From a virus, in the IMG/VR virus record IMGVR_UViG_3300005688_000028, positions 27,634 through 91,633 of that record: a DNA stretch of 64,000 nt. One strand, 5' to 3'. The notes beneath the pieces were generated by a model. The model worked only from the letters and a program-made list of their open reading frames with translations, did not search any database and was not told the DNA's origin. Below, one piece after another: positions 1 to 64,000 of this stretch. The position numbers were made by a program, and so were the translations under genes. Positions within the stretch are counted from its first letter, which is position 1; every line of letters starts with the position of its first letter.

Positions 1-304
1 CGACGACGAGGCGCGGCTTCCGCGTGAACCACCACACGACCACGGAGAGCACCACGAGGCCGAGCACGATGGCGACGATGAGGCCGCTTGAGTCGTCGCC
101 GGACGATTCGTGCAGCCCGAACGGTCCCGGTGGACGTCCCGCCGCTGGCGCCACTGCCGGCCCGCCCATAAGGTCGGAGGACAAGCCAGGAGGCGCCACG
201 AGCGCCGTGCCAGGAGGCGCACCCGCCGCCGCGCCGCCCATGTTGTCCTGAGCCCACGCCGGGAGCGACACAAGCCAGACGGCGACGATGGTGATGATTC
301 GCAT
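1..304 (-). CDS. Secreted/membrane protein, partial (runs off left edge)
   Basis: Read manually: MRIITIVAVWLVSLPAWAQD signal peptide, Pro/Gly linker, TM GLIVAIVLGLVVLSVVVWWF. Confidence 0.6.
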   Translation of the reverse strand, partial: MRIITIVAVWLVSLPAWAQDNMGGAAAGAPPGTALVAPPGLSSDLMGGPAVAPAAGRPPGPFGLHESSGDDSSGLIVAIVLGLVVLSVVVWWFTRKPRLVV

Positions 305-357
305 GGCTTCACCCTACGCCCGGCCCACCACCGAACGCAACCCGCCGGCCGAACGCT

Positions 358-1005
358 TCACCACGGGCAGTCGTCCTCGTCCTCGTCCTCGTCCTCGCTC
401 GTCTCCTCGGGCGGCTCATACCCCTCCTCGCCTTCGACGAGGTTATCCAGAGGCTCGAGCGGGTACAGGTCGCCACCCTCGACACCCTCGCCCGGGAGCG
501 GGACCACCCGGGTCGGCACCGGCTTGAAGTCGGGGCGCTTCGCCCGCTCCGCACGGAGCGCCAGCGCCTTCGCCTGAAGCTCCTCGATCGTCGGCTCGGG
601 CACGATGCTCTGCCGGGGCTCCTCGGGTGGGGGCGGGACGCGGTTGCGCTCGACGAAGCCCATGATCTTGCGAAGGCCCTCGGCCTCGGCTTCGGGGTCC
701 AACGCGGGTGTTGTATCGGGCGCGCGCTGCGCCATGACCTTCTCGACCTCGGCCCGGACCAGGGCGGCGATGTCGGGGACCGAGGCGACGACGGAGCTCG
801 GGGCCGGGGACTTCGGGGCGGGTGGGGTGGGTGCCGCCGTTGCACTGCCTTGCATGGCAGTGGTTGAATCCAAGCCACGCCGAAGCAGCTCGCGAATGAC
901 GTCCGATCGGTTCGGGCGGATCGGAAGGGTGTCCGCGAAGCGGTCGACCTCCTCAAGTTCCGTGGGTGTCAGCAGGACGACAATGCGCTCGGTTCTCTTG
1001 CTCAT
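358..1005 (-). CDS. Ribbon-helix-helix (CopG-like) DNA-binding protein with low-complexity acidic tail
   Basis: N-terminus RIVVLLTPTELEEVDRFA...NRSDVIRELLRRGL is an RHH pattern. Confidence 0.75.
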   Translation of the reverse strand: MSKRTERIVVLLTPTELEEVDRFADTLPIRPNRSDVIRELLRRGLDSTTAMQGSATAAPTPPAPKSPAPSSVVASVPDIAALVRAEVEKVMAQRAPDTTPALDPEAEAEGLRKIMGFVERNRVPPPPEEPRQSIVPEPTIEELQAKALALRAERAKRPDFKPVPTRVVPLPGEGVEGGDLYPLEPLDNLVEGEEGYEPPEETSEDEDEDEDDCPW

Positions 1006-1099
1006 GCACTGCATCGTAATGCACTGGCACTAGCAAGCCAAGTCACTTCGTCGTGCATGGCGTTGACAAGCTCTGGCTCGGTGTGCAATGGTATGCACA

Positions 1100-1131
1100 G
1101 TCGGGCACGGTGTTAGCGCACCGTGCCCGAC
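1100..1131. promoter_or_regulatory. Perfect 13-bp inverted repeat in divergent intergenic region (TTGACA at 1063-1068)
   Basis: GTCGGGCACGGTG-ttagcg-CACCGTGCCCGAC. Confidence 0.5.
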
Positions 1132-1156
1132 CTAACCCCAACACCGGAGCACTCCG

Positions 1157-1675
1157 ATGCTGAAGCTGCCACCCGTCTACCCGAACAGGCCCGTCGAGGC
1201 CATCGATCTGTCCGCCCCCGTGGTCATCTCCACCCGGGGCACCCTCCACGCCTGGGGCCGCTCGCGCCTCGAGCCCGGCGCCGAGCCCCCGCCGGCCCAC
1301 AAGGGCGTGACCTTCACCTGGGTCCGCTCGGACGACCTCTGGCTCTACCACGCGGCCCGGGCCTGCGACTTCACCGAAGGCTTCGGGGCCGCCGCCGAGG
1401 GCATCCTCATGGCGGTCGCCGAGGTCGAGGCCATCGCCCCCACGAGCCTCGACGCCATGCAGTGGGCGCCCGAGGTCGCTGGCGAGGTGGTGCTCGCGAA
1501 CGGTGCGGTCCTCGAGTTCGACGACGGCCGGCCGGCGCGGCTCACCTACGGGGTGACCGAGGCCGGGCGCTTCGCGCAGATCGTCGGCGGGCTCACGGGC
1601 GCGCTCGGCTACGCGCCGAAGGTCGGCCCGGCCGTCCGCGTCGGCTCCGACGTGTCGCACGCGCTCGGCGTCTGA
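1157..1675 (+). CDS. Hypothetical protein
   Basis: GGAG RBS, high GC3 codon pattern. Confidence 0.75.
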   Translation: MLKLPPVYPNRPVEAIDLSAPVVISTRGTLHAWGRSRLEPGAEPPPAHKGVTFTWVRSDDLWLYHAARACDFTEGFGAAAEGILMAVAEVEAIAPTSLDAMQWAPEVAGEVVLANGAVLEFDDGRPARLTYGVTEAGRFAQIVGGLTGALGYAPKVGPAVRVGSDVSHALGV

Positions 1676-1915
1676 TCTGAACCTCGCCGCCCAGCATGGT
1701 CCGCGTGGTCGTTGTGCCATGCGGTCCAGATCAACTTTCACGGGTACGTTTTTGCCACCCGGGAGCGGATTTGTTGGGCTGCGGTCATTGCACCGCGAGG
1801 CAGATCGATCTGTCCCGCGCGGACCCCCAAAGGTCCGGTCGTGAAGCCGCTTGGGTCGCGAGACTCGGGCGGCGCCTTTCCTCCAAACCTCCCGCAGTGC
1901 GGGCGAGGTGTCGTC

Positions 1916-2443
1916 ATGAAGAATCGAGAGATCCAACCGCGCGAAGGCGCTCCGTCGTGGACCCTGCCGCCTGGCATTCGGGTCATCGTCCCGGCCGATG
2001 AATGGATGCCGTGGGTCGAGGTGGACGCGCTGTGTGCGCACCTCGGAATCAGGGTGCCCGACACGCTCCGAGCCAAGGCCAAGACCAACCCGAACCTCGA
2101 GTTCGGCACCGTCGATGGCGTCGAGTTCGCCACCGCGAGCACGGCGTTCCGGCTGTTCGAGGCCGCGTCCGCCGATCCGCTTTTCCATCCGTTCATGGCG
2201 CTCCTCTACATGCACGCCATGCCCAATCTCGTCCGCTTCGCCTCGGGACTCCCCGCCGTGTCTCACATCGACGGACCGAGCAGGACGACGCACCCCAGCA
2301 TCGACGACGAGATGATCAACGAGTCGGGGCTCTACTACATGTTCCTCTGCTCCGATTCGACGCGCGGGCGCGAAGTGCTGAGCCAGTGGATCGAAGGCGG
2401 GCTTTTCCGCCGCTTCCTCACCGGCGACTTCGTCAAGAAGTGA
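1916..2443 (+). CDS. Bro-N-like protein
   Basis: C-terminal INESGLYYMFLCSDS..R..QWI matches the Bro-N motif; GAGG before ATG 1916. Confidence 0.55.
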   Translation: MKNREIQPREGAPSWTLPPGIRVIVPADEWMPWVEVDALCAHLGIRVPDTLRAKAKTNPNLEFGTVDGVEFATASTAFRLFEAASADPLFHPFMALLYMHAMPNLVRFASGLPAVSHIDGPSRTTHPSIDDEMINESGLYYMFLCSDSTRGREVLSQWIEGGLFRRFLTGDFVKK

Positions 2444-2504
2444 CGCCTTGCCTGTTTGCCCTAGTCACCAACTCAGATCCCATCCCACATCGAAGGAACC
2501 AGAC

Positions 2505-3611
2505 ATGAGCACGAAGACCAACATCCCCGCGATCGACCACAAACCCGCTGGCGCAGGCCCGCACCGCAACCAGACGCCGCCGACCTTCACCGCCAACGGC
2601 AAGACCCTCACACTCATCCCCGTCCGTGACGACTGGGGCTGCGTGTGTCGCGATCTCGGCCAGTTCCTCGAGTACGCCGATAACGGCGGGCGGCTCGTCA
2701 CGAAGGTGACCAAGGACTGGGCGAACGAGATGGAGGAGAATCTCGACTTCCTGCGCGGTCGAGACGAACCTACCGATTCGGTAGGTTCGAAGATCACCCG
2801 CGCTGGAGGCCGCGCCGAGGTCATCCTCACCCGGTCGGGCATCAACCTCGTCTGCCTCCTCTCGAAGAAGCCGCTCGGCAAAGAGATCCGCCGCTGGCTC
2901 GCGAGCGACGTCATGGTCAAGATCGCCGACACCGGCACCTACGTCGCCCCGAACGCCGAGCCGCAGCCCCAGAACCCGATCATGGAGCAGGCTTTCGCGG
3001 TCCTGGCGAGCACGCTCGCCGAGAGCCAGAAGATCGCGAACAGCATCCTCGCCAAGCACGAGTCCCGCCTCGACACCATCGAGCGCCAGCTCTCCCAGAC
3101 CGCCCCGGACCCGTCCGCCGAGAAGCGCGCCCTCGAAGCCGAGGCCAAGCGCCGCGAGATCAGCGAGAAGCGCCGCGAGGCCGGGCGCAAGGGTGGCCTC
3201 GTCACCGCCGAGCGCTACAGCCGCGACAACCACGGCCGCTTCGCCCCGAAGGCTTCGGCGCCGCCCCGGCCCCCGACGCAGACGAAGATCCCGCTCGCCC
3301 CGCCGCTCCCCGCCCCGAGCAAGATCGGCCCGCCCGGCCAGGTCCAGATCGTCCAGCGCAAGGTCGACGGCGAGGATGAGCTCGTCCGGGCGGCCCGGAT
3401 CGCGAGCGAGCTGCGCCAGCCCTTCTATCGGTACGAGTTCGCGATCGCGCTCTGGCCCAACGAGCCCTGGAACATGAAGCGGACCGACATGCTCCTCGAG
3501 CGCCTCCAGGGCGACGGCCAGGTCGAGCCCGTGGCGCGGCGTACCAACGGCGGGGCCACCACGACGTGCTTCGTCTACGTCGGAGAGGCCAGCGGGAAGC
3601 GCGTGGCGTGA
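2505..3611 (+). CDS. Antirepressor-like protein (Bro-N-like N-terminus, coiled coil, KGG motif)
   Basis: ILTRSGINLVCLLSKKPLGKEIRRWLASDVM..I..TGTY; REAGRKGG; AAGGA RBS. Confidence 0.75.
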   Translation: MSTKTNIPAIDHKPAGAGPHRNQTPPTFTANGKTLTLIPVRDDWGCVCRDLGQFLEYADNGGRLVTKVTKDWANEMEENLDFLRGRDEPTDSVGSKITRAGGRAEVILTRSGINLVCLLSKKPLGKEIRRWLASDVMVKIADTGTYVAPNAEPQPQNPIMEQAFAVLASTLAESQKIANSILAKHESRLDTIERQLSQTAPDPSAEKRALEAEAKRREISEKRREAGRKGGLVTAERYSRDNHGRFAPKASAPPRPPTQTKIPLAPPLPAPSKIGPPGQVQIVQRKVDGEDELVRAARIASELRQPFYRYEFAIALWPNEPWNMKRTDMLLERLQGDGQVEPVARRTNGGATTTCFVYVGEASGKRVA

Positions 3612-3810
3612 TGAGGGGAGGGGTGCATGAGTGGATGCACCCCGAACTGACGCGCTTGTGAGCGGCCTGTGGTGCGGGTCCTGGCATAATCGACACGGGC
3701 CTTGTCGTTTTCGGTTGCAGGGTCGAAGCAGATCGGCGACAAAGGGACATCGGCAGCGAGGGAAACACTCCCCAGGTCGGACCCGGTTGCAGCCGGGAGG
3801 AGCAACGACC

Positions 3811-4020
3811 ATGTTCCAGCCCAAATCAGTCCTCGAAACCATCACCAAGACCATGAAGGCCAAAGGCGCGATGACCGTTGACGGCCTCGTGGCCGCCTCT
3901 GGCCTGACTGTCCATCAGGTCATGCAGGGGATGACCCTGCTCCGTCGCGACGGGGTGAAGATCAAGGCTGTGCGCACCAGTTGGGGCGATAGCCCCTGCC
4001 GCTGGCAACTCGCAAACTGA
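3811..4020 (+). CDS. Small winged-HTH protein
   Basis: MTVDGLVAASGLTVHQVMQGMTLLRRDG; GGAGGAG RBS. Confidence 0.65.
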   Translation: MFQPKSVLETITKTMKAKGAMTVDGLVAASGLTVHQVMQGMTLLRRDGVKIKAVRTSWGDSPCRWQLAN

Positions 4021-4115
4021 GGTCGAAGCCTAGCCCCCTCAGGGGCGACGGTCTGTCCGGTAATGCCGGCGCTGACGAGACCAACACCGGGGTTGCAGCC
4101 CCAAGGAGCAACGAC

Positions 4116-4343
4116 ATGACGACCAGCATCAAGACCTACACCATCAACACCGCCAAGGGCACCCACACCGGCACGCTGCGCGAGGTCTGCGGCTGGCAGG
4201 CTGAGATGCAGGGCAGCTACGCCCGCATCACCGTCGGCGACCTCGAGGTGGACGTGGACGACATCGACTTCGACGGCGAGGACCTCGACGCGGCCGTGAC
4301 CATCGTGCAGCGCGCCATCGACGCCGCCCGCGCCATGGCCTGA
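4116..4343 (+). CDS. Hypothetical protein
   Basis: AAGGAG RBS, codon bias. Confidence 0.8.
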   Translation: MTTSIKTYTINTAKGTHTGTLREVCGWQAEMQGSYARITVGDLEVDVDDIDFDGEDLDAAVTIVQRAIDAARAMA

Positions 4344-4353
4344 CGCAAAGGAG

Positions 4354-4523
4354 CCGGGCGCCTTGCAGGGCACCCGGAAAGCCGCTCGACCCTTCGCTCT
4401 CGGGAGCAACCGCGAGGGCTTCAATGGGGCCGGCCCGAAGGCCGGAAAGGCTCCGTGATCAGCGGAGCCGGTGCCGAGCGGCAAGAGTAGACCTACACCC
4501 ACAGACGCCCCGAGGCAAGGGGC
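4354..4523 (+). ncRNA. Candidate structured RNA (multi-stem junction) in intergenic region
   Basis: GCCGCTCG(4381)/CGAGCGGC(4475) encloses stems CCGGCC-cgaa-GGCCGG and GGCTCCG-tgatcag-CGGAGCC; flanking hairpins. Confidence 0.45.
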
Positions 4524-4536
4524 AGGAGCAACGACC

Positions 4537-4806
4537 ATGGCCAGCACCTTTACCGCGACCCACAAAATCACGATCACCGGCCTGTCCTCAGTCCTCACCG
4601 AGGAAGGCGTCACCCACGTCGACGAGGCGCGCGAGATCCTCGTGCAGGAGGAGGACGGCGCCGAGGGCGGGCGCATCCTTTACACGCAGGAGGAGTGGGA
4701 CGCGGGCGTCCCTGCGGACTGGGAGCTCGACGCCGACGGGCACCTGACCTACTGCGGCGGCGCCTACCCCGGCACCGGCGTCGAGGTGCGGATCAAGAGG
4801 CTCTGA
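4537..4806 (+). CDS. Hypothetical acidic protein
   Basis: AGGAG RBS, codon bias. Confidence 0.75.
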   Translation: MASTFTATHKITITGLSSVLTEEGVTHVDEAREILVQEEDGAEGGRILYTQEEWDAGVPADWELDADGHLTYCGGAYPGTGVEVRIKRL

Positions 4807-4861
4807 TTACCGACTGCTGACCACACCCCGGCGCCCGGCCGGTCAACGGGCAGGAGCCATC

Positions 4862-5101
4862 ATGAGAGGCCGCCCCAAGACCGGCACCGGCCCCACGGCC
4901 GCTGGCGTCACCCCGCAACAATGGGCCGCCGCGCTCGGCCCCGTCACCCCCGCTTCGCTTCGCAAGGCCCAGCGGGTCATCACCGGCGCAACCCCGGTGT
5001 GGCCTGCCGAGCTCTTGGCGGTCGCCGCGGTCCACCAGATCGAGCCCCGGGCGCTGCTCGAGGGACTGGTCCAAGCCACGGAGGGCGCCAATGTACGCTA
5101 A
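4862..5101 (+). CDS. Hypothetical protein
   Basis: AGGAG RBS; overlaps next gene. Confidence 0.65.
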   Translation: MRGRPKTGTGPTAAGVTPQQWAAALGPVTPASLRKAQRVITGATPVWPAELLAVAAVHQIEPRALLEGLVQATEGANVR

Positions 5102-5465
5102 CTGCCGGACCATCGACTGTGCCGAGTGCGGGCTCACGCGCCAGCTCGGCCGCAAGCTGCTCCGCAGCGCCACCGACACCGAGCCGGTGGACGTGTGCAA
5201 GGAATGCCATGATGCCTACAACATGCCGTGGCGGGAGATCCTGCTCCGCGAGTTGCACATCCAGGCGATCCGGGCGCGTCATCGAGCGATGCGCATGTCC
5301 CAGGCGATCGCTGGCACGTTCGCGGCGATGCCCCACTCCGTGCGGGGCTGCGCCGAGGAGCGCGCCGCTTGGCTCCGGCACACCACCGAGCTGCTGATCG
5401 CGCAGGACCGACACGCCTGCTTTCTCGAGGACGCCGCGCGGAGCCAGGAGGAGGCCCATGGTTGA
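5091..5465 (+). CDS. Hypothetical protein with two CxxC pairs (Zn finger)
   Basis: CAEC...CKEC. Confidence 0.7.
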   Translation: MYANCRTIDCAECGLTRQLGRKLLRSATDTEPVDVCKECHDAYNMPWREILLRELHIQAIRARHRAMRMSQAIAGTFAAMPHSVRGCAEERAAWLRHTTELLIAQDRHACFLEDAARSQEEAHG

Positions 5466-5682
5466 GGCAGAACACTTCGACCGGCTCACCATCCACATCG
5501 CGACCCTCACGGAGCGGGTGCGCCGCCTACGGCCAGCCGCGGTGATGCAGGCCCCGCTCGTCGATGTCGCGGCCTATTGGCGGGCTCAGGCGGAAGTCGG
5601 CGCCGCCAAGGCTCACCTCGACTTCGTAGCCCGGGCGCTTGCGAGTAGATGGGCTCTCGCCACACAGGAAGGTGCAGCATGA
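5458..5682 (+). CDS. Hypothetical protein
   Basis: GGAGGAGG RBS; coupled to neighbours. Confidence 0.65.
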   Translation: MVEAEHFDRLTIHIATLTERVRRLRPAAVMQAPLVDVAAYWRAQAEVGAAKAHLDFVARALASRWALATQEGAA

Positions 5683-6536
5683 CTCAGACGCGAAAGAAGG
5701 CCGCCAAGCCGGCGGCCCCGGTCCAGTCCGATTGGGACCGCCAGCTCGAGACGGAGCGAATGCACGACCGCCACTATCACCGGGACCCGCAGCCCGTCCC
5801 GGCGTCCCGGCGCTTCGTGGTAGGCCAGTTGGTCCGCTACGGTAGCCTGCCAGATTGCCGCGTCGACGTGGTCGAGGACGAAGGGCGCACGCTCGTCATC
5901 AGCTACGCCAATCGAGGCGTCAAATACGGGAAGCCCTACGACCATGGCAACCGACTGCCGCGCGTCGTTCGCTGGCACGACGTCCTGCCCGTGGTCGAAG
6001 AGGCGCCGCGCCAGTTCACGACCGACGACAACGTCTGGCGGCGCATGACGGCCCGGCCCTCGACGCTCGACGCCCTGATTGGAAACGCTCGACGATGGGG
6101 GCTCATCGACTCGCCCGACTATCAGCGGTCCTACGTCTGGACGGACGAGAACCGCGCCAACTTCCTCAAGTCGATCTTCGACCAGAACGACATCGGCAAG
6201 TTCATCCTCGTCGTCCACGATTACCACGAAACGCGCGTCGAAGTGCTCGACGGGAAGCAGCGGCTCAAGACCCTGCTCGACTTCACCGACTCGCGCTTCC
6301 CGTATCGCGGCGTCTATTATCACGAGCTGCATTGGCGCGACCGGCACATCTTCAACGAGACGCTCGTCCAGTGGATCGAGGTGAACCGCGCGCGGGTCAA
6401 GCGCAGCGACCTCCTCTGGCTGTTCCTCGCCGTCAACGCGGGCGGGGTGCCACAGACCGAGGAGCACGTCGCGCACGTTCGGGCGCTCTACGAAGAGGCT
6501 CTCCGCAGCGAGCAGGCCCTCACTCTCCCTGCATGA
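5679..6536 (+). CDS. DUF262 (GmrS/ParB-like) domain protein
   Basis: PDYQRSYVW, EVLDGKQRLKTL, F.AVNAGG motifs. Confidence 0.85.
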   Translation: MTQTRKKAAKPAAPVQSDWDRQLETERMHDRHYHRDPQPVPASRRFVVGQLVRYGSLPDCRVDVVEDEGRTLVISYANRGVKYGKPYDHGNRLPRVVRWHDVLPVVEEAPRQFTTDDNVWRRMTARPSTLDALIGNARRWGLIDSPDYQRSYVWTDENRANFLKSIFDQNDIGKFILVVHDYHETRVEVLDGKQRLKTLLDFTDSRFPYRGVYYHELHWRDRHIFNETLVQWIEVNRARVKRSDLLWLFLAVNAGGVPQTEEHVAHVRALYEEALRSEQALTLPA

Positions 6537-6769
6537 ACTCCCGCAGCGCGGCGTCAAAAACGTCGTCGCCTGTCATGCCGGGTACGTTGCGCAGGTCTTC
6601 CCAGGCGTCGTCATCCATCCGCAGGTAGGCGTCTTCGAGGTCATCCCAATGGCGGATCTCGGGGACGCCGGGCCTGTAGGGACGCTCACCCAGGAGCGAG
6701 CGGACTACGCGCCAGCCCGGAGAGTCGCGGGTCCACCTCACCCGTCGCAGGATCTCTCTGGCGTCGAAA
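6520..6769 (-). CDS. Tail assembly chaperone, frameshifted C-terminal extension (gpT-like)
   Basis: ORF in the +1 frame, open from TTT CGA (6769-6764) of the upstream chaperone gene. Confidence 0.6.
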
Positions 6770-7192
6770 GTAGGCCGCCTGATGCTCGGCCAGCCCTCCG
6801 TACAGGACGCCGAGGAACACGATGTCTTCGCGCGCGCGCTCCCATGCCCAATCGTCGAGATCCACGGCCTGGACGAGCACCGTCGCGAGCATGAGCGCCC
6901 GCTGGTACTCGCCGGCCGGCTTGAGCGGCCACGCGACGCCGCCGCTCATCCGAGCGACCTCGCGCGCGATGGCGTCGAGCCCGGCCCCGTCGGGGACCTT
7001 CGAGGTCACGACGACGCTCCGGGGCTCGCCCGTCTCGAGGTCGTCGCAGGTCACGGTAAAGGTGACCTTTCGGGACACCCGGGGCGCCTTGGGGTCCGCC
7101 GGCTCGGTCTTGAGCTCGGGAGGCGCCTCTGGCGGCTGGAGCGCCTCGTCGCGGCGCTTGCGGAAGGACTCGCGGAGGTCGATCTTGGTCAT
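6686..7192 (-). CDS. Tail assembly chaperone (gpG-like)
   Basis: Directly after tail tube; contains Y-F-R slippery site near end. Confidence 0.65.
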   Translation of the reverse strand: MTKIDLRESFRKRRDEALQPPEAPPELKTEPADPKAPRVSRKVTFTVTCDDLETGEPRSVVVTSKVPDGAGLDAIAREVARMSGGVAWPLKPAGEYQRALMLATVLVQAVDLDDWAWERAREDIVFLGVLYGGLAEHQAAYFRRQRDPATGEVDPRLSGLARSPLAPG

Positions 7193-7620
7193 GCCGTGTC
7201 ACCGGGCTCGACGAACCACGTCGCGTCGAAGTTGAGGTTCTTGCTCCACACGGTGTCCCGCGTGAACGTGCTGACGTTGCCGCTCACCGACGCCTCTTCA
7301 GCCCGGATGATCAGCTCGTCGCTGTCCACGGTGCGGAACTCGACCACCGGCGCCTCGAACTCGATCAGCCCGCGCGGCGTCTTCTGCGGCATCAGCCCAG
7401 ACTCGCGGAGCGGCTTGGTGCGAAGGAACACGAGACCGAGTTGGAACGAGCAGACGACGCCGCCATAGACGTGCTCGCGGGTGCGCGGCGTGCCGCTCTC
7501 GTTGACCGCGATCTTCTGGAAGATCTCGTTGAAGGTCGCGTTCTGCACCATGCCAACGTAGATCCCGTTGACGTACAGCCGCGAATTGACTCCGTGTGTT
7601 GCCCTATGGGTCGGCGGCAT
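7189..7620 (-). CDS. Tail tube protein
   Basis: 143 aa beta-rich, immediately after sheath; LYVNGIYVGMVQ..F.E pattern. Confidence 0.85.
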   Translation of the reverse strand: MPPTHRATHGVNSRLYVNGIYVGMVQNATFNEIFQKIAVNESGTPRTREHVYGGVVCSFQLGLVFLRTKPLRESGLMPQKTPRGLIEFEAPVVEFRTVDSDELIIRAEEASVSGNVSTFTRDTVWSKNLNFDATWFVEPGDTA

Positions 7621-7633
7621 TGGCGCTCTCCTC

Positions 7634-9628
7634 TTAGACCTGGAAGCTCACGGGGAGGATCGACGGGGTGAAGTCGACGAAGGTGATCTCGTAGATCGGC
7701 GCCACGGCCACCCCCACGATCCACCGGCCGCCTTCTTGCTCGACCGAGGCGCCCTGCGACTCGTCCCAGCCCGAGATCCCATCGCCGTCGAGGGCTGCGA
7801 GCTTGGTGTCGGTCTCGACGAGGCCCTTGATCCGGGGGCCGGTCGTCGCCACGGCGGGGTCGCCGATGGTGGCCTCGAGAAGCGCCCGCTGGCGGAGGAT
7901 GTACTGCGCGATCCCCTCCATGGCCGACGGGGCGGTGCGGCCGTCGTCGTCATCGGCGAGGTGAGTCGTCAGCGCGCGCTCGATCTCGGGACCAAGCTCG
8001 CCCTGCGTCGTGATGGTCAGCCCCGCGCCGAGCAGCTCCTCGACGTCATCCTCGACCGACCAGTCCGGCCCGTCGTAGACCTCGACGACGTTGAGCCGTT
8101 TCTTCGTGAGCGGCACGGCAACGCCGACGCTGCACTGCGCAGCCGCGTGCATCAGCGCGTACCAGTACGGCGCGACCCGCTCCTGCACGCCCGAGAGGGC
8201 GATGATCTTCGCCTCCTGCGGGACGAGCGAAACCTTGTCGCTGTTGAGGTCGCCAGCCCGGGTCTTGATGGTGTCCTTGGTGGCCTGCGCGGCCGTTCCG
8301 GTCCACCCCTGGCACTCGTAGCGGCCGACGCCCCACATGGTGTCGCAGTGGGCCACCAGCGCCTGGTGCGCCGCGAGGCTCGAGGCGAGCAGCGACACCA
8401 CCCGGACCCGCTTGCTGCGGTTGAGGGTCGCCAGCGCGGCCGGCCAATCCCCATCGCTCGCCGCGCTCTGCGTGCCGCCGGTGAGCATCCCGCTCGCGGC
8501 CACCGGAAGCGTGCCGCCCGAGACGGCTTCGGCTTCGATGAGGGCTGAGCCCGCCAGCGCCCCGAGGATGTAGGCCATGGTGACCCTGAAGGGCACCGCG
8601 GAGCCCAGCGAGGTCGCGGCCTTGATGTCGAGGTCGCTCGTCAGCGTCGAGCCCGCGAGCGAGTCCACCGCCGACACCGTGAGGTCGGCCGACTTCGTCG
8701 CGAGGTAGTTGGTGAGGTCTTTGACGTAGGGGAACTGCTCGGTGGTGACACGCACCATGTCGCCCGACACCGTGAAGGTGGGCGTGGTGGGCGTTCCGCC
8801 AGCCTGCGCGAACACGATGGACGTGATGGTGCTGAAGGTCTTGGTCGTGCTCTTGGCCGCGTGACCGCCGCCGTTCGTCCACGTCAGGTCTTGGGTGTCG
8901 GCCTCGCCGGTGACCTTGTTGGTCCCGTTGATGGTGACGGTGTAGGTCTCCAGGGCGTCTGGCTCGCGGCTTGGATCGACCGAAACTGCACCATCCCACG
9001 CGAAACTTGCCAGCGTGTCACCGATCGCGATGGCGTCCTTGCTGGCCGTGACGAAGAACTCGCCCGAGCTGTTGAAGCCCGCCAGCGTCACGAAGCTGTC
9101 GTTGCCGCTGTACGCGAGGCTGAACATGGAGCGGCCGACGATCGGGCCGAAGCGTTCGGGCACGCCATCGCGGTTGAAGGTGAAGGTGTAGGTCGGCGCC
9201 GTCGGGACGGTGGTGTCGACCACGAGGGCGTAGCTGGTGCGGTTGCCCGCATAGCCCCACGCCTTCGACGAGATCGTGAGCGCGCCATTGGGCACCGAGT
9301 CGACCAGCGTCACGCTCGCCTGCGTGCTCTCGCCCGCGTTGACGAGGTAGACCTCGGACGGCCCACTCGCGGAGATTCGCGAGTCCTTCCCGGGGCGGTA
9401 GATGCAGGCCGCGGCGCGCTTCAGGTTCGCGTCCACCGGGGACAGCTTGAGCATCGATCGGAGGCTCGTGCAGAGCGTCGGGGTGTTCTGCTCGAGGAAC
9501 GGGAAGTCACCCACGACCGCGAGGCGCTTCGGCGTGGCGCGGCGCCCCGCGTTGGCCGACCGATTCACCGTGACGTTGACGCCGGGACGGCGGGTGAACC
9601 GCCCCCCTACTGTGGTTCCAGAGGGCAT
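7634..9628 (-). CDS. Tail sheath protein
   Basis: RRPGVNV N-terminus, WGYAGN, LTGG, PLTKK...LLGAG, V.VAP C-terminus; 664 aa. Confidence 0.9.
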   Translation of the reverse strand: MPSGTTVGGRFTRRPGVNVTVNRSANAGRRATPKRLAVVGDFPFLEQNTPTLCTSLRSMLKLSPVDANLKRAAACIYRPGKDSRISASGPSEVYLVNAGESTQASVTLVDSVPNGALTISSKAWGYAGNRTSYALVVDTTVPTAPTYTFTFNRDGVPERFGPIVGRSMFSLAYSGNDSFVTLAGFNSSGEFFVTASKDAIAIGDTLASFAWDGAVSVDPSREPDALETYTVTINGTNKVTGEADTQDLTWTNGGGHAAKSTTKTFSTITSIVFAQAGGTPTTPTFTVSGDMVRVTTEQFPYVKDLTNYLATKSADLTVSAVDSLAGSTLTSDLDIKAATSLGSAVPFRVTMAYILGALAGSALIEAEAVSGGTLPVAASGMLTGGTQSAASDGDWPAALATLNRSKRVRVVSLLASSLAAHQALVAHCDTMWGVGRYECQGWTGTAAQATKDTIKTRAGDLNSDKVSLVPQEAKIIALSGVQERVAPYWYALMHAAAQCSVGVAVPLTKKRLNVVEVYDGPDWSVEDDVEELLGAGLTITTQGELGPEIERALTTHLADDDDGRTAPSAMEGIAQYILRQRALLEATIGDPAVATTGPRIKGLVETDTKLAALDGDGISGWDESQGASVEQEGGRWIVGVAVAPIYEITFVDFTPSILPVSFQV

Positions 9629-10302
9629 TACCCAACCTCCCGGGCCATCTGCGTGACGCGGCCAGGATTGCCGGTCTCGTCGATGGCGCTCTCGTCATTG
9701 ATCGAGAACGGGAGCCGCAAGAGCTCGCTCTCGAAGTCGACCAGCTTGCACTCGGCGAAGGTGCTGTAGCGGAGCCGATACCAGTACGCGCCGCCCCGCT
9801 CGGGGAGCAGGTCGCGCATCGGGCCGATCTCCGACACCTCTTTGAAGCCCAGCCCGCGCACCTGCGAGCGGAGCAGAATCGGCTTGAGCTGCGAGAAGAT
9901 CGCGCTCAGGCAGAACGTCGCGAGGGCGGCCCCAAGCTGCTTGCTCGGCGCCACCACCACCACCTCGACGCTGGACTCGAGCCCGAGGTATCCCTCGCTC
10001 TCGTCGTCGCCCGCGCCGCCCATGCCGACGGGGTCGGTGGTCGCGCGCGCGCTCGAAAGCCGGGTGAAGATCCCGGGGTGTTCCATCGCCGGCCGCTGAA
10101 GCTCGGCGAGGCCGAAGGCCACGACCTTGTCCGCAGGACCCGTGTAGCGGTCGGGCGCCGTCAGCGCCTTGTGCCACCCGTTGACGCGGCTCGCCTCGAC
10201 CTCGGGCGGGAAGAGCTTGCGAAACTCATCCACGTCGGCCGCCACGATGCGCCACGCCCGCTTGAGGGCGAACAGCATCGTCTCGTCCACGAGGCCGATC
10301 AT
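9628..10302 (-). CDS. Putative tail terminator/neck protein
   Basis: Position immediately upstream of sheath. Confidence 0.55.
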   Translation of the reverse strand: MIGLVDETMLFALKRAWRIVAADVDEFRKLFPPEVEASRVNGWHKALTAPDRYTGPADKVVAFGLAELQRPAMEHPGIFTRLSSARATTDPVGMGGAGDDESEGYLGLESSVEVVVVAPSKQLGAALATFCLSAIFSQLKPILLRSQVRGLGFKEVSEIGPMRDLLPERGGAYWYRLRYSTFAECKLVDFESELLRLPFSINDESAIDETGNPGRVTQMAREVG

Positions 10303-10724
10303 CGGGTGCTCCGCGTGGCCGCCACGATGGCCGGAAGCTCACGGCGCAGCTTGACGACGATCCCGGCACCGGGCTTCGCCTTGCTCATCCACGGCGGCTT
10401 GTTGCTCGACGTGGTGCGCCACTCACCATCCCGCATTTTGATGCTCATGTAGCGGGCGCCGGTCTTCTTCGAGACCTTGGCGGCCGGGCTGCGTAGCATC
10501 GCCTCGCTGATGTTGCGGCCGGGCGCGCCGCGCTCTTTGAAGACGCCGGGGAAGCCGAGCGCGACCATGCCGCTCTCGTCGTCGGTGACTTCGCTCGACA
10601 GCGAGCCCCGATAGCTCTCGTCGGGGGCTTCTTCGCTCCATCGGTCGTGGACCGCGCGCACCACCGCTTCGGTGCGGCGTCGCTGCGCGTCGGGCGTCAT
10701 CCCGAAGATGGCGAAGAGGTCCAT
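10299..10724 (-). CDS. Putative neck/tail completion protein
   Basis: Synteny; start reassigned to ATG 10724 (33 nt after late motif). Confidence 0.5.
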   Translation of the reverse strand: MDLFAIFGMTPDAQRRRTEAVVRAVHDRWSEEAPDESYRGSLSSEVTDDESGMVALGFPGVFKERGAPGRNISEAMLRSPAAKVSKKTGARYMSIKMRDGEWRTTSSNKPPWMSKAKPGAGIVVKLRRELPAIVAATRSTR

Positions 10725-10756
10725 GCGCCCCATCGTGCGCAGCGGCATGACGGGGC

Positions 10757-10766
10757 GTGAGCTTTC
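10757..10766 (-). promoter_or_regulatory. Late promoter motif GAAAGCTCAC (copy 1)
   Basis: Exact 10-mer; CACGAT after 19 nt, ATG 7 nt later. Confidence 0.75.
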
Positions 10767-10798
10767 ACGCGCGGCTCATGCGACCGCGCGAAGGGCGC

Positions 10799-11293
10799 TC
10801 AGAAGGGCACGTCGTCGTCGAAGTAGCCGGGCTCATCGGGCGAGCGTGGCGGTGCCTGTGGTGGCGCCTGCGTGGCACGCTGGCCCTGGCCCTGCGACCG
10901 CTGCGAGGGACGGTTCTCGGGTCGGCTCTCATGTCGTGGGGCCTCGCGCTCACCGTGGTCCTCGCCGCGGTCCACGAACGTCATCTGGCTCGCCACGATC
11001 TCGGTGCTGTAGCGCTTCTGGCCCGTCTGCTGGTCATCCCACGAGCGGGTGGTGAGCCGCCCCTCGATGTAGACCTTGCGGCCCTTCTGCAAGTACCGCT
11101 GCGCGAGCTCGGCCTGCTGGCCCCAGAGCACCACCCGGTGCCACTCGGTGCGCTCATGCCGCGAGCCGTGCTTGTCCTTGAACGATTCGGAGGTCGCCAG
11201 CGACAGGGTCGCGACGAGCTGCCCCTGTGGGGTCGTTCTCACCTCGGGGTCGGCCCCGAGGTTGCCGAGCAGGATCACCTTGTTGACGCTCAC
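10799..11293 (-). CDS. ssb: Single-stranded DNA-binding protein
   Basis: [23 protein letters not shown], acidic DDDVPF tail. Confidence 0.97.
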
Positions 11294-12411
11294 TCTGCCT
11301 CCGACGTCTTGTAGCCGTGGGGTGGCCCCATCGTCTCGAGCCAGCAATGGACCTGCACCGGATAGCGCGCCCACTGCGTTCCGCCCGCCACCTTCGCCGC
11401 CGTGTAGCCGTCCCGGTGCGGGTGCGGCGTGTCGTTCACGACGTAGGTGGGGCTTGCCCAATAGTCGATTGTGTAGCGCTCGCCAATCGCCGGGGTGTTG
11501 CCGTCCACACCGCCGCTGGTCCCTTCCGCACTCTCCACTTCGGCCGGGGCCGGGAAGCCTGGCAAGCTGTCGATGCTGATGGCCTTGAAGCCTTCCACCG
11601 GGAAGTTGCCGACCTCGCCCGCCACCTCGCACCGCAGCGTGACGGTGAAGTTGCCGTCTTCGTCGGCCGTGACCTCCTCGGTCGACACGAAGGTCAGGAT
11701 GCCGGCCTCGAAGCGCCAATAGGCCGGAATGATCGTGCCGGGGGTGGCCTGGCCCACGAACTCGCCCGTGGCATACTCACCCGAGGCCGCGAGCCATTCG
11801 AGTTCGCCGTCAGGCGTGATTCGGCAGTCCAGATCCTGCACCAGCGGCGCGGGCACGATCTGCCCGCTGGCGTTCGCGCGCCGGATGTAGACGCCGTTCC
11901 ACGCCGTGACCTCTTTGACGGTCGGGGTGTCCTCGTCGGCCAGCTCGAGGTTGGCGGACGCGATCGGATACCTCAGCCGCTCTTTGGCCCCTGTGCGCTC
12001 GCGCGTCTCCGAGACCGCATGGACCGAGTCGAGCACCGTGAAGCGGTCCCACGACTTCGGCATGTGCTCAGGGAGCACCGTGATCATCACCATGCCCTTC
12101 ACCTGCTCGCCGTAGAGCTGGTAAAAGGCTGGGTTCTTGCTCGCGCTCAGGACGACCGCCTGGATCTCCTGCGGGTCGTGGTGAAGGAAGCCGATCCCGA
12201 AGCATTCGGGACACGCGGACTGCGGCTCATGGGTCGGGGTGCGTGTGGCCTCTCCAAGCGAGCCCGTGACCGTACAGGGACACCGCGCCGCCTTCTCCCA
12301 GAGGACCCGGGAGCCCCGCCGGAAGATGAGCTGCCGGAAGCGATCGGGGTTGAGGCCGATCTGCCTGCCGAGCTTCGCCGGCCGCCAGCTCTTGGGGCTT
12401 TGGAGCGGCAT
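11290..12411 (-). CDS. Neck/head-closure protein (SPO1/Twort-like) with inserted baseplate-J-like segment
   Basis: [15 protein letters not shown]...CPECFGIGF; follows adaptor gene with TGATG coupling. Confidence 0.7.
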
Positions 12412-13181
12412 CAGAGCACCGCGACTTGCGGGCCAAGATACCGCTTCTTCAGACCGGCCATGTTGGCCTTGAGCTGGTTCTGGTAGCTCAGGATGCGCGC
12501 GCCGTATCCGCTGTTCGTGGCGCTGCTCGTGGTGCTCACGGACTCGGAAAGCCCGTCCATGGTCGTCGAGTAGGACGCGATACCGGCGCCCGCGATGAGG
12601 TCGCCCGCGGTGTCGAGGGGCAGCATCGAAGCGAGGTGTCCGATCGCCATCTTGATCTCGGCCGGAATGGGGTAGGTCGTCCCGTCGAAGCCGGCCGTGT
12701 AGCTCACGCGCAGGTAGCCTGCCCGCCTCGAGTCGATGTGCCACCCGAGGAAGTCGAACACCTGCGAGGGGCCGAAGGTCGCGAAGAACTCACTCGTGCG
12801 CTGGATCGAGCCCTGGCCCGCGATGATCTCGACGAGGCCCATGTTCTCGTGCCGGATGTAGCACCAGTTGTTCGGGATCGTGACCCCGGGGAAGTCGCCC
12901 TGCTTGAACTCCAACTTCTGGATCGAGCGGAGCGGCCCATGCTTCGTCTGGAACTGGTACGCGCGCCGCCAGTCGCCCACGGTGATGTCGTGGAGCTCGT
13001 CCGTGATGGTGCGGAGCGAGAGCTTGATCCCCAGCTCGGTCTCGATGCGCTCGGCGGCCCCTTCGATACAGAGCTCGAAGAGGCCGTCGGGGTAGGGGTC
13101 GCCCTCGTCGTTCGTGAGGTCAACCCCGAAGAGGAAGGTCCGCTTGAGCCAGTCGACCGTGAGGCCGTAGGGGAGGGCCAT
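12411..13181 (-). CDS. Head-tail adaptor/neck protein (SPO1/Twort-like)
   Basis: YGLTVDWLK..FLFGVDL...IETELGI; V.YTAGF; GAGIASYSTTMDGLSESV.TT.SA..YGARI. Confidence 0.8.
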   Translation of the reverse strand: MALPYGLTVDWLKRTFLFGVDLTNDEGDPYPDGLFELCIEGAAERIETELGIKLSLRTITDELHDITVGDWRRAYQFQTKHGPLRSIQKLEFKQGDFPGVTIPNNWCYIRHENMGLVEIIAGQGSIQRTSEFFATFGPSQVFDFLGWHIDSRRAGYLRVSYTAGFDGTTYPIPAEIKMAIGHLASMLPLDTAGDLIAGAGIASYSTTMDGLSESVSTTSSATNSGYGARILSYQNQLKANMAGLKKRYLGPQVAVL

Positions 13182-13222
13182 GGGCAGAACTCCTCTTCAG
13201 GGTCGGGCGTTGGGCTTGCCCG

Positions 13223-14332
13223 TCAGACGGAGGCGCGGCAGAGCCCGCCCGTCACGCCGCTGGCCGCGGCGCCCGCGACGATCGTGGTCTCGCCGGTCGA
13301 GAGGTTGAAGATGCTGATGCGGCCACCGAGGCCGCCGACGCCGATGGCGCCCGCGAGAGCGCCGGCACCCGCGCCGGCCGCACCACCCGTGCCACCCGAG
13401 GCGTCGAGAAGGTTCGGGCAGGTGCCGGTGACCTTGCCGACGATGAGGACGATCTCGCCGCCGCCACCACCACCGCCGCCGCCGCCGCCCGCGCGATCCG
13501 CGCCGGGCGAATCGGCGCCGAGGCGACCGTTGCCGCCCTTGGCCGAGATTGCGCCAGCCGCCGTGGCCGAGTTGACGACCAGCTCGTCCACGATGAGGAC
13601 GAGGACGCCACCACCGGAGCCGCCGCCGCCACCCGTTCCGCCAGCCGCCTCACCGGAGCCGCCGCCACCGGAACCACCAGCGCCGCCAGCGCCGCCGCCG
13701 ATCAGGGTGACGCCCGCCACGCGGTTCGTCTCGGGGGTGTTGATGTGGAACGAGGCCGTGACAGCGCCGCCAGCTTGGCCGACACCACCAGCCCCGCCAC
13801 CGCCCGTTCCACCGGCACCTCCCGCACCACCCGTTCCGCCGTTTCCGACCGCAACCGCGGCGGGCGTGCTGCCGATCGAGCCTGTCGTGGTGCTCGAGTT
13901 GCCACCATCACCGCCGGCGCCACTGGCCGCGTGGAGCAGCGAGGCCGCGATGGCGGCACCGGCCGCCTGGCCCGCACCGTTGTTGCCGTTGCACTTGAGG
14001 GCGCCGGCCGCCGCACCGCGCAGGTCGAGCTTCTTGGCCCGGATGTAGCGCTGCGCCACGTTGATCGAGCCGGAGCCGTCGACCTTGAGCGTGTCGAAGA
14101 AGGCGTTGCGCAGAAGCGCTCCGCTGCTGAACAGACCGCTCACCGTGAGGTTGTTGGTCGTGACGTGGCGGCTGCCGTCGACCGGCTCACCCGAAAGGTT
14201 CGCCGTCGCCCCCGCCACCTTCTGGAGCTCCTGAATGATGGAGCCGAGCAGAACGCCCTCGGGCGCGATGCCCGCGCGGTCGAGGAGGCCCTTGGCGAAA
14301 TCGCTGATTGCCGTCTGGCTCAGGATGCTCAC
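13223..14332 (-). CDS. Glycine-rich virion protein (collar/head fibre-like)
   Basis: GGGGSGGG.V.I repeats; lies within head-neck operon. Confidence 0.7.
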   Translation of the reverse strand: MSILSQTAISDFAKGLLDRAGIAPEGVLLGSIIQELQKVAGATANLSGEPVDGSRHVTTNNLTVSGLFSSGALLRNAFFDTLKVDGSGSINVAQRYIRAKKLDLRGAAAGALKCNGNNGAGQAAGAAIAASLLHAASGAGGDGGNSSTTTGSIGSTPAAVAVGNGGTGGAGGAGGTGGGGAGGVGQAGGAVTASFHINTPETNRVAGVTLIGGGAGGAGGSGGGGSGEAAGGTGGGGGSGGGVLVLIVDELVVNSATAAGAISAKGGNGRLGADSPGADRAGGGGGGGGGGGEIVLIVGKVTGTCPNLLDASGGTGGAAGAGAGALAGAIGVGGLGGRISIFNLSTGETTIVAGAAASGVTGGLCRASV

Positions 14333-14871
14333 GACTCACCTTCCTTCTTCGCAGGGGCCTCGACGGCCTGGTTCTGGGTCTCGACGATCGGCTTGAGGGC
14401 GGCCTCGAGCTTGTCGCGGTTGCGGTCGCGCGGGTCGAAGACGATCCCGTGCTGGGCCGCGAGGGCGCGCAACTGGTTCATGTTGAGTTGAGCGAGCTCG
14501 ATCTTCTCGGCCTGCTTCTTCTCTTCCTCGGCGCGCACGCTGGCCTCGTCGGCCGCCAGCTTGATCTTGCTGATCCGCTGGAGCTTGTCGGCGTAGCGGC
14601 GTTCGAGGTCGTCGAGCTCGACCTTCTTGACGCCGATCTTGTCCTTGAGCTCGTCCGCCTCTTTCGAGAGGAGCGAGAGCCGCGACTCCTGCACGTCGAC
14701 GCCGTCGCGGTCGACGTAGCGCCAGCCCGGGATGCGGGCGAGCTTCGCGACCTCTTCGGGCTCGAGCAGGTCGGGAAGGAAGCCCTCGCTGTCCACCGCG
14801 AGCGGGCGCGCTACGAGCACCAGCCGCGTACCGGCCTTGGCCGGGTTTCTCCATGCTTTGTCGACGCTCAC
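14329..14871 (-). CDS. Coiled-coil hypothetical protein after capsid gene (C-terminal HeH/Rho-N-like)
   Basis: CAGGAG RBS; LNMNQLRALAAQHGI. Confidence 0.7.
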   Translation of the reverse strand: MSVDKAWRNPAKAGTRLVLVARPLAVDSEGFLPDLLEPEEVAKLARIPGWRYVDRDGVDVQESRLSLLSKEADELKDKIGVKKVELDDLERRYADKLQRISKIKLAADEASVRAEEEKKQAEKIELAQLNMNQLRALAAQHGIVFDPRDRNRDKLEAALKPIVETQNQAVEAPAKKEGES

Positions 14872-14900
14872 GATGGTTCTCCTGTGAGGGCGTGCAGACG

Positions 14901-14933
14901 AAAGCCGGGGGCGCCCCGAAGGGCACCCCCAGC
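14901..14933 (-). terminator. Intrinsic terminator after major capsid gene
   Basis: GCTGGGGGTGCCC-TTCG-GGGCGCCCCCGGC followed by TTTCGTCT. Confidence 0.7.
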
Positions 14934-14939
14934 CTCACG

Positions 14940-16478
14940 TCAGAACGAGATCCCGGCGGCGTTGAGGAGGGCGATGTGCCGCTTCGGCTGGTCGACCGAC
15001 AGGCCGCGGTAGGTGCCGACCACCATGCGGAGCTCGCGCTCGATCCGGCCCATGTCGTCCTGGAAGGACTCGAGGAGGACGTTGTCGAGGATCGCCCCGT
15101 CGCCGTGATGCACGAGCGCCGACTTGAAGGTGCCGGGGATGCGGGCGTTGGTGTCGTACCAGAGCGTGCCCGAGCTGGCGCCGAGCGTGTTCCGGCCGAA
15201 CTTGCCGCCGTAGTGGAAGACGGTCGTCGAGTCCTTGGCCGACCTCCACCAGTGGTAGCCGACGAGCGTGGAGCTGAAGCCCGCGTCGTTGAAGTCGGCC
15301 TTGCCCACGTCGCCATCGGCGATCGTCAGCGCGGTGCAGGTGAAGGGCGCCGGGTTGCCCTTCTTGTAGATCGGGACGAACTTGTAGATGTAGTCGCCCG
15401 CGTCCGAGACGCCGAACTGGCTCGTGAGCGAGACCGAGACGCCCGTGGGCGAGGTCATCGCGCCGCCGACGAGGTTGGCCTCGGTCATCGCCCAGTAGTC
15501 CACGCTCGCGTCGCCATCGGCGACCACGTTCGCGACGTTCCAGTTGGGCGAGCAGAACAGCGAGTTCCGCAGCTCGACCGTCTGGCCCGTCGGCCCGCTC
15601 ATGAGGAGCTGGGTCATGTCCTGGTTCCAGAAGATCTTGACGCCCTTGGCGGGGTCGAGACGGTTCTTGCCGGCCGCCTCCTTCGAGAGCGGCGCCCACA
15701 TCTCGGGCGGCAGATACCAGGCGTTCGGCTTGCCCTCGTACTCGAGGCGCATGAGGCCAGCGAGGTAGTCGATGAGCTTGTCGAACGTGACGGTCGCGCC
15801 GCGCAGGTCGAACACGTTGATGTTCGCCGTGCCGCCCGCCTCCATCTGGACGAAGAAGCCATCGCCCTCGTCGGCGTCGAAGTCGTTGTCGCCGTGGAAG
15901 TAGGCGATCTCGAGCTTCTCGGCGAGCGACTCGATGGCCGCCTCGCGCTCGAAGTTGAGGCCGCCAGGTCCGTCGGCGCGGACCACCGGGTACTTGCCCT
16001 GGAGGATGTTGACGTGCTCCGCGACGTGGGTCAGCGTCGGCATGACGCCGTAGTAGCGGACGGTCGCGATGGTGCGGTCCATCAGCGGGCGGTTGACTGC
16101 GGGCAGGCTCTTCTCGCCCATGCCGAGCGGGCTGAAGTAGTTGCCGTGCCGCTTCAGGATCACGCGGTCGCGCTTGACCTGATCGACCTGCTCGCGCTCG
16201 ATGTTCTCGATGAAGGTGCAGCGCTCCTTCCGCTTGAGCATCGTCGAGTAGACGCGACGGCTGATGTCCTGCGGGATGAGCACGCTGAACCCGTTGTTCG
16301 AGACGGGCGTGCTCTGGGTGATGTTGGCCGCGTCCACGGAGCCTTTGAGCAGGCTCGGCAGCTTGCCGGCCTTCTCGAGCGTCGCGAACTCCTCGATGTC
16401 CGGCTTCGCGCCGTTGAGGCGGTCGCGCTGGATTTTGGCGCGATCCTCGATCTGACGATCCTTTTCCTGCTGATACAT
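14940..16478 (-). CDS. Major capsid protein
   Basis: ~510 aa after protease and scaffold, extreme codon bias, LE.AYFHGD..D...DG motif, GGGAGAG RBS, terminator downstream. Confidence 0.88.
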   Translation of the reverse strand: MYQQEKDRQIEDRAKIQRDRLNGAKPDIEEFATLEKAGKLPSLLKGSVDAANITQSTPVSNNGFSVLIPQDISRRVYSTMLKRKERCTFIENIEREQVDQVKRDRVILKRHGNYFSPLGMGEKSLPAVNRPLMDRTIATVRYYGVMPTLTHVAEHVNILQGKYPVVRADGPGGLNFEREAAIESLAEKLEIAYFHGDNDFDADEGDGFFVQMEAGGTANINVFDLRGATVTFDKLIDYLAGLMRLEYEGKPNAWYLPPEMWAPLSKEAAGKNRLDPAKGVKIFWNQDMTQLLMSGPTGQTVELRNSLFCSPNWNVANVVADGDASVDYWAMTEANLVGGAMTSPTGVSVSLTSQFGVSDAGDYIYKFVPIYKKGNPAPFTCTALTIADGDVGKADFNDAGFSSTLVGYHWWRSAKDSTTVFHYGGKFGRNTLGASSGTLWYDTNARIPGTFKSALVHHGDGAILDNVLLESFQDDMGRIERELRMVVGTYRGLSVDQPKRHIALLNAAGISF

Positions 16479-16504
16479 GGTCTCTCTCCCTGGGTTCGTC
16501 TGGG

Positions 16505-17266
16505 TCACGCCGTGAAGCCGAAGGTCTGCGCGATCTGCGCCACCTCACCGGCACTCGTGGTCAGCTCCTCGACCTTGCTGATGGCCTTGTGCAGCTTGTT
16601 GGCCTGGGCCACGTCGGCACCGGCGGCGCGCTGCTTCTCGAAGAGGAAGTCGGCCAGCCGGCGGCGGTTGATCGGGGCCTTGTTGAGCTCACCCTTGCCG
16701 TCGCCCGCGTGCGGGATGGCCTCGAAGTCATCCGGTCGGACGCCGCGGAAGTCGCCGCGCGGACCCTTGATGAGCGCCTCGATCTCGTTGAGGCGGGCGA
16801 GCACGGGAGCGATGTCCTGCGCGCCGCCCTTGGCGAGCTGCTTGGTGACCTGCTGCGCGAGCGCCTTCGTGAGATTGCCCGCGGCGGCGATCTGGCCCTT
16901 GAGCAGCCCGATCTCCTTCTTGAGCGGCGCCACCGCGCTCTCGACGGCCGCGTTGACGGCCGCGCCGAGCGCCTTGCTCATCTCCTCGTCGCCGCCGTCG
17001 TCCTCGTCGGGCTCGCCGTACTCGGGCTCGTCGTCGTCGTCCTCACTCTCGTCGCCATCGGGCTCGGAGTGCGACGCCTTGTTCAGCGCCTCGGCCCACT
17101 CGTCGGCGGCCTGGTCGAGCGTGGTCACCTCGAGCCCGAGGTCGCCCTGGTCCGGGGTGATGGTGCCCTTCGCGAGCGCGCTCACGACCTCGCTTTCGAT
17201 CTTCTCGTCATCGAAACCGAGACCCGCCAGCGCCGTGCGAAACTCCGTCTCCGTCTTCGTGCTCAT
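16505..17266 (-). CDS. Capsid scaffold protein
   Basis: Acidic/helical, between protease and capsid, nine [LM]xK[AG] sites. Confidence 0.8.
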   Translation of the reverse strand: MSTKTETEFRTALAGLGFDDEKIESEVVSALAKGTITPDQGDLGLEVTTLDQAADEWAEALNKASHSEPDGDESEDDDDEPEYGEPDEDDGGDEEMSKALGAAVNAAVESAVAPLKKEIGLLKGQIAAAGNLTKALAQQVTKQLAKGGAQDIAPVLARLNEIEALIKGPRGDFRGVRPDDFEAIPHAGDGKGELNKAPINRRRLADFLFEKQRAAGADVAQANKLHKAISKVEELTTSAGEVAQIAQTFGFTA

Positions 17267-17279
17267 GGGATGCTCCTGT

Positions 17280-18014
17280 TCACAGCGCCGCGATGCGCTC
17301 GAGCGCCGCGACGAGGGTTCGTTCGGGCTGCCTGCTGAGCAGGCGAAGCGCCTTGAGGTGAGCCGTCGGAATGCCCTCGGTGAGCGCGAGTCGGCGCTGA
17401 ACCTCGGGGTCGTAGGCGAGCCTCATGGCGGCTTTCATGAGGTCGGCCGGCAGTCCGGCGGGCATGCCCATCTGAGCCCCGAAGGCCGCTGCGAGCGGCA
17501 TCGCGAAACTCGACGGATTGCGCGGGGCGGCGTCGATTGCCACCGTGCGGATCGTGCAGCGCGTGATGACGTTGCCCCGCATCTCGTTGATGGAGCCCTC
17601 GACGCTGAAGCCGAGCCCCTGCCCGCGCGGGCCTTTGCAGAGGGCTTGGTGCTGCGCCCGGACCTGCTGCGCGAGCGGCAGATCCTTGAGCAACACGACC
17701 TCGATCATGTTGCCCTTGACGCCCTTGAAGAGCCCGAAGGTCCGCTTGACGCCCTGGGCGCAAACGCGGTCCGCTGAATAGGGGTGCTTGTAGTGGACGA
17801 CGCCGCGCTGGTCGTACTCGGTCCAGTCCGCGCCGTCCTGAAGCAAGACCTGGCCGTCGGCGTCCAGAAACTCGCTCGTCGCGAGCCCCTTGAGCAGCCA
17901 CGCCGGGTCAATCTCGCCCGGCCCCAATGCCTTCTGAAGCGCCTCCTCGGGAAGCGCCTCACACTCGCCCCAGAGGAGCGGGAAGGTCATCGTGTCTGTC
18001 GCCATGGCAACCAT
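17280..18014 (-). CDS. Prohead maturation protease (HK97/herpes fold)
   Basis: G.AT.E.LD.DGQ..LQDG.DW, YKH, LGFSVEG, VAI...P.NP motifs. Confidence 0.9.
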   Translation of the reverse strand: MVAMATDTMTFPLLWGECEALPEEALQKALGPGEIDPAWLLKGLATSEFLDADGQVLLQDGADWTEYDQRGVVHYKHPYSADRVCAQGVKRTFGLFKGVKGNMIEVVLLKDLPLAQQVRAQHQALCKGPRGQGLGFSVEGSINEMRGNVITRCTIRTVAIDAAPRNPSSFAMPLAAAFGAQMGMPAGLPADLMKAAMRLAYDPEVQRRLALTEGIPTAHLKALRLLSRQPERTLVAALERIAAL

Positions 18015-18047
18015 GGCGGCGATTGCAAGCTAGGTGCGCCTGCGCGC

Positions 18048-18057
18048 GTGAGCTTTC
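18048..18057 (-). promoter_or_regulatory. Late promoter motif (copy 2, protease-scaffold-capsid operon)
   Basis: GAAAGCTCAC-N20-TGCAAT-N7-ATG. Confidence 0.8.
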
Positions 18058-18070
18058 GCAGGCGTGTTTT

Positions 18071-21000
18071 TTACGCCTTGAGCGAGCCCTTCCAGAGCGT
18101 CACGAACGCGCGGAGCGCCTTCGTCATCTTGGCCTTGGGCGTCTTGGCCTCACGCTGCTTCATGTGGCTCTCCGCGGTGCTCGGGCTCATGTTGCGCTCG
18201 GGGTTCTTGTAGAGCACATCCTTGACGGCTTCGCGGAGGTAGCGGGCGGCCTTGTCGTGGTCGCCCGCCGCGTGGAGCTCGGCGGCCTTCTTCGTGTGCT
18301 CGTGCGCGTCAAGGCGGTCGTGTTCCTTGCCTTTGAGGCCGTAGCGCTCTTTCGCCTCGGCGACGCGGTCGGCGTGGGATGGGGCGGGCGTGGCCTCGGG
18401 CTTTCGCTCGACCTCGGGGGCTTCGCGAAGTGGCGGCAGCCGATCGGGCTTCGGTGACGAGGACGGCCACATGGCTTGTGCCGTCGCTGGTCTTTCGCGA
18501 AGTGGCGGGGTCCTGCCCGCGCTATCCTGCTTCAACGTCCCGGGGCGGTCCGGCTTCTGCGCGGACTCCACCGCCTTCGGCTCGGGCTTGTCGGCCTGCT
18601 TCGCCGCATGGGTCTTCACGGACTCGTCGCGGTCGACGTCAGCCTTGGGCTTCTGCGGCATCTCGCCCCGCGCCTTCAGCTCTTTGATGCCCCGGTGCAG
18701 CGTCTCCAGCTCGCGGTCCTCGCTCGCATACGGCGTCCCGGGCCGGCGCTTCTGCTCCTTCTGCGCAATGGCGATCTGGTTGTCGTGGTCGCCGATGGCG
18801 TTGGCGCCCCATGCCGAGTCATGGCTGTCATGCTTGGGGTCGGTCAGCGCCGCGTACGCGAAGTCGGCGTCGGCGCTTCGCTTGCTCGGCGCGGGGCTCT
18901 GCGCGGCCTGGGGCTTCTCCGTCTTCGCAGACGGCTCGTTGGGGTCGTCTCCGGGCTTGAACGCCGCGATCGTCGCGTCGCCGTATGGGCCGCGCTTCGT
19001 TCCGAGCATTCCGGGCGGAAAGTTGCCGCGAGAGCGATTGATCATCCATGGGAGGCCGGGCCTCTTGGTCCACACCACATGCGACGCCTCATGGCCCGGC
19101 CCCATGTCCTTCGGATGCACGGCGCGCGGATGGGCCTTCGTGGCCTCGTCGGCCTGACGGATGTCTTCGTCGGACCAGTGTTCATGGATCTGCCCGGTGC
19201 GCTTGTCCGCCTTCGGCTTCTCGACCTTGGACTTCTTCGGCTTGTCCGCCGGCGCCTCGATCTTGTGCCCAACCTTCGCGGCCTCGGCCCGGATCTTCTC
19301 CGCGCCCTTGTGGTTGCCCGCCGCGACGGCCTCGCCATGCTCACGCGTCAGCTTCGCCTTGTGCGCGTCGAGAGCGCCCTTGTGGTGCTCGGAGAGCTTC
19401 GCGGCGAGCTCGTCATGGGTCATCTTGACCTTCTTCCCACCGCTCGAGTGCGAGACATGCAGCTTGCCGTCCTTGACTCCATGGATCGTGTAGTGGCCCG
19501 CGCCGTGGGCGAAGCTGGCGCCCTCTTTGAAGTGCTCGGCGTTGTGGACGCCGCCCCCGTGCTGGACGCGGTAGAAGTAGCGGTAAATCTGCGCGCCCTG
19601 GCTCCCGTCTTTCTTCGTGCGGTACTTGCCCGTCGGGACTTTTTTCAGAAACGGCCCTCTGGACCCCGCCTTCCACAGCGCCGGCCCCACGAAGAGGCGT
19701 GCCAGCTCGGAACGCATCTCCACGACCTCGGCCCCGCGCGGCGTGATGAGAGCGCCACCCTTCGCGAGCGAAGCGCCCCATGCGAACTCGCCCAGCTTGC
19801 TCGCCATCGGGACCCAGGTGCCCTTGCCGAGCAATCGCTGCCAGAATCCGCGCTTCTTCTCGCCCACGGGGCGGCCCTTGTGGTCGCGGTATTCCGCACC
19901 ATCCTTGACCTGCGTCTTGCTCCAATACTTCCCCGTCTTGGGGCTCGCTTCGGGCGCGACCGAGAGGCCGCCCGCCTTGCCCTGGTGCTCGGCTTGGTGT
20001 CTGTCGTAGTCCGCGCGTGGCATCTTGCGCTTGTACTTGTCCCCGGGCTCGTGGATGTAAACGTGTTCCTTGCCCACGCTGATGTGTGCGTGGCGCGTCT
20101 GGTGGCGCCCATCGGGATACCAACTTTCCCACCCGTTCCCGACGCGCTTGTGCCACCCGCCGTGCTTGCTGTTCGGAATCGGCGTGAAGCCGGCCGGAGC
20201 GCGCTGTCCCTTTTCCATCGGCTTGCCCTCCATGATGTCGCCGAGGTCGATCACCCCGTCCTCGCCCGGCACCAGCTCGCCATCGGCCCAGAGCAGGCTG
20301 TCGTGAGCGGTGTTGTCCCCGGTGCTCAGCGCCTTCTTCATCGCGATCCCGTCCTTCGCGAGCAGCGCCCGCACGTCGTTGGCCGTGATCTCCTGGCCGC
20401 TCACACGAATCTTCCAGTCCTGCGCCGGGTTGAGCCGATAGCTCACATAACTGGACGTCGGAAGGTGCTGGCCCAGGATCTCCTTCGCCAGCGTGATCGG
20501 GGCCTTCGTGGTGGGTCGGTGCTCGCCGTTCTCGGCCGGCTCGAGCTCCACCGAATGCACGCGTACCGCGTGGACGTAGATCGTCCCCGGCTCGGGCGGG
20601 TTCTCCTTCGGCCCGGTGTAGTTGGTCTCGTCGCCCCGGTAGACGTAGGCGCCCCGGACCTTCTTGCCGTCGATCTCGAGCGGCCTCAGTCCGGTCTCGC
20701 GGTCGTGCTCGCGGGCGAGGCTGCGCTCCAATGACTCGCGCATCTCGCGGAGCGCCGTGTCGATGTGCTCTTGCGTGATGGGGATCGGCGTCCCGTCCTT
20801 ATCCCAGCCCGCCGACTTCAGAGCCTTCTCGACGAGGCTCTTGGGCATCGTGTCGAGGGCCTTGTAGGAGTCTTGGAGCATCTGGCCGTAGTCGAAGCCG
20901 AACACGACCTGGTCCTGCACCTTCGCGTCGCCGTAGACCTTCTTCTCGGCCCCGCGCCCCGCCTCCTTGCCGACCTTCTTGACCGTGACGGCCATGAAGC

Positions 21001-22312
21001 GCTCGGGGGGCTGGTCCTTGACCCAATGGCCCAGCGGATAGCCCGTGAAGTCCACCGGCACGTCCTTGGGCCGCGGCCCCCACTCCTCCCACGGCTTATT
21101 GCCATCGCCACCACCCCCCGAAGAGCCACCACCGCCCGCCGGGGGCTTCGGGGGCTCAGGAGGCTTCGCCGAGTCGGCCTTCGGTGCCTCGGGCATCTTC
21201 TCCTCGACCTTCTCCTCGGCCGGGAGCGGAGGCGGCTCCGTGTTCGTCGGGACACCGCGCGCCTTCATCTCGGCAAGAATCCGGTCGACGTGCTTCTGCG
21301 TCCCGTACTTCTTCGCGTCCCTCAGCTCGGCGTGAAGCCTCGCGGCGACCTCAGTCTTGCGGGTGTCGATCTTGGCCCCGTGGTGGGCCTTGAGGCGGGT
21401 CGCCAGCTCGTCGTGGGTCAGGTGCTCCGTGACGCCCGGCTTGCCCGAATGTGTCACCTTCAGCTTGCCGTCCTTCACGGCATGGATGGTGTACTCGCCG
21501 CGCTCATGCGCGAACGTCGCCCCGGCCTTGAAGTCGTCCCTGTTGTCGACGCCGCCGCCCTGGTCGACCCGGTAGAAGTAGCGGTAGATCGGCGCGCCGG
21601 CCGACCCGTCTTTCTTCGTGCGGAACTTGCCCGTGGGGACCTTCTTGACGTAGGTGCCACCGACGGCCCCCTTGTGCTTCATCAGCGCGTCGGGCCGGAA
21701 GAGGCGATGCAGGTCCAGCGGAAGCGCCATGACGCCGTGGCGGTAGCGCGCCCCCTTCACCATGGACGCATCCCAGAGGGCCGCGCCGAACGATTCGTCG
21801 AGCGGCACCCACACCGCGCCCGGCTGGTCCGGGTCAAGCTGGCGGGCGACGCCAGCGGTCAGGAGCGCGTCGCCGGTCTCGACGAAGCTCACCGGCTCAC
21901 CGCCCGGCATGCCGTCTTCGAGGTGCGAGCGGAGCATCCACGCCGCCTTGGCGTGGGCCACGGCATGGCGGGTCATGAGGTCCAGGGTCGGGACGTCTCG
22001 CTCGCTCGCGAGGGCGAGCGCGGCGCAGTCCGCCTCGAGCCCGGAGCGGACCGTCGCGAGCATCGAGAGCATGGCCTGTGTGTCATCGGGAAGGGCCGAC
22101 GCACCGGGGATGGCTGTCACGCCCAAGATGACGCGGACGCCCTTCTGCCGGATGCGCTCGGCGACCTCGTCGACCATGTCGCCCAGCGCCTCGTACTCGT
22201 CGCCGAAGAGGCCGTGGAGCTGCGCGAACGTGGGGCCGGTGACGTTCCAGTGGAACGACTGCGCGAGGTCGCGCGCGGCGATGAGCTTCGCGAGGATGGT
22301 GTCGAGAGCCAT
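18071..22312 (-). CDS. Polyvalent putative internal virion protein: N-terminal Dps/ferritin domain plus two YRYFY modules
   Basis: FHWNVTGPTFAQLHGLF..DEVAER..WMLRS (Dps); two KKVPTGK..YRYFY modules; many LxK[AG] sites. Confidence 0.85.
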   Translation of the reverse strand: MALDTILAKLIAARDLAQSFHWNVTGPTFAQLHGLFGDEYEALGDMVDEVAERIRQKGVRVILGVTAIPGASALPDDTQAMLSMLATVRSGLEADCAALALASERDVPTLDLMTRHAVAHAKAAWMLRSHLEDGMPGGEPVSFVETGDALLTAGVARQLDPDQPGAVWVPLDESFGAALWDASMVKGARYRHGVMALPLDLHRLFRPDALMKHKGAVGGTYVKKVPTGKFRTKKDGSAGAPIYRYFYRVDQGGGVDNRDDFKAGATFAHERGEYTIHAVKDGKLKVTHSGKPGVTEHLTHDELATRLKAHHGAKIDTRKTEVAARLHAELRDAKKYGTQKHVDRILAEMKARGVPTNTEPPPLPAEEKVEEKMPEAPKADSAKPPEPPKPPAGGGGSSGGGGDGNKPWEEWGPRPKDVPVDFTGYPLGHWVKDQPPERFMAVTVKKVGKEAGRGAEKKVYGDAKVQDQVVFGFDYGQMLQDSYKALDTMPKSLVEKALKSAGWDKDGTPIPITQEHIDTALREMRESLERSLAREHDRETGLRPLEIDGKKVRGAYVYRGDETNYTGPKENPPEPGTIYVHAVRVHSVELEPAENGEHRPTTKAPITLAKEILGQHLPTSSYVSYRLNPAQDWKIRVSGQEITANDVRALLAKDGIAMKKALSTGDNTAHDSLLWADGELVPGEDGVIDLGDIMEGKPMEKGQRAPAGFTPIPNSKHGGWHKRVGNGWESWYPDGRHQTRHAHISVGKEHVYIHEPGDKYKRKMPRADYDRHQAEHQGKAGGLSVAPEASPKTGKYWSKTQVKDGAEYRDHKGRPVGEKKRGFWQRLLGKGTWVPMASKLGEFAWGASLAKGGALITPRGAEVVEMRSELARLFVGPALWKAGSRGPFLKKVPTGKYRTKKDGSQGAQIYRYFYRVQHGGGVHNAEHFKEGASFAHGAGHYTIHGVKDGKLHVSHSSGGKKVKMTHDELAAKLSEHHKGALDAHKAKLTREHGEAVAAGNHKGAEKIRAEAAKVGHKIEAPADKPKKSKVEKPKADKRTGQIHEHWSDEDIRQADEATKAHPRAVHPKDMGPGHEASHVVWTKRPGLPWMINRSRGNFPPGMLGTKRGPYGDATIAAFKPGDDPNEPSAKTEKPQAAQSPAPSKRSADADFAYAALTDPKHDSHDSAWGANAIGDHDNQIAIAQKEQKRRPGTPYASEDRELETLHRGIKELKARGEMPQKPKADVDRDESVKTHAAKQADKPEPKAVESAQKPDRPGTLKQDSAGRTPPLRERPATAQAMWPSSSPKPDRLPPLREAPEVERKPEATPAPSHADRVAEAKERYGLKGKEHDRLDAHEHTKKAAELHAAGDHDKAARYLREAVKDVLYKNPERNMSPSTAESHMKQREAKTPKAKMTKALRAFVTLWKGSLKA

Positions 22313-22313
22313 G

Positions 22314-24185
22314 CTAGATCCTCATGGGCATGATGATGTGGCGCTCGCCGTCGGTCCGGTGAAGGTCGAGCGGGCCATACTGGCCGCCGTGCGACACCCG
22401 AAGCGTCACCGGCCCCTTGTGGCCGACGAGCGCGTCTTGCAGGTACTTGGCGTTGACGGCGATCTGACCCTTGTCGCTGCCGGCCATCCAGTCGCCGCCG
22501 TCCTTGGCCGCCTTGTGCGTCTTGGCGTGGACCTTCAGGTCATCCGGGGCCTGGTGCTCGTGATCGGCGTGAGTCCGCAGGCTGGCGTGGAAACCTCCGT
22601 CGGCCGTGTGCGTGAACAGGATCTGCGGCGGGATCGACTTCGCGACCTTGTTGGTCTTGTGGTGCTCCTTCGCGGCGTCGATGAGTGCCTGGAGCGACTT
22701 GGTATCGAACGAGTGCTCCGAGGCCGCGAAGTCGGTGGTCGGGACGATGACGGCCCGGTGCCCGTCGGTCGCATACGCGAACTTCCCGTCGGCGTGGACG
22801 CCCGCGAGGTTCGGGCGCGTCGAGTCCTTACTCGCAAAGGTCGTGAGGCGCTTGACGTCCGCCTCTTTGGGCGTGTGGTCCTTGTGGGCATGCACGGGCT
22901 TGTCGGGAAGCTCTTTGGCCGCCTCGACGGCCTTCTTGACCTTGTCGACCGTGGCATCGGAGACGGACGAGGGGCGGGCTTTGGACTCATCCGCCTTCGG
23001 GGTGGTTGTTCCGCCTCGGCGGAACAACGACGACACGACCTCATCAGGCTCGCCAGACTCGTCATCACGAGACGCTTGGCTCTCTCCGTGCAGCTTACTG
23101 AATCGCGCACTCTCCGCCCCGCTCAGGGCGTAGAAGTGAGATCCGTCCGGTGCCAGCGCGACGGGTCCGCCGTTCCTGTCGGCGGGGCGGTATCCTGCCT
23201 CATGCAGTGCCCCGACCATTTCGGCGCGGGTCATCTGCTGGCCCTTGAACCGAACCTCTTTTTCGAGGTGGGTGTCGGAACGCTTCTGGCGCGCAGACTC
23301 AAGAGCCTTGTCGCGCTTCGCACGGGCCTCCTCTTGCGCCTCGGGCGACTTGCGGCGGGCGACCTCGCGCTCCTTCTCCTTCCTGGCCTCATCACGCCTG
23401 CGGCTGAACTCACCCCCGGAGATATGGTCGGCGATGGAAGCCACGCCGAACTTGACGCCAAGCTCCTTCGCGGTCGCCCGCATGGCGGGGCCATCAATAC
23501 CAGCCGCGCCCCGGCTCGCGGCGTCCGTCATGGACTTTGCTCGCTTGGACACCTCTTCGTCCGATAGGCCGGGCTGCGTGCGCTTGATGTGCTTCGCATA
23601 GACCTTCTCGAAGGACGCCCGGGCGCCCTCTGCCCCCTGCTCCACATGCCCCGCGTCAGCCGCTCGCTTCTTCGCCGCGGCGATCGTCTTCTCCGAGGCC
23701 CCATGCTTCTTGGCCTCCTCCAAGTCGGCGAGGGCCTGCTTCTTGGCCTTCTCGCGCTTCTCGGCGACCTTGGCGTCGTCCTCCTTACGGGCCTCGGCGT
23801 GCTCGCGATGGAGCATCGTGGCGAGGGCGTCCTTGTGGATTTTGTGCTCGGTCCCGGTCTCGTCGTGACGCACAGTGACGTGCCCGTCGCCATGGTCGTG
23901 CGTGACCTCGAAGTGCCCGTGCTCGCCCCCGTCCTTCATCCTGAAGGCGGCGCCCACCTTCATCTCGTCGTGGTGGCCGAGCCCGGAGCCGCCGATCGTG
24001 CGGTAGAAGTACCGATACCGCTGCTTGCCGGTCTTCGTGACCTTGCCCGGGATGGGGACCCTGCGCAGGTACTTGTGCGCCTTGCCCTTGGCAAGTGCGC
24101 TTAGGATGGCCTTCGCCATGAAGGCAGGAACGGTGCGCTCGGGCGCGAGCGCCTTCACCAAGGCTGCCAGTGCTTTCGTCGACAT
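22314..24185 (-). CDS. Putative internal virion protein: YRYFY module plus C-terminal beta-clamp-like domain
   Basis: HKYLRRVP..YRYFY; FASKDSTRPNLAGV..ATDGHR..NAKYLQDAL..IIMPMRI. Confidence 0.85.
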   Translation of the reverse strand: MSTKALAALVKALAPERTVPAFMAKAILSALAKGKAHKYLRRVPIPGKVTKTGKQRYRYFYRTIGGSGLGHHDEMKVGAAFRMKDGGEHGHFEVTHDHGDGHVTVRHDETGTEHKIHKDALATMLHREHAEARKEDDAKVAEKREKAKKQALADLEEAKKHGASEKTIAAAKKRAADAGHVEQGAEGARASFEKVYAKHIKRTQPGLSDEEVSKRAKSMTDAASRGAAGIDGPAMRATAKELGVKFGVASIADHISGGEFSRRRDEARKEKEREVARRKSPEAQEEARAKRDKALESARQKRSDTHLEKEVRFKGQQMTRAEMVGALHEAGYRPADRNGGPVALAPDGSHFYALSGAESARFSKLHGESQASRDDESGEPDEVVSSLFRRGGTTTPKADESKARPSSVSDATVDKVKKAVEAAKELPDKPVHAHKDHTPKEADVKRLTTFASKDSTRPNLAGVHADGKFAYATDGHRAVIVPTTDFAASEHSFDTKSLQALIDAAKEHHKTNKVAKSIPPQILFTHTADGGFHASLRTHADHEHQAPDDLKVHAKTHKAAKDGGDWMAGSDKGQIAVNAKYLQDALVGHKGPVTLRVSHGGQYGPLDLHRTDGERHIIMPMRI

Positions 24186-24231
24186 GCTCACCTCGTCAGG
24201 CCCGCATTGTGGGCTGGTGGCGGGGCGGGGG

Positions 24232-24241
24232 GTGAGCTTTC
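24232..24241 (-). promoter_or_regulatory. Late promoter motif (copy 3)
   Basis: GAAAGCTCAC-N20-CACAAT; overlaps upstream TGA stop. Confidence 0.75.
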
Positions 24242-27200
24242 ATCGGAGGAGTCGGGCGAGGCGCCCGAAGGCCCGGGTGGCCTTCTCCAGCCGTCCGGCC
24301 TCGTGGTCCCGCACCATGGCGATGACACCAGCCCAAAGATCATCGCCTCGTTCGGCCTTTTGATGCTGGCGACCATCGGGCTTCGTGATGATGATGTTGG
24401 TATGGTCGCCGCGCGAGTCGAGACTTAGGCGCGACCCGTCGCTCAGGCCGACCTCGTTCTTGACCCCAAACACAAGCCGCAACTTGTCGGGCGTCAGAGG
24501 TAGTGCCTTGCCGTCACTGTCAACGAGATGCACGCCTTTCGGCGATCTTGGGGCCTTCGGCTTCACGGGCTTCACGGGCTCGACCTTGATGGCGCGACCC
24601 TGCTCGTTGACTCGCCCCTCGACATAGGCGGCCCTGCGAGCCTTTGCCGCCCTCAGCTCGGCGACCGCCTCGACGTGCCGCTTCGCGGCGTCGATGCTCG
24701 CGTCCATGCGGCGCTCAGCGGACCTTGTCGAGCCTCCGCGCTGCCCGGTCGGCCTCATGCTCCCGGCGCCGAGCGGGAAGGCTTCGGCCATCGCCTTCGA
24801 GCGCTGGGTGTCGAACGGGCCTCCCCGGGCCACCTCGCGCTCGAGGCGGGCGATCTTCTCGTCGAGCTTCGCGGTGTGGGCGGGGTCGTGGCCCTCGGAC
24901 GGGACCTTGGCGTGCTCTGGAAACAGATCATGAATCTCCAGAGCGCCCCGCACCGCCATGGCCTCATCCGCGCGCCCCGCGAGCGCGTTCCCTGTCTGCG
25001 CGCGGCGCTGACTCTGGCTGGTCATGGATGTAGTTGCCTGAATGGCGGCGTGATGCTGCGATGCGTGCTTTTGGGCTTCTCTCGTGGCGACACCGAGCAT
25101 TTTTTGCAGTTCGTGCTTGGTCTTGGACCTAGCAAGCATCTTCATCCACGGAGAATACCAATCATCGTAGTCAACATCGTCGCGGCCGTACTTCCTGGCA
25201 CCCCCGCCCGATGTTGCGGGGTCGCGGCCCTCGGACGGCGTGACCGTGGCGACGGGAGGCGCCTTCGTGACCACCACCGTCCGCGTGGCGACCCCCGTGG
25301 AGTTGTCGCTGTCCTTGAACGAGCCCTCGGGGTTCTTCTCGCTCGTGCCGCCGTTGGCCTCGAGCCATTCGCGGAACGCCTGCGCCTTCTTGTCCGAGCG
25401 GAAGAACGGCCCTTCTGACATGATGGCGACGAGCTTACCGCCCGGCTTCAGGTTGCGCTCGAAGGCGTGTCGGACGTGCTCGATGTCCTGGCCGTCATCG
25501 AAGGGCGGGTTCATCACGACCTTGTCGTAGGTCTCGGCGTGATCGGTGGCGTCGTGGCCGACCACCTTGTGGCCCTTGAGGCTCAGCACGTCTCGGAGGC
25601 CGCTGTGCTGCTCCAGAACATGCACGTCGCCACCCTGCTCGCGCGCGAGGTCGGCCAGCGAGCCCTTGCCGGCCGACGGCTCGAGGACCTTCTCGCCGGG
25701 CTTGATGTCGGCTAGCTGCATCACGCGGTCTGCGAGCGGCTTTGGGGTCGGGAAGTAGCCGGGGATCTTGAGCCCCACGAGGGCGCGCTCGGCCGCCTTG
25801 ATGGGGTCGGCCTTGGGCTTGCCGGCGCCGCGCGCCAGCTCGACGTACTCGCGAAGGGCGGCGCGAAGCTGCGGGAGCGACTTGATCCCCATGCCCTCGC
25901 TGGCGCGCTTCCAGGTGGTCAACTGGTCGCGCACGTCATCGGCCGCGAAAGTCTCGACGCGGCGCAAGCGACCGGCGTCCGACAGCGCTTTGAAGTCTTC
26001 GCGCTCCTGCTCGGTGCTGGCCTTCACCTGCCAGTCCCGTTCGCCCAACTGAGCGATGCGCTTGAGCACGCGAGCCGCTGCCTGCTTCGCGCCCGGAACG
26101 TCTTTGAGCGCCTGCGCGAGCCCCTTCAGGTTGTCGCGATGAACGGACGGCTCGGGCGGGCGGGCGTGCTCGATGTCCTCGGGCGTGACCGCGCGGTGGC
26201 TCGTCTCGTTGTGGTCTGCCTTGCCGCCCGCCTCGCGCGTCGCTCGGTCTCGGTCGTACTTCGCTTGGCGCAAGATGTTGTCCAGCATCTCGACGTGGGC
26301 GCGCGTCTTGATGCCCCAAAGGTGCTTCGTGGACCCGGCCTCTTGCGCGTCGGCGATGAGCCTCATCCGGCTCGCGACCGCCTGCTCACCCATGGCCTGC
26401 GCTTCGGCGCTCCCCGCCATGTTGGCGCGACGGGCGGTGTTGACCTTGCGGTCCGCGCTCAGGCTCTCTTGGGCTCGGGCATGGGCGTTGTCGGCCTGCT
26501 CTCGGAGTCGGGCGGGGGCGTTCCCGTGGAGCGGGCCGGGCTTCTCGGGCTCGGTGACGGGCTCGGCGGCCTGTGCGGCCTCTCCGAAGCCCCCGAACTT
26601 GTCCGCGAACTGGCGGGCTGCGGCATCGGTCTTGAAAACGAAGCCCGGGATTGCGCCGTTGCCCCGAAAGCTCGAGTAGTAGCCGCCGATCGACTTCGCG
26701 TGAGCGTTGGCCTTGGCGTATTCGTCCGGGGCGAGGCGGTCCGCAAGCTGCACGGTCCAGATGTTGTGGCCGTGCTTCGTGTGCTTCCCGGGGATCACCT
26801 TCGCAGTCGTCTCAGTAGCGAGCGCCGAGCCCGCAAGGGTGGTGCGCTCTTGCGCGGCCTTTGCGCGCGCCGCATGGGCGTCTTCGTGTTCTTTCTGGGC
26901 CTGCGCTCGCGCGTCCTCGGCCACGAGCTCGTCATAGCGAACGCGCTGCTCAGGCGTGAGGCTGCGTTCGCCCTCGCGCGAGAGCGAGATCCGTGTTTTG
27001 AAGTCGGCGAGCGTCTTGGGCTCGATCACCGCTCCGATACGGGCCTTGTGCTCCTCGATGGCCTTCTTGCGACGTGCGGAGTAGGCCGCGATAGCCTCGT
27101 CGGTGAGCTTGTCGACCTCGCGCGTGATTGCGGCGTCGTAGGTCTCGCTGAATGGCGACCACTGCGTTGACGACGAGACGTGGAAGCTGCCCAGGATGCT

Positions 27201-28529
27201 GTGCCATGCCGATTCGACAAGCCGGTCCTTCTTCTCGTCGGCGTAGGCTCGACTACCAACGATGCGCTGCAACTCGGGTTTGGTGAGCTTGGCGAGCTGC
27301 GCCATGATAGCCGCCTTGTTCGCCACCGTTGCATCGAACAACCGGCGCACCTCAGCGGCAGTGATGGTGGCGTCGTTGATGCGCTGAACCATGGCGTCCA
27401 CGCCGATGGACTCCATCAAACCTTGAGCGGTCTTCTCATCGGGGGCGGGCTTCTTTGGGGCCTCCCTCTTCACCTCCCGCGCAGCCTCCTCGGCCTTCGT
27501 CGGCAGCCCCAGCCGCGCCCGGTGCTTGTCGGTCCCGTACACCGCCGCCTCCGCGCGGTCGGCCTCGAGCCGCTTCGTCGCTCGCTCCTTCTTCTCGGCC
27601 TCGTGCTTCTCGATGCCGGCCCGGTGCTCGGCATGCAGCATCGCGGAGAGCTCGGCCTTCGTGACGGTCCGGCTCTGGCCGTTCTCGTCGTGCTCAATCG
27701 TCAGCCGGTCCCCGTCCACGGCCTTGATGTGCCAGTGGCCGCCGTGGGCCATGAAGCCCGCGCCCTCGACAAAGTGCTCCTGCGCGTGGACGCCGCCGGA
27801 CCCGCGCGCGACGTGGTAGAAGTAGCGGTAACGGGGCGTCCCCTTCTTCGTGAACTTCCCGGGGATCGGCACGCGCTTGATGTAGCGGTGCGCCTTGCCC
27901 TTCATGAGCTGCGAGAAGAACGCGAGGCGCCCGTAGGCTTCGGGGAGGAGGAGCGAGCCCGGCGGAAGGCCCGCGAGCGCCTTCTTGAGCGCCTTCCCGG
28001 CGTTGTTGGGGTCAGCGATCTTGGCGCGGAAGTCGTCGATGCTCATGGTCGTGTGTCCCCCGTAGAAGCCGGGCTTCGTGTACTGCTTGCGGTAGCAGGC
28101 CAGCGCCTCGGCGACGCTCGGGAAGCCCAGCATGACCTTCTGCTCATCGTGCTCGCCGGTCTCGGGAACCCGCTGGTCCACTACTACGACCACGTCAGAC
28201 TCGAGGGCGTCACCGACGTAGACGTCGAGGCGGTCGCCATCCATGCCGCGGGCTCCCATGACACCAGCGGCCCCGCGGGCGTGTGACCTCACCTCGCCAT
28301 AGTGGGCCTGCATCGTGACCCGCCACGGCGTGCCGTTGGCGTCGACACCCTCGCGCACGTCGCCCTTGCGCTGCTCGATGTCGATCGGGATGCCCTGGAA
28401 GACCAGCGAGGCCACGAACGGGAACTCCGAACGGTTCGGCGACGGCGGCGGCATGAGGCCGGGCGAGGTTTCGCCGCGGCGGACGAGCAGGGCAGAGAGG
28501 CGGCGCGCGGCGTGGTCGAAACGGTCCAT
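24240..28529 (-). CDS. Polyvalent (DarB-like) protein: iPPase-like domain, YRYFY module, N6-adenine methyltransferase
   Basis: IEQRKG.VR.G.D..G..W...M.AHYG..DGD.LDVYVG..DEQKVMLGF; YFPTP, VLEPSAGKG, VMNPPF; start set 33 nt after late motif. Confidence 0.85.
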   Translation of the reverse strand: MDRFDHAARRLSALLVRRGETSPGLMPPPSPNRSEFPFVASLVFQGIPIDIEQRKGDVREGVDANGTPWRVTMQAHYGEVRSHARGAAGVMGARGMDGDRLDVYVGDALESDVVVVVDQRVPETGEHDEQKVMLGFPSVAEALACYRKQYTKPGFYGGHTTMSIDDFRAKIADPNNAGKALKKALAGLPPGSLLLPEAYGRLAFFSQLMKGKAHRYIKRVPIPGKFTKKGTPRYRYFYHVARGSGGVHAQEHFVEGAGFMAHGGHWHIKAVDGDRLTIEHDENGQSRTVTKAELSAMLHAEHRAGIEKHEAEKKERATKRLEADRAEAAVYGTDKHRARLGLPTKAEEAAREVKREAPKKPAPDEKTAQGLMESIGVDAMVQRINDATITAAEVRRLFDATVANKAAIMAQLAKLTKPELQRIVGSRAYADEKKDRLVESAWHSILGSFHVSSSTQWSPFSETYDAAITREVDKLTDEAIAAYSARRKKAIEEHKARIGAVIEPKTLADFKTRISLSREGERSLTPEQRVRYDELVAEDARAQAQKEHEDAHAARAKAAQERTTLAGSALATETTAKVIPGKHTKHGHNIWTVQLADRLAPDEYAKANAHAKSIGGYYSSFRGNGAIPGFVFKTDAAARQFADKFGGFGEAAQAAEPVTEPEKPGPLHGNAPARLREQADNAHARAQESLSADRKVNTARRANMAGSAEAQAMGEQAVASRMRLIADAQEAGSTKHLWGIKTRAHVEMLDNILRQAKYDRDRATREAGGKADHNETSHRAVTPEDIEHARPPEPSVHRDNLKGLAQALKDVPGAKQAAARVLKRIAQLGERDWQVKASTEQEREDFKALSDAGRLRRVETFAADDVRDQLTTWKRASEGMGIKSLPQLRAALREYVELARGAGKPKADPIKAAERALVGLKIPGYFPTPKPLADRVMQLADIKPGEKVLEPSAGKGSLADLAREQGGDVHVLEQHSGLRDVLSLKGHKVVGHDATDHAETYDKVVMNPPFDDGQDIEHVRHAFERNLKPGGKLVAIMSEGPFFRSDKKAQAFREWLEANGGTSEKNPEGSFKDSDNSTGVATRTVVVTKAPPVATVTPSEGRDPATSGGGARKYGRDDVDYDDWYSPWMKMLARSKTKHELQKMLGVATREAQKHASQHHAAIQATTSMTSQSQRRAQTGNALAGRADEAMAVRGALEIHDLFPEHAKVPSEGHDPAHTAKLDEKIARLEREVARGGPFDTQRSKAMAEAFPLGAGSMRPTGQRGGSTRSAERRMDASIDAAKRHVEAVAELRAAKARRAAYVEGRVNEQGRAIKVEPVKPVKPKAPRSPKGVHLVDSDGKALPLTPDKLRLVFGVKNEVGLSDGSRLSLDSRGDHTNIIITKPDGRQHQKAERGDDLWAGVIAMVRDHEAGRLEKATRAFGRLARLLR

Positions 28530-28549
28530 GCGGCGCAGCATCGCCGGGC

Positions 28550-30490
28550 CTACGCGGCGCGGTGAGCTTTCGTGCGCAGGCGCTTGAGCGCGAGGCGGGC
28601 GAAGGTGGCGAGCGAGCCCTTGTAGAGCTTCGACAACGCCGTCTCGGCCGCGTCTCGCGAAGCGAAGTACCAAGCCTTAGCATCCGGGTCCCAGCGGGCG
28701 CCCTTGGCCTTCAGCGCGTCCTTGTGGGCGAAGGTGTTACCGGCCACGCCCACGCGACCGCGCGACAACGGAACCATCCTGAGACCGTGCTTCTCGCCAG
28801 GCGTTGAGGCGCTGCCGCTCGGGGCCTGCGGTGTGGCTGGCTTGGGCGCAGGATTGGACGCGGCCTTGTCGCCACCACCCTTGGCCTTGTCGGCCTCGGT
28901 GAGTTCGGCCCGTGGCTGCGGCGGAACCTTGGCCTTCTGGGCCTCTTTGAAGCGGAATATCGCCTTGTCCACCTCGGGCGTCAGGGTGGCCACCTTCAGG
29001 ATGGTCCGGTCGTCGTCATATCCCAGGGTCTTGGTCGCATAGACCTTGTCGTTCTCGCGGTCGATGTAGAAGGTCCGGCCGCCGGACTTGGCGGACTCGC
29101 CATCGGTGAGGCGCTCGGCGTTGGCGGGCGGCCTCCATCTGCCGTTCTCGTCCGAGAGGCCGCCGCCGATGTCGACCTTGTGAGCCGGAACGACGCGGTC
29201 CAGCGCCTCGCGGTTGCCGGTGATGGCCCGGTCCAACAGCGCCCGGTCGGGATGCCACTGCGAGCTTTCTACCGCCTGTCTCGCATGATAGGCCGCATCG
29301 TAGGGCAACCGCTTGGACTCGTCTGCGATGTAGGCCTCGGCCTCCGCGATGTTCCGCTCGTGATTGGCCTTGAAGTAGGACGACTCCTCTTTCTCGAGCG
29401 CCTTGCGTTGGCGTTCGATGAACAGCTTTGCCAGAGCGATTCCGTCCTCACGCTGGATCTCAGCGGCGGGCTTGTCGGCGACTCGGTCGAACAGCTCCTT
29501 GTTGGCGTCGTAGTCGCGAAGCCTGTCTCGAACCAAGGTGAGGCTCGGGATCGCACGCATCCGCGTCTCGTGGCTCACGTCGAGGTCGCGCCAAGAGCCA
29601 TCCGCCGCCGCGATGCTCTCGTAGAGCTTCTTGTGCTCTGCGATGGCGTTCTTCGTGCTCTCCCATTCGCGATACGTCCGAGCCTCTTCCGGCGTCGCGC
29701 GGCGCATGGTGGCGGTCACCACCGCATGAGCATCCGCGAGGTGGTAGTCGCCCACGTCCTCCGACCACTCGCGGTCCTGCTTGGAAAGGCGCTTGGTCCG
29801 ACTCCCGACCACGACCCAGATGGACCCGTCCTTGCGCTTCTGGAAGTCTCCCGGCTCCGGCCCGGTGTCTTTGAACTGGACGGTCTCGTACTTCTCCGAC
29901 GCTGGCTTCTGCGCCTCCGCAGCCTCTTTGCGCTGCCTCAATTCGTCCGCAGACAGAAGCTCATCCTCGGTCGCTCCGAAGCCCCGCGCCCGCTTCTCCG
30001 CGGCTTCGATCTGCTTCGCTGTGCCCAGCTTGCGGACCTCGTCGAGCTCGGCCAGGGCGCGCTTCTTCTTCGCCTCGCGGTCCTTCGCGGTCTCGGCCTC
30101 CTCGGCCTTGATGCCCTCGGCATGGTGGGCTTGCAGTCGCCTCACGAGCTCGTCTTTGTGGATGCGCTCCACCTTGCCCGACTCGTCGTGCTTCACCGTG
30201 AGGTGGCCGTCCTCGTGAACGTCCTCGATGTGGTAGTGGCCTCGCTTTCCCTCGTGCTCACCCGCGAAACCAGCGCCCTTGACCCAGTGCTCGGCGTTGT
30301 CGAGACCCTTGCCGCCCTTGGCCCCGGTGAGCTTGTAGAAGTAGCGATAGCGCTGCTTGCCGCTCTTCGTGAACTTGCCGGGGATCGGAACGCGCTTGAT
30401 GTACTTGTGGTTGGCGCCCTTGATGAGCGCCATGAACATGAGCCGGCGGGCGACTCGCGGGTTGATCGGAAGCCAGATCCCCATGCTCAT
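28550..30490 (-). CDS. Putative internal virion protein: YRYFY module, unknown cargo, C-terminal DUF5710-like motif
   Basis: HKYIKRVP..YRYFY; TFAHKDALKAKGARWDPDAKAWY. Confidence 0.8.
   Translation of the reverse strand: MSMGIWLPINPRVARRLMFMALIKGANHKYIKRVPIPGKFTKSGKQRYRYFYKLTGAKGGKGLDNAEHWVKGAGFAGEHEGKRGHYHIEDVHEDGHLTVKHDESGKVERIHKDELVRRLQAHHAEGIKAEEAETAKDREAKKKRALAELDEVRKLGTAKQIEAAEKRARGFGATEDELLSADELRQRKEAAEAQKPASEKYETVQFKDTGPEPGDFQKRKDGSIWVVVGSRTKRLSKQDREWSEDVGDYHLADAHAVVTATMRRATPEEARTYREWESTKNAIAEHKKLYESIAAADGSWRDLDVSHETRMRAIPSLTLVRDRLRDYDANKELFDRVADKPAAEIQREDGIALAKLFIERQRKALEKEESSYFKANHERNIAEAEAYIADESKRLPYDAAYHARQAVESSQWHPDRALLDRAITGNREALDRVVPAHKVDIGGGLSDENGRWRPPANAERLTDGESAKSGGRTFYIDRENDKVYATKTLGYDDDRTILKVATLTPEVDKAIFRFKEAQKAKVPPQPRAELTEADKAKGGGDKAASNPAPKPATPQAPSGSASTPGEKHGLRMVPLSRGRVGVAGNTFAHKDALKAKGARWDPDAKAWYFASRDAAETALSKLYKGSLATFARLALKRLRTKAHRAA
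28562..28571 (-). promoter_or_regulatory. Late promoter motif (copy 4)
   Basis: GAAAGCTCAC-N19-GATGCT-N7-ATG. Confidence 0.75.
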
Positions 30491-32100
30491 TCTCCCTCGT
30501 CGAGACCCGGCTCGCCCTGGCCCGGCAGCCCAGCATCCATGCCCGGCACGCCCTCACCACCCTCACCTGGCATGCCGCCCATCGCGGCCGGGTCCTCGGT
30601 AGGCGTGAAGGTCCCAAGCGCCTGTAGGACGGTGCTCGACAGCGGCACGCTCAGCGCCAGAATGATTCGGTCGCGCGTCTTGTCGTCGACCTCGATCTTG
30701 TTGGCCTTGAAGTAAGCCTTGTCGATGACGGGCTTCCCGAGGCGTGACCGGCTCTCGTTCGACGAGAAGATCCCCTCGGCCTTCTTCTCGAGTTCGATCT
30801 GGGAAAGCTCCGACTCGGCGCCGTCGCCCGTGAAGCGGAACGCGAAGTCCTCATCCCAGCGGTAGATCAGGCTCTCGTTGATGCTGTCCTCGAAGGCCGT
30901 CAGCATCGGGCGCAGGCCGAACATGCGCGAGAGCTGGATCTCGTCCTTCGGGTTCGCGCCCGACAGCGGGGCGCCCGCGCCCTTGTACTCGGGCAGGCCC
31001 ACCTCGACGGGACGCATGTTCCAGTTGGCGGCCACGACCATCAGCTTGATGAGCATGAGGTCGGTGAACTCCATGTCCTTGTTCGGGTGGGCGAGGTCGA
31101 GCTTCTCGATCCGCTCGCGGCTCGCCTCTGTGCCCCCGGGGCTGAACAGCGCCATCGCCATGCGGTGCGCGTTGTTGATGCCCTTGAGCTGCGCCGTCAT
31201 CATCGCCTTGAAGGCGAGCCAGGTCTCTTTGTCGTAGTTGGCGAAGACGTTGAGCATGGTGCTCGCGTGCGTGCCGTTCCGAAAATAGACCTGATTGTAG
31301 TCGTCGGCCTCGATGTAGGCTTGCAGCGCGTCGTAAGCCTGCTGGATCTCCGGGTAGCCATACCCGAAGACCTCCATCTGCGTGCGCGGGCGGCGGACCA
31401 CGCTCAGGATCTCGTCCTCGTGCCACGTCGCCACGACCCTATCGAGGCTCGGGAGCACCTGCACGAAGCTCCCCGAGTGATAGTTGAACTCGCCCGGCCC
31501 CTCCTGCTTCTTCGGCCGCCCTCGACGCACCCACGCCGCATCCAGCGCCCGGAAGGCCCGGGGCCGCCCGCCGTTCTCGTACTGGATTTCGGCGATGGCC
31601 CAATCGTAGGTCAGCGAGTCGTCCGCGAGCATGCCCATCGTGCGATGGAAGGGCTGCAAGCGGTTGAGCATCTTCTGGATTTCCGCGAACTCCTTGCGCG
31701 CGCCCTGGCTCACCTTCGCGTCGGGGTCTCGCATCCCGAGCTGGTATCCCGGCGTCCACTGGTCGCGCGCCGGCCGGCAGTGCTCGACGAACTGCTGCTG
31801 GCGCTTGCTCTTGAAGGGCGCGCAGATACTCCGGTCGGCCGCGGCGCGAAGCGTTCGGAACGGGAGCCAGCCCGCGCCCGGGTGGCCCATGACGGGCTTG
31901 TCGCCCGAGAAGAACTTGTATTCCTCGTAAGGGTCCCAATCCGCGCCCTTGAAGGCCGCATCGTCGCCCTCGTCGGAGCGGGTCTTCAACGGGCTCTCGG
32001 GCTCGCCCCGGACCGACATCGCAGACTCGCGGCGCGCCTTGAGAAGCGGGTTCTCAGCGTCCGAGCCAACGAGCAACCTGTGCAGAAACGAACGCGCCAT
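30487..32100 (-). CDS. Portal protein
   Basis: DSLTYD...E, GYGYPEI, YN..YF.NG, KDMEF, GLRPML..ED.IN, NE.R..LG motifs. Confidence 0.92.
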   Translation of the reverse strand: MARSFLHRLLVGSDAENPLLKARRESAMSVRGEPESPLKTRSDEGDDAAFKGADWDPYEEYKFFSGDKPVMGHPGAGWLPFRTLRAAADRSICAPFKSKRQQQFVEHCRPARDQWTPGYQLGMRDPDAKVSQGARKEFAEIQKMLNRLQPFHRTMGMLADDSLTYDWAIAEIQYENGGRPRAFRALDAAWVRRGRPKKQEGPGEFNYHSGSFVQVLPSLDRVVATWHEDEILSVVRRPRTQMEVFGYGYPEIQQAYDALQAYIEADDYNQVYFRNGTHASTMLNVFANYDKETWLAFKAMMTAQLKGINNAHRMAMALFSPGGTEASRERIEKLDLAHPNKDMEFTDLMLIKLMVVAANWNMRPVEVGLPEYKGAGAPLSGANPKDEIQLSRMFGLRPMLTAFEDSINESLIYRWDEDFAFRFTGDGAESELSQIELEKKAEGIFSSNESRSRLGKPVIDKAYFKANKIEVDDKTRDRIILALSVPLSSTVLQALGTFTPTEDPAAMGGMPGEGGEGVPGMDAGLPGQGEPGLDEGE

Positions 32101-32146
32101 GCGGAGGCCCCTTTGGGGGCCAGCTTCTGCAAGCGGGCTCTGCGGT

Positions 32147-32156
32147 GTGAGCTTTC
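32147..32156 (-). promoter_or_regulatory. Late promoter motif (copy 5, portal)
   Basis: GAAAGCTCAC-N19-GAAGCT, 46 nt upstream of portal ATG. Confidence 0.75.
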
Positions 32157-32229
32157 ACGGCCGCACGGATTTGCGCACCGCGCCCGCGTTCGATACGGAG
32201 GGGGTGCCCAACGTCCGCAAGGAGGCGCC

Positions 32230-32919
32230 TTGCGAGACAATCCCCACCAGGCAGACCCTACGGTCTCGCTCTTCACCTACACGGGTGAGCGGGCCGACAA
32301 GAAACCCCAAGTCGCGTGGAAGTCGGCGTGCCGCACTGCGGCCGACCTCTACCTCGCCGAGCTCGGGAGCGACTGGCCCACCGAGGCGAACGTGGAGCGC
32401 TTCAACCGCATGGCGAAGCGGCGCTTCAACGATGCGAGATACGGGAGCGCCGTCCTCGCCGTGATCGTCGGCTGGAAGGCGTGGCTCGACGACAAGGGCA
32501 TATGGAGCGAGGGCGCGCCCCCGAAGGCCCCTTGCGACGACGGTTTGGACGTCGTGATCAACCGCTCGAGCCCCGGCGACCCGGCCGGCTTCGACAGCAT
32601 GGAGCTGTCCCCCCGAGCCCTCAAAGCTATCGCCGAGACGGTGCGGGAGACCATCTTTGGCGGTGAGCCCTCGGACGACTATTGGGGCGCCGTCATGCGC
32701 CGCGTGGGCACCGCCCTCGGGAGCGACGGCCTCAGCGCCGTCTTGAAGCTCGACCGCCACAACACCCAGGCCATCATCGCGGGCCGCAAGGTGCCCAAGC
32801 ACGTCCGCGCCGACGTCGAGAAGCTCCATGCGCTGCTCGTGCTCCGCAAGAGCGGCCTCGACCCCGACGAGGTCCGCGATCAGCTCTACGGGCTCGAAGC
32901 CCACCTCAAGGACGACTGA
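32230..32919 (+). CDS. Hypothetical protein (possible C-terminal HTH)
   Basis: AAGGAGG RBS then TTG; codon bias. Confidence 0.65.
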   Translation: MRDNPHQADPTVSLFTYTGERADKKPQVAWKSACRTAADLYLAELGSDWPTEANVERFNRMAKRRFNDARYGSAVLAVIVGWKAWLDDKGIWSEGAPPKAPCDDGLDVVINRSSPGDPAGFDSMELSPRALKAIAETVRETIFGGEPSDDYWGAVMRRVGTALGSDGLSAVLKLDRHNTQAIIAGRKVPKHVRADVEKLHALLVLRKSGLDPDEVRDQLYGLEAHLKDD

Positions 32920-33206
32920 TGCTTCTTGCCCTGATACTGCTCGCCCTGTGGGGCGCCTGGATCTGGCGCCGCCATCGCACCATGCACGACCCCTCGAAAG
33001 AGGAGGATGACCTCCTCTGGGAGCTCGGCGACTGGAAGCGCATTGCCCTGTGGGCCGCCGCCATCATGGCGGGGCTCTACCTGCTCCGCTCGGGGTGCGC
33101 GTCGTTCGTGGCCGCGTGGGGCGACGTGCCCGACGGGCCGGGGGCGTGGTTCCGCTTCTGGCGGGACTGGGTCGACGGGGTTCTTCTGTGGCCGGCGGTG
33201 TGGTGA
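32919..33206 (+). CDS. Small Trp-rich membrane protein
   Basis: TGATG coupling; two hydrophobic helices. Confidence 0.7.
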   Translation: MLLALILLALWGAWIWRRHRTMHDPSKEEDDLLWELGDWKRIALWAAAIMAGLYLLRSGCASFVAAWGDVPDGPGAWFRFWRDWVDGVLLWPAVW

Positions 33207-33430
33207 TGAGGCCCGAGCTTCCGAGGCCGCGACGGACCTACACCGTCGAAGATGCCCGCCAAGCCCGCAAAGACCTGCGCGTGCGACTGCTCGCCATCGA
33301 ACAGCGCATGACGGCACTCGAGCGGGCGAGGCACGCCAAGGCGCGCGGTGACCTCAAGGGCGGCCTCTCGTTCCCTCGGCCGTCGGCGGCGAGCTGGGCC
33401 TTTGCGAGACGGTCGCGCCGGCCCCGGTGA
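33206..33430 (+). CDS. Small basic coiled-coil protein
   Basis: TGATG coupling. Confidence 0.55.
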   Translation: MRPELPRPRRTYTVEDARQARKDLRVRLLAIEQRMTALERARHAKARGDLKGGLSFPRPSAASWAFARRSRRPR

Positions 33431-33534
33431 AGCGAAAGCCGTGGTGGAAGCGCGACGGATTCACTGCACCGATGGCGGTGATCGGGCTCTGGGTCGGCGT
33501 GGCGCTGCTCATCGCACTCCTGCGGGCGCTGTAG
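33427..33534 (+). CDS. 35-aa single-TM peptide (not in ORF track)
   Basis: GTGA coupling; MKRKPWWKRDGFTAPMAVIGLWVGVALLIALLRAL. Confidence 0.55.
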   Translation: MKRKPWWKRDGFTAPMAVIGLWVGVALLIALLRAL

Positions 33535-33537
33535 GCG

Positions 33538-34437
33538 TCAGGCCGCAACCTCTCGCCCAAGCGCCGCATCGGCCCGCTTCGCGCCATCGACCATGGCCTC
33601 GATGGTCAGCCCCGCGGCGCCCGTCTCGAGCATCCTGCGCAGGCTCATCCAGCCCTGGAAGTTGGCGTGCCGGCCCTCGCACCTCACGGCGGGGTGCTCC
33701 AACGGCGACGCATGGGGAGGCTGCGGAGACCAGAGCCGCTGGAACAGGGCCACGTCCTCGGTGTAGCTCGACGGCTCGCCCAGGTGGTTGTCGTAGCTCA
33801 CCCGGGCGCACCGCGCGGCCGAGACCACCATCGCGAGGCCCGTGCAGTCGCCAAGCTCGTCGGGGCGCTCGCCCTCGCGGATGAAAGGCAGGTGGATGGC
33901 TCGGTCGACCACCGGCGCCCCCTCCATCGCCAGCCTCATCTCGCGCGCGAGCGCCTGAAAGGTCGGCTCGGCCGCCTCATGGTCTCGAAGGCCCGCGAAG
34001 TGCCCCCACTGGTCCTCGGTCATCGTCAGGACGGTGGAGATCGTCGCGAACGGCTCGAGGATGCGATTGGCGAACTGCTTGTGCGCGTCGAGCTTCGCGA
34101 GCGCCAGGGCGTGCCCCACGGCCGCATCGCGCGCGGACCGCCACACCTTCACCGCCTCGGCATACTGGCCCCCCTCCAACGGCGCCCCAGCCTGCATGCC
34201 GCGCTTATTCTTCGCGAAGGGCGGCAGCCACGTCGACCGCGCCACCTTGGCGGCCATCTTCTCGACCGGGATGGCCCGGCTCGAGCTGCTATTGCGGCTG
34301 AACATCCGGTGCGTCAGCGCCTCGGCGTGGATATATCGCGGATATTCCAGCGCGAAGGTCACGATGCCGGGCTCGTCCCGCAGCCCTCGCGAGCGCCAGA
34401 CGTGCGGGATGGTGATGCCGAGGTCGAGCGCGCTCAC
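33538..34437 (-). CDS. thyX: FAD-dependent thymidylate synthase
   Basis: THRMFSRNSSSSRAIP, HKQFANRILEPF, SAARCARVSY, HASPLEH. Confidence 0.9.
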   Translation of the reverse strand: MSALDLGITIPHVWRSRGLRDEPGIVTFALEYPRYIHAEALTHRMFSRNSSSSRAIPVEKMAAKVARSTWLPPFAKNKRGMQAGAPLEGGQYAEAVKVWRSARDAAVGHALALAKLDAHKQFANRILEPFATISTVLTMTEDQWGHFAGLRDHEAAEPTFQALAREMRLAMEGAPVVDRAIHLPFIREGERPDELGDCTGLAMVVSAARCARVSYDNHLGEPSSYTEDVALFQRLWSPQPPHASPLEHPAVRCEGRHANFQGWMSLRRMLETGAAGLTIEAMVDGAKRADAALGREVAA

Positions 34438-34715
34438 CCGAGCACCGCGAAGACTTCGGACTCGCTCATCACGAGCAGCGTCTCGCCCTCGTGCTTTACC
34501 TCGGTCCCGGCCTTGCGCCCGAACAGGACGCGGTCGCCCACCTTCACCTCGGGCGGGATGAGCACGCCGCGCTCGGTGACGCGGCCCGAACCCACGGCCA
34601 GGACTTCGCCCCGCGTGGACTTCTCGACCACGACTTCGGGTAGGTGTAGGCCGCTCGCGGTCTTGGTCTCGTTCTCGATGCGGCGGATGATGAGGCGGTC
34701 ACGAAGGGGTCGCAT
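34434..34715 (-). CDS. groES: Co-chaperonin GroES
   Basis: MRPLRDRLIIRR..ETKTASGL.LP..GEVLAVGSG..VKVGDRVLF. Confidence 0.95.
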   Translation of the reverse strand: MRPLRDRLIIRRIENETKTASGLHLPEVVVEKSTRGEVLAVGSGRVTERGVLIPPEVKVGDRVLFGRKAGTEVKHEGETLLVMSESEVFAVLG

Positions 34716-34735
34716 TCTCTCTCCTGTGGCGCCCG

Positions 34736-36493
34736 TCAGGGCCTCGGGATGATCCCGCAGGGCTCGGCGTCGGGCAGGTTGTCGAAGTCGTCTCGGAGGG
34801 CCGCCATGGTCTCGGCGACCGCCCTTTCGCGCACGAGCGAATCGTGCGTCGCCTGCAAGGTCGCGATGAGGTCGGCCACGTCGGGGCGGGGCTTGTAGTC
34901 GGGCGGCATCTGCGTCAGCAGGTGGGCGACTTGGTTCATCGTGTAGACACTGCGGCCGTTCGCCACCAGCATGAGCGCGCAGAGCAGCCCGTCGTGGCGC
35001 CACCCTTCGCACCAGCGCGCGAGGTTCTTGTTCAGCTTCGCTGCCTGAAGCTCCGGCGTGAACTCGATGGCTTCGCCATCGACGAAGGCGCCCGCGAGCT
35101 TGATGTCGTCCAGGGTGTCGCCGAAGCTCAGCACCACCTCGACCTGCGGCGTCATGGCCTTGGGCGTGAGTCGGAATCGCTCATAGCTCATCCAGAAGAC
35201 GTACCGGCTGCCCGAGTGCATCATGGGGCCGTCTTCGATGAGGGAGACGAGCGCCTTGGTGAAGGCGGCCTTGTCGTTGCGGTCGACGTTGGCGAACGTG
35301 TGGTTCGTGTAGGGCACGGGCTTGTCCTTGCACGGGATGTCGTCGACCCTCGCGGCCTGATACGTCGCGCGGCTCAGCCCCTCCGGCTGCCCGGGCTTCT
35401 TCGTCCGCTCGAGCAGCGCCTGCGCCTCGTCGAGCCTTTTCGCCACGCCCAGGCATATGTCCACATGGTAGATAACGCCTTGCTCATCGCGCGCAAACTC
35501 GACATCGGAGAATGCCAGCTCCACCCCGAACTGCTGGGCGACCGCCCACAAGCCGGAGAAGACGTTGTCTCGCAGCGCGAGACGAAGCTCAGAGGTGAGC
35601 GGCATCCCGGTAAACTGGCGGGCCTCCCACGTCGCCCTCTCTTCCATCATCACGCGCCAGGGCCTCAGCTCGGGCTTGGGAGGCTCGACCTTGTCGGCCG
35701 GCCATATGTCGGGGAACCTCTCGCGCCCCAACTTCCCCGGCGTGCGGTTCCACACCTCGCGCGTGACGCCAGCCGGCCTCCGGCTCTCGGCCTCGCGCTC
35801 GTTCATGGCATGGGCAACTTTGCCGGGGACGATGATGCGCAGCTCGCCGGGGCGGATCTCCGTCTGAACATCGCGGTCCGACTGCCCATGCGCATCGAAG
35901 AAGCCGAGTATGGCGACGCCGACGGCGATGAGGTCGGGCAGCTTGGCCTCGGCGGTGCGACGAAGTTCCTGGCGCCACTGGAAGCTCATATTGTACTCAT
36001 GCCCGCTCTCGTTCACGATGCGGACCTTGGGCGTTGTCGGCGCCTGCGCGACCGGCTCCATCGGCGAGAACTTCACGGGCGGGTCCGCCGGCAGATTCGA
36101 CACCTGCCAATCCCCATCGACCCACTCCACAACGACGCACCCGGGCGCCAGCACCGGCCGCACGGGGTCGGCCTTGTAGCCGTCGAGCAGGACCACGACG
36201 TTGAAGGCGGGGCCTTTGTGCTCGGCCGCCCACTCGCCCGCATGGGCGCCATTGACGACCGCCGCGGAGCCCCTGTTGTGACGCTGGCGCGCATCGATTT
36301 CGCGCATCGTTGTGATGAAGGTCCAATGCGTGTCGCTCACGACGAGAACGTGGTCGCCCCTGGTCACCTCGAAGACGTCGGCGAGGTCGGGCGAGGCGCA
36401 TTGCATACCCCCAACCCGGCGACCCTCGCGACTCACCGTGCTCAGGTTGGTCTCTGCCTTCCCATTGATGACCAGCCGCTTCGTCCCACTCAT
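34736..36493 (-). CDS. Mosaic hypothetical protein with portal-like and sheath-C-like segments
   Basis: FANVDRNDKAAF vs portal FANYDKETWLAF; RPWR segment shared with 41474-43402. Confidence 0.7.
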   Translation of the reverse strand: MSGTKRLVINGKAETNLSTVSREGRRVGGMQCASPDLADVFEVTRGDHVLVVSDTHWTFITTMREIDARQRHNRGSAAVVNGAHAGEWAAEHKGPAFNVVVLLDGYKADPVRPVLAPGCVVVEWVDGDWQVSNLPADPPVKFSPMEPVAQAPTTPKVRIVNESGHEYNMSFQWRQELRRTAEAKLPDLIAVGVAILGFFDAHGQSDRDVQTEIRPGELRIIVPGKVAHAMNEREAESRRPAGVTREVWNRTPGKLGRERFPDIWPADKVEPPKPELRPWRVMMEERATWEARQFTGMPLTSELRLALRDNVFSGLWAVAQQFGVELAFSDVEFARDEQGVIYHVDICLGVAKRLDEAQALLERTKKPGQPEGLSRATYQAARVDDIPCKDKPVPYTNHTFANVDRNDKAAFTKALVSLIEDGPMMHSGSRYVFWMSYERFRLTPKAMTPQVEVVLSFGDTLDDIKLAGAFVDGEAIEFTPELQAAKLNKNLARWCEGWRHDGLLCALMLVANGRSVYTMNQVAHLLTQMPPDYKPRPDVADLIATLQATHDSLVRERAVAETMAALRDDFDNLPDAEPCGIIPRP

Positions 36494-36523
36494 ACCCACC
36501 TCTCGCATCGGGGTCGCCCGACC

Positions 36524-38242
36524 CTACGAAAACCGCCAAGCCTTGTCACTCTTCGGCACCTCCTCATCACGAGCCCCCTCGGGAAGCGTCCGCTTCAACA
36601 GCCCCCGCATCGCCGGGTCCACGCCATCGGCCTTCGGCGAGCTCACGTTCGCCTTCTTCACCGCGGCGACCTCCTCCTCGGTGAGCCCATAGGCCACGAG
36701 CTCGTCGTCCTCGAGCGGGTCGCCCGCCATGCCGACGGCATAGGTGAAGGTGTTGGTCGTGCGCCCGCAGACGTCGCCGATCCACGCCGCCATCGCCCGG
36801 TCGCCCGTGTGGCTCTCGGGGTCGTAGCTCCGCAGCTCCTCGAGCAGCTTCCCGATCTCGTCCGTGCCCGGCCTCAGCGCGCCCGACTCGTCCCGGTAGC
36901 TCGGCACAATGACGAGCCCTTGCGACCAGCGCGCGGCCCAGCTCTCGAAGCCCAGCTCCGCGTGGTGTTTGAGCTTCGCCGTCGTGTTCAGCGCCCGCAC
37001 CGGGACGTGGGGCGCGTCCACCGCGAGGATCTGCCGCATCCAGTCCTGTACGCCCGCGTCCTCGACGACGATGAAGGACCCGTAGCGCTCATGGTGGTCG
37101 ATGAGCTTCTGGCGCGCCTCGGCGGCCGTCCACTTGCCCGACTCCACGTTGAGGATCTGGACGCACCGAATGGGCTTGCCCTTCGCGTCCAGGCCGAAGT
37201 CCTTGAGGCCCCAATAGCTCGGAGGCCCCACAAGCAGGTCCACGAGGCCCCAGAGGTCGCTCTTCTTGCCCTTCTTGCCGCCCGCGGGGTCGAGCGCCGA
37301 CACAGTGAACACGCCCTCGGGGAGCTTTGTAGCGTCGAGCGTCACCTGCGGCACCAGCCCCTCGCCGAGCTTCATGCCGTGCTGGATGAACGCTTCGGCG
37401 AAGATGCTGTCACCCTCGCGCTTGGGGATGCACCGAAGGTCTTGGTCCTTGCGGGCTGGTGAGTAGCGGTCGCAGTCCTCTTGCGGCCAGATCACCGGGT
37501 AGAGCGTGCGGTCGAGCTCGTCGATCGCCGTCATGAGGTAGAGGTTCCATCCGAACTTCTCAGCGAGGATCCAGCCCGTATCCCAGCGCCGAAAGCAGTT
37601 CTGGACGAAGATCCGCTTGCCCCACGCCTCGACGCGGCTCTCGTTGTCCATGATGAACTCGGCCGACTTCTCGCAGAGGTAGCGAGACATCGACACGCGA
37701 GGGTCGATCATGTCGTCGAAGTAGTCGTCAACCGAGCGAAAGCCCTGGTTTCCGGGCTCAGAGCCGCACGCCCACACCGATGGCTCTTTCGGGTGGATTC
37801 CCGGCCCTCGGTCGACCGTCCATTCGCTCTCGGTCCACTTCATCGCGCTGGGTCGCAACTCCGGGTAGACCAGTGCGAGGCGGCGACTGCTTTCGATGAA
37901 GCCGCGGATCTTGAGTGTGTGCCGCGTGGCGTTGCCCTCGTCCGCGCTCCACACCTTGGCTCGGTAGCGCTTGGGGTCCTCACCCAGCTTGCACAGGGTG
38001 CGCATGTAGGTGATGAGCGTCGTCTTGCCGAGCTTGGGCGCCGCGATGATCACGGTGCGGTCGTGCTTCTCGACGAACTCCATCATCTCGCGATGGCCGT
38101 CGTAGAGCACCAGCGGCTTGCCCGTGGTCTCCGAGCGCAGGCAGAACTCGGCGGCCTTGCACACGTCTTTGCGCGCTTCGGCCGCGAGCTTCGCCTCGAG
38201 CTCGGCGAGGCGGTACGCACGTTCTTGGGCGGCACTCGACAC
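36524..38242 (-). CDS. terL: Terminase large subunit
   Basis: Walker A AAPKLGKTT, atypical Walker B DDYFDD, nuclease ALDPA, VVEDAG.Q, HTGDRAMAAW. Confidence 0.92.
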   Translation of the reverse strand: MSSAAQERAYRLAELEAKLAAEARKDVCKAAEFCLRSETTGKPLVLYDGHREMMEFVEKHDRTVIIAAPKLGKTTLITYMRTLCKLGEDPKRYRAKVWSADEGNATRHTLKIRGFIESSRRLALVYPELRPSAMKWTESEWTVDRGPGIHPKEPSVWACGSEPGNQGFRSVDDYFDDMIDPRVSMSRYLCEKSAEFIMDNESRVEAWGKRIFVQNCFRRWDTGWILAEKFGWNLYLMTAIDELDRTLYPVIWPQEDCDRYSPARKDQDLRCIPKREGDSIFAEAFIQHGMKLGEGLVPQVTLDATKLPEGVFTVSALDPAGGKKGKKSDLWGLVDLLVGPPSYWGLKDFGLDAKGKPIRCVQILNVESGKWTAAEARQKLIDHHERYGSFIVVEDAGVQDWMRQILAVDAPHVPVRALNTTAKLKHHAELGFESWAARWSQGLVIVPSYRDESGALRPGTDEIGKLLEELRSYDPESHTGDRAMAAWIGDVCGRTTNTFTYAVGMAGDPLEDDELVAYGLTEEEVAAVKKANVSSPKADGVDPAMRGLLKRTLPEGARDEEVPKSDKAWRFS

Positions 38243-38274
38243 GCGCCCATTGGGCGGGCGTCAGCCGGATGGGC

Positions 38275-38284
38275 GTGAGCTTTC
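38275..38284 (-). promoter_or_regulatory. Late promoter motif (copy 6, terL)
   Basis: GAAAGCTCAC-N20-CCCAAT-N6-GTG. Confidence 0.75.
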
Positions 38285-38288
38285 GCCG

Positions 38289-39956
38289 CTACTTCGCCCC
38301 GCCATCCTCGAACGACGTCACCGGCCCCTGCCAACCCTGCTTACGCAGCTCGCCCTCGATGTCCGGGGGCGTCCAGCCCGGCGGCTTGAGCTTCTTCCCG
38401 GTCGCGGGGTCCACGGGTCCAGAGCGCTTCGCGATGTTGGCCTTGTGGACGGCCGCCGCGATGGGCGCGCCGTTGACGCCGCACTCCTGGCGCGTGCCCT
38501 CAATGACGTAGTCGAGATCCGCGAGCGCATCCACGAAGGCTGGGAGGTTGACGTCGATGCTCGCCGGATTCTCGATGATGCGCCAGACCAGCGCGCGCGC
38601 GCGATCCATGTCCATGCGCCCACTGCCACCAGTTGCATCGCGCAGGAGCTCGAAGAACTCCTCGGCGATGAGCTTGAGGCGCAGCCTCACGGCGTCGTCG
38701 GGAGGCACACACGGGCTCGTCGGACTGGGGCGCCCGACCATGGCCTGGAACTCGCGGACCTGCTTGGCGAGGGTCGGCTGGGCCTTGACCGCCAGGTGCT
38801 CATTGAGCGCCAGAGCGATGCGCGCCGGAAGGTTCGGGTCCTTGGGGTCGACATCGGTGATGTTGCAGAGGAGCCGCCAGTCACCAACGGGACGCCGCCC
38901 ACGGTAGAGCGCCCACTGGCCTTCTGGCCCGTGCCGCTCGGCGCTGTAGGGTGCTTCCGGCAGGGCCTTGGTTGCGCTGTCGATGGCCCATGCCTCGGCC
39001 GAGCGCATGAGCGGTTGTAGGCCGCGCTCGCGAGACTCGTCCGCCCACACGCGCTTGCAGTGCTCGAACTCCTCATCGGTCAACGCGCGACGCTGCTTGA
39101 GCAGATCCATCGGGCGCGGGAGGGCCGGCCCGGGGTCGGAGGGCAGGCCCGTATCAGCATCGGGAAGCTCACGCTTCGTGAACTCGAACCCGCCCTTACC
39201 CGGCAACGCTTCGGCCACTGCGTCAAGGCCCGCCTTCGCAGCCTCCGCAATGGGCTTGACGAGCGGGTTCTTCGCCAACTCTTGGGCGACCCCGAAGGCC
39301 AGAGGCCCGTTACTCTTCATCAGGGTCACGAGGGCTTCGGGGGGTGGCCCGTTCAGAAACGTCTCCATGTCGAAGGCGTCCTCCCGCCCCTCCTCGACTG
39401 GCAACACTGCGGCCAATGCATCGAGGGTCGCCTTCGCAGCGTCGGCGATGGGCTTGAGGAAGTGGAGCTTCACCAACTCGCGAGCGGTCTTGATGTCCGG
39501 CTCCCGCTCGAACGGCACGGGGTCGCCGAGCACGTTGACCGGGCCAACAGCCGCCGCGATCTGCGTCATCGTGTCGTCGAAGCCCTTGTCTAAGGCCTCG
39601 TCCATCATCGCCGTCATGCGCTCCCGCCCCTCCTCGATGGTGTCGGGCAGCGGCTCCGCGCTCGCCACCACCCCGCCACGAAGCGTGTCACCCGCCACCT
39701 TGCGCCGATGCACGCGCAGAAGCACGAAGTAGCCGATGAGGTCCGCTACCACGTCCTCGTCGTCCTCGCCCGCGCACCGCGACCAGCGCGAGAGCTTGTC
39801 GTCGATTCGCACGCGGATCTGCTCGTCGATGGGCGCCTTGCTCGCGATCCTCAGAGGGTCTAGGCACGAATCGCCATACTTCTTGTTCTTCTCGAGCAGC
39901 ATCGCCTTGATGGCGTCGCACTCCTCACGTATCAACCTCGCCGACAACTCACTCAT
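38289..39956 (-). CDS. Nmad1/DUF1599-like domain fused to MazG-superfamily NTP pyrophosphohydrolase
   Basis: LLEKNKKYGDS..IRVRIDDKLSR..DLIGY; VREFQ..LRLKLIAEE..EL..DALADLDYV..VHKAN.AK..KPPGW.PPD. Confidence 0.8.
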   Translation of the reverse strand: MSELSARLIREECDAIKAMLLEKNKKYGDSCLDPLRIASKAPIDEQIRVRIDDKLSRWSRCAGEDDEDVVADLIGYFVLLRVHRRKVAGDTLRGGVVASAEPLPDTIEEGRERMTAMMDEALDKGFDDTMTQIAAAVGPVNVLGDPVPFEREPDIKTARELVKLHFLKPIADAAKATLDALAAVLPVEEGREDAFDMETFLNGPPPEALVTLMKSNGPLAFGVAQELAKNPLVKPIAEAAKAGLDAVAEALPGKGGFEFTKRELPDADTGLPSDPGPALPRPMDLLKQRRALTDEEFEHCKRVWADESRERGLQPLMRSAEAWAIDSATKALPEAPYSAERHGPEGQWALYRGRRPVGDWRLLCNITDVDPKDPNLPARIALALNEHLAVKAQPTLAKQVREFQAMVGRPSPTSPCVPPDDAVRLRLKLIAEEFFELLRDATGGSGRMDMDRARALVWRIIENPASIDVNLPAFVDALADLDYVIEGTRQECGVNGAPIAAAVHKANIAKRSGPVDPATGKKLKPPGWTPPDIEGELRKQGWQGPVTSFEDGGAK

Positions 39957-40663
39957 CACCCACCACCCTCCGGGCCACCCAGGCCCCACCGCCGTTCCAA
40001 CTCTTCAAGCTCCGCGTCCTCAATCGGGTCCCGCGTCGCCTCCATCTCGTCCTCGACGTCCTGCGGCTCCACCCTCACGAGCCCGCGCCGCGCGAACAGG
40101 CTCGCGAGCGCCGCCTTCTCGTCCTCGGTTGCGACGTCCAGCGCCTCTTGCGGGAACACGAAGCGCCCATTCACGACCCGCAGCTTGCGCTCCATGAGGT
40201 CGGCCGCGAGCTTCGTCATGCGGGCTTCCTGAACCTTCTTTTCGGCCTCGGCCGCCGCCGCCTTGCGACGGTGCTCCGCAATCGCCAGCGCCTCTTGCCG
40301 CCGCGCCAGAAGGTCCGCCGCGCGGTAGTCCGTCCGTGCCGCGTTCAACAACGTCACCTCGGCGACGCTCCCGCGCTCGGCCTCGGCTTGTTGCAGTTGC
40401 AGGTAGAAGTGCCGGTAGTGGTAATCGTCGTCGCCGTAGTCGGTCCGCTTGCCCCTGGCAATCCACGCCTTCACGGTGGCGATGTGGACGCCCGTGAGCT
40501 TCGCGGCCTTGTCGCGGCTCATCACCCCGCCGCGGATGCACTCGAGGAACGCTTTGCGGGCCTCCTTGTCGAACTCGCGCCAGGGCTGCAAACGCGGGCG
40601 GCCGAGCCAGTGAAACGGCTCCTCGGTCTCGTCCTCGTCGTCGCCCCCTGCCACGTTGTTCAC
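39956..40663 (-). CDS. Putative terminase small subunit
   Basis: HTH AAKLTGVHIATVKAWIARG then FY..L.QAEAE; one gene upstream of terL. Confidence 0.6.
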   Translation of the reverse strand: MNNVAGGDDEDETEEPFHWLGRPRLQPWREFDKEARKAFLECIRGGVMSRDKAAKLTGVHIATVKAWIARGKRTDYGDDDYHYRHFYLQLQQAEAERGSVAEVTLLNAARTDYRAADLLARRQEALAIAEHRRKAAAAEAEKKVQEARMTKLAADLMERKLRVVNGRFVFPQEALDVATEDEKAALASLFARRGLVRVEPQDVEDEMEATRDPIEDAELEELERRWGLGGPEGGG

Positions 40664-40887
40664 GCCTCCGCTCCCGAAGTATGCGTTGCGGATGCCGGCT
40701 TGCCCAACGCCCGCGCGTCATCCGGCACCCGCAACGCCAGCTCGCGACACGACGGGCACCTTACCCGTCGCCCCTCGACTGCCCAATCTCGCGCACGCGC
40801 CGCCTCATAGACGCAAGCGTAGCTCAACGGCGTGCCGGGCACGTTGTTGATGCGCTTGCAGTGGTGGCAGACGAGCGAGATCGTCAT
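40660..40887 (-). CDS. Small Zn-finger protein
   Basis: CHHC...W......CPSC. Confidence 0.7.
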   Translation of the reverse strand: MTISLVCHHCKRINNVPGTPLSYACVYEAARARDWAVEGRRVRCPSCRELALRVPDDARALGKPASATHTSGAEA

Positions 40888-41477
40888 TCATCACCACCCA
40901 GAGGCCAAGACTCCGAGTCGGAAAACGTCTCGTGGACGTTCGGCGGACCTACGAGCTCGATGACGTCCACCTCCTCGCGCCGCGTGCAATCGACGTAGTT
41001 GCAGGTGTTGCCGTATGGATGATCGCGGCACATCCGGGGGCGCGTCTCGTATATCTTGCAGTCGCCCGACTCGGAGTCATGGTGCTCGCATGCGTACCAC
41101 TCCAGCGGGGAGCGGAAGCGATGCCCGGCGGGGGTCAGGATCGGGAAACGGCCCAGCGGGCGCACCATCCGCGCGACGATGGCGATGTCGTCGTCGGTGT
41201 AGCGCCGCAAGTGGCTCGGCCATGGCTCACCGCGCTCCGCACCCTCAGCCGCCGACTTCAGTTCGTCAACATACTCCGGCGTGAGCGGCAGCGTGAACGC
41301 TTGGCAGCAGTGTCCCGAGCAACGTCCAACCTCGCGAGTGATGCGACGGACGCCAAGCCAGGGCGGCTTGGTGGGCCATGGGATATGGAATAGGCCGAAT
41401 GCCGATGCAAGGCCCGGGAGCTCGGTCGCATCGCCGATCGTGTCGTCGATCGCTTTGACGGAGAGGTGTGCTGTCAT
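40884..41477 (-). CDS. YkgJ-family cysteine-cluster protein
   Basis: CSGHCC...C...CKIYETRPRMCRDHP. Confidence 0.85.
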   Translation of the reverse strand: MTAHLSVKAIDDTIGDATELPGLASAFGLFHIPWPTKPPWLGVRRITREVGRCSGHCCQAFTLPLTPEYVDELKSAAEGAERGEPWPSHLRRYTDDDIAIVARMVRPLGRFPILTPAGHRFRSPLEWYACEHHDSESGDCKIYETRPRMCRDHPYGNTCNYVDCTRREEVDVIELVGPPNVHETFSDSESWPLGGDE

Positions 41478-43402
41478 TGGCGCCGTGTCTCCTTCGCGAG
41501 TCGCTTCGCCTCGTCCAGCGGCACCTCCACGAAGCGCATGTCTTCCTGCTCGAATGATTCGGGACACGTCAGGCCGCGCGTCCCCATCATGAACCGCCCC
41601 GCCAGGTGGTAGATGAGCTTCCACCATCCCAGCTCGGCCTTGAATCCCTCGAGCCCACAGACGTGCGGCTTGCACCGCTCGGCGTGGGGATGCGTGTAGT
41701 TGACGCAGCCGTCGAACTTCAACCAGCCGGTGGCCCACACCTCGGCCCCGGCCATGTCGGCCGTCGCTTCCAGTCCGCTCGTCGAGTCGATCTTACAGAC
41801 CTCGTAGGCATCGGGGAATCCGTCGGTGCCGCCATAGTGGAGCACGTTGAAGAGGGCGAAGTGAACGCTTGCGGCTCCGCCCTCGTCGTCGTCACCCCAG
41901 AGGAGCACCACCACGCCCATGTCGACGCAGGAGAACGCTTCGCGTCGCTTGCCCTCGCCCCACATCTCGGAACACCCATAGTCGCCGATATGGGCATTGC
42001 GGCGCTCGGGCGTCAGCGGGAACGGGACGGGGCTGTACTCGACGCGCTCGCGCTCCGGCACAAGGGCCTCGGCGATGTCGTGAGCGGTGATGCTATCGCC
42101 GGCCGGGAAGAGCAACACCTTCACGTCGTCCGCGTCGCCAGCGCCCGCGATGAACTTCTTGATGTCGAGCCGGAGGTTGAAGCGGTCGAGCCACCCGGCC
42201 TTGTTGGTGCGGACTGCGATGATGCGCTTGTAGCCCTCGGGCACCGGCTCCAGGTCGAGGCGCGTCACCTCGACGCCGGGCGGCGTGTTGGGCACGTCCT
42301 CGACGCGGAGGCCCCGAGCCATCACCACTTCATCGGCGTCCACGATTTCGCGCAGACGGTCGCGAGCGGCATCGCTCCATGCCTCTTCCGCCCGCGTGTC
42401 GACGGTGATGATGCGCTTGTGGTCGGGCGCCTTCGGTGGGAACTCGCAGACGCCGAGCGTTTCGCCGGGTTGCAGCATCGCGGCGGACATCCCATCGCCG
42501 ACCCTGTCGATCACGGCCCGCCTGAAGGCGCCCCACGTCTCGGCGTCCATGTTGGAATTGACCACCATGAGACGCTTGTGACCCGCTGGCAGGGGTGGGA
42601 AGTCGAGCGTGCGCACAAGCTCCACGACGGGGCTCTGCGGCTCGCGCTCGTCCTCGACCGGCTCCACCAGCCGAAGGCGAGGCTTCGCCTTCTCGTCGAG
42701 CTCGGCCACGACACGCGGGTCCATCTCGACGAAGCCCCCGAACTCGTCCTTTCCGGCCGACCAATGCACCTCGACCTCGTCCATGGCGACGGTCACACCG
42801 CGGCGCTCGACCATATCGACAAGTTTGGCCTGCGCGGCCTTGGCGACGCTGGCGAGGTTGTCCAGGGTGCCGTTCGCGACCTCGGGAGCGCCAAAGGCGC
42901 TGTCCATGATCTCGGCCATCTCTTCGCGCCAGGGGCGGAAACGGGCGGGTAGCTTCGCGGGCTCGGCCGCGTCCTCGACACGCTCGAACTTCACGACGTA
43001 GTCGGGGCTGAAGCACTTGTGCAGCGCCTCGAGCGCGACGTGTGACACCCGCGACCGCGACACGGTCGGGATGAGCTTCCCGGCGTCGTCGTAGCGGTCC
43101 GTCGTCTTCTGGATGAGTCCGCACATCGCGAACCCGAGCGGTGCCACGTTGTTCAAGGCGCGCTTGGCCTCTTGATCGTCGTTCGGACCCAGGTCGACGA
43201 AGCCCTCGCCCAGAACCACCGGCCGCCCGTCCACGACCGACTTGGACAGCTTGATGGTGCCCACCGCGCACGTCCCGGGCAGGTCCAGTGTCACCGGGAC
43301 CTCGTCGTCCCATGTCATGCCCTCGACCAGAGTCACCAGACCGCCATTCCCGCCCGGGGTCTCGTCCGTGACGATCCCGCTCACCTTCCACCTTCCCATC
43401 AT
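41474..43402 (-). CDS. Mosaic protein: inactive prohead-protease-like domain, sheath-C-like segment, three repeats (first portal-like)
   Basis: By-eye alignment to the window's own protease and portal (see findings). Confidence 0.7.
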   Translation of the reverse strand: MMGRWKVSGIVTDETPGGNGGLVTLVEGMTWDDEVPVTLDLPGTCAVGTIKLSKSVVDGRPVVLGEGFVDLGPNDDQEAKRALNNVAPLGFAMCGLIQKTTDRYDDAGKLIPTVSRSRVSHVALEALHKCFSPDYVVKFERVEDAAEPAKLPARFRPWREEMAEIMDSAFGAPEVANGTLDNLASVAKAAQAKLVDMVERRGVTVAMDEVEVHWSAGKDEFGGFVEMDPRVVAELDEKAKPRLRLVEPVEDEREPQSPVVELVRTLDFPPLPAGHKRLMVVNSNMDAETWGAFRRAVIDRVGDGMSAAMLQPGETLGVCEFPPKAPDHKRIITVDTRAEEAWSDAARDRLREIVDADEVVMARGLRVEDVPNTPPGVEVTRLDLEPVPEGYKRIIAVRTNKAGWLDRFNLRLDIKKFIAGAGDADDVKVLLFPAGDSITAHDIAEALVPERERVEYSPVPFPLTPERRNAHIGDYGCSEMWGEGKRREAFSCVDMGVVVLLWGDDDEGGAASVHFALFNVLHYGGTDGFPDAYEVCKIDSTSGLEATADMAGAEVWATGWLKFDGCVNYTHPHAERCKPHVCGLEGFKAELGWWKLIYHLAGRFMMGTRGLTCPESFEQEDMRFVEVPLDEAKRLAKETRRQ

Positions 43403-43857
43403 CCACCTCCACGGGGCGGCAGAACCGCCATTGAACGCACGTCCATCTTCGCGATGTCGCCCTGAGCGTCCCGCTCGTGGACGAGCCCGTTGACGCCCAG
43501 CTCCACAATCGGAACCTCTCGGCCGTCGCGCTTGCGCAGGGACTCCAAGAACGCGCCCTTGAGCCCATCCAGAAGCCGCACCCACTCGCGACGCAGCGCC
43601 TTCAGCGACGCCCGGCGCAGCTTGCGCGGGATGACGGCGCCGTACTGCGCCCGCAGTCTCTCATCGCGGCGCTCGACCCAAAGATCGAACGGGCTCGTGA
43701 ACGCCATCGTCTCCGCGGGGATGCTCAGTGCCGGAATGGGCGCGTTGTAAGAGCGGATGATCTCGGCCAAGGCGTCGGGCGCCGCACGAACGCCGGCCAT
43801 GAGGACGGGCTGGCCGTTGATGTAGATCCGGGCGTTGACGCCCCGATGCGTGCTCAT
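43399..43857 (-). CDS. Hypothetical protein with tail-tube-like N-terminus
   Basis: THRGVNARIYING vs tube THGVNSRLYVNG. Confidence 0.65.
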   Translation of the reverse strand: MSTHRGVNARIYINGQPVLMAGVRAAPDALAEIIRSYNAPIPALSIPAETMAFTSPFDLWVERRDERLRAQYGAVIPRKLRRASLKALRREWVRLLDGLKGAFLESLRKRDGREVPIVELGVNGLVHERDAQGDIAKMDVRSMAVLPPRGGG

Positions 43858-44240
43858 GCGACCTCCGGCGTCAGCGCCGCCTTGGCGGATTCGATGGCGG
43901 GCATGGGGTCTTCCCACGTCGAGACCACCTCAACAAAGTCATCGGGTCCAGCCCCCAGGGTGTGGTGGAAGTAGATGTCTTCTGCGCCGAAGGCTATCGA
44001 GAGGCCAGGGTTCCATTCACACACCACGCCCCCACACTCCATCGGGTAGACGTATGGAACTGGTTTGAAGTCGCCACCGAACCACTTGCGCACCGCCTCC
44101 ACCGCTCGCGGCTGGATCGCCTTTCCATAACCGTCCCACCAGCCATCCTGCAAGCGAGAAATCTCCGCAAGTCGCCCTTCTATCGGCTCACTGCGCGAGG
44201 AGAGCGGCCCGTTCTCAAAGTCGAGCTCGCCGTCGCTCAC
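43854..44240 (-). CDS. Hypothetical protein
   Basis: Coupled ORF; L.DGW.DGYG motif. Confidence 0.7.
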   Translation of the reverse strand: MSDGELDFENGPLSSRSEPIEGRLAEISRLQDGWWDGYGKAIQPRAVEAVRKWFGGDFKPVPYVYPMECGGVVCEWNPGLSIAFGAEDIYFHHTLGAGPDDFVEVVSTWEDPMPAIESAKAALTPEVA

Positions 44241-44758
44241 GACCCACCCCCAACCCGCTTCGCCAGCCGCTCCAACGACCGCGCCTCACCACCCGTCACC
44301 TCTTTCGGTGCGGCACTCTCGCCCACCGGAACGTTTCGGGTCATCACCTGCACCCCGCGCTTCTGAAGCTCCGCGACGACCTCAAGGAACACGGTCGACG
44401 TAGCCTTCGCCATCGTCTCCTGCCCCTTCGTCCGCGCCGCGACCGGATGCTCCAACCATACAACCACGTCGCAGGGCTTGCCCTCCGGGTGGCTCGCGAG
44501 CCACTTCCGCAGCGCACGCGCCACCGTCACGCCCTCGACAAGCCACGGGCCGGGCTCGTCGAACCAGCCCGCGACGGCCGCGCTCTCCTTGCTCCAGCTC
44601 TCGCGGTCGGTCCCGAAGGCGTGGACGATAGCGTCGGTGTGGCGGACCTTCATCGGCACGCCGTAGGTGCGCAGGTAGTGCTCGGCGCGCTTCTCCGCGT
44701 AGGTGGTCTTGCCGGCCTTGGGGCCGCCCGTGACGCAGACTCGTTGCTCTTTGCTCAT
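44237..44758 (-). CDS. P-loop nucleotide kinase-like protein
   Basis: VCVTGGPKAGKTT, HTD, WLVEG. Confidence 0.8.
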   Translation of the reverse strand: MSKEQRVCVTGGPKAGKTTYAEKRAEHYLRTYGVPMKVRHTDAIVHAFGTDRESWSKESAAVAGWFDEPGPWLVEGVTVARALRKWLASHPEGKPCDVVVWLEHPVAARTKGQETMAKATSTVFLEVVAELQKRGVQVMTRNVPVGESAAPKEVTGGEARSLERLAKRVGGGS

Positions 44759-44850
44759 CGCCTCGTCTCCCGAAACGCAAGCCAGAACATGAACGCGCCG
44801 AACGCGAGCACGCTCACCAGAATTGCCACTGCCGCTTCGTTGTCACTCAC
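44755..44850 (-). CDS. 31-aa single-TM peptide (not in ORF track)
   Basis: MSDNEAAVAILVSVLAFGAFMFWLAFRETRR; coupled at both ends. Confidence 0.6.
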   Translation of the reverse strand: MSDNEAAVAILVSVLAFGAFMFWLAFRETRR

Positions 44851-45350
44851 TGCGCACCTCCACCCAGGCCGCCGCTCGTTGTGCGCTCACCACGCGCATT
44901 TTCCGTGCGGGTTGGCAAATCGCTGTGCCTCGGAGTGAACCGCCGCTCCGTGCTGAACCCGAACGACTCGACGAAGCGCCGCGCCTCGTCCCAGCCCTCG
45001 GCCACGCTTGCGGCCCACCCGTCTTCTCGCAGCGCGGCAATCCACGCCTTCTGCTCTTCGCTCGTCACGCTCCCGTGCCGGCGCTTCATCTCCACCGCGA
45101 TCCCGCGCACTTCGGGCCGCCACGGGCACCGCCGCGTGATGACGAGGTCGGGCACGCCCTTGCGCAACCCCTGCCCCTTCGCGATGGCCCCGCCGATACG
45201 CCCTCGGTTGCCCTCGTTCGGGACGTGGAAGTAACCCTTCGGACCCACGGCCAGCTCAAGCCACTGCACGAACGCGGCCTGTTCCTGGCGCTCCAATGGC
45301 GCTGGGATCCTCGGCGTCTTCGGCGCCCGCTTCGCTCGGACTGTCGTCAT
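44847..45350 (-). CDS. VRR-NUC nuclease (Holliday-junction resolvase-like)
   Basis: FHVPNEG, G..KGVPDL, VEMKR..G..SEEQKAW. Confidence 0.9.
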   Translation of the reverse strand: MTTVRAKRAPKTPRIPAPLERQEQAAFVQWLELAVGPKGYFHVPNEGNRGRIGGAIAKGQGLRKGVPDLVITRRCPWRPEVRGIAVEMKRRHGSVTSEEQKAWIAALREDGWAASVAEGWDEARRFVESFGFSTERRFTPRHSDLPTRTENARGERTTSGGLGGGAQ

Positions 45351-45694
45351 GCCTCGCCCCCTCGACCACCGAGCACGGCCAGCGCGACGCTCTGCACGCT
45401 GACGCCCTCGACGGCCGCGACCTCAGCGCACCATCCGGGCTCACTCGTGTCCACCGCCGCCCCATCCCGCTCCCAGCAACCCGGGAGGTCGGCGACTGGC
45501 TCCCAACCCGCCGACTCGAGCCGAAGGTGCAAAGCGTCGCTCGGTGGCGCTTTCGATTCGCTCAGGGTGCCGGGTTTCTTCGCGCTGTCGCCCCGTCTGG
45601 CGCCCTCGGAGTACCCTTGTGGCTTGAAGGGTCCTCGACGCGCCACATGGGCATTATCCTGGCCTTCTCGTCGATCTGCTCGTTTCGTGCCCAT
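45347..45694 (-). CDS. Hypothetical protein
   Basis: Fills gap in coupled operon. Confidence 0.55.
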   Translation of the reverse strand: MGTKRADRREGQDNAHVARRGPFKPQGYSEGARRGDSAKKPGTLSESKAPPSDALHLRLESAGWEPVADLPGCWERDGAAVDTSEPGWCAEVAAVEGVSVQSVALAVLGGRGGEA

Positions 45695-45695
45695 T

Positions 45696-47129
45696 TTACG
45701 CGGCTCCCCGGGCCTTGGTGCCCTGCGCGGTGATTCGCAGCGGGCTCTGGGGCAGCTTGCGCCGCTCCAGCTCGCGCTCGACGGCCGGGACGACGAAGCT
45801 GCCCCAAAGCCCGTCGAGCGTGGCCTGGCGGAACTCGGGCGTCGGCGCGGCGAGGACTAGCTCGCCCGCATGGCTCACGCCGAGCGCGGTCAGTGGCGCG
45901 ATGCACTCGGCGTGCTCGTCGCGGTCCAGGTAGCCCGGGCCTTTCATGCTCGCGGCCGCTGCGGCCCAGACGGCGTCCCACGTCGCGTCCGGGGTGATGG
46001 CGCCCTTGGGCTCCGGCGAGGTGTTGGGCGGCGAGCGCTCGAACACGGGCGGCGTAGCGCCGGGCTCGGGCCGGTATCGCGGCGTGTAGCGGTCGCCGGG
46101 GGCGACTTCGGCTTGGCGCTTCTTCGCCTCGCGCTTCGCTCGGTCGCTCCGCTCGGCCTCGACGAACTGGCACTCGCGGCGAAGCCAGGACACGAGGTCG
46201 GTTCTGTACCCGACCCACGGCTTCGACGCCTCGCACATGCGGCTCACGGCCTCGCCGAACTCCGCGGGGAACTCCATCGCGACGCGCTTCGCGTCGTCGA
46301 CGGTCCAGGCGTGGCCCATGGGGCGCGCTTCGCGGAGCCGGTCGTACCACGCCAGCCCGGCGTTCTCGCACTCGTGGGTCGGCCACTCGGGGGGAGGCTT
46401 CGGGATATGGGGCCGCTCGGCGGACAGGTCCACTGGCGGCGCGGTGGGGGTCGCGCGCCCGCCCGCGAAGAAGCTCTCTCTTTTTGGCTCAGAAAGAGAG
46501 AGTGTCTTACCTCTCGGCTCTAGGGCTTGCGTGAGCCCTAACCCAGACGCAAGCGTTGCTAAGGGCTTGCTAGGGTCGGCCCCTAGCGTTTGCTTAGGGC
46601 TCGACGGTAGCACCCCGTCGCCCACGGTGGCCGTAGCAAAGTCCCTAGCCAGCGGTAGCTCGTGCTTAGGGGTCGCTACGGCGACGGTTGTTCCCTCCGC
46701 TTCGGTCTCGTCCGTAGCCGGCCTTAGCGTTTGCTTAGGAGTCGCTTCGGTCGACGCAGGCAGGAAGCGGCCCTTGTTGTTGCGCTGGAGTGCCTGCCGA
46801 GTCGCCGCCGACTTGAGCCCACCCTTGCGTCCCGCTTCGCGCCGCGCCTCGTTGACGCGCTCGTAGCGGCCGACCCCCCTGACCCTCAGACTGCCGTTGG
46901 GCATGGGCTCCACAAAGTTGAAGGCTTCGAGGACTTCTGCGAGGTCCTTGCACGGGCCGAAGAGGCCCCTGAGCTCGAGGGGCCGCACCTCTTCGACCTT
47001 GTGCCTGTAGCAGTGCGCCCACAAGCTCAGCATGCCGTGGGAGACGATTTCGACCGGCAGGCCCGTGGCGCGAGCGATGAGCGGGAAGGTGTTGAAGGCG
47101 TCGAGCTCGACTTGGATATAGCTGCTCAT
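45696..47129 (-). CDS. Replication initiator (lambda O-like) with C-terminal DnaA_N-like domain
   Basis: Follows DnaC; REAGRKGG; internal repeats; LVLAAPTPEF C-terminus. Confidence 0.75.
   Translation of the reverse strand: MSSYIQVELDAFNTFPLIARATGLPVEIVSHGMLSLWAHCYRHKVEEVRPLELRGLFGPCKDLAEVLEAFNFVEPMPNGSLRVRGVGRYERVNEARREAGRKGGLKSAATRQALQRNNKGRFLPASTEATPKQTLRPATDETEAEGTTVAVATPKHELPLARDFATATVGDGVLPSSPKQTLGADPSKPLATLASGLGLTQALEPRGKTLSLSEPKRESFFAGGRATPTAPPVDLSAERPHIPKPPPEWPTHECENAGLAWYDRLREARPMGHAWTVDDAKRVAMEFPAEFGEAVSRMCEASKPWVGYRTDLVSWLRRECQFVEAERSDRAKREAKKRQAEVAPGDRYTPRYRPEPGATPPVFERSPPNTSPEPKGAITPDATWDAVWAAAAASMKGPGYLDRDEHAECIAPLTALGVSHAGELVLAAPTPEFRQATLDGLWGSFVVPAVERELERRKLPQSPLRITAQGTKARGAA
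46474..46739. repeat. Putative replication origin: iterons TAGCNNNTGCTTAGG plus purine/pyrimidine inverted repeat
   Basis: Copies at 46584, 46656, 46725; CTCTCTCTTT/AAAGAGAGAG at 46474/46493; local GC drop. Confidence 0.7.
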
Positions 47130-47941
47130 GCTTCCGCCCCCGCTTCCATCGCCTGAACGGCGCGGTAGTCCTCGCCCGTCATATGGACCACCTCGCACGC
47201 GGCCTTGAATCTCGACACCAGGCGCTCGCCGATCCGCCCCTCGAGACTCTCGGCCCCGGAGGCCAGCGGCTCCATGAGGTAGTTGGTCGTCACGATGAGC
47301 GGGGCCTCGGCGTTGTAGCGGCGGCTGATCACCTGATCGATGATGCTCAGCTCCCAGGGCGTTCCCTGCCCGCGCCCGAGGTCGTCGATGATGAGCAGCG
47401 ACGCGTCGGTCAGCGCTGCGACGATGGTGTGCTCGGTCTCGCCCCCCGCGTCGCGCGGCTTCCCGAAGGTCGCCCGGATGCTCGCGAGGAGCCCTTGGTA
47501 GTCGACGAAGCGCACGGGGATCCCGTGACCCAGCGTGAGGCGCGCCGCGAGCCCGCAGACGAGGTGCGTCTTTCCGAGCCCATAGCCTCCCATGAGAACG
47601 AGCCCGCGTGTGACGCGCTTGACGTTGTCCTTGGGGATGAACCTCCCGATTGCCTGCGCGGCCGCGTCGATGCTCGGGTGACGCTGGCGCTTGAAGCTGC
47701 GATTCCCGAGGTTCTTGTTCGCGTAGTGGCCGGGGATCTGCGCCCGGTTGAACATGGTGGCGCGGTTGAGCGTGGCGACGCATTCGCAGGTCTGCGCCAC
47801 CTCGTAGAGCCCTTCGCGCTTGACGACGAAGCGGTGTCCCTTGCAGGTCTTGCACTCGCGCTTGCACTCGCAGACTCGCGCGGTCGCGGTGTGTCCGGGC
47901 TGGACGTGAAAGCCGACGTCGTTGCAGAGGTTGCAGCTCAT
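47126..47941 (-). CDS. DnaC/IstB-like ATPase (helicase loader)
   Basis: Cys-rich N-terminus, GGYGLGKTHL, LLIIDDLG, RYN..IVTTN, IGERLVSR. Confidence 0.92.
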   Translation of the reverse strand: MSCNLCNDVGFHVQPGHTATARVCECKRECKTCKGHRFVVKREGLYEVAQTCECVATLNRATMFNRAQIPGHYANKNLGNRSFKRQRHPSIDAAAQAIGRFIPKDNVKRVTRGLVLMGGYGLGKTHLVCGLAARLTLGHGIPVRFVDYQGLLASIRATFGKPRDAGGETEHTIVAALTDASLLIIDDLGRGQGTPWELSIIDQVISRRYNAEAPLIVTTNYLMEPLASGAESLEGRIGERLVSRFKAACEVVHMTGEDYRAVQAMEAGAEA

Positions 47942-48651
47942 CCTTGGTCCCTCCATGCGTCGCGGAGCACCTTGACCAGCGTGTGCGCGTCGATGAGCTC
48001 AATTCGCTCCAACGAGGCCCTCGCAACCTCGTCGCCTTGCGCTGCCAGCTTGAAGAGGTGCGGCACCGTCGCGCGCATCGCCTCGAGTAGCGCGATGTAG
48101 GACGTGCTGCTCTCGTGCCGCCGCGTCTTCTCGGCGTGCCTTGCCTCGGCCATCCTGATATGCGCCCGGTGCGACTCTGCCGCCTCCCGCTCTCGCGCGA
48201 GCGCGACCTTCTCGCGCTCCAGGGCGTCCGCGCATCCGCACTCGCGGCTGTAGAGCCGGACGGGCTTCGCGGTCCGCTTCGGCGCGCCCCTCTTCGGGGC
48301 TGGCGGGTGGAGCATGTCGGGCGACGAGGGCTTCACGCGCCTCGGTTCGGCGTCGATCGCGTCGGCGACCGCCTCGATGGACTCGAGCCCGGGGAAGGGC
48401 AGAAGCGGCCGCTCGTCAATGACCGTCACGACCACATGCGCGCGGATCTCGCGGTCGGGCTTGACGAGTAGGACGCACGGCGGCGCGTCGATTCGCCACA
48501 TGGGCGTGCCCAGCGGCGTCTTCTCCTTGAGCGGCGTCGCGGTTTCGGCCGCGATTCTCAGCAGGAGTCGCGCCTCGTCGAACGATTGCGGGGCGCCGCT
48601 GATGCGCTGCATGAACCGCTCGACCGCGTGTGCGGTGATGATCACCTTCAT
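47938..48651 (-). CDS. Hypothetical protein, paralog A
   Basis: ITAHAVERFMQRI; paralogous to adjacent gene. Confidence 0.8.
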   Translation of the reverse strand: MKVIITAHAVERFMQRISGAPQSFDEARLLLRIAAETATPLKEKTPLGTPMWRIDAPPCVLLVKPDREIRAHVVVTVIDERPLLPFPGLESIEAVADAIDAEPRRVKPSSPDMLHPPAPKRGAPKRTAKPVRLYSRECGCADALEREKVALAREREAAESHRAHIRMAEARHAEKTRRHESSTSYIALLEAMRATVPHLFKLAAQGDEVARASLERIELIDAHTLVKVLRDAWRDQG

Positions 48652-48652
48652 C

Positions 48653-49201
48653 TCAGTCCCTCCATGCGTCGCTCAGCGCTCTCGTGAGCACCGCGCAGTC
48701 AATCGCCTCGATGCGCTCAAGCGCCGCCCTCGCGGTCCCGTCTCCGCTCGTCGCCTGCGTGAAAAGGTAGGGCACCGTGGCCCGCATGGCCTCGAGTAGC
48801 GCCTCGTACTGCTTGACCTGCCTGCGCAGCTCGGCGGCCCCTCGGGCCTGCGCCACGTCGAGGGTCTGATGCGGCGTCGTGCGCCACGGGTCCGGGTCGA
48901 TCCGATACGCCACGTCTTCGACGCTCTCGCAGCGCGGGATTACGGCCTCGTTCAGCTCGTCCTCTCTAAGCACCGTCACCAGAACGTGGACGCGCGCGGC
49001 GTGGTCGTGCTTGACGACGAGCAGGCACCCCTTGATGGGCGAGCGCCAGATAGGGTGGCCCAGCGGAGTCCGCTGCTTCGTTGGGGTTGCGGCCTCGGCC
49101 GCTTCTTCCAACACGGTGCGGGCGGCCTCGGGGCCGGGAAGCGAGCCGTCGATGCGCTTGAGGAAGCGTTCCACGGCGTGGTGGGTGACGATGAGCTTCA
49201 T
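48653..49201 (-). CDS. Hypothetical protein, paralog B
   Basis: VTHHAVERFLKRI. Confidence 0.8.
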   Translation of the reverse strand: MKLIVTHHAVERFLKRIDGSLPGPEAARTVLEEAAEAATPTKQRTPLGHPIWRSPIKGCLLVVKHDHAARVHVLVTVLREDELNEAVIPRCESVEDVAYRIDPDPWRTTPHQTLDVAQARGAAELRRQVKQYEALLEAMRATVPYLFTQATSGDGTARAALERIEAIDCAVLTRALSDAWRD

Positions 49202-49449
49202 AGTTCAGGGTCCCATCCAAGGTCCTCGTATTTGACCCCGGCACGCTCCGCGAGGCGGCGCGCGATGCGCTGAAGCTCGGCGTTCAGCTTCCAGTGAGCA
49301 TCGCCAGTCTCTTCGTCGGCCTCTTCGACCCGCTCTTCTTCGTAGAAGCGGATCTCGTGATGCTTGAGGCACGCGGCCGCAAAGTGCAGGGCTTCGAGGC
49401 GGGCGTGACGCCGGCTGATGATGAGCTTGCGCGGTCGTTCGTCGTTCAC
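49198..49449 (-). CDS. Hypothetical protein
   Basis: Coupled ORF, GGAGG RBS. Confidence 0.7.
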   Translation of the reverse strand: MNDERPRKLIISRRHARLEALHFAAACLKHHEIRFYEEERVEEADEETGDAHWKLNAELQRIARRLAERAGVKYEDLGWDPEL

Positions 49450-50030
49450 GACTCACCTCCGCGAAAGTGAAAGCGGCACACGGCCCGATGAATCGGCAGA
49501 AACTCTTGGTTCCCGCCGTCGGGGTTGTCGAGGCCGCACCAGATCCACCACCCACCCGCCATCGCAGAGAGCGCGCGCAGCGCCTCTGCCTGTGCTGCGC
49601 TGACCTCGCCCTGGCCGTAGGGGTGACTCGCCGGGGCCGCCATCGCGATGTCCCACAAGAAGTGGGAGAGGCTGGCCATCCACCCCGCGCACCAGCATTC
49701 CTCGCTGATGTCACTCATGAGCGCCCAGAGGTCGATGGCGGCTTCGCGTCGCCACGTCGGCATATTCGAGAGCGTCGTGTCGCCCTCGGCCATGTAGGCT
49801 TCGGGGCTTTCGTCGTCGTACTCGAACCGCGCCTCGTCGATGGCGGCCCGCGCCGCCTCGCTCATCATGGCCGAGTCCTTGATGAACCAACGCGGCTGCG
49901 CGCGTCTCAGGTCTCGGGGCGCGTCGCCAAGGTCCATGCGCGCCGTGACCCGCATCGCCCGCCGCGACACCATGGCCCCGAAACACCAGTCGCGGATGGC
50001 CCGAAGGATTCGGTCGGCCCCGGCGCTCAC
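49446..50030 (-). CDS. Hypothetical protein
   Basis: Coupled ORF; MSDISEECWCAGW..LW motif. Confidence 0.75.
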   Translation of the reverse strand: MSAGADRILRAIRDWCFGAMVSRRAMRVTARMDLGDAPRDLRRAQPRWFIKDSAMMSEAARAAIDEARFEYDDESPEAYMAEGDTTLSNMPTWRREAAIDLWALMSDISEECWCAGWMASLSHFLWDIAMAAPASHPYGQGEVSAAQAEALRALSAMAGGWWIWCGLDNPDGGNQEFLPIHRAVCRFHFRGGES

Positions 50031-50536
50031 GGCGTCACCTCCGCGAACGTCTGAATCTCCGCGAGAATGTAGGTCATCTCGGCGACGGCCTTGTGTCGCT
50101 CGGCAAATTGTCTGAAATCATCAAGAGACACCAAGGGCGCAATCACCACCCTATATGGCACCACGCGGGATTGCACGATCGCTACCGTCATGCCGACCTC
50201 GTTCTGCCCCGGCCGAAGCTCCTTGCCCCACGTCATCCACCCGAGATCGACACGCTGGGGGCCAGTCGGCCAAGCCGGCCGATAAGCCCACCCCTCGGGA
50301 GGCTCGACGAACAGGCGTTCGATGGTCCAGCGAGGCGCGGTGAGGGGCGGCACAAGCGCCTCACCGTTCCATGAGGTCGAGACGACGCCTTTTCGCGAAA
50401 AGACCGCGCCACCGAAGACGTGGGGCGCCGCGACCTCAAACCACACCCCTTCCGGGTCTTCATCGGGCCATTCGGTGACAGACCAGCCGCGCACCTCAGC
50501 GCGGAACTTCACCAGCTCCAGATCGAAAACGCTCAC
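50027..50536 (-). CDS. Hypothetical protein
   Basis: Coupled ORF; PPEGW.Y segment shared with next gene. Confidence 0.7.
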   Translation of the reverse strand: MSVFDLELVKFRAEVRGWSVTEWPDEDPEGVWFEVAAPHVFGGAVFSRKGVVSTSWNGEALVPPLTAPRWTIERLFVEPPEGWAYRPAWPTGPQRVDLGWMTWGKELRPGQNEVGMTVAIVQSRVVPYRVVIAPLVSLDDFRQFAERHKAVAEMTYILAEIQTFAEVTP

Positions 50537-50796
50537 AAGACCTCCTTGAGCGCGCGCAAGAGCGCCGCCACGGCCTCATGGGCCTTCTCCAGCTCGTCGA
50601 GGTCTTGTGTCTCTCGAACCGCGACCCCAACATCGCGCCGCTCGGCACTCCAGACGTGGACGATAGCGGGTGGGCGGTCGGGGGCTTCCGGCTTCATCCA
50701 GTAGAGGTCGAATCCGCTGCCGTCCTCCGTCCACGGATGGTAGGTCCAGCCCTCGGGCGGGTTTGCGGTGAGGTCTGCCAGCGTCTTCGGCTTCAT
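50533..50796 (-). CDS. Hypothetical protein
   Basis: Coupled ORF; PPEGWTY. Confidence 0.7.
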   Translation of the reverse strand: MKPKTLADLTANPPEGWTYHPWTEDGSGFDLYWMKPEAPDRPPAIVHVWSAERRDVGVAVRETQDLDELEKAHEAVAALLRALKEVL

Positions 50797-51140
50797 GCCC
50801 CACCTCCCGTGACGAGCGCGGTCAGCCGCTCGACCTGGCGGCGCATGTCCGCGACCACCGCCTCGACCTGCGCGAGCTGACCGTGCAGCATCCGCAGAGT
50901 CTCGACGGCGTCGCCGTCAGACTCGAGCAAAGCGCGGTCGTGGCGGCAGACGTGGCCCGTCGTTCCGACCAGGGACATCAGGACGCCATCCTTCTGCCGA
51001 TAGTGGCGAGTCCCGTGCCCCGGCGTCCTTACGTCGAGCCAGCACTCTGCCTCGGGTCCGTGTCGGTCCGTGACCCACCCCAGCGCCTTCGCTCGGCGCT
51101 CGATGGCGTCGAGCGGCGTCTCGACCTTGTACTCATCCAC
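50793..51140 (-). CDS. Hypothetical protein
   Basis: Coupled ORF, GGAGG RBS. Confidence 0.7.
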   Translation of the reverse strand: MDEYKVETPLDAIERRAKALGWVTDRHGPEAECWLDVRTPGHGTRHYRQKDGVLMSLVGTTGHVCRHDRALLESDGDAVETLRMLHGQLAQVEAVVADMRRQVERLTALVTGGGA

Positions 51141-51546
51141 GGGCCACCTCCTCCGCGAGCATGCGCATGGCCGTGTCGAAGCCGTAGAGCGCGCCGTCCC
51201 GCGTCGCCCGCTCGTGGCTTCCAGGGACGCTCATGTCGTCCGGCGGCATCCGCCCGTTCATGGTCGCGCGCCTCTCTCGCATCCGCTCGAGGACCGCCTT
51301 CAGCCGCTTCACCGCCTCGCCGTCCCGCTCGCCATCGGTCCGGTAGACCTCACCCGTCTCGTCACACTCGGCCGCCAGCTCCGACACTTCCGGGTCCGAC
51401 ACCTCATCCGCGCAATGGTGGCACACCGAAACGTAAGCATTGCCCCACGCCTTCTTGCAGGCAGCCTTTCCGTTCGGCGCCTTGAACTCGCCGATGACCT
51501 TGCTGCCCACGACCGTTCCGGTCACGCGCCATGTCTTCGTCTTCAT
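51133..51546 (-). CDS. Hypothetical protein
   Basis: RBS, CHHC motif. Confidence 0.7.
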   Translation of the reverse strand: MKTKTWRVTGTVVGSKVIGEFKAPNGKAACKKAWGNAYVSVCHHCADEVSDPEVSELAAECDETGEVYRTDGERDGEAVKRLKAVLERMRERRATMNGRMPPDDMSVPGSHERATRDGALYGFDTAMRMLAEEVARG

Positions 51547-51582
51547 CTCTCACCTTCCTCGTTGTCGGGGGCGTGATTGCCC

Positions 51583-52248
51583 CTAGAAAAGCTCGGCCTG
51601 TTCGCCGAGCAGCGGCATGCCCACGAGCAGCTGGTTGATCCGCTCGTACTCGGCTTCGAGCACCGCCGAGACCGCGGGCTTCGCGAGTCTGCGCACGCGC
51701 CCATGCTTGCGCGGCTTCCTCACTGTCGCCGTCGTCCACGTCGCGATGGCGTAGGTCACCGAGGGTCCGCTCGCGTCGTCCTCGGCGATGAACTGAGGAC
51801 GCCAGGTCAGCAGGTTCAGGTCGGGCTCGGGGAGGTCGGCCCGCGCCGCCGCTTGCAGCCACATCGTGGGGAGCAGGATATGGGCGCGCTTGTTGACCCC
51901 GGCTTTGAGCACGCCCAGGATCTTCCGCACGAACGCTTCGAGCAGACTGAACGGCGGGTTCGCGATGATGACGTCGGACCGCATGTAGGGCTCGGCCAGC
52001 TCGAGGCCGTTGGCGCAGTGGACGAGCGTCCCAATCCGCAGTTGGCGGAACGCTTCGTTGGCGAGCAGCCGGTCGATCTCAATGACCTCGTGCTCAGCAC
52101 GCGGCACGGACCACTTGAGCAGCGTCCCGGCGCCGCCCGCGGGGTCGAGGACACGGAGACCACGGCACGGGCCGGCGACCTCGCCCATGGCGCGCGCCGC
52201 GCACGGCGGGCTCGGGTAGTAGTCGTTCGAGCGGCGGGGGCGCTTCAT
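51583..52248 (-). CDS. Orphan DNA amino-methyltransferase
   Basis: DYYPSP, VLDPAGGAG, IIANPPFS. Confidence 0.85.
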   Translation of the reverse strand: MKRPRRSNDYYPSPPCAARAMGEVAGPCRGLRVLDPAGGAGTLLKWSVPRAEHEVIEIDRLLANEAFRQLRIGTLVHCANGLELAEPYMRSDVIIANPPFSLLEAFVRKILGVLKAGVNKRAHILLPTMWLQAAARADLPEPDLNLLTWRPQFIAEDDASGPSVTYAIATWTTATVRKPRKHGRVRRLAKPAVSAVLEAEYERINQLLVGMPLLGEQAELF

Positions 52249-52697
52249 TCCGCACCTTCCAGCGCCGCACCGACCACCGGCATGAGTCGAAGCTGGATCT
52301 GCCGCACGCGCTCATGCGAGACGTTCAGCATCTCGGCCACGCCCTGCCAGTTGAGCCCGCCCCGCTCGCTCACGTCGAGGGCGCATGACTCGCGCATCTC
52401 GGTCACGTCGAGGTGCGGGAAGTTGAGTTTGAGCCCCTTGCCGTTCTCGGTCACGTCGAGAAACAAATGATAACGGCACGACACGAACGGGCACGGCCGA
52501 ATGCCGTCGCGGCACTCGCCCCTGGTCTTGGGTCGCTCGACGTGCGGGTCGTTGTAGAGCTCGGCGCCCACCCGCATCTCGTCGAGGGTGAGGGCCTTGC
52601 TGTTCAGGGTGATGGGGCGCGGCGTGGCCTTGCGGGAGGCTTCGCGCTCGTGCCAGCGCGCGGAGCTCATCGCGACCACCGCCTCAACTCCCGCCAA
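52245..52697 (-). CDS. Myxococcales-type Cys-rich sigma70 region-4 DNA-binding protein
   Basis: RPKTRGEC..G.RPCPFVSCRYHL.LDV..LNFP..ESCALDV.ERGG..V.EMLNVSHERVRQIQ (start may be ATG 52670). Confidence 0.8.
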   Translation of the reverse strand: MAGVEAVVAMSSARWHEREASRKATPRPITLNSKALTLDEMRVGAELYNDPHVERPKTRGECRDGIRPCPFVSCRYHLFLDVTENGKGLKLNFPHLDVTEMRESCALDVSERGGLNWQGVAEMLNVSHERVRQIQLRLMPVVGAALEGAE

Positions 52698-53401
52698 TGC
52701 CCCGACTCAGCCGCGCACCCCATCGGCAGATACCGCGGCCCGTTCGCGGCCAGCGCCTCACCGACGCGCCAGCTCTCCGCGCAGTCGAGCGCCCGAACGC
52801 TTCGGCGCTCTGACACGCGACGCCAGTAGCAGGACGCGGCCACAAGCAGGTCGTCGGCCTCGTGCTCGTCGAGCCCGCACCATGCCCGCTGCCACGGCCA
52901 GAGCTGGAACGGCCCCCAGGCCATCGCCACGCCGCCTCGCGGGTCGCCCCGGAGCGGCCCGCCGGTGGAAGCCTTAGCCCGCAGCGCACCCTCGATGCAC
53001 CACGTCGCGAGCGTGATGCCGCGGGCCTCGTCGGGCACGCCCATCTCGACCTCGTGCCGCAGAAGCGCCAGCATCGCGACGGGGTCCGCGACTCGCCACG
53101 CCTGGCGCTTGCACTGTCCGATCGCCGTCGCGATGAGCGTCACCTCGTCGGGCGTCGGGGGCTCCGCGAGCAGCATCTCGCGATAGTCGAGGCCCGGCGT
53201 CTCGGGCACGGGGCACAAGCCGCCATCGCCTTCCTCGTGATGCTCCCGAACCTCGACCACCGCCCGTGTCGGGACCGCCCGGATCACCGGGGGAGGCGAA
53301 GCCTTCGCAACGCAGTCGATGAAGGCCGCGCCAGCCGCGATGACAATACAGGCGCCCCACGACAACGCGACCGCGGCCACAATCTGATCTGGGTGCCTCA
53401 T
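52667..53401 (-). CDS. Membrane-anchored lysozyme/lytic transglycosylase-like protein
   Basis: N-terminal TM; A.WCIEG (candidate catalytic Glu)...AWGPFQLWPW. Confidence 0.55.
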   Translation of the reverse strand: MRHPDQIVAAVALSWGACIVIAAGAAFIDCVAKASPPPVIRAVPTRAVVEVREHHEEGDGGLCPVPETPGLDYREMLLAEPPTPDEVTLIATAIGQCKRQAWRVADPVAMLALLRHEVEMGVPDEARGITLATWCIEGALRAKASTGGPLRGDPRGGVAMAWGPFQLWPWQRAWCGLDEHEADDLLVAASCYWRRVSERRSVRALDCAESWRVGEALAANGPRYLPMGCAAESGHWRELRRWSR

Positions 53402-53976
53402 GCCGCCACCCCGCGCTGGTAGGTGGCCGGATACCGCTCGGCGACGCTGGCCCGGTGGGCCGCAAGCGCTGCCTTGGCGACCTCGGGATCGACCCGCCAC
53501 TCCTTGTTGGCCTCCGGCCGCTCGACTCCGAAGCGCGTGAGCGCGATCCGCAGGGTCGGTGGCGCGACTCCGAGCTCGCGGGCGAGGACCGCAACCGCCT
53601 CGCAGCGAAGCCACTTCTCCATCGCCTCGCGGGCCTCTTCGAGATCCACCCGATACCGGACGCCCGTGCCTCGTCGCTTGAGCTTGCGGCGCGGGTTCGT
53701 GATGAGGCGCTCGACCGAGACGCCGGCCCAATCGAGGACCCGCATCAAGGTCGTGTTGTCGACGCCCATCTTCTTCGCGGCGACGAGCGCGGACACACAC
53801 CCGGACTCGACCTTGGTGCTCAGCCCGAGCCGTTGCGCCCGCTCGTAGACCCCGCCAGGGCAACGCCCGAGGTACTTGCCGATCCAGCTCACGGAGCGGA
53901 CACCCCAGAACCAGCGCAGCACGTCGTCTTCGTGGGGCGCCCACCTGCGCCGCTTCTCCGATGCCTCTGCCGTCAT
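53398..53976 (-). CDS. Multi-HTH DNA-binding protein
   Basis: WAPHEDDVL..IGKYLGR..V..RAQRLGL plus two further HTH-like units. Confidence 0.75.
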   Translation of the reverse strand: MTAEASEKRRRWAPHEDDVLRWFWGVRSVSWIGKYLGRCPGGVYERAQRLGLSTKVESGCVSALVAAKKMGVDNTTLMRVLDWAGVSVERLITNPRRKLKRRGTGVRYRVDLEEAREAMEKWLRCEAVAVLARELGVAPPTLRIALTRFGVERPEANKEWRVDPEVAKAALAAHRASVAERYPATYQRGVAA

Positions 53977-54407
53977 GCCTCTCTCCTGCTCTCGATGAGG
54001 TTGTGAAGGGCCGTGGCGTTGAGCTCTCGCAGACGCTCACGCACGACCCGATGCGACGGGGCCGCGTCCAGAAGCTCGAAGCGCAGTGCCGCGTGGAGCT
54101 GCTGGAGCTTCAAAACCTGCCCCTCGTCGTAGGTGTCGGCCTTGGGGCCGAGGAAGCGGGCGACGTAGGCGCGCCCGAGGTGGCGCTCGCATTCGGCCAG
54201 CATCGCGGCATAGTCGGGCTCGATCCGGGGCGACTGGCGCTTCGGGACGTGAATCCCGATCGACCTCGCGAGCCGACGCCAAAGCGCGTGCGCGATCTTC
54301 GGCGACAGGTTGAACTCGACCGCCAGGTCATCCGAGCACGCGCCGTTCTTGACCCGCTCGAGCGCGGCTTTCTCGCGCTCGGCCTTGCGCGCAGATCGGG
54401 CGTTCAT
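53973..54407 (-). CDS. Hypothetical protein (possible HTH)
   Basis: Coupled ORF. Confidence 0.65.
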   Translation of the reverse strand: MNARSARKAEREKAALERVKNGACSDDLAVEFNLSPKIAHALWRRLARSIGIHVPKRQSPRIEPDYAAMLAECERHLGRAYVARFLGPKADTYDEGQVLKLQQLHAALRFELLDAAPSHRVVRERLRELNATALHNLIESRREA

Positions 54408-54661
54408 TCCGCACCGCCGCGCACGATCGAAAAGAGGCTCTGGCGAGCAGCCGTCACTCTGCCGCCAGAGCCGGACACCTCCGCCGAAATGGAGGTGTCG
54501 AGGAAATCGTCGCGCACGATCTGCCGGCGCTCATTCGTGTCTGGGATGAGCATCCGAAAGCAGCGCACACACACCGGGCCAAGGCCCGAGCTTGAATGGG
54601 GCCACAGCATCGTGACGAGGCCGTGCTGGTAGCAGCGCGCGCGGCGCGTCCGCACCTTCAT
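54404..54661 (-). CDS. Small protein with CxxH/CxxC
   Basis: TGATG coupling; CYQHG..CVRC. Confidence 0.55.
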   Translation of the reverse strand: MKVRTRRARCYQHGLVTMLWPHSSSGLGPVCVRCFRMLIPDTNERRQIVRDDFLDTSISAEVSGSGGRVTAARQSLFSIVRGGAE

Positions 54662-54957
54662 CAGTGCTTCTCGTGGATGGCGCGGAGCTTCGATTGCAGG
54701 GCCGCGAGCTTGGCCTTGGCCCTGTTCTCGAGGTGCAGGGTGAGCGGCCAGGACGCGAGCGCCACGAGGAAACAGACGTAGCCCGCGAGCACCAGATCGG
54801 CCCGGGCGCCCTCGTCGTCTTGGCTCAGGGCCGCGGTGAAGAGCACGAGCGCCGCGACGTTCGCGAAGACCACGCACAACGCGACCCACCCCGCTCGCAT
54901 GAAGGCCCGCTCGCACGCTCGGTTGTCCCGCCCGGCTTGTTTGATCTCGTCGGTCAT
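54661..54957 (-). CDS. Two-TM membrane protein
   Basis: GAGG RBS; two hydrophobic helices and basic tail. Confidence 0.7.
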   Translation of the reverse strand: MTDEIKQAGRDNRACERAFMRAGWVALCVVFANVAALVLFTAALSQDDEGARADLVLAGYVCFLVALASWPLTLHLENRAKAKLAALQSKLRAIHEKH

Positions 54958-55217
54958 GCCGCACCTCGTTCCGAGGCGGTCGAGGCGGACCGATGAGCCT
55001 TGTGGAGCCGGTGCCACTCCAAGATCGTGCCGTCCCGATCGAACGCGCGACCGAGGACTTCCCCGCACCGATCGACAAGCTCCTGATCGAGCTTGTGCTT
55101 TGCGCGGAAGGCCCGATGGACCCGGACCGGGTAAAACTGAGGCCCCAGAAGGCGACAGACTTCCGCCTGTCCCGACTCCTCGACCCACTGAAAGAACGTC
55201 TTGCGCTTGCGCTTCAT
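54954..55217 (-). CDS. Cro-like regulator (first gene of leftward lytic operon)
   Basis: Divergent from repressor; TTGACC-N18-TAACGT-N7-ATG. Confidence 0.6.
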   Translation of the reverse strand: MKRKRKTFFQWVEESGQAEVCRLLGPQFYPVRVHRAFRAKHKLDQELVDRCGEVLGRAFDRDGTILEWHRLHKAHRSASTASERGAA

Positions 55218-55227
55218 GCGGCCGACG

Positions 55228-55313
55228 TTACGCTGAGTGCAAAACGCCGGTCAAGGGGGCTTTACGGAAAACGAAAAGACCTCGTCGTTGTGCCGACATT
55301 ACAATCAGTGTAA
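55228..55313. promoter_or_regulatory. Three operators TTAC-N7-G(T/C/A)AA and divergent promoters
   Basis: 55228-55242, 55262-55276, 55299-55313; TACAAT at 55300; TTGACC on minus strand at 55254. Confidence 0.75.
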
Positions 55314-55323
55314 AACGCAACCC

Positions 55324-56064
55324 ATGGCGTTGCGTTTGCCCCACCCCGGCCCGTCACTCCGCGCAGCTCGCGAGCGCCGGGGCCTCACGCTTGAGGAAGT
55401 GGCCGAGGGCACGGGGCTTTCGATTGCGACGATCTCGCGGGTAGAGGGCCAGAAGTACCGAGGCAAGCCGAGCACGATTGAGGCGCTGGCGTCCTTCTAT
55501 GGTGTCGACCCGTCGGCGCTTCTTCAGGGCGATTGGGAGGGCGAGTACCAGCCGAGCCCGGATGAGCCCGCATCCTCTGGCGGCCGATCGGGGCTGGAGC
55601 GCAGCTTCTCACTCGAGTCGTCAGTCGAGGCCGACGGGCACGCGACGGGACCGGGCGCGATGCGCCACCCGCGCCTTGCCGAGCGCCTGCGGGTGTACGA
55701 GCAAGGCCACAGTCGCCGAGGGGCGCCCGCGCCGAATCGTTCGGTGTCGCTCGCGGGCGTTCCAATCGGCTGCGAGGTCTTCGAGGTCCGCTCGGAGCGT
55801 CCGGTGCTGATCTACGAGGACGCCCAGGTCGTCGATGCGCTCAGGCCCGGCGAGCTATTGATCGTGGACCCGAAGGCCCCGCTCGAGAACGGCGCCCTTG
55901 CGCTTGTCCTCGTGGACTCCGACGAGGGCGCTTCAACGCTGCTCGTGAGGCACCGGCTGTTCGCCGGGGTCCCGCTGCTCATACGGATGGACGGCGTCGG
56001 GATGCCCATGGGCCGCGACGTCGAGGTCATGGGCGTGGTGGTTGAAAGGCGGCTCGTGAGCTGA
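55324..56064 (+). CDS. CI-like repressor (XRE HTH plus degenerate S24 domain)
   Basis: LRAARERRGLTLEEVAEGTGLSIATISRVE; PGELLIVDP..ENG; VMGVVV. Confidence 0.88.
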   Translation: MALRLPHPGPSLRAARERRGLTLEEVAEGTGLSIATISRVEGQKYRGKPSTIEALASFYGVDPSALLQGDWEGEYQPSPDEPASSGGRSGLERSFSLESSVEADGHATGPGAMRHPRLAERLRVYEQGHSRRGAPAPNRSVSLAGVPIGCEVFEVRSERPVLIYEDAQVVDALRPGELLIVDPKAPLENGALALVLVDSDEGASTLLVRHRLFAGVPLLIRMDGVGMPMGRDVEVMGVVVERRLVS

Positions 56065-56066
56065 TC

Positions 56067-56597
56067 GTGGATTGCGCCAAGATTGAAGAGCTGGCGCTTG
56101 ATCTACGGGGGCAACTCGGGGGCCGCGATCCGACCGAGGCGCTTGAGCTCGCCCAGCTTGCCCACCCGATCACCGCACGCTTCGGCGCCCGATTGTGGTC
56201 GGTCCGCGCCCGCCTCTTCGGCCAGCTCCCGCCCCACGTCTACGCGATGACGACGCTCGCCCCGGGCGCCGGATCGGCGACCCTCTGGCTACACCGCCAC
56301 GCATGGGCCGAGCTGCCGCGCGAGGTCCCGAGGACCCGCTTCAGCGTCGCGCACGAGCTCGGCCACGTCTCGCTGCACGCGGTCGAGCTCGCCGCGATGC
56401 ACGCGAAGATCGAGCCCGACCACCACGATCGGCTCGAGCGCGAGGCCAACCGCTTCGCCGCTCACCTCCTGATTCCCGACCGGGCCTTCGCGGCCCTTGT
56501 GGCGTCCGAACTGGCCCCCGATGCGCTTGCGAGGCGCTTCGGCGTCAGTGCCATGACGGCCGGGAAGCGGCTGGCCGAATGGATGGGCGAGCGGTGA
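56067..56597 (+). CDS. ImmA/IrrE metallopeptidase
   Basis: RFSVAHELGH..H, EREANRFAAHLLIP. Confidence 0.92.
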   Translation: MDCAKIEELALDLRGQLGGRDPTEALELAQLAHPITARFGARLWSVRARLFGQLPPHVYAMTTLAPGAGSATLWLHRHAWAELPREVPRTRFSVAHELGHVSLHAVELAAMHAKIEPDHHDRLEREANRFAAHLLIPDRAFAALVASELAPDALARRFGVSAMTAGKRLAEWMGER

Positions 56598-56635
56598 CCG
56601 TAAAAGCGTGTCGTGTCGGTCGCTTGCACGAAAGA

Positions 56636-56690
56636 TTGCACAAAGCGTAAAAACAGGGTTGCCAAGCGTTTTACGCTTCCTGTAAAAGCT
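56636..56690 (+). promoter_or_regulatory. Early rightward promoter with two operators
   Basis: TTGC-N7-GTAA 56636-56650, TTAC-N7-GTAA 56671-56685; TTGCCA at 56659. Confidence 0.7.
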
Positions 56691-56721
56691 CGATTGTTCC
56701 CGTCGCAAAAGGAGCAATCGA

Positions 56722-57033
56722 ATGAACGACACTACGAACACCACCGAGAAACCGGGCCTCGACCCCGCGTTCCTCGCGGACATCACCGCCAAGGTGGGCA
56801 CCCTGCCCGACGGGTGGGAGCTTGACATCGAAGGCATGGCGAGCTCGCCGGGCGGTGCTTGGTTCCGCAACCCCGATGCTGGAGTCAAGCACGTCGGGGC
56901 CATAGTCGCGGTCCCCGCCGACCATCTCGCCAATCACGCCTGGATCTGGGCTGAGCGCGAGCGCCGCGCCGAGCTCGAGCTTTCGCTCATCCGCCACCTG
57001 CGGAGCCTCTCCCCTGTCGAGGTGACGCCGTGA
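56722..57033 (+). CDS. Hypothetical protein
   Basis: AAGGAG RBS. Confidence 0.75.
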   Translation: MNDTTNTTEKPGLDPAFLADITAKVGTLPDGWELDIEGMASSPGGAWFRNPDAGVKHVGAIVAVPADHLANHAWIWAERERRAELELSLIRHLRSLSPVEVTP

Positions 57034-57158
57034 GCGCCCCCGCCTGGAACGTCGAGGTCGGCGAGGCCATCGTCGAGACGTTGTTGGAGGCGTTCACGCG
57101 CCACCAACACTTGGCAATCTGCCACCGACTGCGCCAGCGCGCCGAGGTGGCCGCGTGA
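57030..57158 (+). CDS. 42-aa hypothetical protein (not in ORF track)
   Basis: GTGA coupling at both ends, GAGG RBS. Confidence 0.5.
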   Translation: MSAPAWNVEVGEAIVETLLEAFTRHQHLAICHRLRQRAEVAA

Positions 57159-57433
57159 AGGGCATTCCTTGCGACGCGCGGCGCCGCGAAATCGACATCT
57201 ACGAGGCGAAAACTCGCGAGCTACCGCGCCCGGTGCCTCGCGACCCCGGCCCCGTTCCTGGCCCATGGAGTGCCGAGGACGGCCGGGCTTCGCTGCCCAC
57301 GGGCGAAGCGCTGGTGCAGGTCGGAGAGACCATCACCATCGCGGCGCACAACGACCACAACACCATCACCCACCTGATCCGCTTCCTCGAATGGATGCGG
57401 GCCGGCGGAACCATTCAGGGAGACGAACGATGA
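57155..57433 (+). CDS. Hypothetical protein
   Basis: Coupled ORF. Confidence 0.65.
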   Translation: MKGIPCDARRREIDIYEAKTRELPRPVPRDPGPVPGPWSAEDGRASLPTGEALVQVGETITIAAHNDHNTITHLIRFLEWMRAGGTIQGDER

Positions 57434-58638
57434 CCCAGAGCAGGAACCAGACCCGGCCACCGCAGGCCGGACAGACCCAGGCGCCGATGCGCGGCGAGCT
57501 CGCGACCATCGTGGGGAGCGACGCCAATCCCCAGCGGCTCACGGAGAAGCTGACTCGCGCCGCCGAGATCTACAATGTCGTTGCCCCGCAGACCGCCGTC
57601 GGAACGCTGCCCGAAGGCTGCGACGTGGCAATCGTGGCGGTCGTGGTCGACCCCGAGACCGAGAGCTACGCGATCACGGGAGGTGGCGGCACCCGTGGTC
57701 TCTCCAAGGTGGCCCTCGACAAGATCGACGCTGCGGCGGGGATCTCGTGGGACGCCAATCTCTCGGGACGCCTTGATGATGGGCGCCACCCTCACTACTG
57801 CCACTTCAGGAAGGTGGGGCACATCCGCAACTTCGATGGCAGCGTGCGGACCATCGCCAACGAGAAGGTCATGGACCTCCGCGACGGCTCGGCCCAGGTC
57901 GATGAGATCCTGTCCAAAGCCAAGACCGTCGAGGCGGGCTGGGCGCAGGTTCGCCAGACCCGCGTCCACATCCTTTCGCACGCGGAGACGAAGGCCCGCC
58001 TCCGTGCGGTCCGCTCCATCGGCCTCCGGTCCAGCTACAGCCCCGACGCGCTCAGAAAGCCTTTCGTGATCGCCAAGCTCGTCTGGACCGGCAAGACCCA
58101 GGACCCGGAGCTTCGTCGCGCCTTCGCCCTCAAACAGCAGGAGGCCATGCTCGGGGCCAACGCGGCCCTGTACGGTGCGCAGAGCGCGCCCGCGACCATC
58201 GCGCATCGCGGCTACGCCGCTCCTCCGGTGGACCAGACCCCGCCGGATGACGAGGGCTTCGACACGATCGAGGCCGAATGGGAGCCCCAGCGCCAGGCCG
58301 CACCGGCGGCGCGCCAGCCGACGAGGCCGATGGGCACGCCGCAGGCCCAGCAGGCCCCGCCACCGAACCAGGAGGTGCCCGCGACCAATCATGTCACGAG
58401 CGAGGGCCTGTCGGGCTTCACCATGCCGGCGAAGAAGGGCGACCCGCGTGTGCCGATCGAGCACGCCGAGGACGATCAGCTCAACTACTGGCGCAACCGG
58501 CTCAAGAAGGGGCTCGACGAAGGCACGTCCAACTATCCCGACAAGGACCGCTCGCTGCTCGAGGCCATGGACCGCGAGCTGAAACGCCGCTTCGAGGGTG
58601 AGGCCCCCGCGGCCGGCGAAGAGGAGGTGCCGTTTTGA
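57430..58638 (+). CDS. Putative ssDNA-annealing recombinase
   Basis: LSKVALDKI..AAGISW, AETKARLRAVR; acidic EEEVPF tail; precedes SbcD/SbcC. Confidence 0.6.
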   Translation: MTQSRNQTRPPQAGQTQAPMRGELATIVGSDANPQRLTEKLTRAAEIYNVVAPQTAVGTLPEGCDVAIVAVVVDPETESYAITGGGGTRGLSKVALDKIDAAAGISWDANLSGRLDDGRHPHYCHFRKVGHIRNFDGSVRTIANEKVMDLRDGSAQVDEILSKAKTVEAGWAQVRQTRVHILSHAETKARLRAVRSIGLRSSYSPDALRKPFVIAKLVWTGKTQDPELRRAFALKQQEAMLGANAALYGAQSAPATIAHRGYAAPPVDQTPPDDEGFDTIEAEWEPQRQAAPAARQPTRPMGTPQAQQAPPPNQEVPATNHVTSEGLSGFTMPAKKGDPRVPIEHAEDDQLNYWRNRLKKGLDEGTSNYPDKDRSLLEAMDRELKRRFEGEAPAAGEEEVPF

Positions 58639-59795
58639 CCCGCGTCGCCATCATCGCTGATTCTCACTGGGACGAACATTCCCGCTTCGAGGAGTGCATC
58701 GCGATCCACAACTGGATCGCCACCGACATGCAGTGCCGCAACGTCGACCTCGTGCTCCACGCGGGCGACGTCTTCGAGCGCCGGAGCACGCCGCGCGAGC
58801 GGGCGGCCTTCGCGTCATGGGTCCAGAAGGTCGCCACCCACGTCGGCCCGCTGGTCATCGTGCGCGGCAACCATGACCCGCTTGGCGACCTGCCGATCTT
58901 CTCGCGCCTCGAGACCCGCTATGAGGTCATCGTCGAGGAGGCCGCCAACGTCCACGTCATCACCTGCAACGGTGTCGACGTGGCGGTCGCGTGTCTCGCG
59001 TGGCCCCGCAAGGCCGAGCTTCTGGCGCGGCTTCCCAACACGGTCGGTCGCGAGGACTCCGAGCAGGCCGCCCGGGAGGCGCTGCGCATGGTGCTCCGAT
59101 GGCTCGGCGACGAGCTCGAGAGGCACGAGGGGCCGACGGTGCTCCTGTCGCACGCGATGGTGTCGGGCTCGCTGACCAGCACGGGCCAGCCGCTCGTGGG
59201 ATGCGACCTCGAGATCGGGCTCGACGACCTGGCGCTCGCCGGGGCTGACTTCACGGCGCTCGGGCACATCCACATGCCGCAGGACTGGCAGATCCCCACG
59301 GGCCGGGCCGTGGCTTACCCGGGGAGCCCGCGCCGGACCGCCTACGGGGAGGTCGAGGACAAGGGATACATCATCATCGACATCGACGACGACGGAACCG
59401 TCTCGTGGCAGCGGGTTCAGACCCCGGCCCGCAAGATGGTACTGATCCACGTCGGGCTCACCGAGGACTTCCGGGCCATCGACCATCAGGTGCGCGAGGC
59501 CGAGGTGCGCCTCCGCTACGACACCGCGGCCGACACCCGGGAGGCCATGCGCTCGAACGCCCGCGGTTGGGCCGGGGCGCTCGTTGCCGAGGGCGGAGCC
59601 GTCGAGGTGAAGATCGAAGAGGTCGTGCAGCCGTCGGTCCGGGCGCGAGCGCCCGAGATCGCGGCGGCCAAGACGATCGGGGAGAAGCTGCGGGCCGTGT
59701 GGGATGCGCGCGGAGACGCGCCCGAAGAGGACCGGGCTGAGCGGCTGATTGGGATGGCGAACAGGCTTGAGGAGGAGGTGCGAAATGTCTCGTAA
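58635..59795 (+). CDS. sbcD: SbcD/Mre11 nuclease
   Basis: ADSH, HAGDVFE, GNHD, LGHIH, YPGSP. Confidence 0.9.
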   Translation: MTRVAIIADSHWDEHSRFEECIAIHNWIATDMQCRNVDLVLHAGDVFERRSTPRERAAFASWVQKVATHVGPLVIVRGNHDPLGDLPIFSRLETRYEVIVEEAANVHVITCNGVDVAVACLAWPRKAELLARLPNTVGREDSEQAAREALRMVLRWLGDELERHEGPTVLLSHAMVSGSLTSTGQPLVGCDLEIGLDDLALAGADFTALGHIHMPQDWQIPTGRAVAYPGSPRRTAYGEVEDKGYIIIDIDDDGTVSWQRVQTPARKMVLIHVGLTEDFRAIDHQVREAEVRLRYDTAADTREAMRSNARGWAGALVAEGGAVEVKIEEVVQPSVRARAPEIAAAKTIGEKLRAVWDARGDAPEEDRAERLIGMANRLEEEVRNVS

Positions 59796-60192
59796 GTTCA
59801 ATCTCGAAGCGGTGCGAGAGGCGGCCCTCAAGGCGGGATACTCGGCCCCATTCGGAGACGAGGAAGGAACCATCGAAGTCCGAGTCTCGCGTCCCGACGG
59901 CACTCACTACACGCTCATCCAGTGGAGCGAGGCGTGTGGCGCGGTTTTCACCGTCTGCCATCCCGAGGAGTCCCGCAAGGCGCTGGCGGCCTACGACGCG
60001 ATCTTGGAGCGGTTGAAGGTCGAGCTGCCGAAGGGGTGGCACGAGATGACGACCGGACCAATCCGTCGGACGTTCCATGCCTCTGACTCCAAGCTGGAAG
60101 TCCGCGTGAACCACTCGCTCATAGATGATGGACTTTCGCAGGAGGCCGCCGACAAGCTCCACAAGCTCGCCGACTGGCTGGCGGACCAGTGA
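59785..60192 (+). CDS. Hypothetical protein
   Basis: GGAGGAGG RBS. Confidence 0.7.
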   Translation: MSRKFNLEAVREAALKAGYSAPFGDEEGTIEVRVSRPDGTHYTLIQWSEACGAVFTVCHPEESRKALAAYDAILERLKVELPKGWHEMTTGPIRRTFHASDSKLEVRVNHSLIDDGLSQEAADKLHKLADWLADQ

Positions 60193-60383
60193 GCGACCCG
60201 CACAACACCGTGCGAATCCACGTCACCATCGGTGACGTGCTGGCGCTCGAAAATGCCATTCCGGTTGAGACTCATCGCCGGAGTGCCTTCCAACATCTGG
60301 TGGCCCGGATTGCTGGCGAAGCGCGCCGGCAACTTGAGGGCCAGGGGCGAAACGGCGGCAAGCCGGCCCGGAGGACACCATGA
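60189..60383 (+). CDS. Hypothetical protein
   Basis: Coupled at both ends. Confidence 0.5.
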   Translation: MSDPHNTVRIHVTIGDVLALENAIPVETHRRSAFQHLVARIAGEARRQLEGQGRNGGKPARRTP

Positions 60384-62830
60384 GACTCGAGAAGCTGACC
60401 ATCCGCGGGATCGGCCCCTTCAAGGGCGAGGCCACGCTCGACCTCCGCAACGTCGACCACAAGATCATCGCCATCACCGGGGCGAACGGAGCGGGCAAAT
60501 CGACCACGCTCGAGCTCTTCCCGGCCGCCCTCTACAGAGAGTGCCCCACCCGCGGCTCGCTCGCGAGTCTCGCCACCCGGCGCGATGCCTTCGTCGAGGC
60601 CCAGGTGGTCAACGGCGAGCGCTTCACCGTGCGCCAGCTCGTCGACGGGGTGAGCGGCAAGGGCGAGACCGTGCTGCTCGACGAGAACGGGCAGGCCATC
60701 AACGCCAGCGGCAAGCTCCGCGAGGCCGACGCCTGGATCGCGCGCCACATCCTCCCGCCCGAGGTAGTGTATGCCTCGATCTTCGCCCACCAAGGCAACG
60801 CGGGCTTCATCCGGCTCAAGTCGGCCGACCGCAAGAAGGTGCTCTTGCGGGTGCTTGGAATCGAGCGCCTGGAAGCGATGGCCGAGAAGGCCCGCGAGCG
60901 CGCGCGCTTCGCGAAGGAAGACCTCCGGCTGATCGAGGTCCGGCAGGCCGACGAGAAGGCCCGGGGTGTCTCGGTGGACGTCGCCGAGGCCGGGCTTCAT
61001 CAGGCCAAGACGGCGAGCGCCGAGGCCGACGCGGCGCTTGTGGCCGCTCGGGAGCGCCTTCAGGTTCTCCGTGACGAGGTGGCCGCGATCGAAGAGGCCC
61101 GCCGCGCGTGGGATGCGGCTCGCGTGACCTTCGATGGGCTCTCAGAGCGGATTCTGAACCTGTCGGGCCGGCGCGGCGACCTGCTCAAGCGCCTCGACAA
61201 CAACCGGGGCGTGCTCGCGCGCGCCGAGGAAATCCGCGCCGCGGTGGCGAGGGCAGCCGAGCTCGACCTCCTGATCCGCGACGCCGAGACCCTGGACAAC
61301 CAGCGCGTGCAGGCCATCAGCGCGGCCGACGCCGCTTGGCGCACCGCCCGCTCTCACGTCGAGGCGGCTGGGCAGCGGCTCGAGGACGCGAAGCGCTCCA
61401 AGAAGAGCGCCGAGGACATGGCGCGCATCCTGCGGCCCAAGGTCGAGGAGGCCCGCGCGGCGCTCCCCGAGGCGGTGGAGCACGCTCGGCTGAACCGTGA
61501 AGCCTACGAGGGCGCGTGCAGGTCGCTGGAGCGGCTGCAAGGCCAGCAGACGGCCACGGCCGACGAGCGGATTCAGGCCCTTCGCGGGGCGCTCGACGAC
61601 ATCATCCTCGACGACCGCCATGACGACGCGGACGAGCTCGGGCGCGTCAAGGACGTTGCATCGGGCGCCCTGTCGACCGACGACTGGCGCGTGGCGCAGG
61701 CCGCGGCGCTCCCGGGCAAGGTCGCCGAGGCCAAGGCCTTCCAGCGGGAGACGTGGGCCGCGGTGGCGCAGGCGGACGAGAAGGTCCAGCGTCTTCAGCA
61801 GGCCCTCGCTCGCGAGGACGACCTCGCCCGGCTCGACGCCGAGGCGACCCATTGGGACAGCCGTATCGGACCGGCGCAACAGGCGCTCGACGAGGCCCGA
61901 GACCACGAGGACAACCGCCGTATCGAGGTCGAGACGCTGTGCGAGCAGCCCCCGCTCGACGCCTCGGACGCGAAGGCGAACCGTGCAGCGCTCGAGCCCG
62001 TCCTGAAGCTGGTCGGCCCTCTGGCCCAGGCCGAGGCTCGGATCGCCGAGCTGGAAACTCAGCTCTCGCAGGTCGAGGCGGACCTCGCAGACGTCGAGAC
62101 CGAGCGGGCCGCGATGGTCCTGCCGCCGCCGCCGCGCGTGACCCCTCACACCGGGGTCGCCGAAGAAGAGGTGCGCCGCTTCGAGCGAGCCGCGATGAAC
62201 GCCTCGAACGCGGTGGCGCTGGCCCAGAAGAGCGTCGAGGACGCGGTCGCGCGGGCTGCGAAGCTCGCCGAGCTCGACACCGAGCGCACGGAGATCGTGG
62301 GGCGCCTCGCGGACTGGACGCGCCTCGCGAACGACCTCGGCAAAGACGGCATCCAGGCGCTCGAGATCGACGCGGCCGGCCCGGAGCTGAGCGCGCTCGT
62401 GAACGACATGCTCCACACCTGTCATGGCAGCCGCTTCACGGTGTCGGTGGAGACCACGCGGCTCGACGCCAAGGGCAAGCGCCAGCTCGAGGGCTGCGAG
62501 GTGATGGTGGTCGATACCGTGGCGGGGCGCGAAGGCCCGGTGGAGACCTTCAGCGGGGGCGAGTCGGTCATCATCGGCGAGGCCATCGCGCTCGCGCTGA
62601 GCGTGCTCGCCTGCCGCCATGCGGGAATCGAGAGGCCGACCCTGGTCCGCGACGAGAGCGGCGCAGCGCTCGACCCCGCGAATGGGCGGGCCTACGTCGC
62701 GATGCTGAGGCGCGCCGCCGAGATGGTGGACGCCGACAAGGTACTGTTCGTGTCGCATGCGCCCGAGCTGCAAGAGCTGGCGGATGCGCGAATCGTGGTG
62801 GCCGATGGCGGCCTGACTCTGGAGGGATGA
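60380..62830 (+). CDS. sbcC: SbcC/Rad50 ATPase
   Basis: GANGAGKST, coiled coil, FSGGE, LVRDE..ALD, VSH. Confidence 0.92.
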   Translation: MRLEKLTIRGIGPFKGEATLDLRNVDHKIIAITGANGAGKSTTLELFPAALYRECPTRGSLASLATRRDAFVEAQVVNGERFTVRQLVDGVSGKGETVLLDENGQAINASGKLREADAWIARHILPPEVVYASIFAHQGNAGFIRLKSADRKKVLLRVLGIERLEAMAEKARERARFAKEDLRLIEVRQADEKARGVSVDVAEAGLHQAKTASAEADAALVAARERLQVLRDEVAAIEEARRAWDAARVTFDGLSERILNLSGRRGDLLKRLDNNRGVLARAEEIRAAVARAAELDLLIRDAETLDNQRVQAISAADAAWRTARSHVEAAGQRLEDAKRSKKSAEDMARILRPKVEEARAALPEAVEHARLNREAYEGACRSLERLQGQQTATADERIQALRGALDDIILDDRHDDADELGRVKDVASGALSTDDWRVAQAAALPGKVAEAKAFQRETWAAVAQADEKVQRLQQALAREDDLARLDAEATHWDSRIGPAQQALDEARDHEDNRRIEVETLCEQPPLDASDAKANRAALEPVLKLVGPLAQAEARIAELETQLSQVEADLADVETERAAMVLPPPPRVTPHTGVAEEEVRRFERAAMNASNAVALAQKSVEDAVARAAKLAELDTERTEIVGRLADWTRLANDLGKDGIQALEIDAAGPELSALVNDMLHTCHGSRFTVSVETTRLDAKGKRQLEGCEVMVVDTVAGREGPVETFSGGESVIIGEAIALALSVLACRHAGIERPTLVRDESGAALDPANGRAYVAMLRRAAEMVDADKVLFVSHAPELQELADARIVVADGGLTLEG

Positions 62831-62833
62831 GAA

Positions 62834-63148
62834 ATGCGACTTATCGTGCCCGGGCTCATCAGCCCCTTCTACACAGACCTGTTCCGCTCGCCGCCGCCGA
62901 GCGGTGAGAGCAACTGCAAGCTGACGTTGCAGCCCGGCTGGGCCATCGAGGCCGCGAAAGATGCCGCGCACGGCCATCGGGACCACATTCGATTCGCCCA
63001 TGAAGTGCTCGAAAACCCCGAGAAGACGAGGGCCGCTCACAAGCGCCAGCGCCGCGCCGAGCGCTACGTCTCGAAGTGCCTCGGGGTGCGGTGGACCGTC
63101 ACGCCCGAGAGCCACAAAGAGTGGCTTCGAGAAAACATCCCGTTCTGA
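62834..63148 (+). CDS. Hypothetical protein
   Basis: GGAGG RBS; ends in IPF. Confidence 0.6.
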   Translation: MRLIVPGLISPFYTDLFRSPPPSGESNCKLTLQPGWAIEAAKDAAHGHRDHIRFAHEVLENPEKTRAAHKRQRRAERYVSKCLGVRWTVTPESHKEWLRENIPF

Positions 63149-63186
63149 ACTCACAAGCGTCATTTGACGCTAAACAAGGAGAGAAT

Positions 63187-63516
63187 ATGTCAATCTATCG
63201 CCAAGGCGACGTGCTCATCATGCGCGTCGAGTCCATCCCCGCCGACACCATCGACATCACCCCGCAAGACGGCCCCATCGTTCTCGCCTATGGCGAGGTC
63301 ACGGGCCACTCTCACGCCTTCAGCCGCGGCGTGGTGGCGCTGCTCGAACGCGGCCCGCGTCGCTATCTTCGGGTGACCGAGGAAGCAACCATCGTGCATG
63401 AAGAGCATGACCCGATCACGCTCGCGCCTGGCCTCTACGAGACCAGAGACGCCAAGGGGCATGGTATCGTGCAGGTCGAGTACACCCCCACTGAACTCCG
63501 AATCGTGGGGGACTGA
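63187..63516 (+). CDS. Conserved phage protein (RQGDV / GE.TGH.H / HEEH family)
   Basis: Motifs; AAGGAG RBS; commonly paired with DUF6745-type gene. Confidence 0.8.
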   Translation: MSIYRQGDVLIMRVESIPADTIDITPQDGPIVLAYGEVTGHSHAFSRGVVALLERGPRRYLRVTEEATIVHEEHDPITLAPGLYETRDAKGHGIVQVEYTPTELRIVGD

Positions 63517-64000
63517 TGAAACGCATCGAACGTCTCACGGACGCTCAAAGGGCGACTTTCGAGCCTCATGCACAAAAGTGGATCGAGTGTGCGCTGAACA
63601 CACGTCCGATGGACGATACTGACCGTGCTCGGATGGTCGAGGCTATGGCTGGCCTCTATCGGGCAGCGGGCTTTGAGCCGCCGACGCGTTATGCCTTCGC
63701 GCCAAGCCCGGTGACCGGGGCGTTCGCTGCCACCATCGCTGCGGGTGTGTGGTGGCTTCGGGCAGGCGATCATCGGGTCGTTGACCTGTTCGGCCGCAAG
63801 CTCACCGATGTCGAGATCCAGTCCGCCACGGTCTTGGCTTGTTATGTGGTCGACCGACCATCATGCGCGGTCGACGGGGCGGTCGACGTGGCGGTCGACG
63901 GGGCGGTCTATGGGGCGGTCGACGGGGCGGTCCGCGGGGCGGTCTATGGGGCGGTCCGCGGGGCGGTCTATGGGGCGGTCGACGTGGCGGTCGACGGGGC
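63516..64000 (+). CDS. DUF6745-type protein with tetrapeptide repeats, partial
   Basis: MKRIERLTDAQ..KWIE.AL.T..D..LYRAAG..PP; AVDG/AVYG/AVRG repeats. Confidence 0.7.
   Translation, partial: MKRIERLTDAQRATFEPHAQKWIECALNTRPMDDTDRARMVEAMAGLYRAAGFEPPTRYAFAPSPVTGAFAATIAAGVWWLRAGDHRVVDLFGRKLTDVEIQSATVLACYVVDRPSCAVDGAVDVAVDGAVYGAVDGAVRGAVYGAVRGAVYGAVDVAVDG
63867..64000 (+). repeat. 12-bp coding tandem repeat GCGGTC-NNN-G(G/T)G, at least 11 units
   Basis: Direct reading; continues off the edge. Confidence 0.95.

Follow-up and report, generated by a model that had tools for sequence, protein, structure and literature searches.

The internal proteins IPI-III and Alt of T4 and the ejection proteins of phiKZ and SPN3US are cut by gp21-type proteases, and many head proteins lose N-terminal propeptides (PMC10052503, PMC9024508). 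In phage P1, DarB has a 30-residue N-terminal capsid-targeting signal (PMC9024508), DarA-Hdf lies on the inner surface of the capsid, touching DNA (PMC12810830), and the accessory head proteins bind capsid and DNA and exit on ejection (PMC9024508, PMC12810830). Phage-type polyvalent proteins were described by Iyer, Burroughs, Anand, de Souza and Aravind in 2017 (J Bacteriol, PMC5512222). They were predicted to be packaged and injected, and processing by embedded zincin-like MPTase domains was proposed for them.

The locus presented here was found in an uncultivated phage from IMG/VR, a full tailed phage that encodes portal, terminase and sheath in a genome of 91.6 kb, of which 64,000 nucleotides form the window. 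Four large multi-enzyme cargo genes, all on the minus strand, lie between the portal and the prohead protease, as originally predicted. Downstream of the protease follow an acidic scaffold-like protein, so called from its position and composition, and then the major head protein. We consider it probable that the cargoes are polyvalent proteins of the phage type, and that they become part of the prohead, are processed by the HK97-like serine protease and are delivered with the DNA. The features are, in window positions (arrows mark candidate cuts):

30487-32100, minus strand: portal protein, 537 aa (phrog_12, E 1.7e-26; Pfam Phage_portal, E 4.6e-16), with an N-terminal candidate site, PLLK21↓A
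28550-30490, minus strand: cargo gene 1, 646-aa ORF, likely start M3
30014-30421, minus strand: module copy 1, cargo 1 residues 24-159, after a leader helix and LIK24↓G
24240-28673, minus strand: cargo gene 2, 1477-aa ORF, probable true start M45 (nt 28541)
28017-28403, minus strand: InPase (polyvalent-protein type inorganic pyrophosphatase), cargo 2 residues 91-219 (Pfam PF18823, E 1e-31)
27495-27902, minus strand: module copy 2, cargo 2 residues 258-393, profile match
25260-25841, minus strand: DNA methyltransferase-like domain, cargo 2 residues ~945-1138 (phrog_15406, phrog_18947, phrog_6263)
22314-24191, minus strand: cargo gene 3, 625 aa, likely start M3
23682-24089, minus strand: module copy 3, cargo 3 residues 35-170, profile match
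22317-22892, minus strand: beta-clamp (DnaN) C-terminal-like domain, cargo 3 residues ~434-625 (phrog_947, E 5e-10)
18071-22312, minus strand: cargo gene 4, 1413 aa
21914-22309, minus strand: Dps/mini-ferritin domain, cargo 4 residues 2-133 (Pfam Ferritin, E 3e-12)
21251-21658, minus strand: module copy 4, cargo 4 residues 219-354, degenerate His pattern
19250-19657, minus strand: module copy 5, cargo 4 residues 886-1021, 56% identical to copy 4
17280-18014, minus strand: prohead maturation serine protease, 244 aa, HK97/S78-like (phrog_1028)
16505-17266, minus strand: scaffold-like protein, 253 aa, acidic tract, nine [LM]-x-K-[GA] sites
14940-16508, minus strand: major capsid protein, 522 aa (phrog_752, E 9e-20), candidate maturation site LLK55↓G

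Database representatives, of 644 aa for cargo 1 and 1433 aa for cargo 2, suggest that the true starts of cargo genes 1 to 3 differ from the ORF starts; with M45 as its start, the overlap of cargo 2 with the upstream gene disappears. Cargo 1 consists of leader, module, ~430 aa without assigned function, DUF5710, LYK624↓G and a 22-aa basic amphipathic tail. In cargo 2, the InPase comes before the leader, LMK258↓G and the module, which are followed by a conserved ~550-aa region, the methyltransferase, LEK1464↓A and a 13-aa tail. The cargo 3 leader, with LVK13↓A, MAK27↓A and LAK35↓G, leads into the module, ~260 aa without assigned function and the clamp-like domain, which ends in IIMPMRI without a tail. 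Cargo 4 begins with Dps, a leader (MVK186↓G), a second leader (LMKHK214↓G), a module and ~470 aa, and its second half holds a triple-site linker (K830, K851, K881), a module, ~380 aa, MTK1398↓A and a tail with LWK1408↓G. All three C-terminal tails noticed at the outset were recovered, namely MTK↓ALRAFVTLWK↓GSLKA, LEK↓ATRAFGRLARLLR and LYK↓GSLATFARL....

The attached domains were indeed unrelated to each other: Dps/ferritin, InPase plus methyltransferase, a beta-clamp C-terminal-like domain and DUF5710. In PDB 9b41_L, a solved virion portal protein, the C-terminal part matched the InPase of cargo 2 (E 1e-9), which is a precedent for this domain in virions. The methyltransferase fell slightly short of the cut-off for Pfam Methyltransf_23 (E 7e-6). 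The match of the clamp-like domain to TIGR00663 dnaN was weak (E 4e-4), and the same C-terminus is found in at least 8 family representatives. The Dps domain matched PDB Dps chains (best E 1.8e-13), with NCBIfam Dps models below their cut-offs.

The module is present in five copies of ~136 aa, with pairwise identities of 31-56%. All five lie within about 40 nt of the ranges in the original prediction, and each begins after LIKG, LMKG, LAKG, LWKA or LMKHKG, as it had described. A profile made from the five copies recovered every one of them in the genome at E 1e-49 to 1e-60, and the repeat is therefore far beyond chance. Copies 4 and 5 evidently represent an intragenic duplication. There were zero matches to the module in Pfam, NCBIfam, PHROG or PDB sequences. 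The AlphaFold model of copy 1 (pLDDT 87) has a leader helix, a flexible K-G loop, a beta-hairpin carrying HKYI.RVP...YRYFY, an SH3/Tudor-like barrel and a long helix. Its confidence is lowest around K-G (block pLDDT 64), where the leader helix gives way to the core (pLDDT 95). Structure comparison gave weak, generic matches to nucleic-acid-binding barrels (best Z 5.0, Foldseek E about 0.1). Throughout the family the module is basic (median pI 9.7, above pI 8 in 99% of the copies), with 9% His. Three His were conserved in at least 90% of 184 copies, and two more His plus Asp and Glu in at least 75%. The ~20 residues ahead of each K-[GA] were conserved family-wide as well (W.ELP...G..LW...L.K[GA]).

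The profile search for cargo diversity that had been suggested gave 588 representative clusters (50% identity) at E<=1e-3, and 355 at <=1e-10, with polyvalent-type domains attached. Among the best 146 proteins, the number of copies ranged from one to four, and the first module was at most 60 residues from the N-terminus in 63%. Family proteins reach 3608 aa, and many are closed by a second site and a short amphipathic tail. Solo leader-plus-module proteins of 143-260 aa also exist, resembling small basic internal proteins. The attached domains included LPD1, ddrB-ParB, SNF2/ResIII/DEAD, AAA_34 plus Helicase_C_4, InPase, Ferritin, KTSC, methyltransferase and 2H; judged by its domains, this set is the repertoire of phage polyvalent proteins (PMC5512222), and its diversity fits a plug-and-play chassis. 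In each of the six related loci that had usable flanks (L001, L008, L009, L010, L011 and L012; GC 41% to 67%), portal and/or capsid genes adjoined module genes, which supports their reading as head-module genes. Repeat, family and head-gene synteny are established at the sequence level. Relatives of the module and of the capsid protein were not found among the 50,697 deposited phage genomes searched, P1 included.

The head block contained 25 L-x-K-[GA] motifs, against 5.7 expected (Poisson P 2e-9, genome-wide count), and the other 71 genes 11, against 10.5 expected. The strict motif was found 8 times in the scaffold-like protein (0.4 expected) and 5 times in the protease (0.3 expected). Among orthologues of these two proteins, conservation of the motif lysine was 0.80-0.82, compared with 0.40-0.42 for other lysines, and G and A interchanged at P1'; the sites of the scaffold-like protein were conserved in its orthologues. 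K-[GAS] precedes 179 of the 186 family module copies (96%), with an aliphatic P3 in 98% of those, and in 35% of family proteins a site lies 7-34 residues before the C-terminus (background 10.7%). Enrichment and conservation are likewise established, and they support a selected motif concentrated in scaffold, protease, capsid N-terminus, portal N-terminus and cargo boundaries. The pattern is supported as the signature of a prohead-protease site, like L-x-E in T4 and A-x-E in phiKZ/SPN3US. Some matches lie inside folded regions (cargo 1 K71, cargo 2 K339, and protease K127 by the catalytic Ser), where cutting is unlikely, and the highly conserved stretch L-x-K-G-A-G-H-K-Y could be structural, instead of or besides being a cleavage site.

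The protease has 29% identity (E 3e-10) with a protease of L001 that is positive for Pfam Peptidase_S78. Its H77 and S137 are invariant in the alignment, and K28, K42 and K194 are candidate self-sites. Its top fold matches, all weak, were herpesvirus assemblins and T4 gp21. In the capsid protein, LLK55↓G precedes a conserved GFS motif by 18-19 residues, an arrangement shared with the L001 capsid protein, and the L012 capsid protein has a similarly placed L-x-K-A near its N-terminus; the site keeps its position across three distant phages.

Like polyvalent proteins (PMC5512222), the cargoes are giant and multidomain, combine unrelated activities and are encoded among late/virion genes; InPase, ddrB-ParB, LPD1, methylase, SNF2/Sno helicases and 2H are common to them and this family. 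A Pfam domain search found no MPTase domain in the four cargo proteins and, unlike in the polyvalent-protein proposal, the candidate cut sites follow the motif code of prohead-protease substrates. The leader-plus-module cassette is absent from the Pfam-imported LPD families and could be one of the LPDs never imported into Pfam. As with the T4 CTS and phiKZ/SPN3US, a short N-terminal peptide ends in a prohead-protease motif that is also present in scaffold, capsid protein and protease. The T4 internal proteins, which are injected with the DNA, are small and basic, a likeness to the solo leader-plus-module proteins. However, the sequences are unrelated, Lys stands at P1 (L-x-K↓G/A) instead of Glu (L/I-x-E or A-x-E), the protease resembles HK97/S78 and not gp21/S77, and here the site is followed by a conserved folded module, repeated inside polyproteins, with C-terminal tails in addition. 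The large methylase-type anti-restriction cargo of P1 Dar is similarly loaded via an N-terminal signal (PMC9024508), whereas the P1 capsid protein is cut after Glu120 and P1 has separate adaptor proteins, not an in-cis module. MuF proteins and SPP1 gp7 share with this locus a gene position immediately behind the portal and the fusion of variable effectors to a conserved head-association domain. No MuF domain (PF04233) was found anywhere in this genome, and the module differs in its predicted fold and in repeating within one polypeptide. In the HK97 gp4 C-terminal tail and encapsulin cargo-loading peptides, short terminal peptides also direct proteins inside an HK97-fold shell, but the tails here are preceded by a protease motif and differ in sequence, and their shell binding is putative. 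Some encapsulins carry ferritin-like cargo, and one cargo here is also ferritin-like.

In the mechanism that we propose, the common cassette would be an amphipathic leader helix (W.ELP...G..LW...L.K↓G) and a ~130-aa basic, His-rich module. Leaders and/or tails would be the capsid-targeting peptides, as in the T4 CTS, the P1 DarB N-terminus and the HK97 protease C-terminus. The phage's own HK97-like prohead serine protease would cut after Lys in [L/aliphatic]-x-K↓[G/A], strip leaders and tails and divide the multi-unit polypeptides, in effect polyproteins, into module-first units, and the mature head would retain the cut cargo for delivery along with the DNA. Packaging and processing are likely, and we infer them, together with cleavage, targeting roles, DNA binding and ejection, from the patterns described above. 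Every released unit would keep its own module, which most likely acts after maturation for this reason. The predicted cuts would leave the Dps and InPase fragments without one, so the module is not required for every cargo. Our best guess is polyanion (DNA) binding that holds the cargo with the genome, as for T4 internal proteins or P1 DarA-Hdf; the two features pointing to such a tether are the uniformly basic charge and the generic SH3/Tudor-like barrel of the model. Binding to the acidic scaffold, or to metal via the conserved histidines, would fit the module equally well.

The module might instead be a capsid-targeting domain, docking on the acidic scaffold tract or the capsid/portal interior and playing no DNA role, with the leader as a propeptide only. 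A long Asp/Glu tract in the scaffold-like protein and its L001 counterpart, the basic charge throughout the family and the usual position of the module as the first folded domain would agree with this. One such domain per polypeptide would be enough, yet the module recurs after every internal cleavage site in multi-unit proteins, and its retention in each released fragment indicates a role after cleavage. Leaders and tails, separately conserved and each bordered by cleavage motifs, come closer to what removable targeting peptides would look like, and we regard a pure targeting domain as possible but not likely. It is improbable that L-x-K-[GA] before the module is a structural helix cap plus loop and remains uncut, leaving the cargo an intact giant polypeptide and only scaffold and protease cleaved. 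L-x-K-G-A-G-H-K-Y is conserved beyond the needs of a bare protease site, and N4 vRNAP, a polyvalent protein, is packaged unprocessed (PMC5512222). However, the four-residue motif also occurs at C-terminal tails, at capsid-protein and portal N-termini and in inter-unit linkers, where cargo 4 has three in a span of 55 residues, and the modelled site falls in a low-confidence loop between helix and core.

A metal-binding or catalytic domain that uses the His cluster (HKY, GH.H, HDE,.H) for its own activity or for metal-/pH-sensing, and not as an adaptor, would be in keeping with the conservation of His, Asp and Glu across 184 copies and with the occurrence of solo module proteins. Both copies in cargo 4 were kept despite the loss of several of these residues (GE.T, HS), enzymes are rare among small SH3/Tudor-like barrels and no catalytic family was matched, which makes this reading doubtful. 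Methylase, clamp-like, Dps and pyrophosphatase domains could also work in the cytoplasm, as late replication or anti-defence factors encoded in the head operon by chance. We consider this very unlikely, given the portal/capsid linkage in all six distant loci with usable flanks, the motif code common to cargo and head-assembly proteins, the removable-looking tails common in the family and the InPase domain in a virion portal protein.

The preferred reading thus remains that of polyvalent proteins processed in the prohead. The delivery platform first envisaged is supported at the sequence level as far as head-module genes, a selected motif and cargo diversity are concerned; the identity of the genes as polyvalent proteins (PMC5512222) had been missed, and it makes the platform concept less new than first thought. 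For phages, the family suggests a reusable way to load, release and probably inject diverse proteins.

The complete record from which the window comes (G000) is 91,633 bp long, with a GC content of ~67%. According to IMG/VR it has direct terminal repeats, but no exact terminal repeat longer than 21 bp was found, and CheckV puts its completeness at 64%. The late operon lies on the minus strand and comprises, in transcription order (window positions):

36524-38242, minus strand: large terminase, first in transcription order
30487-32100, minus strand: portal (phrog_12; Pfam Phage_portal), after the terminase and before the four cargo genes
28550-30490, minus strand: cargo 1, 646 aa
24240-28673, minus strand: cargo 2, 1477-aa ORF
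22314-24191, minus strand: cargo 3, 625 aa
18071-22312, minus strand: cargo 4, 1413 aa
17280-18014, minus strand: head maturation protease (phrog_1028), after the four cargo genes
16505-17266, minus strand: acidic scaffold-like protein, after the protease
14940-16508, minus strand: major head protein (phrog_752), after the scaffold-like protein
7634-9628, minus strand: tail sheath, further along the operon

The phage, which is uncultivated, is of the myovirus type and has no close cultured relative. Against 50,697 deposited phage genomes, no match was returned by megablast of a 20-kb region, nor by tblastn of the capsid protein or of the leader and module described below. For the portal, the sole matches were portals of the SPO1-like and other Herelleviridae types (~27% identity). 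Three further genes are found around the terminase, all on the minus strand. Directly upstream is a 566-aa protein with a C-terminal MazG-like PRA-PH domain (38289-39989, Pfam E 1.6e-6), directly downstream a 590-aa gene without Pfam or PHROG match (34736-36508), and between the terminase and portal genes a thymidylate-synthase-like gene (33538-34437, phrog_85, E 4e-58).

The four cargo ORFs had been predicted to share five copies of one module. Their translations were clean and contained "YRYFY" five times, each copy directly preceded by LIKG, LMKG, LAKG, LWKA or LMKHKG. The claimed tails, short amphipathic C-termini after another such site, were likewise present in three of the proteins. The module copies aligned over their full ~136 residues with pairwise identities of 31-56%, and a profile of the five, run against the whole genome, found each of them again (E 1e-49 to 1e-60). 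Cargo 4 holds the two most similar copies, with 56% identity and stretches of nearly identical DNA, which points to an intragenic duplication. For cargo 2, database representatives imply a start at M45 (nt 28541), which removes the overlap with the upstream gene. We refer below to the ~20 residues before the K-[GA] as the leader, and to leader, L-x-K↓[GA] candidate site (the arrow marking the putative cut) and module together as the cassette.

The regions attached to the modules are unrelated, also as predicted: Dps/ferritin, inorganic pyrophosphatase (InPase) with a DNA methyltransferase, a part resembling the beta-clamp C-terminus, and DUF5710. Cargo 2 combines the InPase (E 1e-31) and the methyltransferase (phrog_15406), and cargo 4 combines Dps (Pfam E 3e-12; PDB Dps chains 1.8e-13), two module units and regions without assigned domain, so that at least two domains of disparate biochemical activity occur in one polypeptide in both. 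The Dps/mini-ferritin domain (21914-22309, minus strand) is fused at the N-terminus of cargo 4, a protein of the virion gene region. The InPase (28017-28403, minus strand) aligns with residues 638-741 of a phage portal of known structure (PDB 9b41_L, "gp19 Portal", E 1e-9); in another phage, therefore, an InPase is borne inside the virion as a portal C-terminal extension. The C-terminus of cargo 3 (22317-22892, minus strand) is DnaN clamp C-terminal-like (phrog_947, E 5e-10; weak TIGR00663 match) and ends in IIMPMRI. The same ending (...H.IMPMR[IL]) occurs in at least eight other family representatives, suggesting that this clamp-like fragment is a recurrent, predicted packaged cargo. Another C-terminal arrangement that recurs in the family is DUF5710 (28643-28732, minus strand), then L-x-K-G, then an amphipathic tail (e.g. 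...GG.WD...K.W.VP....L..[IM]LKG↓...).

No known family accounts for the module. Its best Pfam match had an E-value of 0.018, with unrelated families only; NCBIfam gave no match, PHROGs none covering the module, PDB sequences a best E of 1.5, and the ESM Atlas no usable match. A confident AlphaFold2 model was obtained from a 22-sequence alignment (pLDDT 87, pTM 0.70). It has a leader helix (11-24), a beta-hairpin (32-51, HKYIKRVP...YRYFY), a four-stranded barrel (74-111) and helices (112-155), with the K-G in a lower-confidence stretch between leader helix and hairpin (10-residue block pLDDT 64). Foldseek matched the model to small SH3/Tudor/PWWP/KOW-like barrels (probability up to 0.99 over 42-51 residues, rmsd 2.1-3.0, weak E ~0.1), and VIA-align also found such barrels weakly (best Z 5.0 over 64 residues). 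This likeness is generic: the fold is common, and the matches point to no relative in particular. Among predicted viral structures, the model came closest to a "DdrB-like domain-containing protein" from an uncultured phage, which is probably itself a member of the module family.

An HMM of the module recovered a large family with diverse cargo, as the original prediction had anticipated. An exhaustive search of 1.84 billion representatives, each standing for a cluster at 50% identity, gave 588 matching proteins at the E≤1e-3 cut-off, of which 355 also reached E≤1e-10. Among the best 146 of the 588, lengths ranged from 143 to 3608 aa, and 112 proteins had one copy of the module, 21 had two, 11 had three and two had four. 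In 63% of these 146 the first module begins within 60 residues of the N-terminus, and seven are essentially leader and module alone. Leaders were of two types, W.ELP...G..LW...L.K↓G and ...LPWW....DP..L.K↓A. Over 184 copies, positions conserved at ≥90% were the pre-module Lys, the Tyr of HKY, the Arg of RVP, R-Y-x-Y, a Gly, a Phe, G-H and two further His. Across the family the module is consistently basic and rich in His: its median pI is 9.7, 99% of copies exceed pI 8, and His makes up 9.2% of residues.

Relatives with genomic context were few. A protein word-index search with leader and module found only three weak relatives, and a scan of genome contigs with window-specific patterns found none. 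Viral contig scans gave five loci, and a scan of 185,579 species-representative genomes with consensus-like members gave only two, both in metagenome-assembled genomes (MAGs; L011 and L012). The linkage of homologues to head genes, a further point of the original prediction, held in all six related loci with usable flanks. Module genes directly adjoin the portal gene in four viral contigs (L001, L008, L009, L010). The order is portal, 1791-aa module protein, S78 protease, scaffold and capsid protein in L001 (50% GC), and portal, module protein, 1117-aa protein and protease in L009. The same arrangement is present in L011, a deltaproteobacterial MAG contig, and in L012, a Treponema MAG prophage (41% GC); the cassette thus spans very different hosts and base compositions. 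The head genes of L012, from a spirochaete MAG, look like those of a prophage; module copies there are partial (NLEK↓ALGHKYIKRVP...), and the capsid protein contains ALNK↓A as a candidate site. In our phage, the cargo genes similarly lie among late virion genes, between the portal and the protease, scaffold and capsid genes. The MuF domain (PF04233) was absent from the whole 91.6-kb genome, while control genomes matched; the cassette therefore holds the position occupied by MuF-effector fusions in other phages.

The protease gene (17280-18014) has no Pfam hit and was recognized by phrog_1028 "head maturation protease" (E 6.5e-8). With the protease of L001, which scores above the PF04586 (Peptidase_S78) cut-off, it shares 29% identity (E 3e-10). 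All nine protease sequences aligned have H77 and S137, the latter within GFSVEG. Its structural model was of low confidence (pLDDT 55); the top fold matches were herpesvirus assemblins and T4 gp21, at weak E-values of 0.02-0.25.

The tetrapeptide L-x-K-[GA] preceding the modules was enriched across the head block, i.e. the portal, cargo, protease, scaffold and capsid genes, and not in the rest of the genome.

Table. Occurrence of L-x-K-[GA], with expectations from composition-preserving shuffles.
Scaffold: observed 8, expected 0.4
Protease: observed 5, expected 0.3
Capsid protein (K46, K55): observed 2, expected 0.4
Portal (K21): observed 1, expected 0.3
Four cargo proteins: observed 11, expected 5.4
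Head block, genome-wide count (without the 646-aa cargo 1, left out by automated gene calling owing to ORF overlap): observed 25, expected 5.7, Poisson P 2e-9
Other 71 genes: observed 11, expected 10.5

Matches outside the head block, at genome positions 2390-3811 and window positions 57169-58638, look incidental. In scaffold and protease orthologues (down to 22-34% identity), the conservation of motif Lys was 0.80-0.82, versus 0.40-0.42 for other Lys. Scaffold K33 and K196 and protease K28 were kept in all aligned orthologues, K28 including the distant L001 and L009 proteases; protease K42, K97, K127 and K194 are absent from these two, and were set aside as supporting sites. The P1' residue alternates between G and A among orthologues, which fits selection that maintains a motif and not particular residues. 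The capsid proteins of the window and of L001 share a GFS motif that follows the candidate site by 18-19 residues, the site being LLK55↓G in the former and NLNK29↓A in the latter; L012 has a similarly placed ALNK22↓A. Across the family, 179 of 186 module copies are preceded by K-[GAS], and of those 98% have an aliphatic residue at P3, with Leu in 70%. Of the family members, 35% carry a site at a distance of 7-34 residues from the C-terminus (background 10.7%), and the tails that follow are of recurring amphipathic types, e.g. GPF..L..LL and ALR.F..L.

From these sequence patterns we infer that L-x-K-[GA] is a prohead-protease-type site. The pattern resembles the substrates of T4 gp21 (L/I-x-E) and of phiKZ and SPN3US (A-x-E) (PMC10052503), with Lys at P1. 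Cleavage is improbable at matches that fall within folded regions (cargo 1 K71, cargo 2 K339, protease K127). In the literature searched, no paper dealt directly with a prohead protease motif specific for Lys. HK97 gp5 is cut after Lys103.

What we say of cargo function, packaging, cleavage and injection is predicted from sequence. The leader helices, the C-terminal tails, or both, would serve as removable capsid-targeting peptides, and the prohead protease would trim them and separate the units. On the site map, the predicted products are Dps (residues 1-186) and two module-headed units from cargo 4, InPase and a module-methylase unit from cargo 2, and module-headed single units from cargo 1 and cargo 3. 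Since each unit of the multi-unit proteins keeps its own module, and solo leader-module proteins exist, the module probably functions after maturation. Given that the module has a barrel fold and a charge that is positive throughout, binding of DNA, or a polyanion, is our best guess for that role. By analogy, it may be likened to the basic T4 internal proteins and to the DarA-Hdf pairs of phage P1, which contact both capsid and DNA and are absent from emptied heads (PMC12810830).

Two other roles for the module are live alternatives. The basic module could bind the acidic tract of the scaffold: the scaffold-like protein has an Asp/Glu tract of ~30 residues (16970-17110, minus strand), and a long one is also present in the equivalent protein of the distant L001 (14921-15775). 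Alternatively, the conserved His could form a metal site. Taking DNA binding as the preferred role, the giant polyvalent ORFs of this clade may be polyproteins in which the cassette marks each unit, the protease cuts between units within the capsid, and the module acts as a new class of DNA-riding adaptor, holding each effector on the genome for co-ejection; we regard this full scheme as tentative and rather doubtful.

The original prediction did not identify the known class to which the four cargo proteins belong. Pfam domains in 73 full-length family members comprised LPD1 (18), AAA_34 with Helicase_C_4 (10), ddrB-ParB (9), InPase (7) and Ferritin (4), as well as SNF2/ResIII/DEAD, KTSC, methyltransferase and 2H phosphoesterase. 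This is the repertoire of the phage-type polyvalent proteins (Iyer et al. 2017, PMC5512222), with InPase, ddrB-ParB, LPDs and methylase-helicase in common, and by it the four cargo proteins are members of that known class. In polyvalent proteins, processing by an embedded zincin-like MPTase is frequent but not obligatory (PMC5512222); a search of the four cargo proteins for such a peptidase domain (Pfam E≤0.1) found none. The cassette is not among the domains imported into Pfam from Iyer et al. 2017, and the module might be one of their LPDs never entered there, e.g. LPD4.

The targeting logic also has precedents. The T4 internal proteins likewise carry a terminal peptide, the CTS, whose motif is common to scaffold, protease and capsid protein; in our phage, cutting at the shared motif is inferred. 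The cargo proteins differ from T4 IP/Alt in lacking sequence homology to them (no match to these families via PHROG and Pfam) and in having Lys, not Glu, at position P1. The C-terminal tail of the HK97 protease is another capsid-targeting precedent. A further precedent for a removable targeting peptide is the 30-residue signal of phage P1 DarB (PMC9024508).

Both the class (polyvalent virion proteins) and the logic (a targeting peptide with prohead-protease processing) are thus already known. What appears to be new is a widespread, unannotated leader-module cassette, repeated as a unit marker inside polyprotein-like ORFs, together with a Lys-type motif that the cargo has in common with all of the head-assembly proteins, and a predicted processing route that involves no embedded MPTase. 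If true, a rule readable from sequence (leader, L-x-K↓G/A, module, optional tail) would allow virion-packaged effectors to be found in metagenomic phages, where they are otherwise indistinguishable from other large ORFs, and an unannotated domain family of at least 588 clusters at 50% identity would receive a name. For polyvalent proteins, whose processing has been proposed to depend on MPTases, the capsid maturation protease would be another candidate. The cassette might also serve as a small in-cis tag by which foreign proteins could be brought into HK97-fold capsids, much as the targeting tags of T4 and P1 have been used in experiments. Should the polyprotein and DNA-riding reading also be true, hundreds of uncultivated phage lineages would share a general, programmable code for protein delivery.

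Follow-up and report, generated by a model that had tools for sequence, protein, structure and literature searches.

The gene under study comes from a sludge phage and lies within a window of 64,000 nucleotides, by which we mean the whole stretch of DNA analyzed here. The genes and signals that bear on its context are as follows.

41474–43402, minus strand: target gene P0001, 642 amino acids in four parts
43399–43857, minus strand: upstream gene, 152 amino acids, predicted to be translationally coupled to the target
40884–41477, minus strand: downstream gene, 197 amino acids, predicted to be translationally coupled to the target, with a CxxCxxCC (PF03692) metal-chelating domain
38275–38284, plus strand: last exact late-promoter box, GTGAGCTTTC on the plus strand, just upstream of terL
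17280–18014, minus strand: real prohead protease P0002, 244 amino acids, between cargo genes and the scaffold and capsid genes

The target gene is real and intact. Its composition is of the coding type (GC3 0.84), the start codon at 43402 is served by the ribosome-binding site GGAGGTGG and overlaps the end of the preceding gene in an ATGA, and the starting residues of the N-terminus are identical in relatives. At the other end, its stop overlaps the ATG of the downstream gene; judged from sequence, translation of the gene is coupled to that of its two neighbours. The chain of genes joined by ATGA overlaps to which it belongs places it 3′ of a DnaC-like loader, a methyltransferase and a resolvase-like gene, and the same operon includes a terS-like gene, after which terL follows. 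The late-promoter box occurs in six exact copies, and 13 matches were counted when single mismatches were allowed, against 3.7 expected. No such box was found upstream of the target, the last exact one (38275) coming after the gene, so that the placement of the gene outside the structural and late operons, as the original prediction had it, was borne out. The distance to the real protease gene is 23 kb, and the target neither lies in a head module (portal ... protease-scaffold-capsid) nor is predicted to be expressed late. An Rfam search of the upstream gap (45300–47200) returned nothing. Production of the target probably precedes that of the late head and tail proteins, a timing read from gene position only.

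The protein is rare. Among 5.8 billion protein clusters only two gave near-full-length matches, namely its own cluster (100% identical) and P0004 (88% identity), and cultured phages gave no match to the whole protein. Related-locus searches with the target, its N-terminal domain, terL, P0036, P0008 and P0009 came back empty in every collection. Sequence and profile searches of the PDB with the target, the N-domain profile and the C-domain profile were all negative; Foldseek of the whole-protein model against the PDB gave no match at E ≤ 1e-3, and VIA-align of both AlphaFold models listed no protease and assigned none of the parts a clear fold.

Within the protein, the following parts and motifs were distinguished.

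42968–43402, minus strand: N-terminal domain, residues 1–145, with a probable HK97-type prohead-protease fold lacking the catalytic Ser and His
43118–43135, minus strand: motif GFAMCG, residues 90–95, at the position equated with the serine of the protease GFS
42683–42934, minus strand: compact alpha/beta domain, residues 157–240, the best-modelled part (pLDDT about 90)
42059–42607, minus strand: three short tandem repeats of alpha/beta type, of about 55–65 amino acids each (residues 266–321, 319–378 and 382–448)
42458–42571, minus strand: portal-like stretch in repeat 1, residues 278–315, judged a chance similarity
41573–41926, minus strand: C-terminal Cys/His domain, residues 493–610, assigned through its relatives to the phrog_33479 family, whose function is unassigned

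On sequence comparison, these modules shuffle among the relatives. P0007 consists of the N-domain alone, the middle part and the C-domain are separate ORFs in P0005, P0008 and P0009, and P0036 carries a different insert and has no C-domain; in two relatives a separate ORF begins at the alpha/beta domain. The occurrence of the modules as separate genes supports a shared function. Between P0004 and the target, the N-domain is 66.7% identical and the remainder 98.5%; nearly all of the difference between natural variants falls in the protease-like domain.

The N-domain had been described as following the phage's own prohead protease motif by motif. The quoted protease and portal motifs do occur where they were placed (ORFs 17280–18014 and 30487–32100, respectively, both on the minus strand), and the identity of P0002 as the real protease is clear from phrog_1028 matches of 6.5e-8 and 1.7e-8 and from His77 and Ser137, which are invariant in the alignment of its family. 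The claimed copying, however, did not hold. Smith-Waterman alignment of the N-terminal 145 residues with P0002 gave z values of 2.0–2.2, 25 of 500 shuffled sequences aligned as well, and the protease ranked third of 81 phage proteins as a match to the N-domain. Profile-profile comparison by hhalign gave P = 0.03–0.04 and a probability of 1.4–1.7%, with a match covering the first 28–29 columns only and global mode failing; this sole local match (P = 0.03) corresponds to the equivalent N-terminal strand-turn-strand of the real protease. No reciprocal HMM/HHsearch link between the two was found. Since the similarity is at the noise level, no recent duplication can be claimed.

Structural comparison gave some support to a protease fold. 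In an ESM Atlas structure search with residues 1–150, all ten rows were prohead-protease/S78 clusters (Peptidase_S78), with TM values of 0.69–0.74 over 127–138 aligned residues, and the Atlas feature search gave five S78 and two S77 matches, whereas the control region, residues 453–642, reached TM values of 0.28–0.37 to unrelated families. Residues 1–150 are predicted to share with HK97 gp4-type proteases (MEROPS S78, PF04586) the fold, the strand order and the single helix. The AlphaFold2 models of the N-domain (pLDDT 33–58) were too poor to confirm the fold; no protease was among the matches of the models (pLDDT 44) to solved structures, and the top 50 rows of the BFVD search with both models contained four to five named prohead proteases with weak E-values. 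Profile searches were negative as well: Pfam gave no match to the N-domain or the target at E ≤ 1, PHROG and PDB profiles showed no protease in the target, and phrog_1028 retrieved the real protease only. These negative results carry little weight because the real protease is itself invisible to the Pfam S78 and PDB profiles, PF04586 yielding no match anywhere in the genome at E ≤ 10. With the profile methods negative and the similarity to P0002 within noise, the fold claim leans mainly on the model of one predictor. The predicted HK97-type fold of the first 140 residues gained support from the Atlas models, while the AlphaFold2 models contributed no more than a weak enrichment of prohead proteases in the BFVD lists, and we consider that the N-domain probably has it.

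These same results are what an alternative has to account for, namely that the N-domain is an unrelated small beta-barrel, its protease likeness an artefact of a single predictor, and the target an orphan early protein of several domains in which the phrog_33479 domain is the sole recognisable part. All sequence and profile tests lie at noise, as this alternative would have it, but the Atlas matches are uniform and specific, the control region behaves differently, and the real protease also escapes Pfam S78 and PDB profiles; we give it a fair but minority chance. If the fold prediction were wrong, the target would be a mere rare orphan accessory protein.

Under the motif alignment, the N-domain has neither the nucleophile Ser nor the general-base His. 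The Ser-equated position is Ala or Gly in all five sequences (the target and four relatives), in which GF[AG]MCG replaces the protease GFS with Met, Cys and Gly invariant, and no His is conserved across the five. The loss of both residues, which had been noted for the target, was found in the relatives as well, on the understanding that it is read from the alignment of GFS with GF[AG], which is not statistically secured. That the N-domain is a pseudo-protease appears to us likely.

Of the remaining parts, the three tandem repeats proposed earlier were confirmed. Every copy opens with the motif D-[LF]-P-P-x-P-x-G-[HY]-[KR]-R, after which comes a strand, and an HMM built from the target and its relatives detects all three, with scores of 7e-19 to 3e-23. 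The resemblance of repeat 1 to the portal was judged to be chance: z was 4.3 on the picked segment, 18 of 200 shuffles did as well for the whole protein, the portal ranked second of 81 proteins, first place going to an unrelated one (z = 4.2), and the portal-like motif is missing from the same repeat in P0005, P0008 and P0036. The repeat HMM did not match the portal, and no Pfam or PHROG portal (PF04860) match was found in the target. A sheath-like piece, also proposed, is not there, the sheath (7634–9628) ranking 22–53 of 81 against the target with no significant match (phrog_279). Paralogy with the 590-amino-acid gene after terL was rejected as well (BLASTP E 0.05, domain HMM E 2.5).

By way of its relatives, the C-domain belongs to phrog_33479 by sequence. 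A phmmer search retrieved 20 relatives (E 5e-31 to 1e-3), and 13 of the 21 alignment members matched phrog_33479 (best E 2.6e-16), although the target itself reached a direct E of 0.2 only. The invariant residues are G..K-W-D-G-C ... H-x-C-G; phrog_33479 members have the same D-G-C ... H-x-C-G core and size but are stand-alone proteins of 112–175 amino acids, whereas in the target the domain is fused behind three modules. Its model is good (pLDDT 74–94), and the top BFVD match was an uncharacterised phage protein of 160 amino acids (E 1.5e-7). The relatives sit among small early genes of one viral contig, and matches in cultured phages were weak and confined to jumbo phages, among them RP12 (E 3e-3), where the gene likewise lies among small early genes. 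In the related-locus search the C-domain gave a single distant relative, L002; a 'head maturation protease' annotated near it is irrelevant, being a ClpP/SppA-type protein with a signal peptide. A BLASTP match of 38 columns between the C-domain and the protease near its catalytic His (pairwise E 0.006, z = 4.25) was rejected, since the C-domain family does not conserve the His in question and one such z is expected among 324 comparisons.

Taken together, we read the target as a modular accessory protein with a dead protease-fold N-domain and three further modules, probably made before the late genes, and we give this reading a probability of about 0.55. Its likeliest role would be that of a non-cutting binding protein, in which the N-domain may bind a peptide or protein and keep hold of it without being able to cleave it, and the other modules may act on, or tether, what it holds. 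Fusion to these modules may point to the partner of the N-domain, for which a host protein or a phage protein present before head assembly would be likelier than the procapsid interior. Motifs of the form [LM]-x-K-[AG], of which the scaffold (16505–17266) has nine and the protease five, are missing from the target, as is a C-terminal tail of the kind found on cargo proteins; these absences, the lack of a late box and the operon context argue that it is not a head component.

Regulation of active enzymes by their dead paralogs is common, and the target could accordingly be imagined as a head-assembly factor, its dead domain pairing with the real protease or binding the cleavage sites of scaffold or capsid, so as to delay proteolysis until the prohead is built or to bring the rest of the protein into the head as cargo. 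The predicted fold common to the N-domain and the protease would suit such a role, as would the terS-like gene in the same operon and terL next to it. Besides the missing promoter, motifs and tail, identity of the N-domain between variants is just 67%, against a protease homologue of 95% identity (not necessarily from the same variant), and we hold this role to be improbable.

The original prediction had gone further and proposed an immune decoy. In a sharpened form of the idea, the dead domain would be made before the real protease and would occupy host sensors of prohead protease as a shield, for instance by engaging the activation loop of a CBASS CD-NTase and leaving it uncut. Its premise that CBASS senses prohead-protease activity is correct, as prohead proteases activate CBASS by cleaving a CD-NTase loop (PMC12991175, a preprint of 2026). 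Since CBASS is switched on by this cleavage, a non-cutting look-alike produced earlier than the real enzyme is an obvious candidate for a counter-measure or regulator. The probable pre-late position of the gene and the predicted non-cutting protease fold would fit, and between near-identical phages the N-domain has changed far more quickly than the remainder of the protein, as an arms-race interface would, but recombinational module exchange explains this divergence equally well. In addition, the product of the coupled upstream gene (43399–43857) opens with ~15 residues that reproduce the probable tail tube's N-terminus (z = 5.5, ranking first among 80 proteins). On the other hand, the portal and sheath mimicry behind the idea turned out to be chance, and it leaves the three other domains without a role. 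The idea is speculative and, in our judgement, quite improbable. Its generalization, by which phages would carry dead head-protease-fold copies as early shields that bind, without cutting, the bait loops of immune sensors, seems a long shot, and equally so its application here, in which the shield would be fused to effector modules and stand beside the tail-tube N-terminus copy as part of a set of virion-protein mimics.

For the preferred reading of a non-cutting accessory protein there are partial precedents, since dead prohead-protease paralogs have been reported once, from giant phages. SPN3US gp117, 201phi2-1 gp206 and PhiPA3 gp143 are 'cryptic', diverged and truncated prohead-protease paralogs of phiKZ-like giant phages to which no function has been assigned (PMC5694885). 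As with the probable fold of the target, each would be an additional protein of protease fold, presumably inactive, whose gene lies apart from that of the real protease. They differ in being stand-alone proteins of 136–145 amino acids of the T4 gp21/S80 lineage, whereas the target domain heads a four-part protein of 642 amino acids; in matching their own protease by HMM-HMM comparison at E 1e-9 to 3e-17, whereas the target has no detectable profile link; and in keeping Ser and Asp, whereas the target appears to have lost Ser. Compared with HK97 gp4-type proteases, the target is without Ser and His, without a profile match, without a capsid-targeting tail and without self-cleavage-type motifs, and its gene is not located between portal and capsid genes. 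The protease-MuF fusions seen among the Atlas clusters (PF04233 with PF04586) join a protease-fold domain to variable modules as the target does; they are, however, late head-morphogenesis proteins with an intact protease, whereas the target is probably pre-late and predicted to be catalytically dead.

Structure search was carried out in the ESM Atlas, which includes the exact target protein (P0001), with residues 1-150 of its model. All 10 of the 10 Atlas rows were prohead-protease clusters (Peptidase_S78, protease-MuF fusions and protease-capsid fusions), with TM by query of 0.69-0.74 over 127-138 aligned residues, and S78 and S77 clusters were also listed by the Atlas feature search for the same residues. 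The control segment (residues 453-642 of that model) matched unrelated families, at TM values of 0.28-0.37. In BFVD, a library of viral predicted structures, named prohead proteases accounted for 4-5 of the top 50 rows with poor E-values, a weak and partly independent hint of a protease fold. The N-domain (residues 1-145) is predicted to open with a strand-turn-strand, followed by three strands, a single helix, a strand that starts at GFA and a long pair of strands, which we take to be the order expected of an S78 protease. These models, mainly from one predictor, suggest that the N-domain has a prohead-protease fold, with a probability of about 0.65-0.7.

The original prediction had the N-domain follow the phage's real prohead protease (P0002) motif by motif. 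The quoted motifs do exist, but the match is not statistically supported: the Smith-Waterman score of the N-terminal 145 aa against the protease was reached by 25 of 500 shuffles (z=2.0), the protease ranked third among 81 predicted phage proteins, and profile-profile comparison of 5 N-domain with 7 protease sequences aligned the first 28-29 columns only (P 0.03-0.04, probability <2%). The N-domain also gave no match to Pfam, PHROG or PDB profiles; since the phage's genuine protease is likewise missed by Pfam S78 and PDB profiles, these profile negatives are weak evidence.

In the real protease, the GFS strand carries Ser137, invariant in its family. Where the fold reading would place this strand, the target and its four relatives have GF[AG]MCG; the segment matched to the strand with the His lacks one, and a conserved His is found nowhere in their N-domains, in which two Cys (94 and 130) and two Trp (5 and 31) are invariant. 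Should the fold reading hold, the predicted loss of the GFS serine and of the histidine is borne out, and the N-domain would be catalytically dead. Diverged, presumably inactive prohead-protease paralogs are already known from SPN3US and its phiKZ-like relatives (PMC5694885); they are short, stand alone and keep a strong HMM-HMM link to their protease. What sets the target apart is that its N-domain heads a four-module protein, that all profile similarity has been lost and that modules are shuffled among relatives.

The sole other full-length homologue among 5.8 billion protein clusters was P0004 (88% identity), and exhaustive HMMER search added fragments and split forms: P0007 is the N-domain alone (153 aa), P0005 and P0008 are ORFs beginning at target residue 157, and P0009 is the C-domain alone, on contigs of as much as 120 kb. 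P0036 (NCBI, 415 aa) joins the N-domain to two repeats and a different, Cys-rich insert (about 150 aa) and lacks the phrog_33479 domain, so the N-domain is combined with alternative modules. Between the target and P0004, identity is 66.7% in the N-domain and 98.5% over residues 161-642, and contigs aligned to the target gene break in identity at the same domain border, so either recombination swaps the N-domain or the N-domain evolves fast. The C-domain (residues 493-610) belongs to phrog_33479, a family without assigned function whose members are separate phage proteins 112-175 aa long that share an invariant D-G-C ... H-x-C-G; this spacing might point to a putative metal site or catalytic dyad. 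Members of this family lie among small early genes in viral contig L002 and in Ralstonia jumbo phage RP12 (weak match, E 3e-3).

Residues 266-448 do form the three tandem repeats described originally, each opening with D-[LF]-P-P-x-P-x-G-[HY]-[KR]-R plus a strand, and the third weakly resembles KH-type domains. The claimed portal match of the first repeat did not hold, the portal ranking 2 of 81 (z=2.9) below an unrelated protein (z=4.2); an HMM of the repeats did not find the portal, and the portal-like residues are missing from the corresponding repeat of relatives. Nor were sheath-like pieces recovered, as the sheath never scored against the target among 81 predicted phage proteins. Similarity to a 590-aa gene after terL was rejected, the domain HMM giving no support.

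Bioreactor sludge is the source of the IMG/VR virus record, which is 91,633 bp long and has direct terminal repeats; the window covers its right-hand 64 kb (G+C 67%). In other studies, wastewater and freshwater metagenomes contain partial copies. The phage is myovirus-like, with head, packaging and tail genes on the minus strand.

Features of the window
7189-7620, minus: probable tail tube, 143 aa, right after the sheath
7634-9628, minus: sheath (phrog_279)
14940-16508, minus: capsid
16505-17266, minus: probable scaffold, 253 aa
17280-18014, minus: prohead protease P0002 (phrog_1028, E 6.5e-8)
between prohead protease and portal, minus: four large cargo genes
30487-32100, minus: portal (PF04860)
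36524-38242, minus: terL
38289-39989, minus: MazG-fusion protein, 566 aa, between the terS-like gene and the terL late box (phrog_671, E 1.4e-20)
40884-41477, minus: CxxCxxCC-domain protein, 197 aa
41474-43402, minus: target, 642 aa
43399-43857, minus: 152-aa gene
45351-47125: stretch of ~1.8 kb without confident gene

The target ORF has coding-type composition (GC3 0.84), and a GGAGGTGG site precedes its ATG, which overlaps the stop of the 152-aa gene; the latter in turn overlaps a 128-aa gene. The target stop overlaps the ATG of the 197-aa gene, followed in the same direction by a 75-aa gene, the terS-like HTH gene and the MazG-fusion gene, while a resolvase-like gene, a DnaC-like helicase loader and a DNA methyltransferase lie upstream on the same strand. 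The late box GTGAGCTTTC (plus strand) occurs in 6 exact copies ahead of head, packaging and tail units, the final one at 38275, after the MazG-fusion gene and immediately before terL. From these neighbours and this position, the target therefore appears to belong to a pre-late, replication-type operon.

There are 9 copies of [LM]-x-K-[AG] in the scaffold and 5 in the protease (within 14940-30490, minus); the motif also directly precedes short basic C-terminal tails in 3 of the 4 cargo proteins, and is also present near the N-termini of capsid, portal and cargo proteins, a distribution consistent with a putative maturation cleavage motif. The target has neither this motif nor a late box, and we therefore do not think that it is a head component.

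On the best reading, the target would be a binding protein made before head assembly, whose protease-fold N-domain would hold but not cleave a peptide or protein; its partners may be immune sensors of the host, the real protease of the phage or its substrates, or something else. A 2026 preprint (PMC12991175) shows that CBASS is activated when prohead proteases cleave a loop of a CD-NTase, and this loop gives a concrete target to the original idea of a decoy that would occupy host defence sensors. A small boost comes from the coupled 152-aa gene: its first ~15 residues, beginning T-H-R-G-V-N-A-R-I-Y-I-N-G, reproduce the start of the probable tail tube (z=5.4-5.5, 0 of 1000 shuffles, clear top of 80 proteins), and many synonymous DNA differences speak against a recent duplication. 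The decoy idea is nevertheless hypothetical.

Among the neighbours, the 197-aa product of the gene coupled downstream of the target has a metal-chelating domain of the CxxCxxCC type (PF03692, E 9e-8), unusual beside terS, and the 566-aa protein has a 400-aa part of no recognised kind followed at its C-terminus by a MazG/PRA-PH nucleotide pyrophosphohydrolase domain; L002 likewise has a MazG-like gene close to its phrog_33479 relative. Within the stretch at 45351-47125, a partly palindromic 23-nt element, CCCTAGCGTTTGCTTAGGGCTCG, occurs in 3 copies at 46581-46744 (spacing 72 and 69 nt), adjoined by an A/T-rich hairpin at 46468-46508, and this region may be a control region or origin heading the leftward operon.
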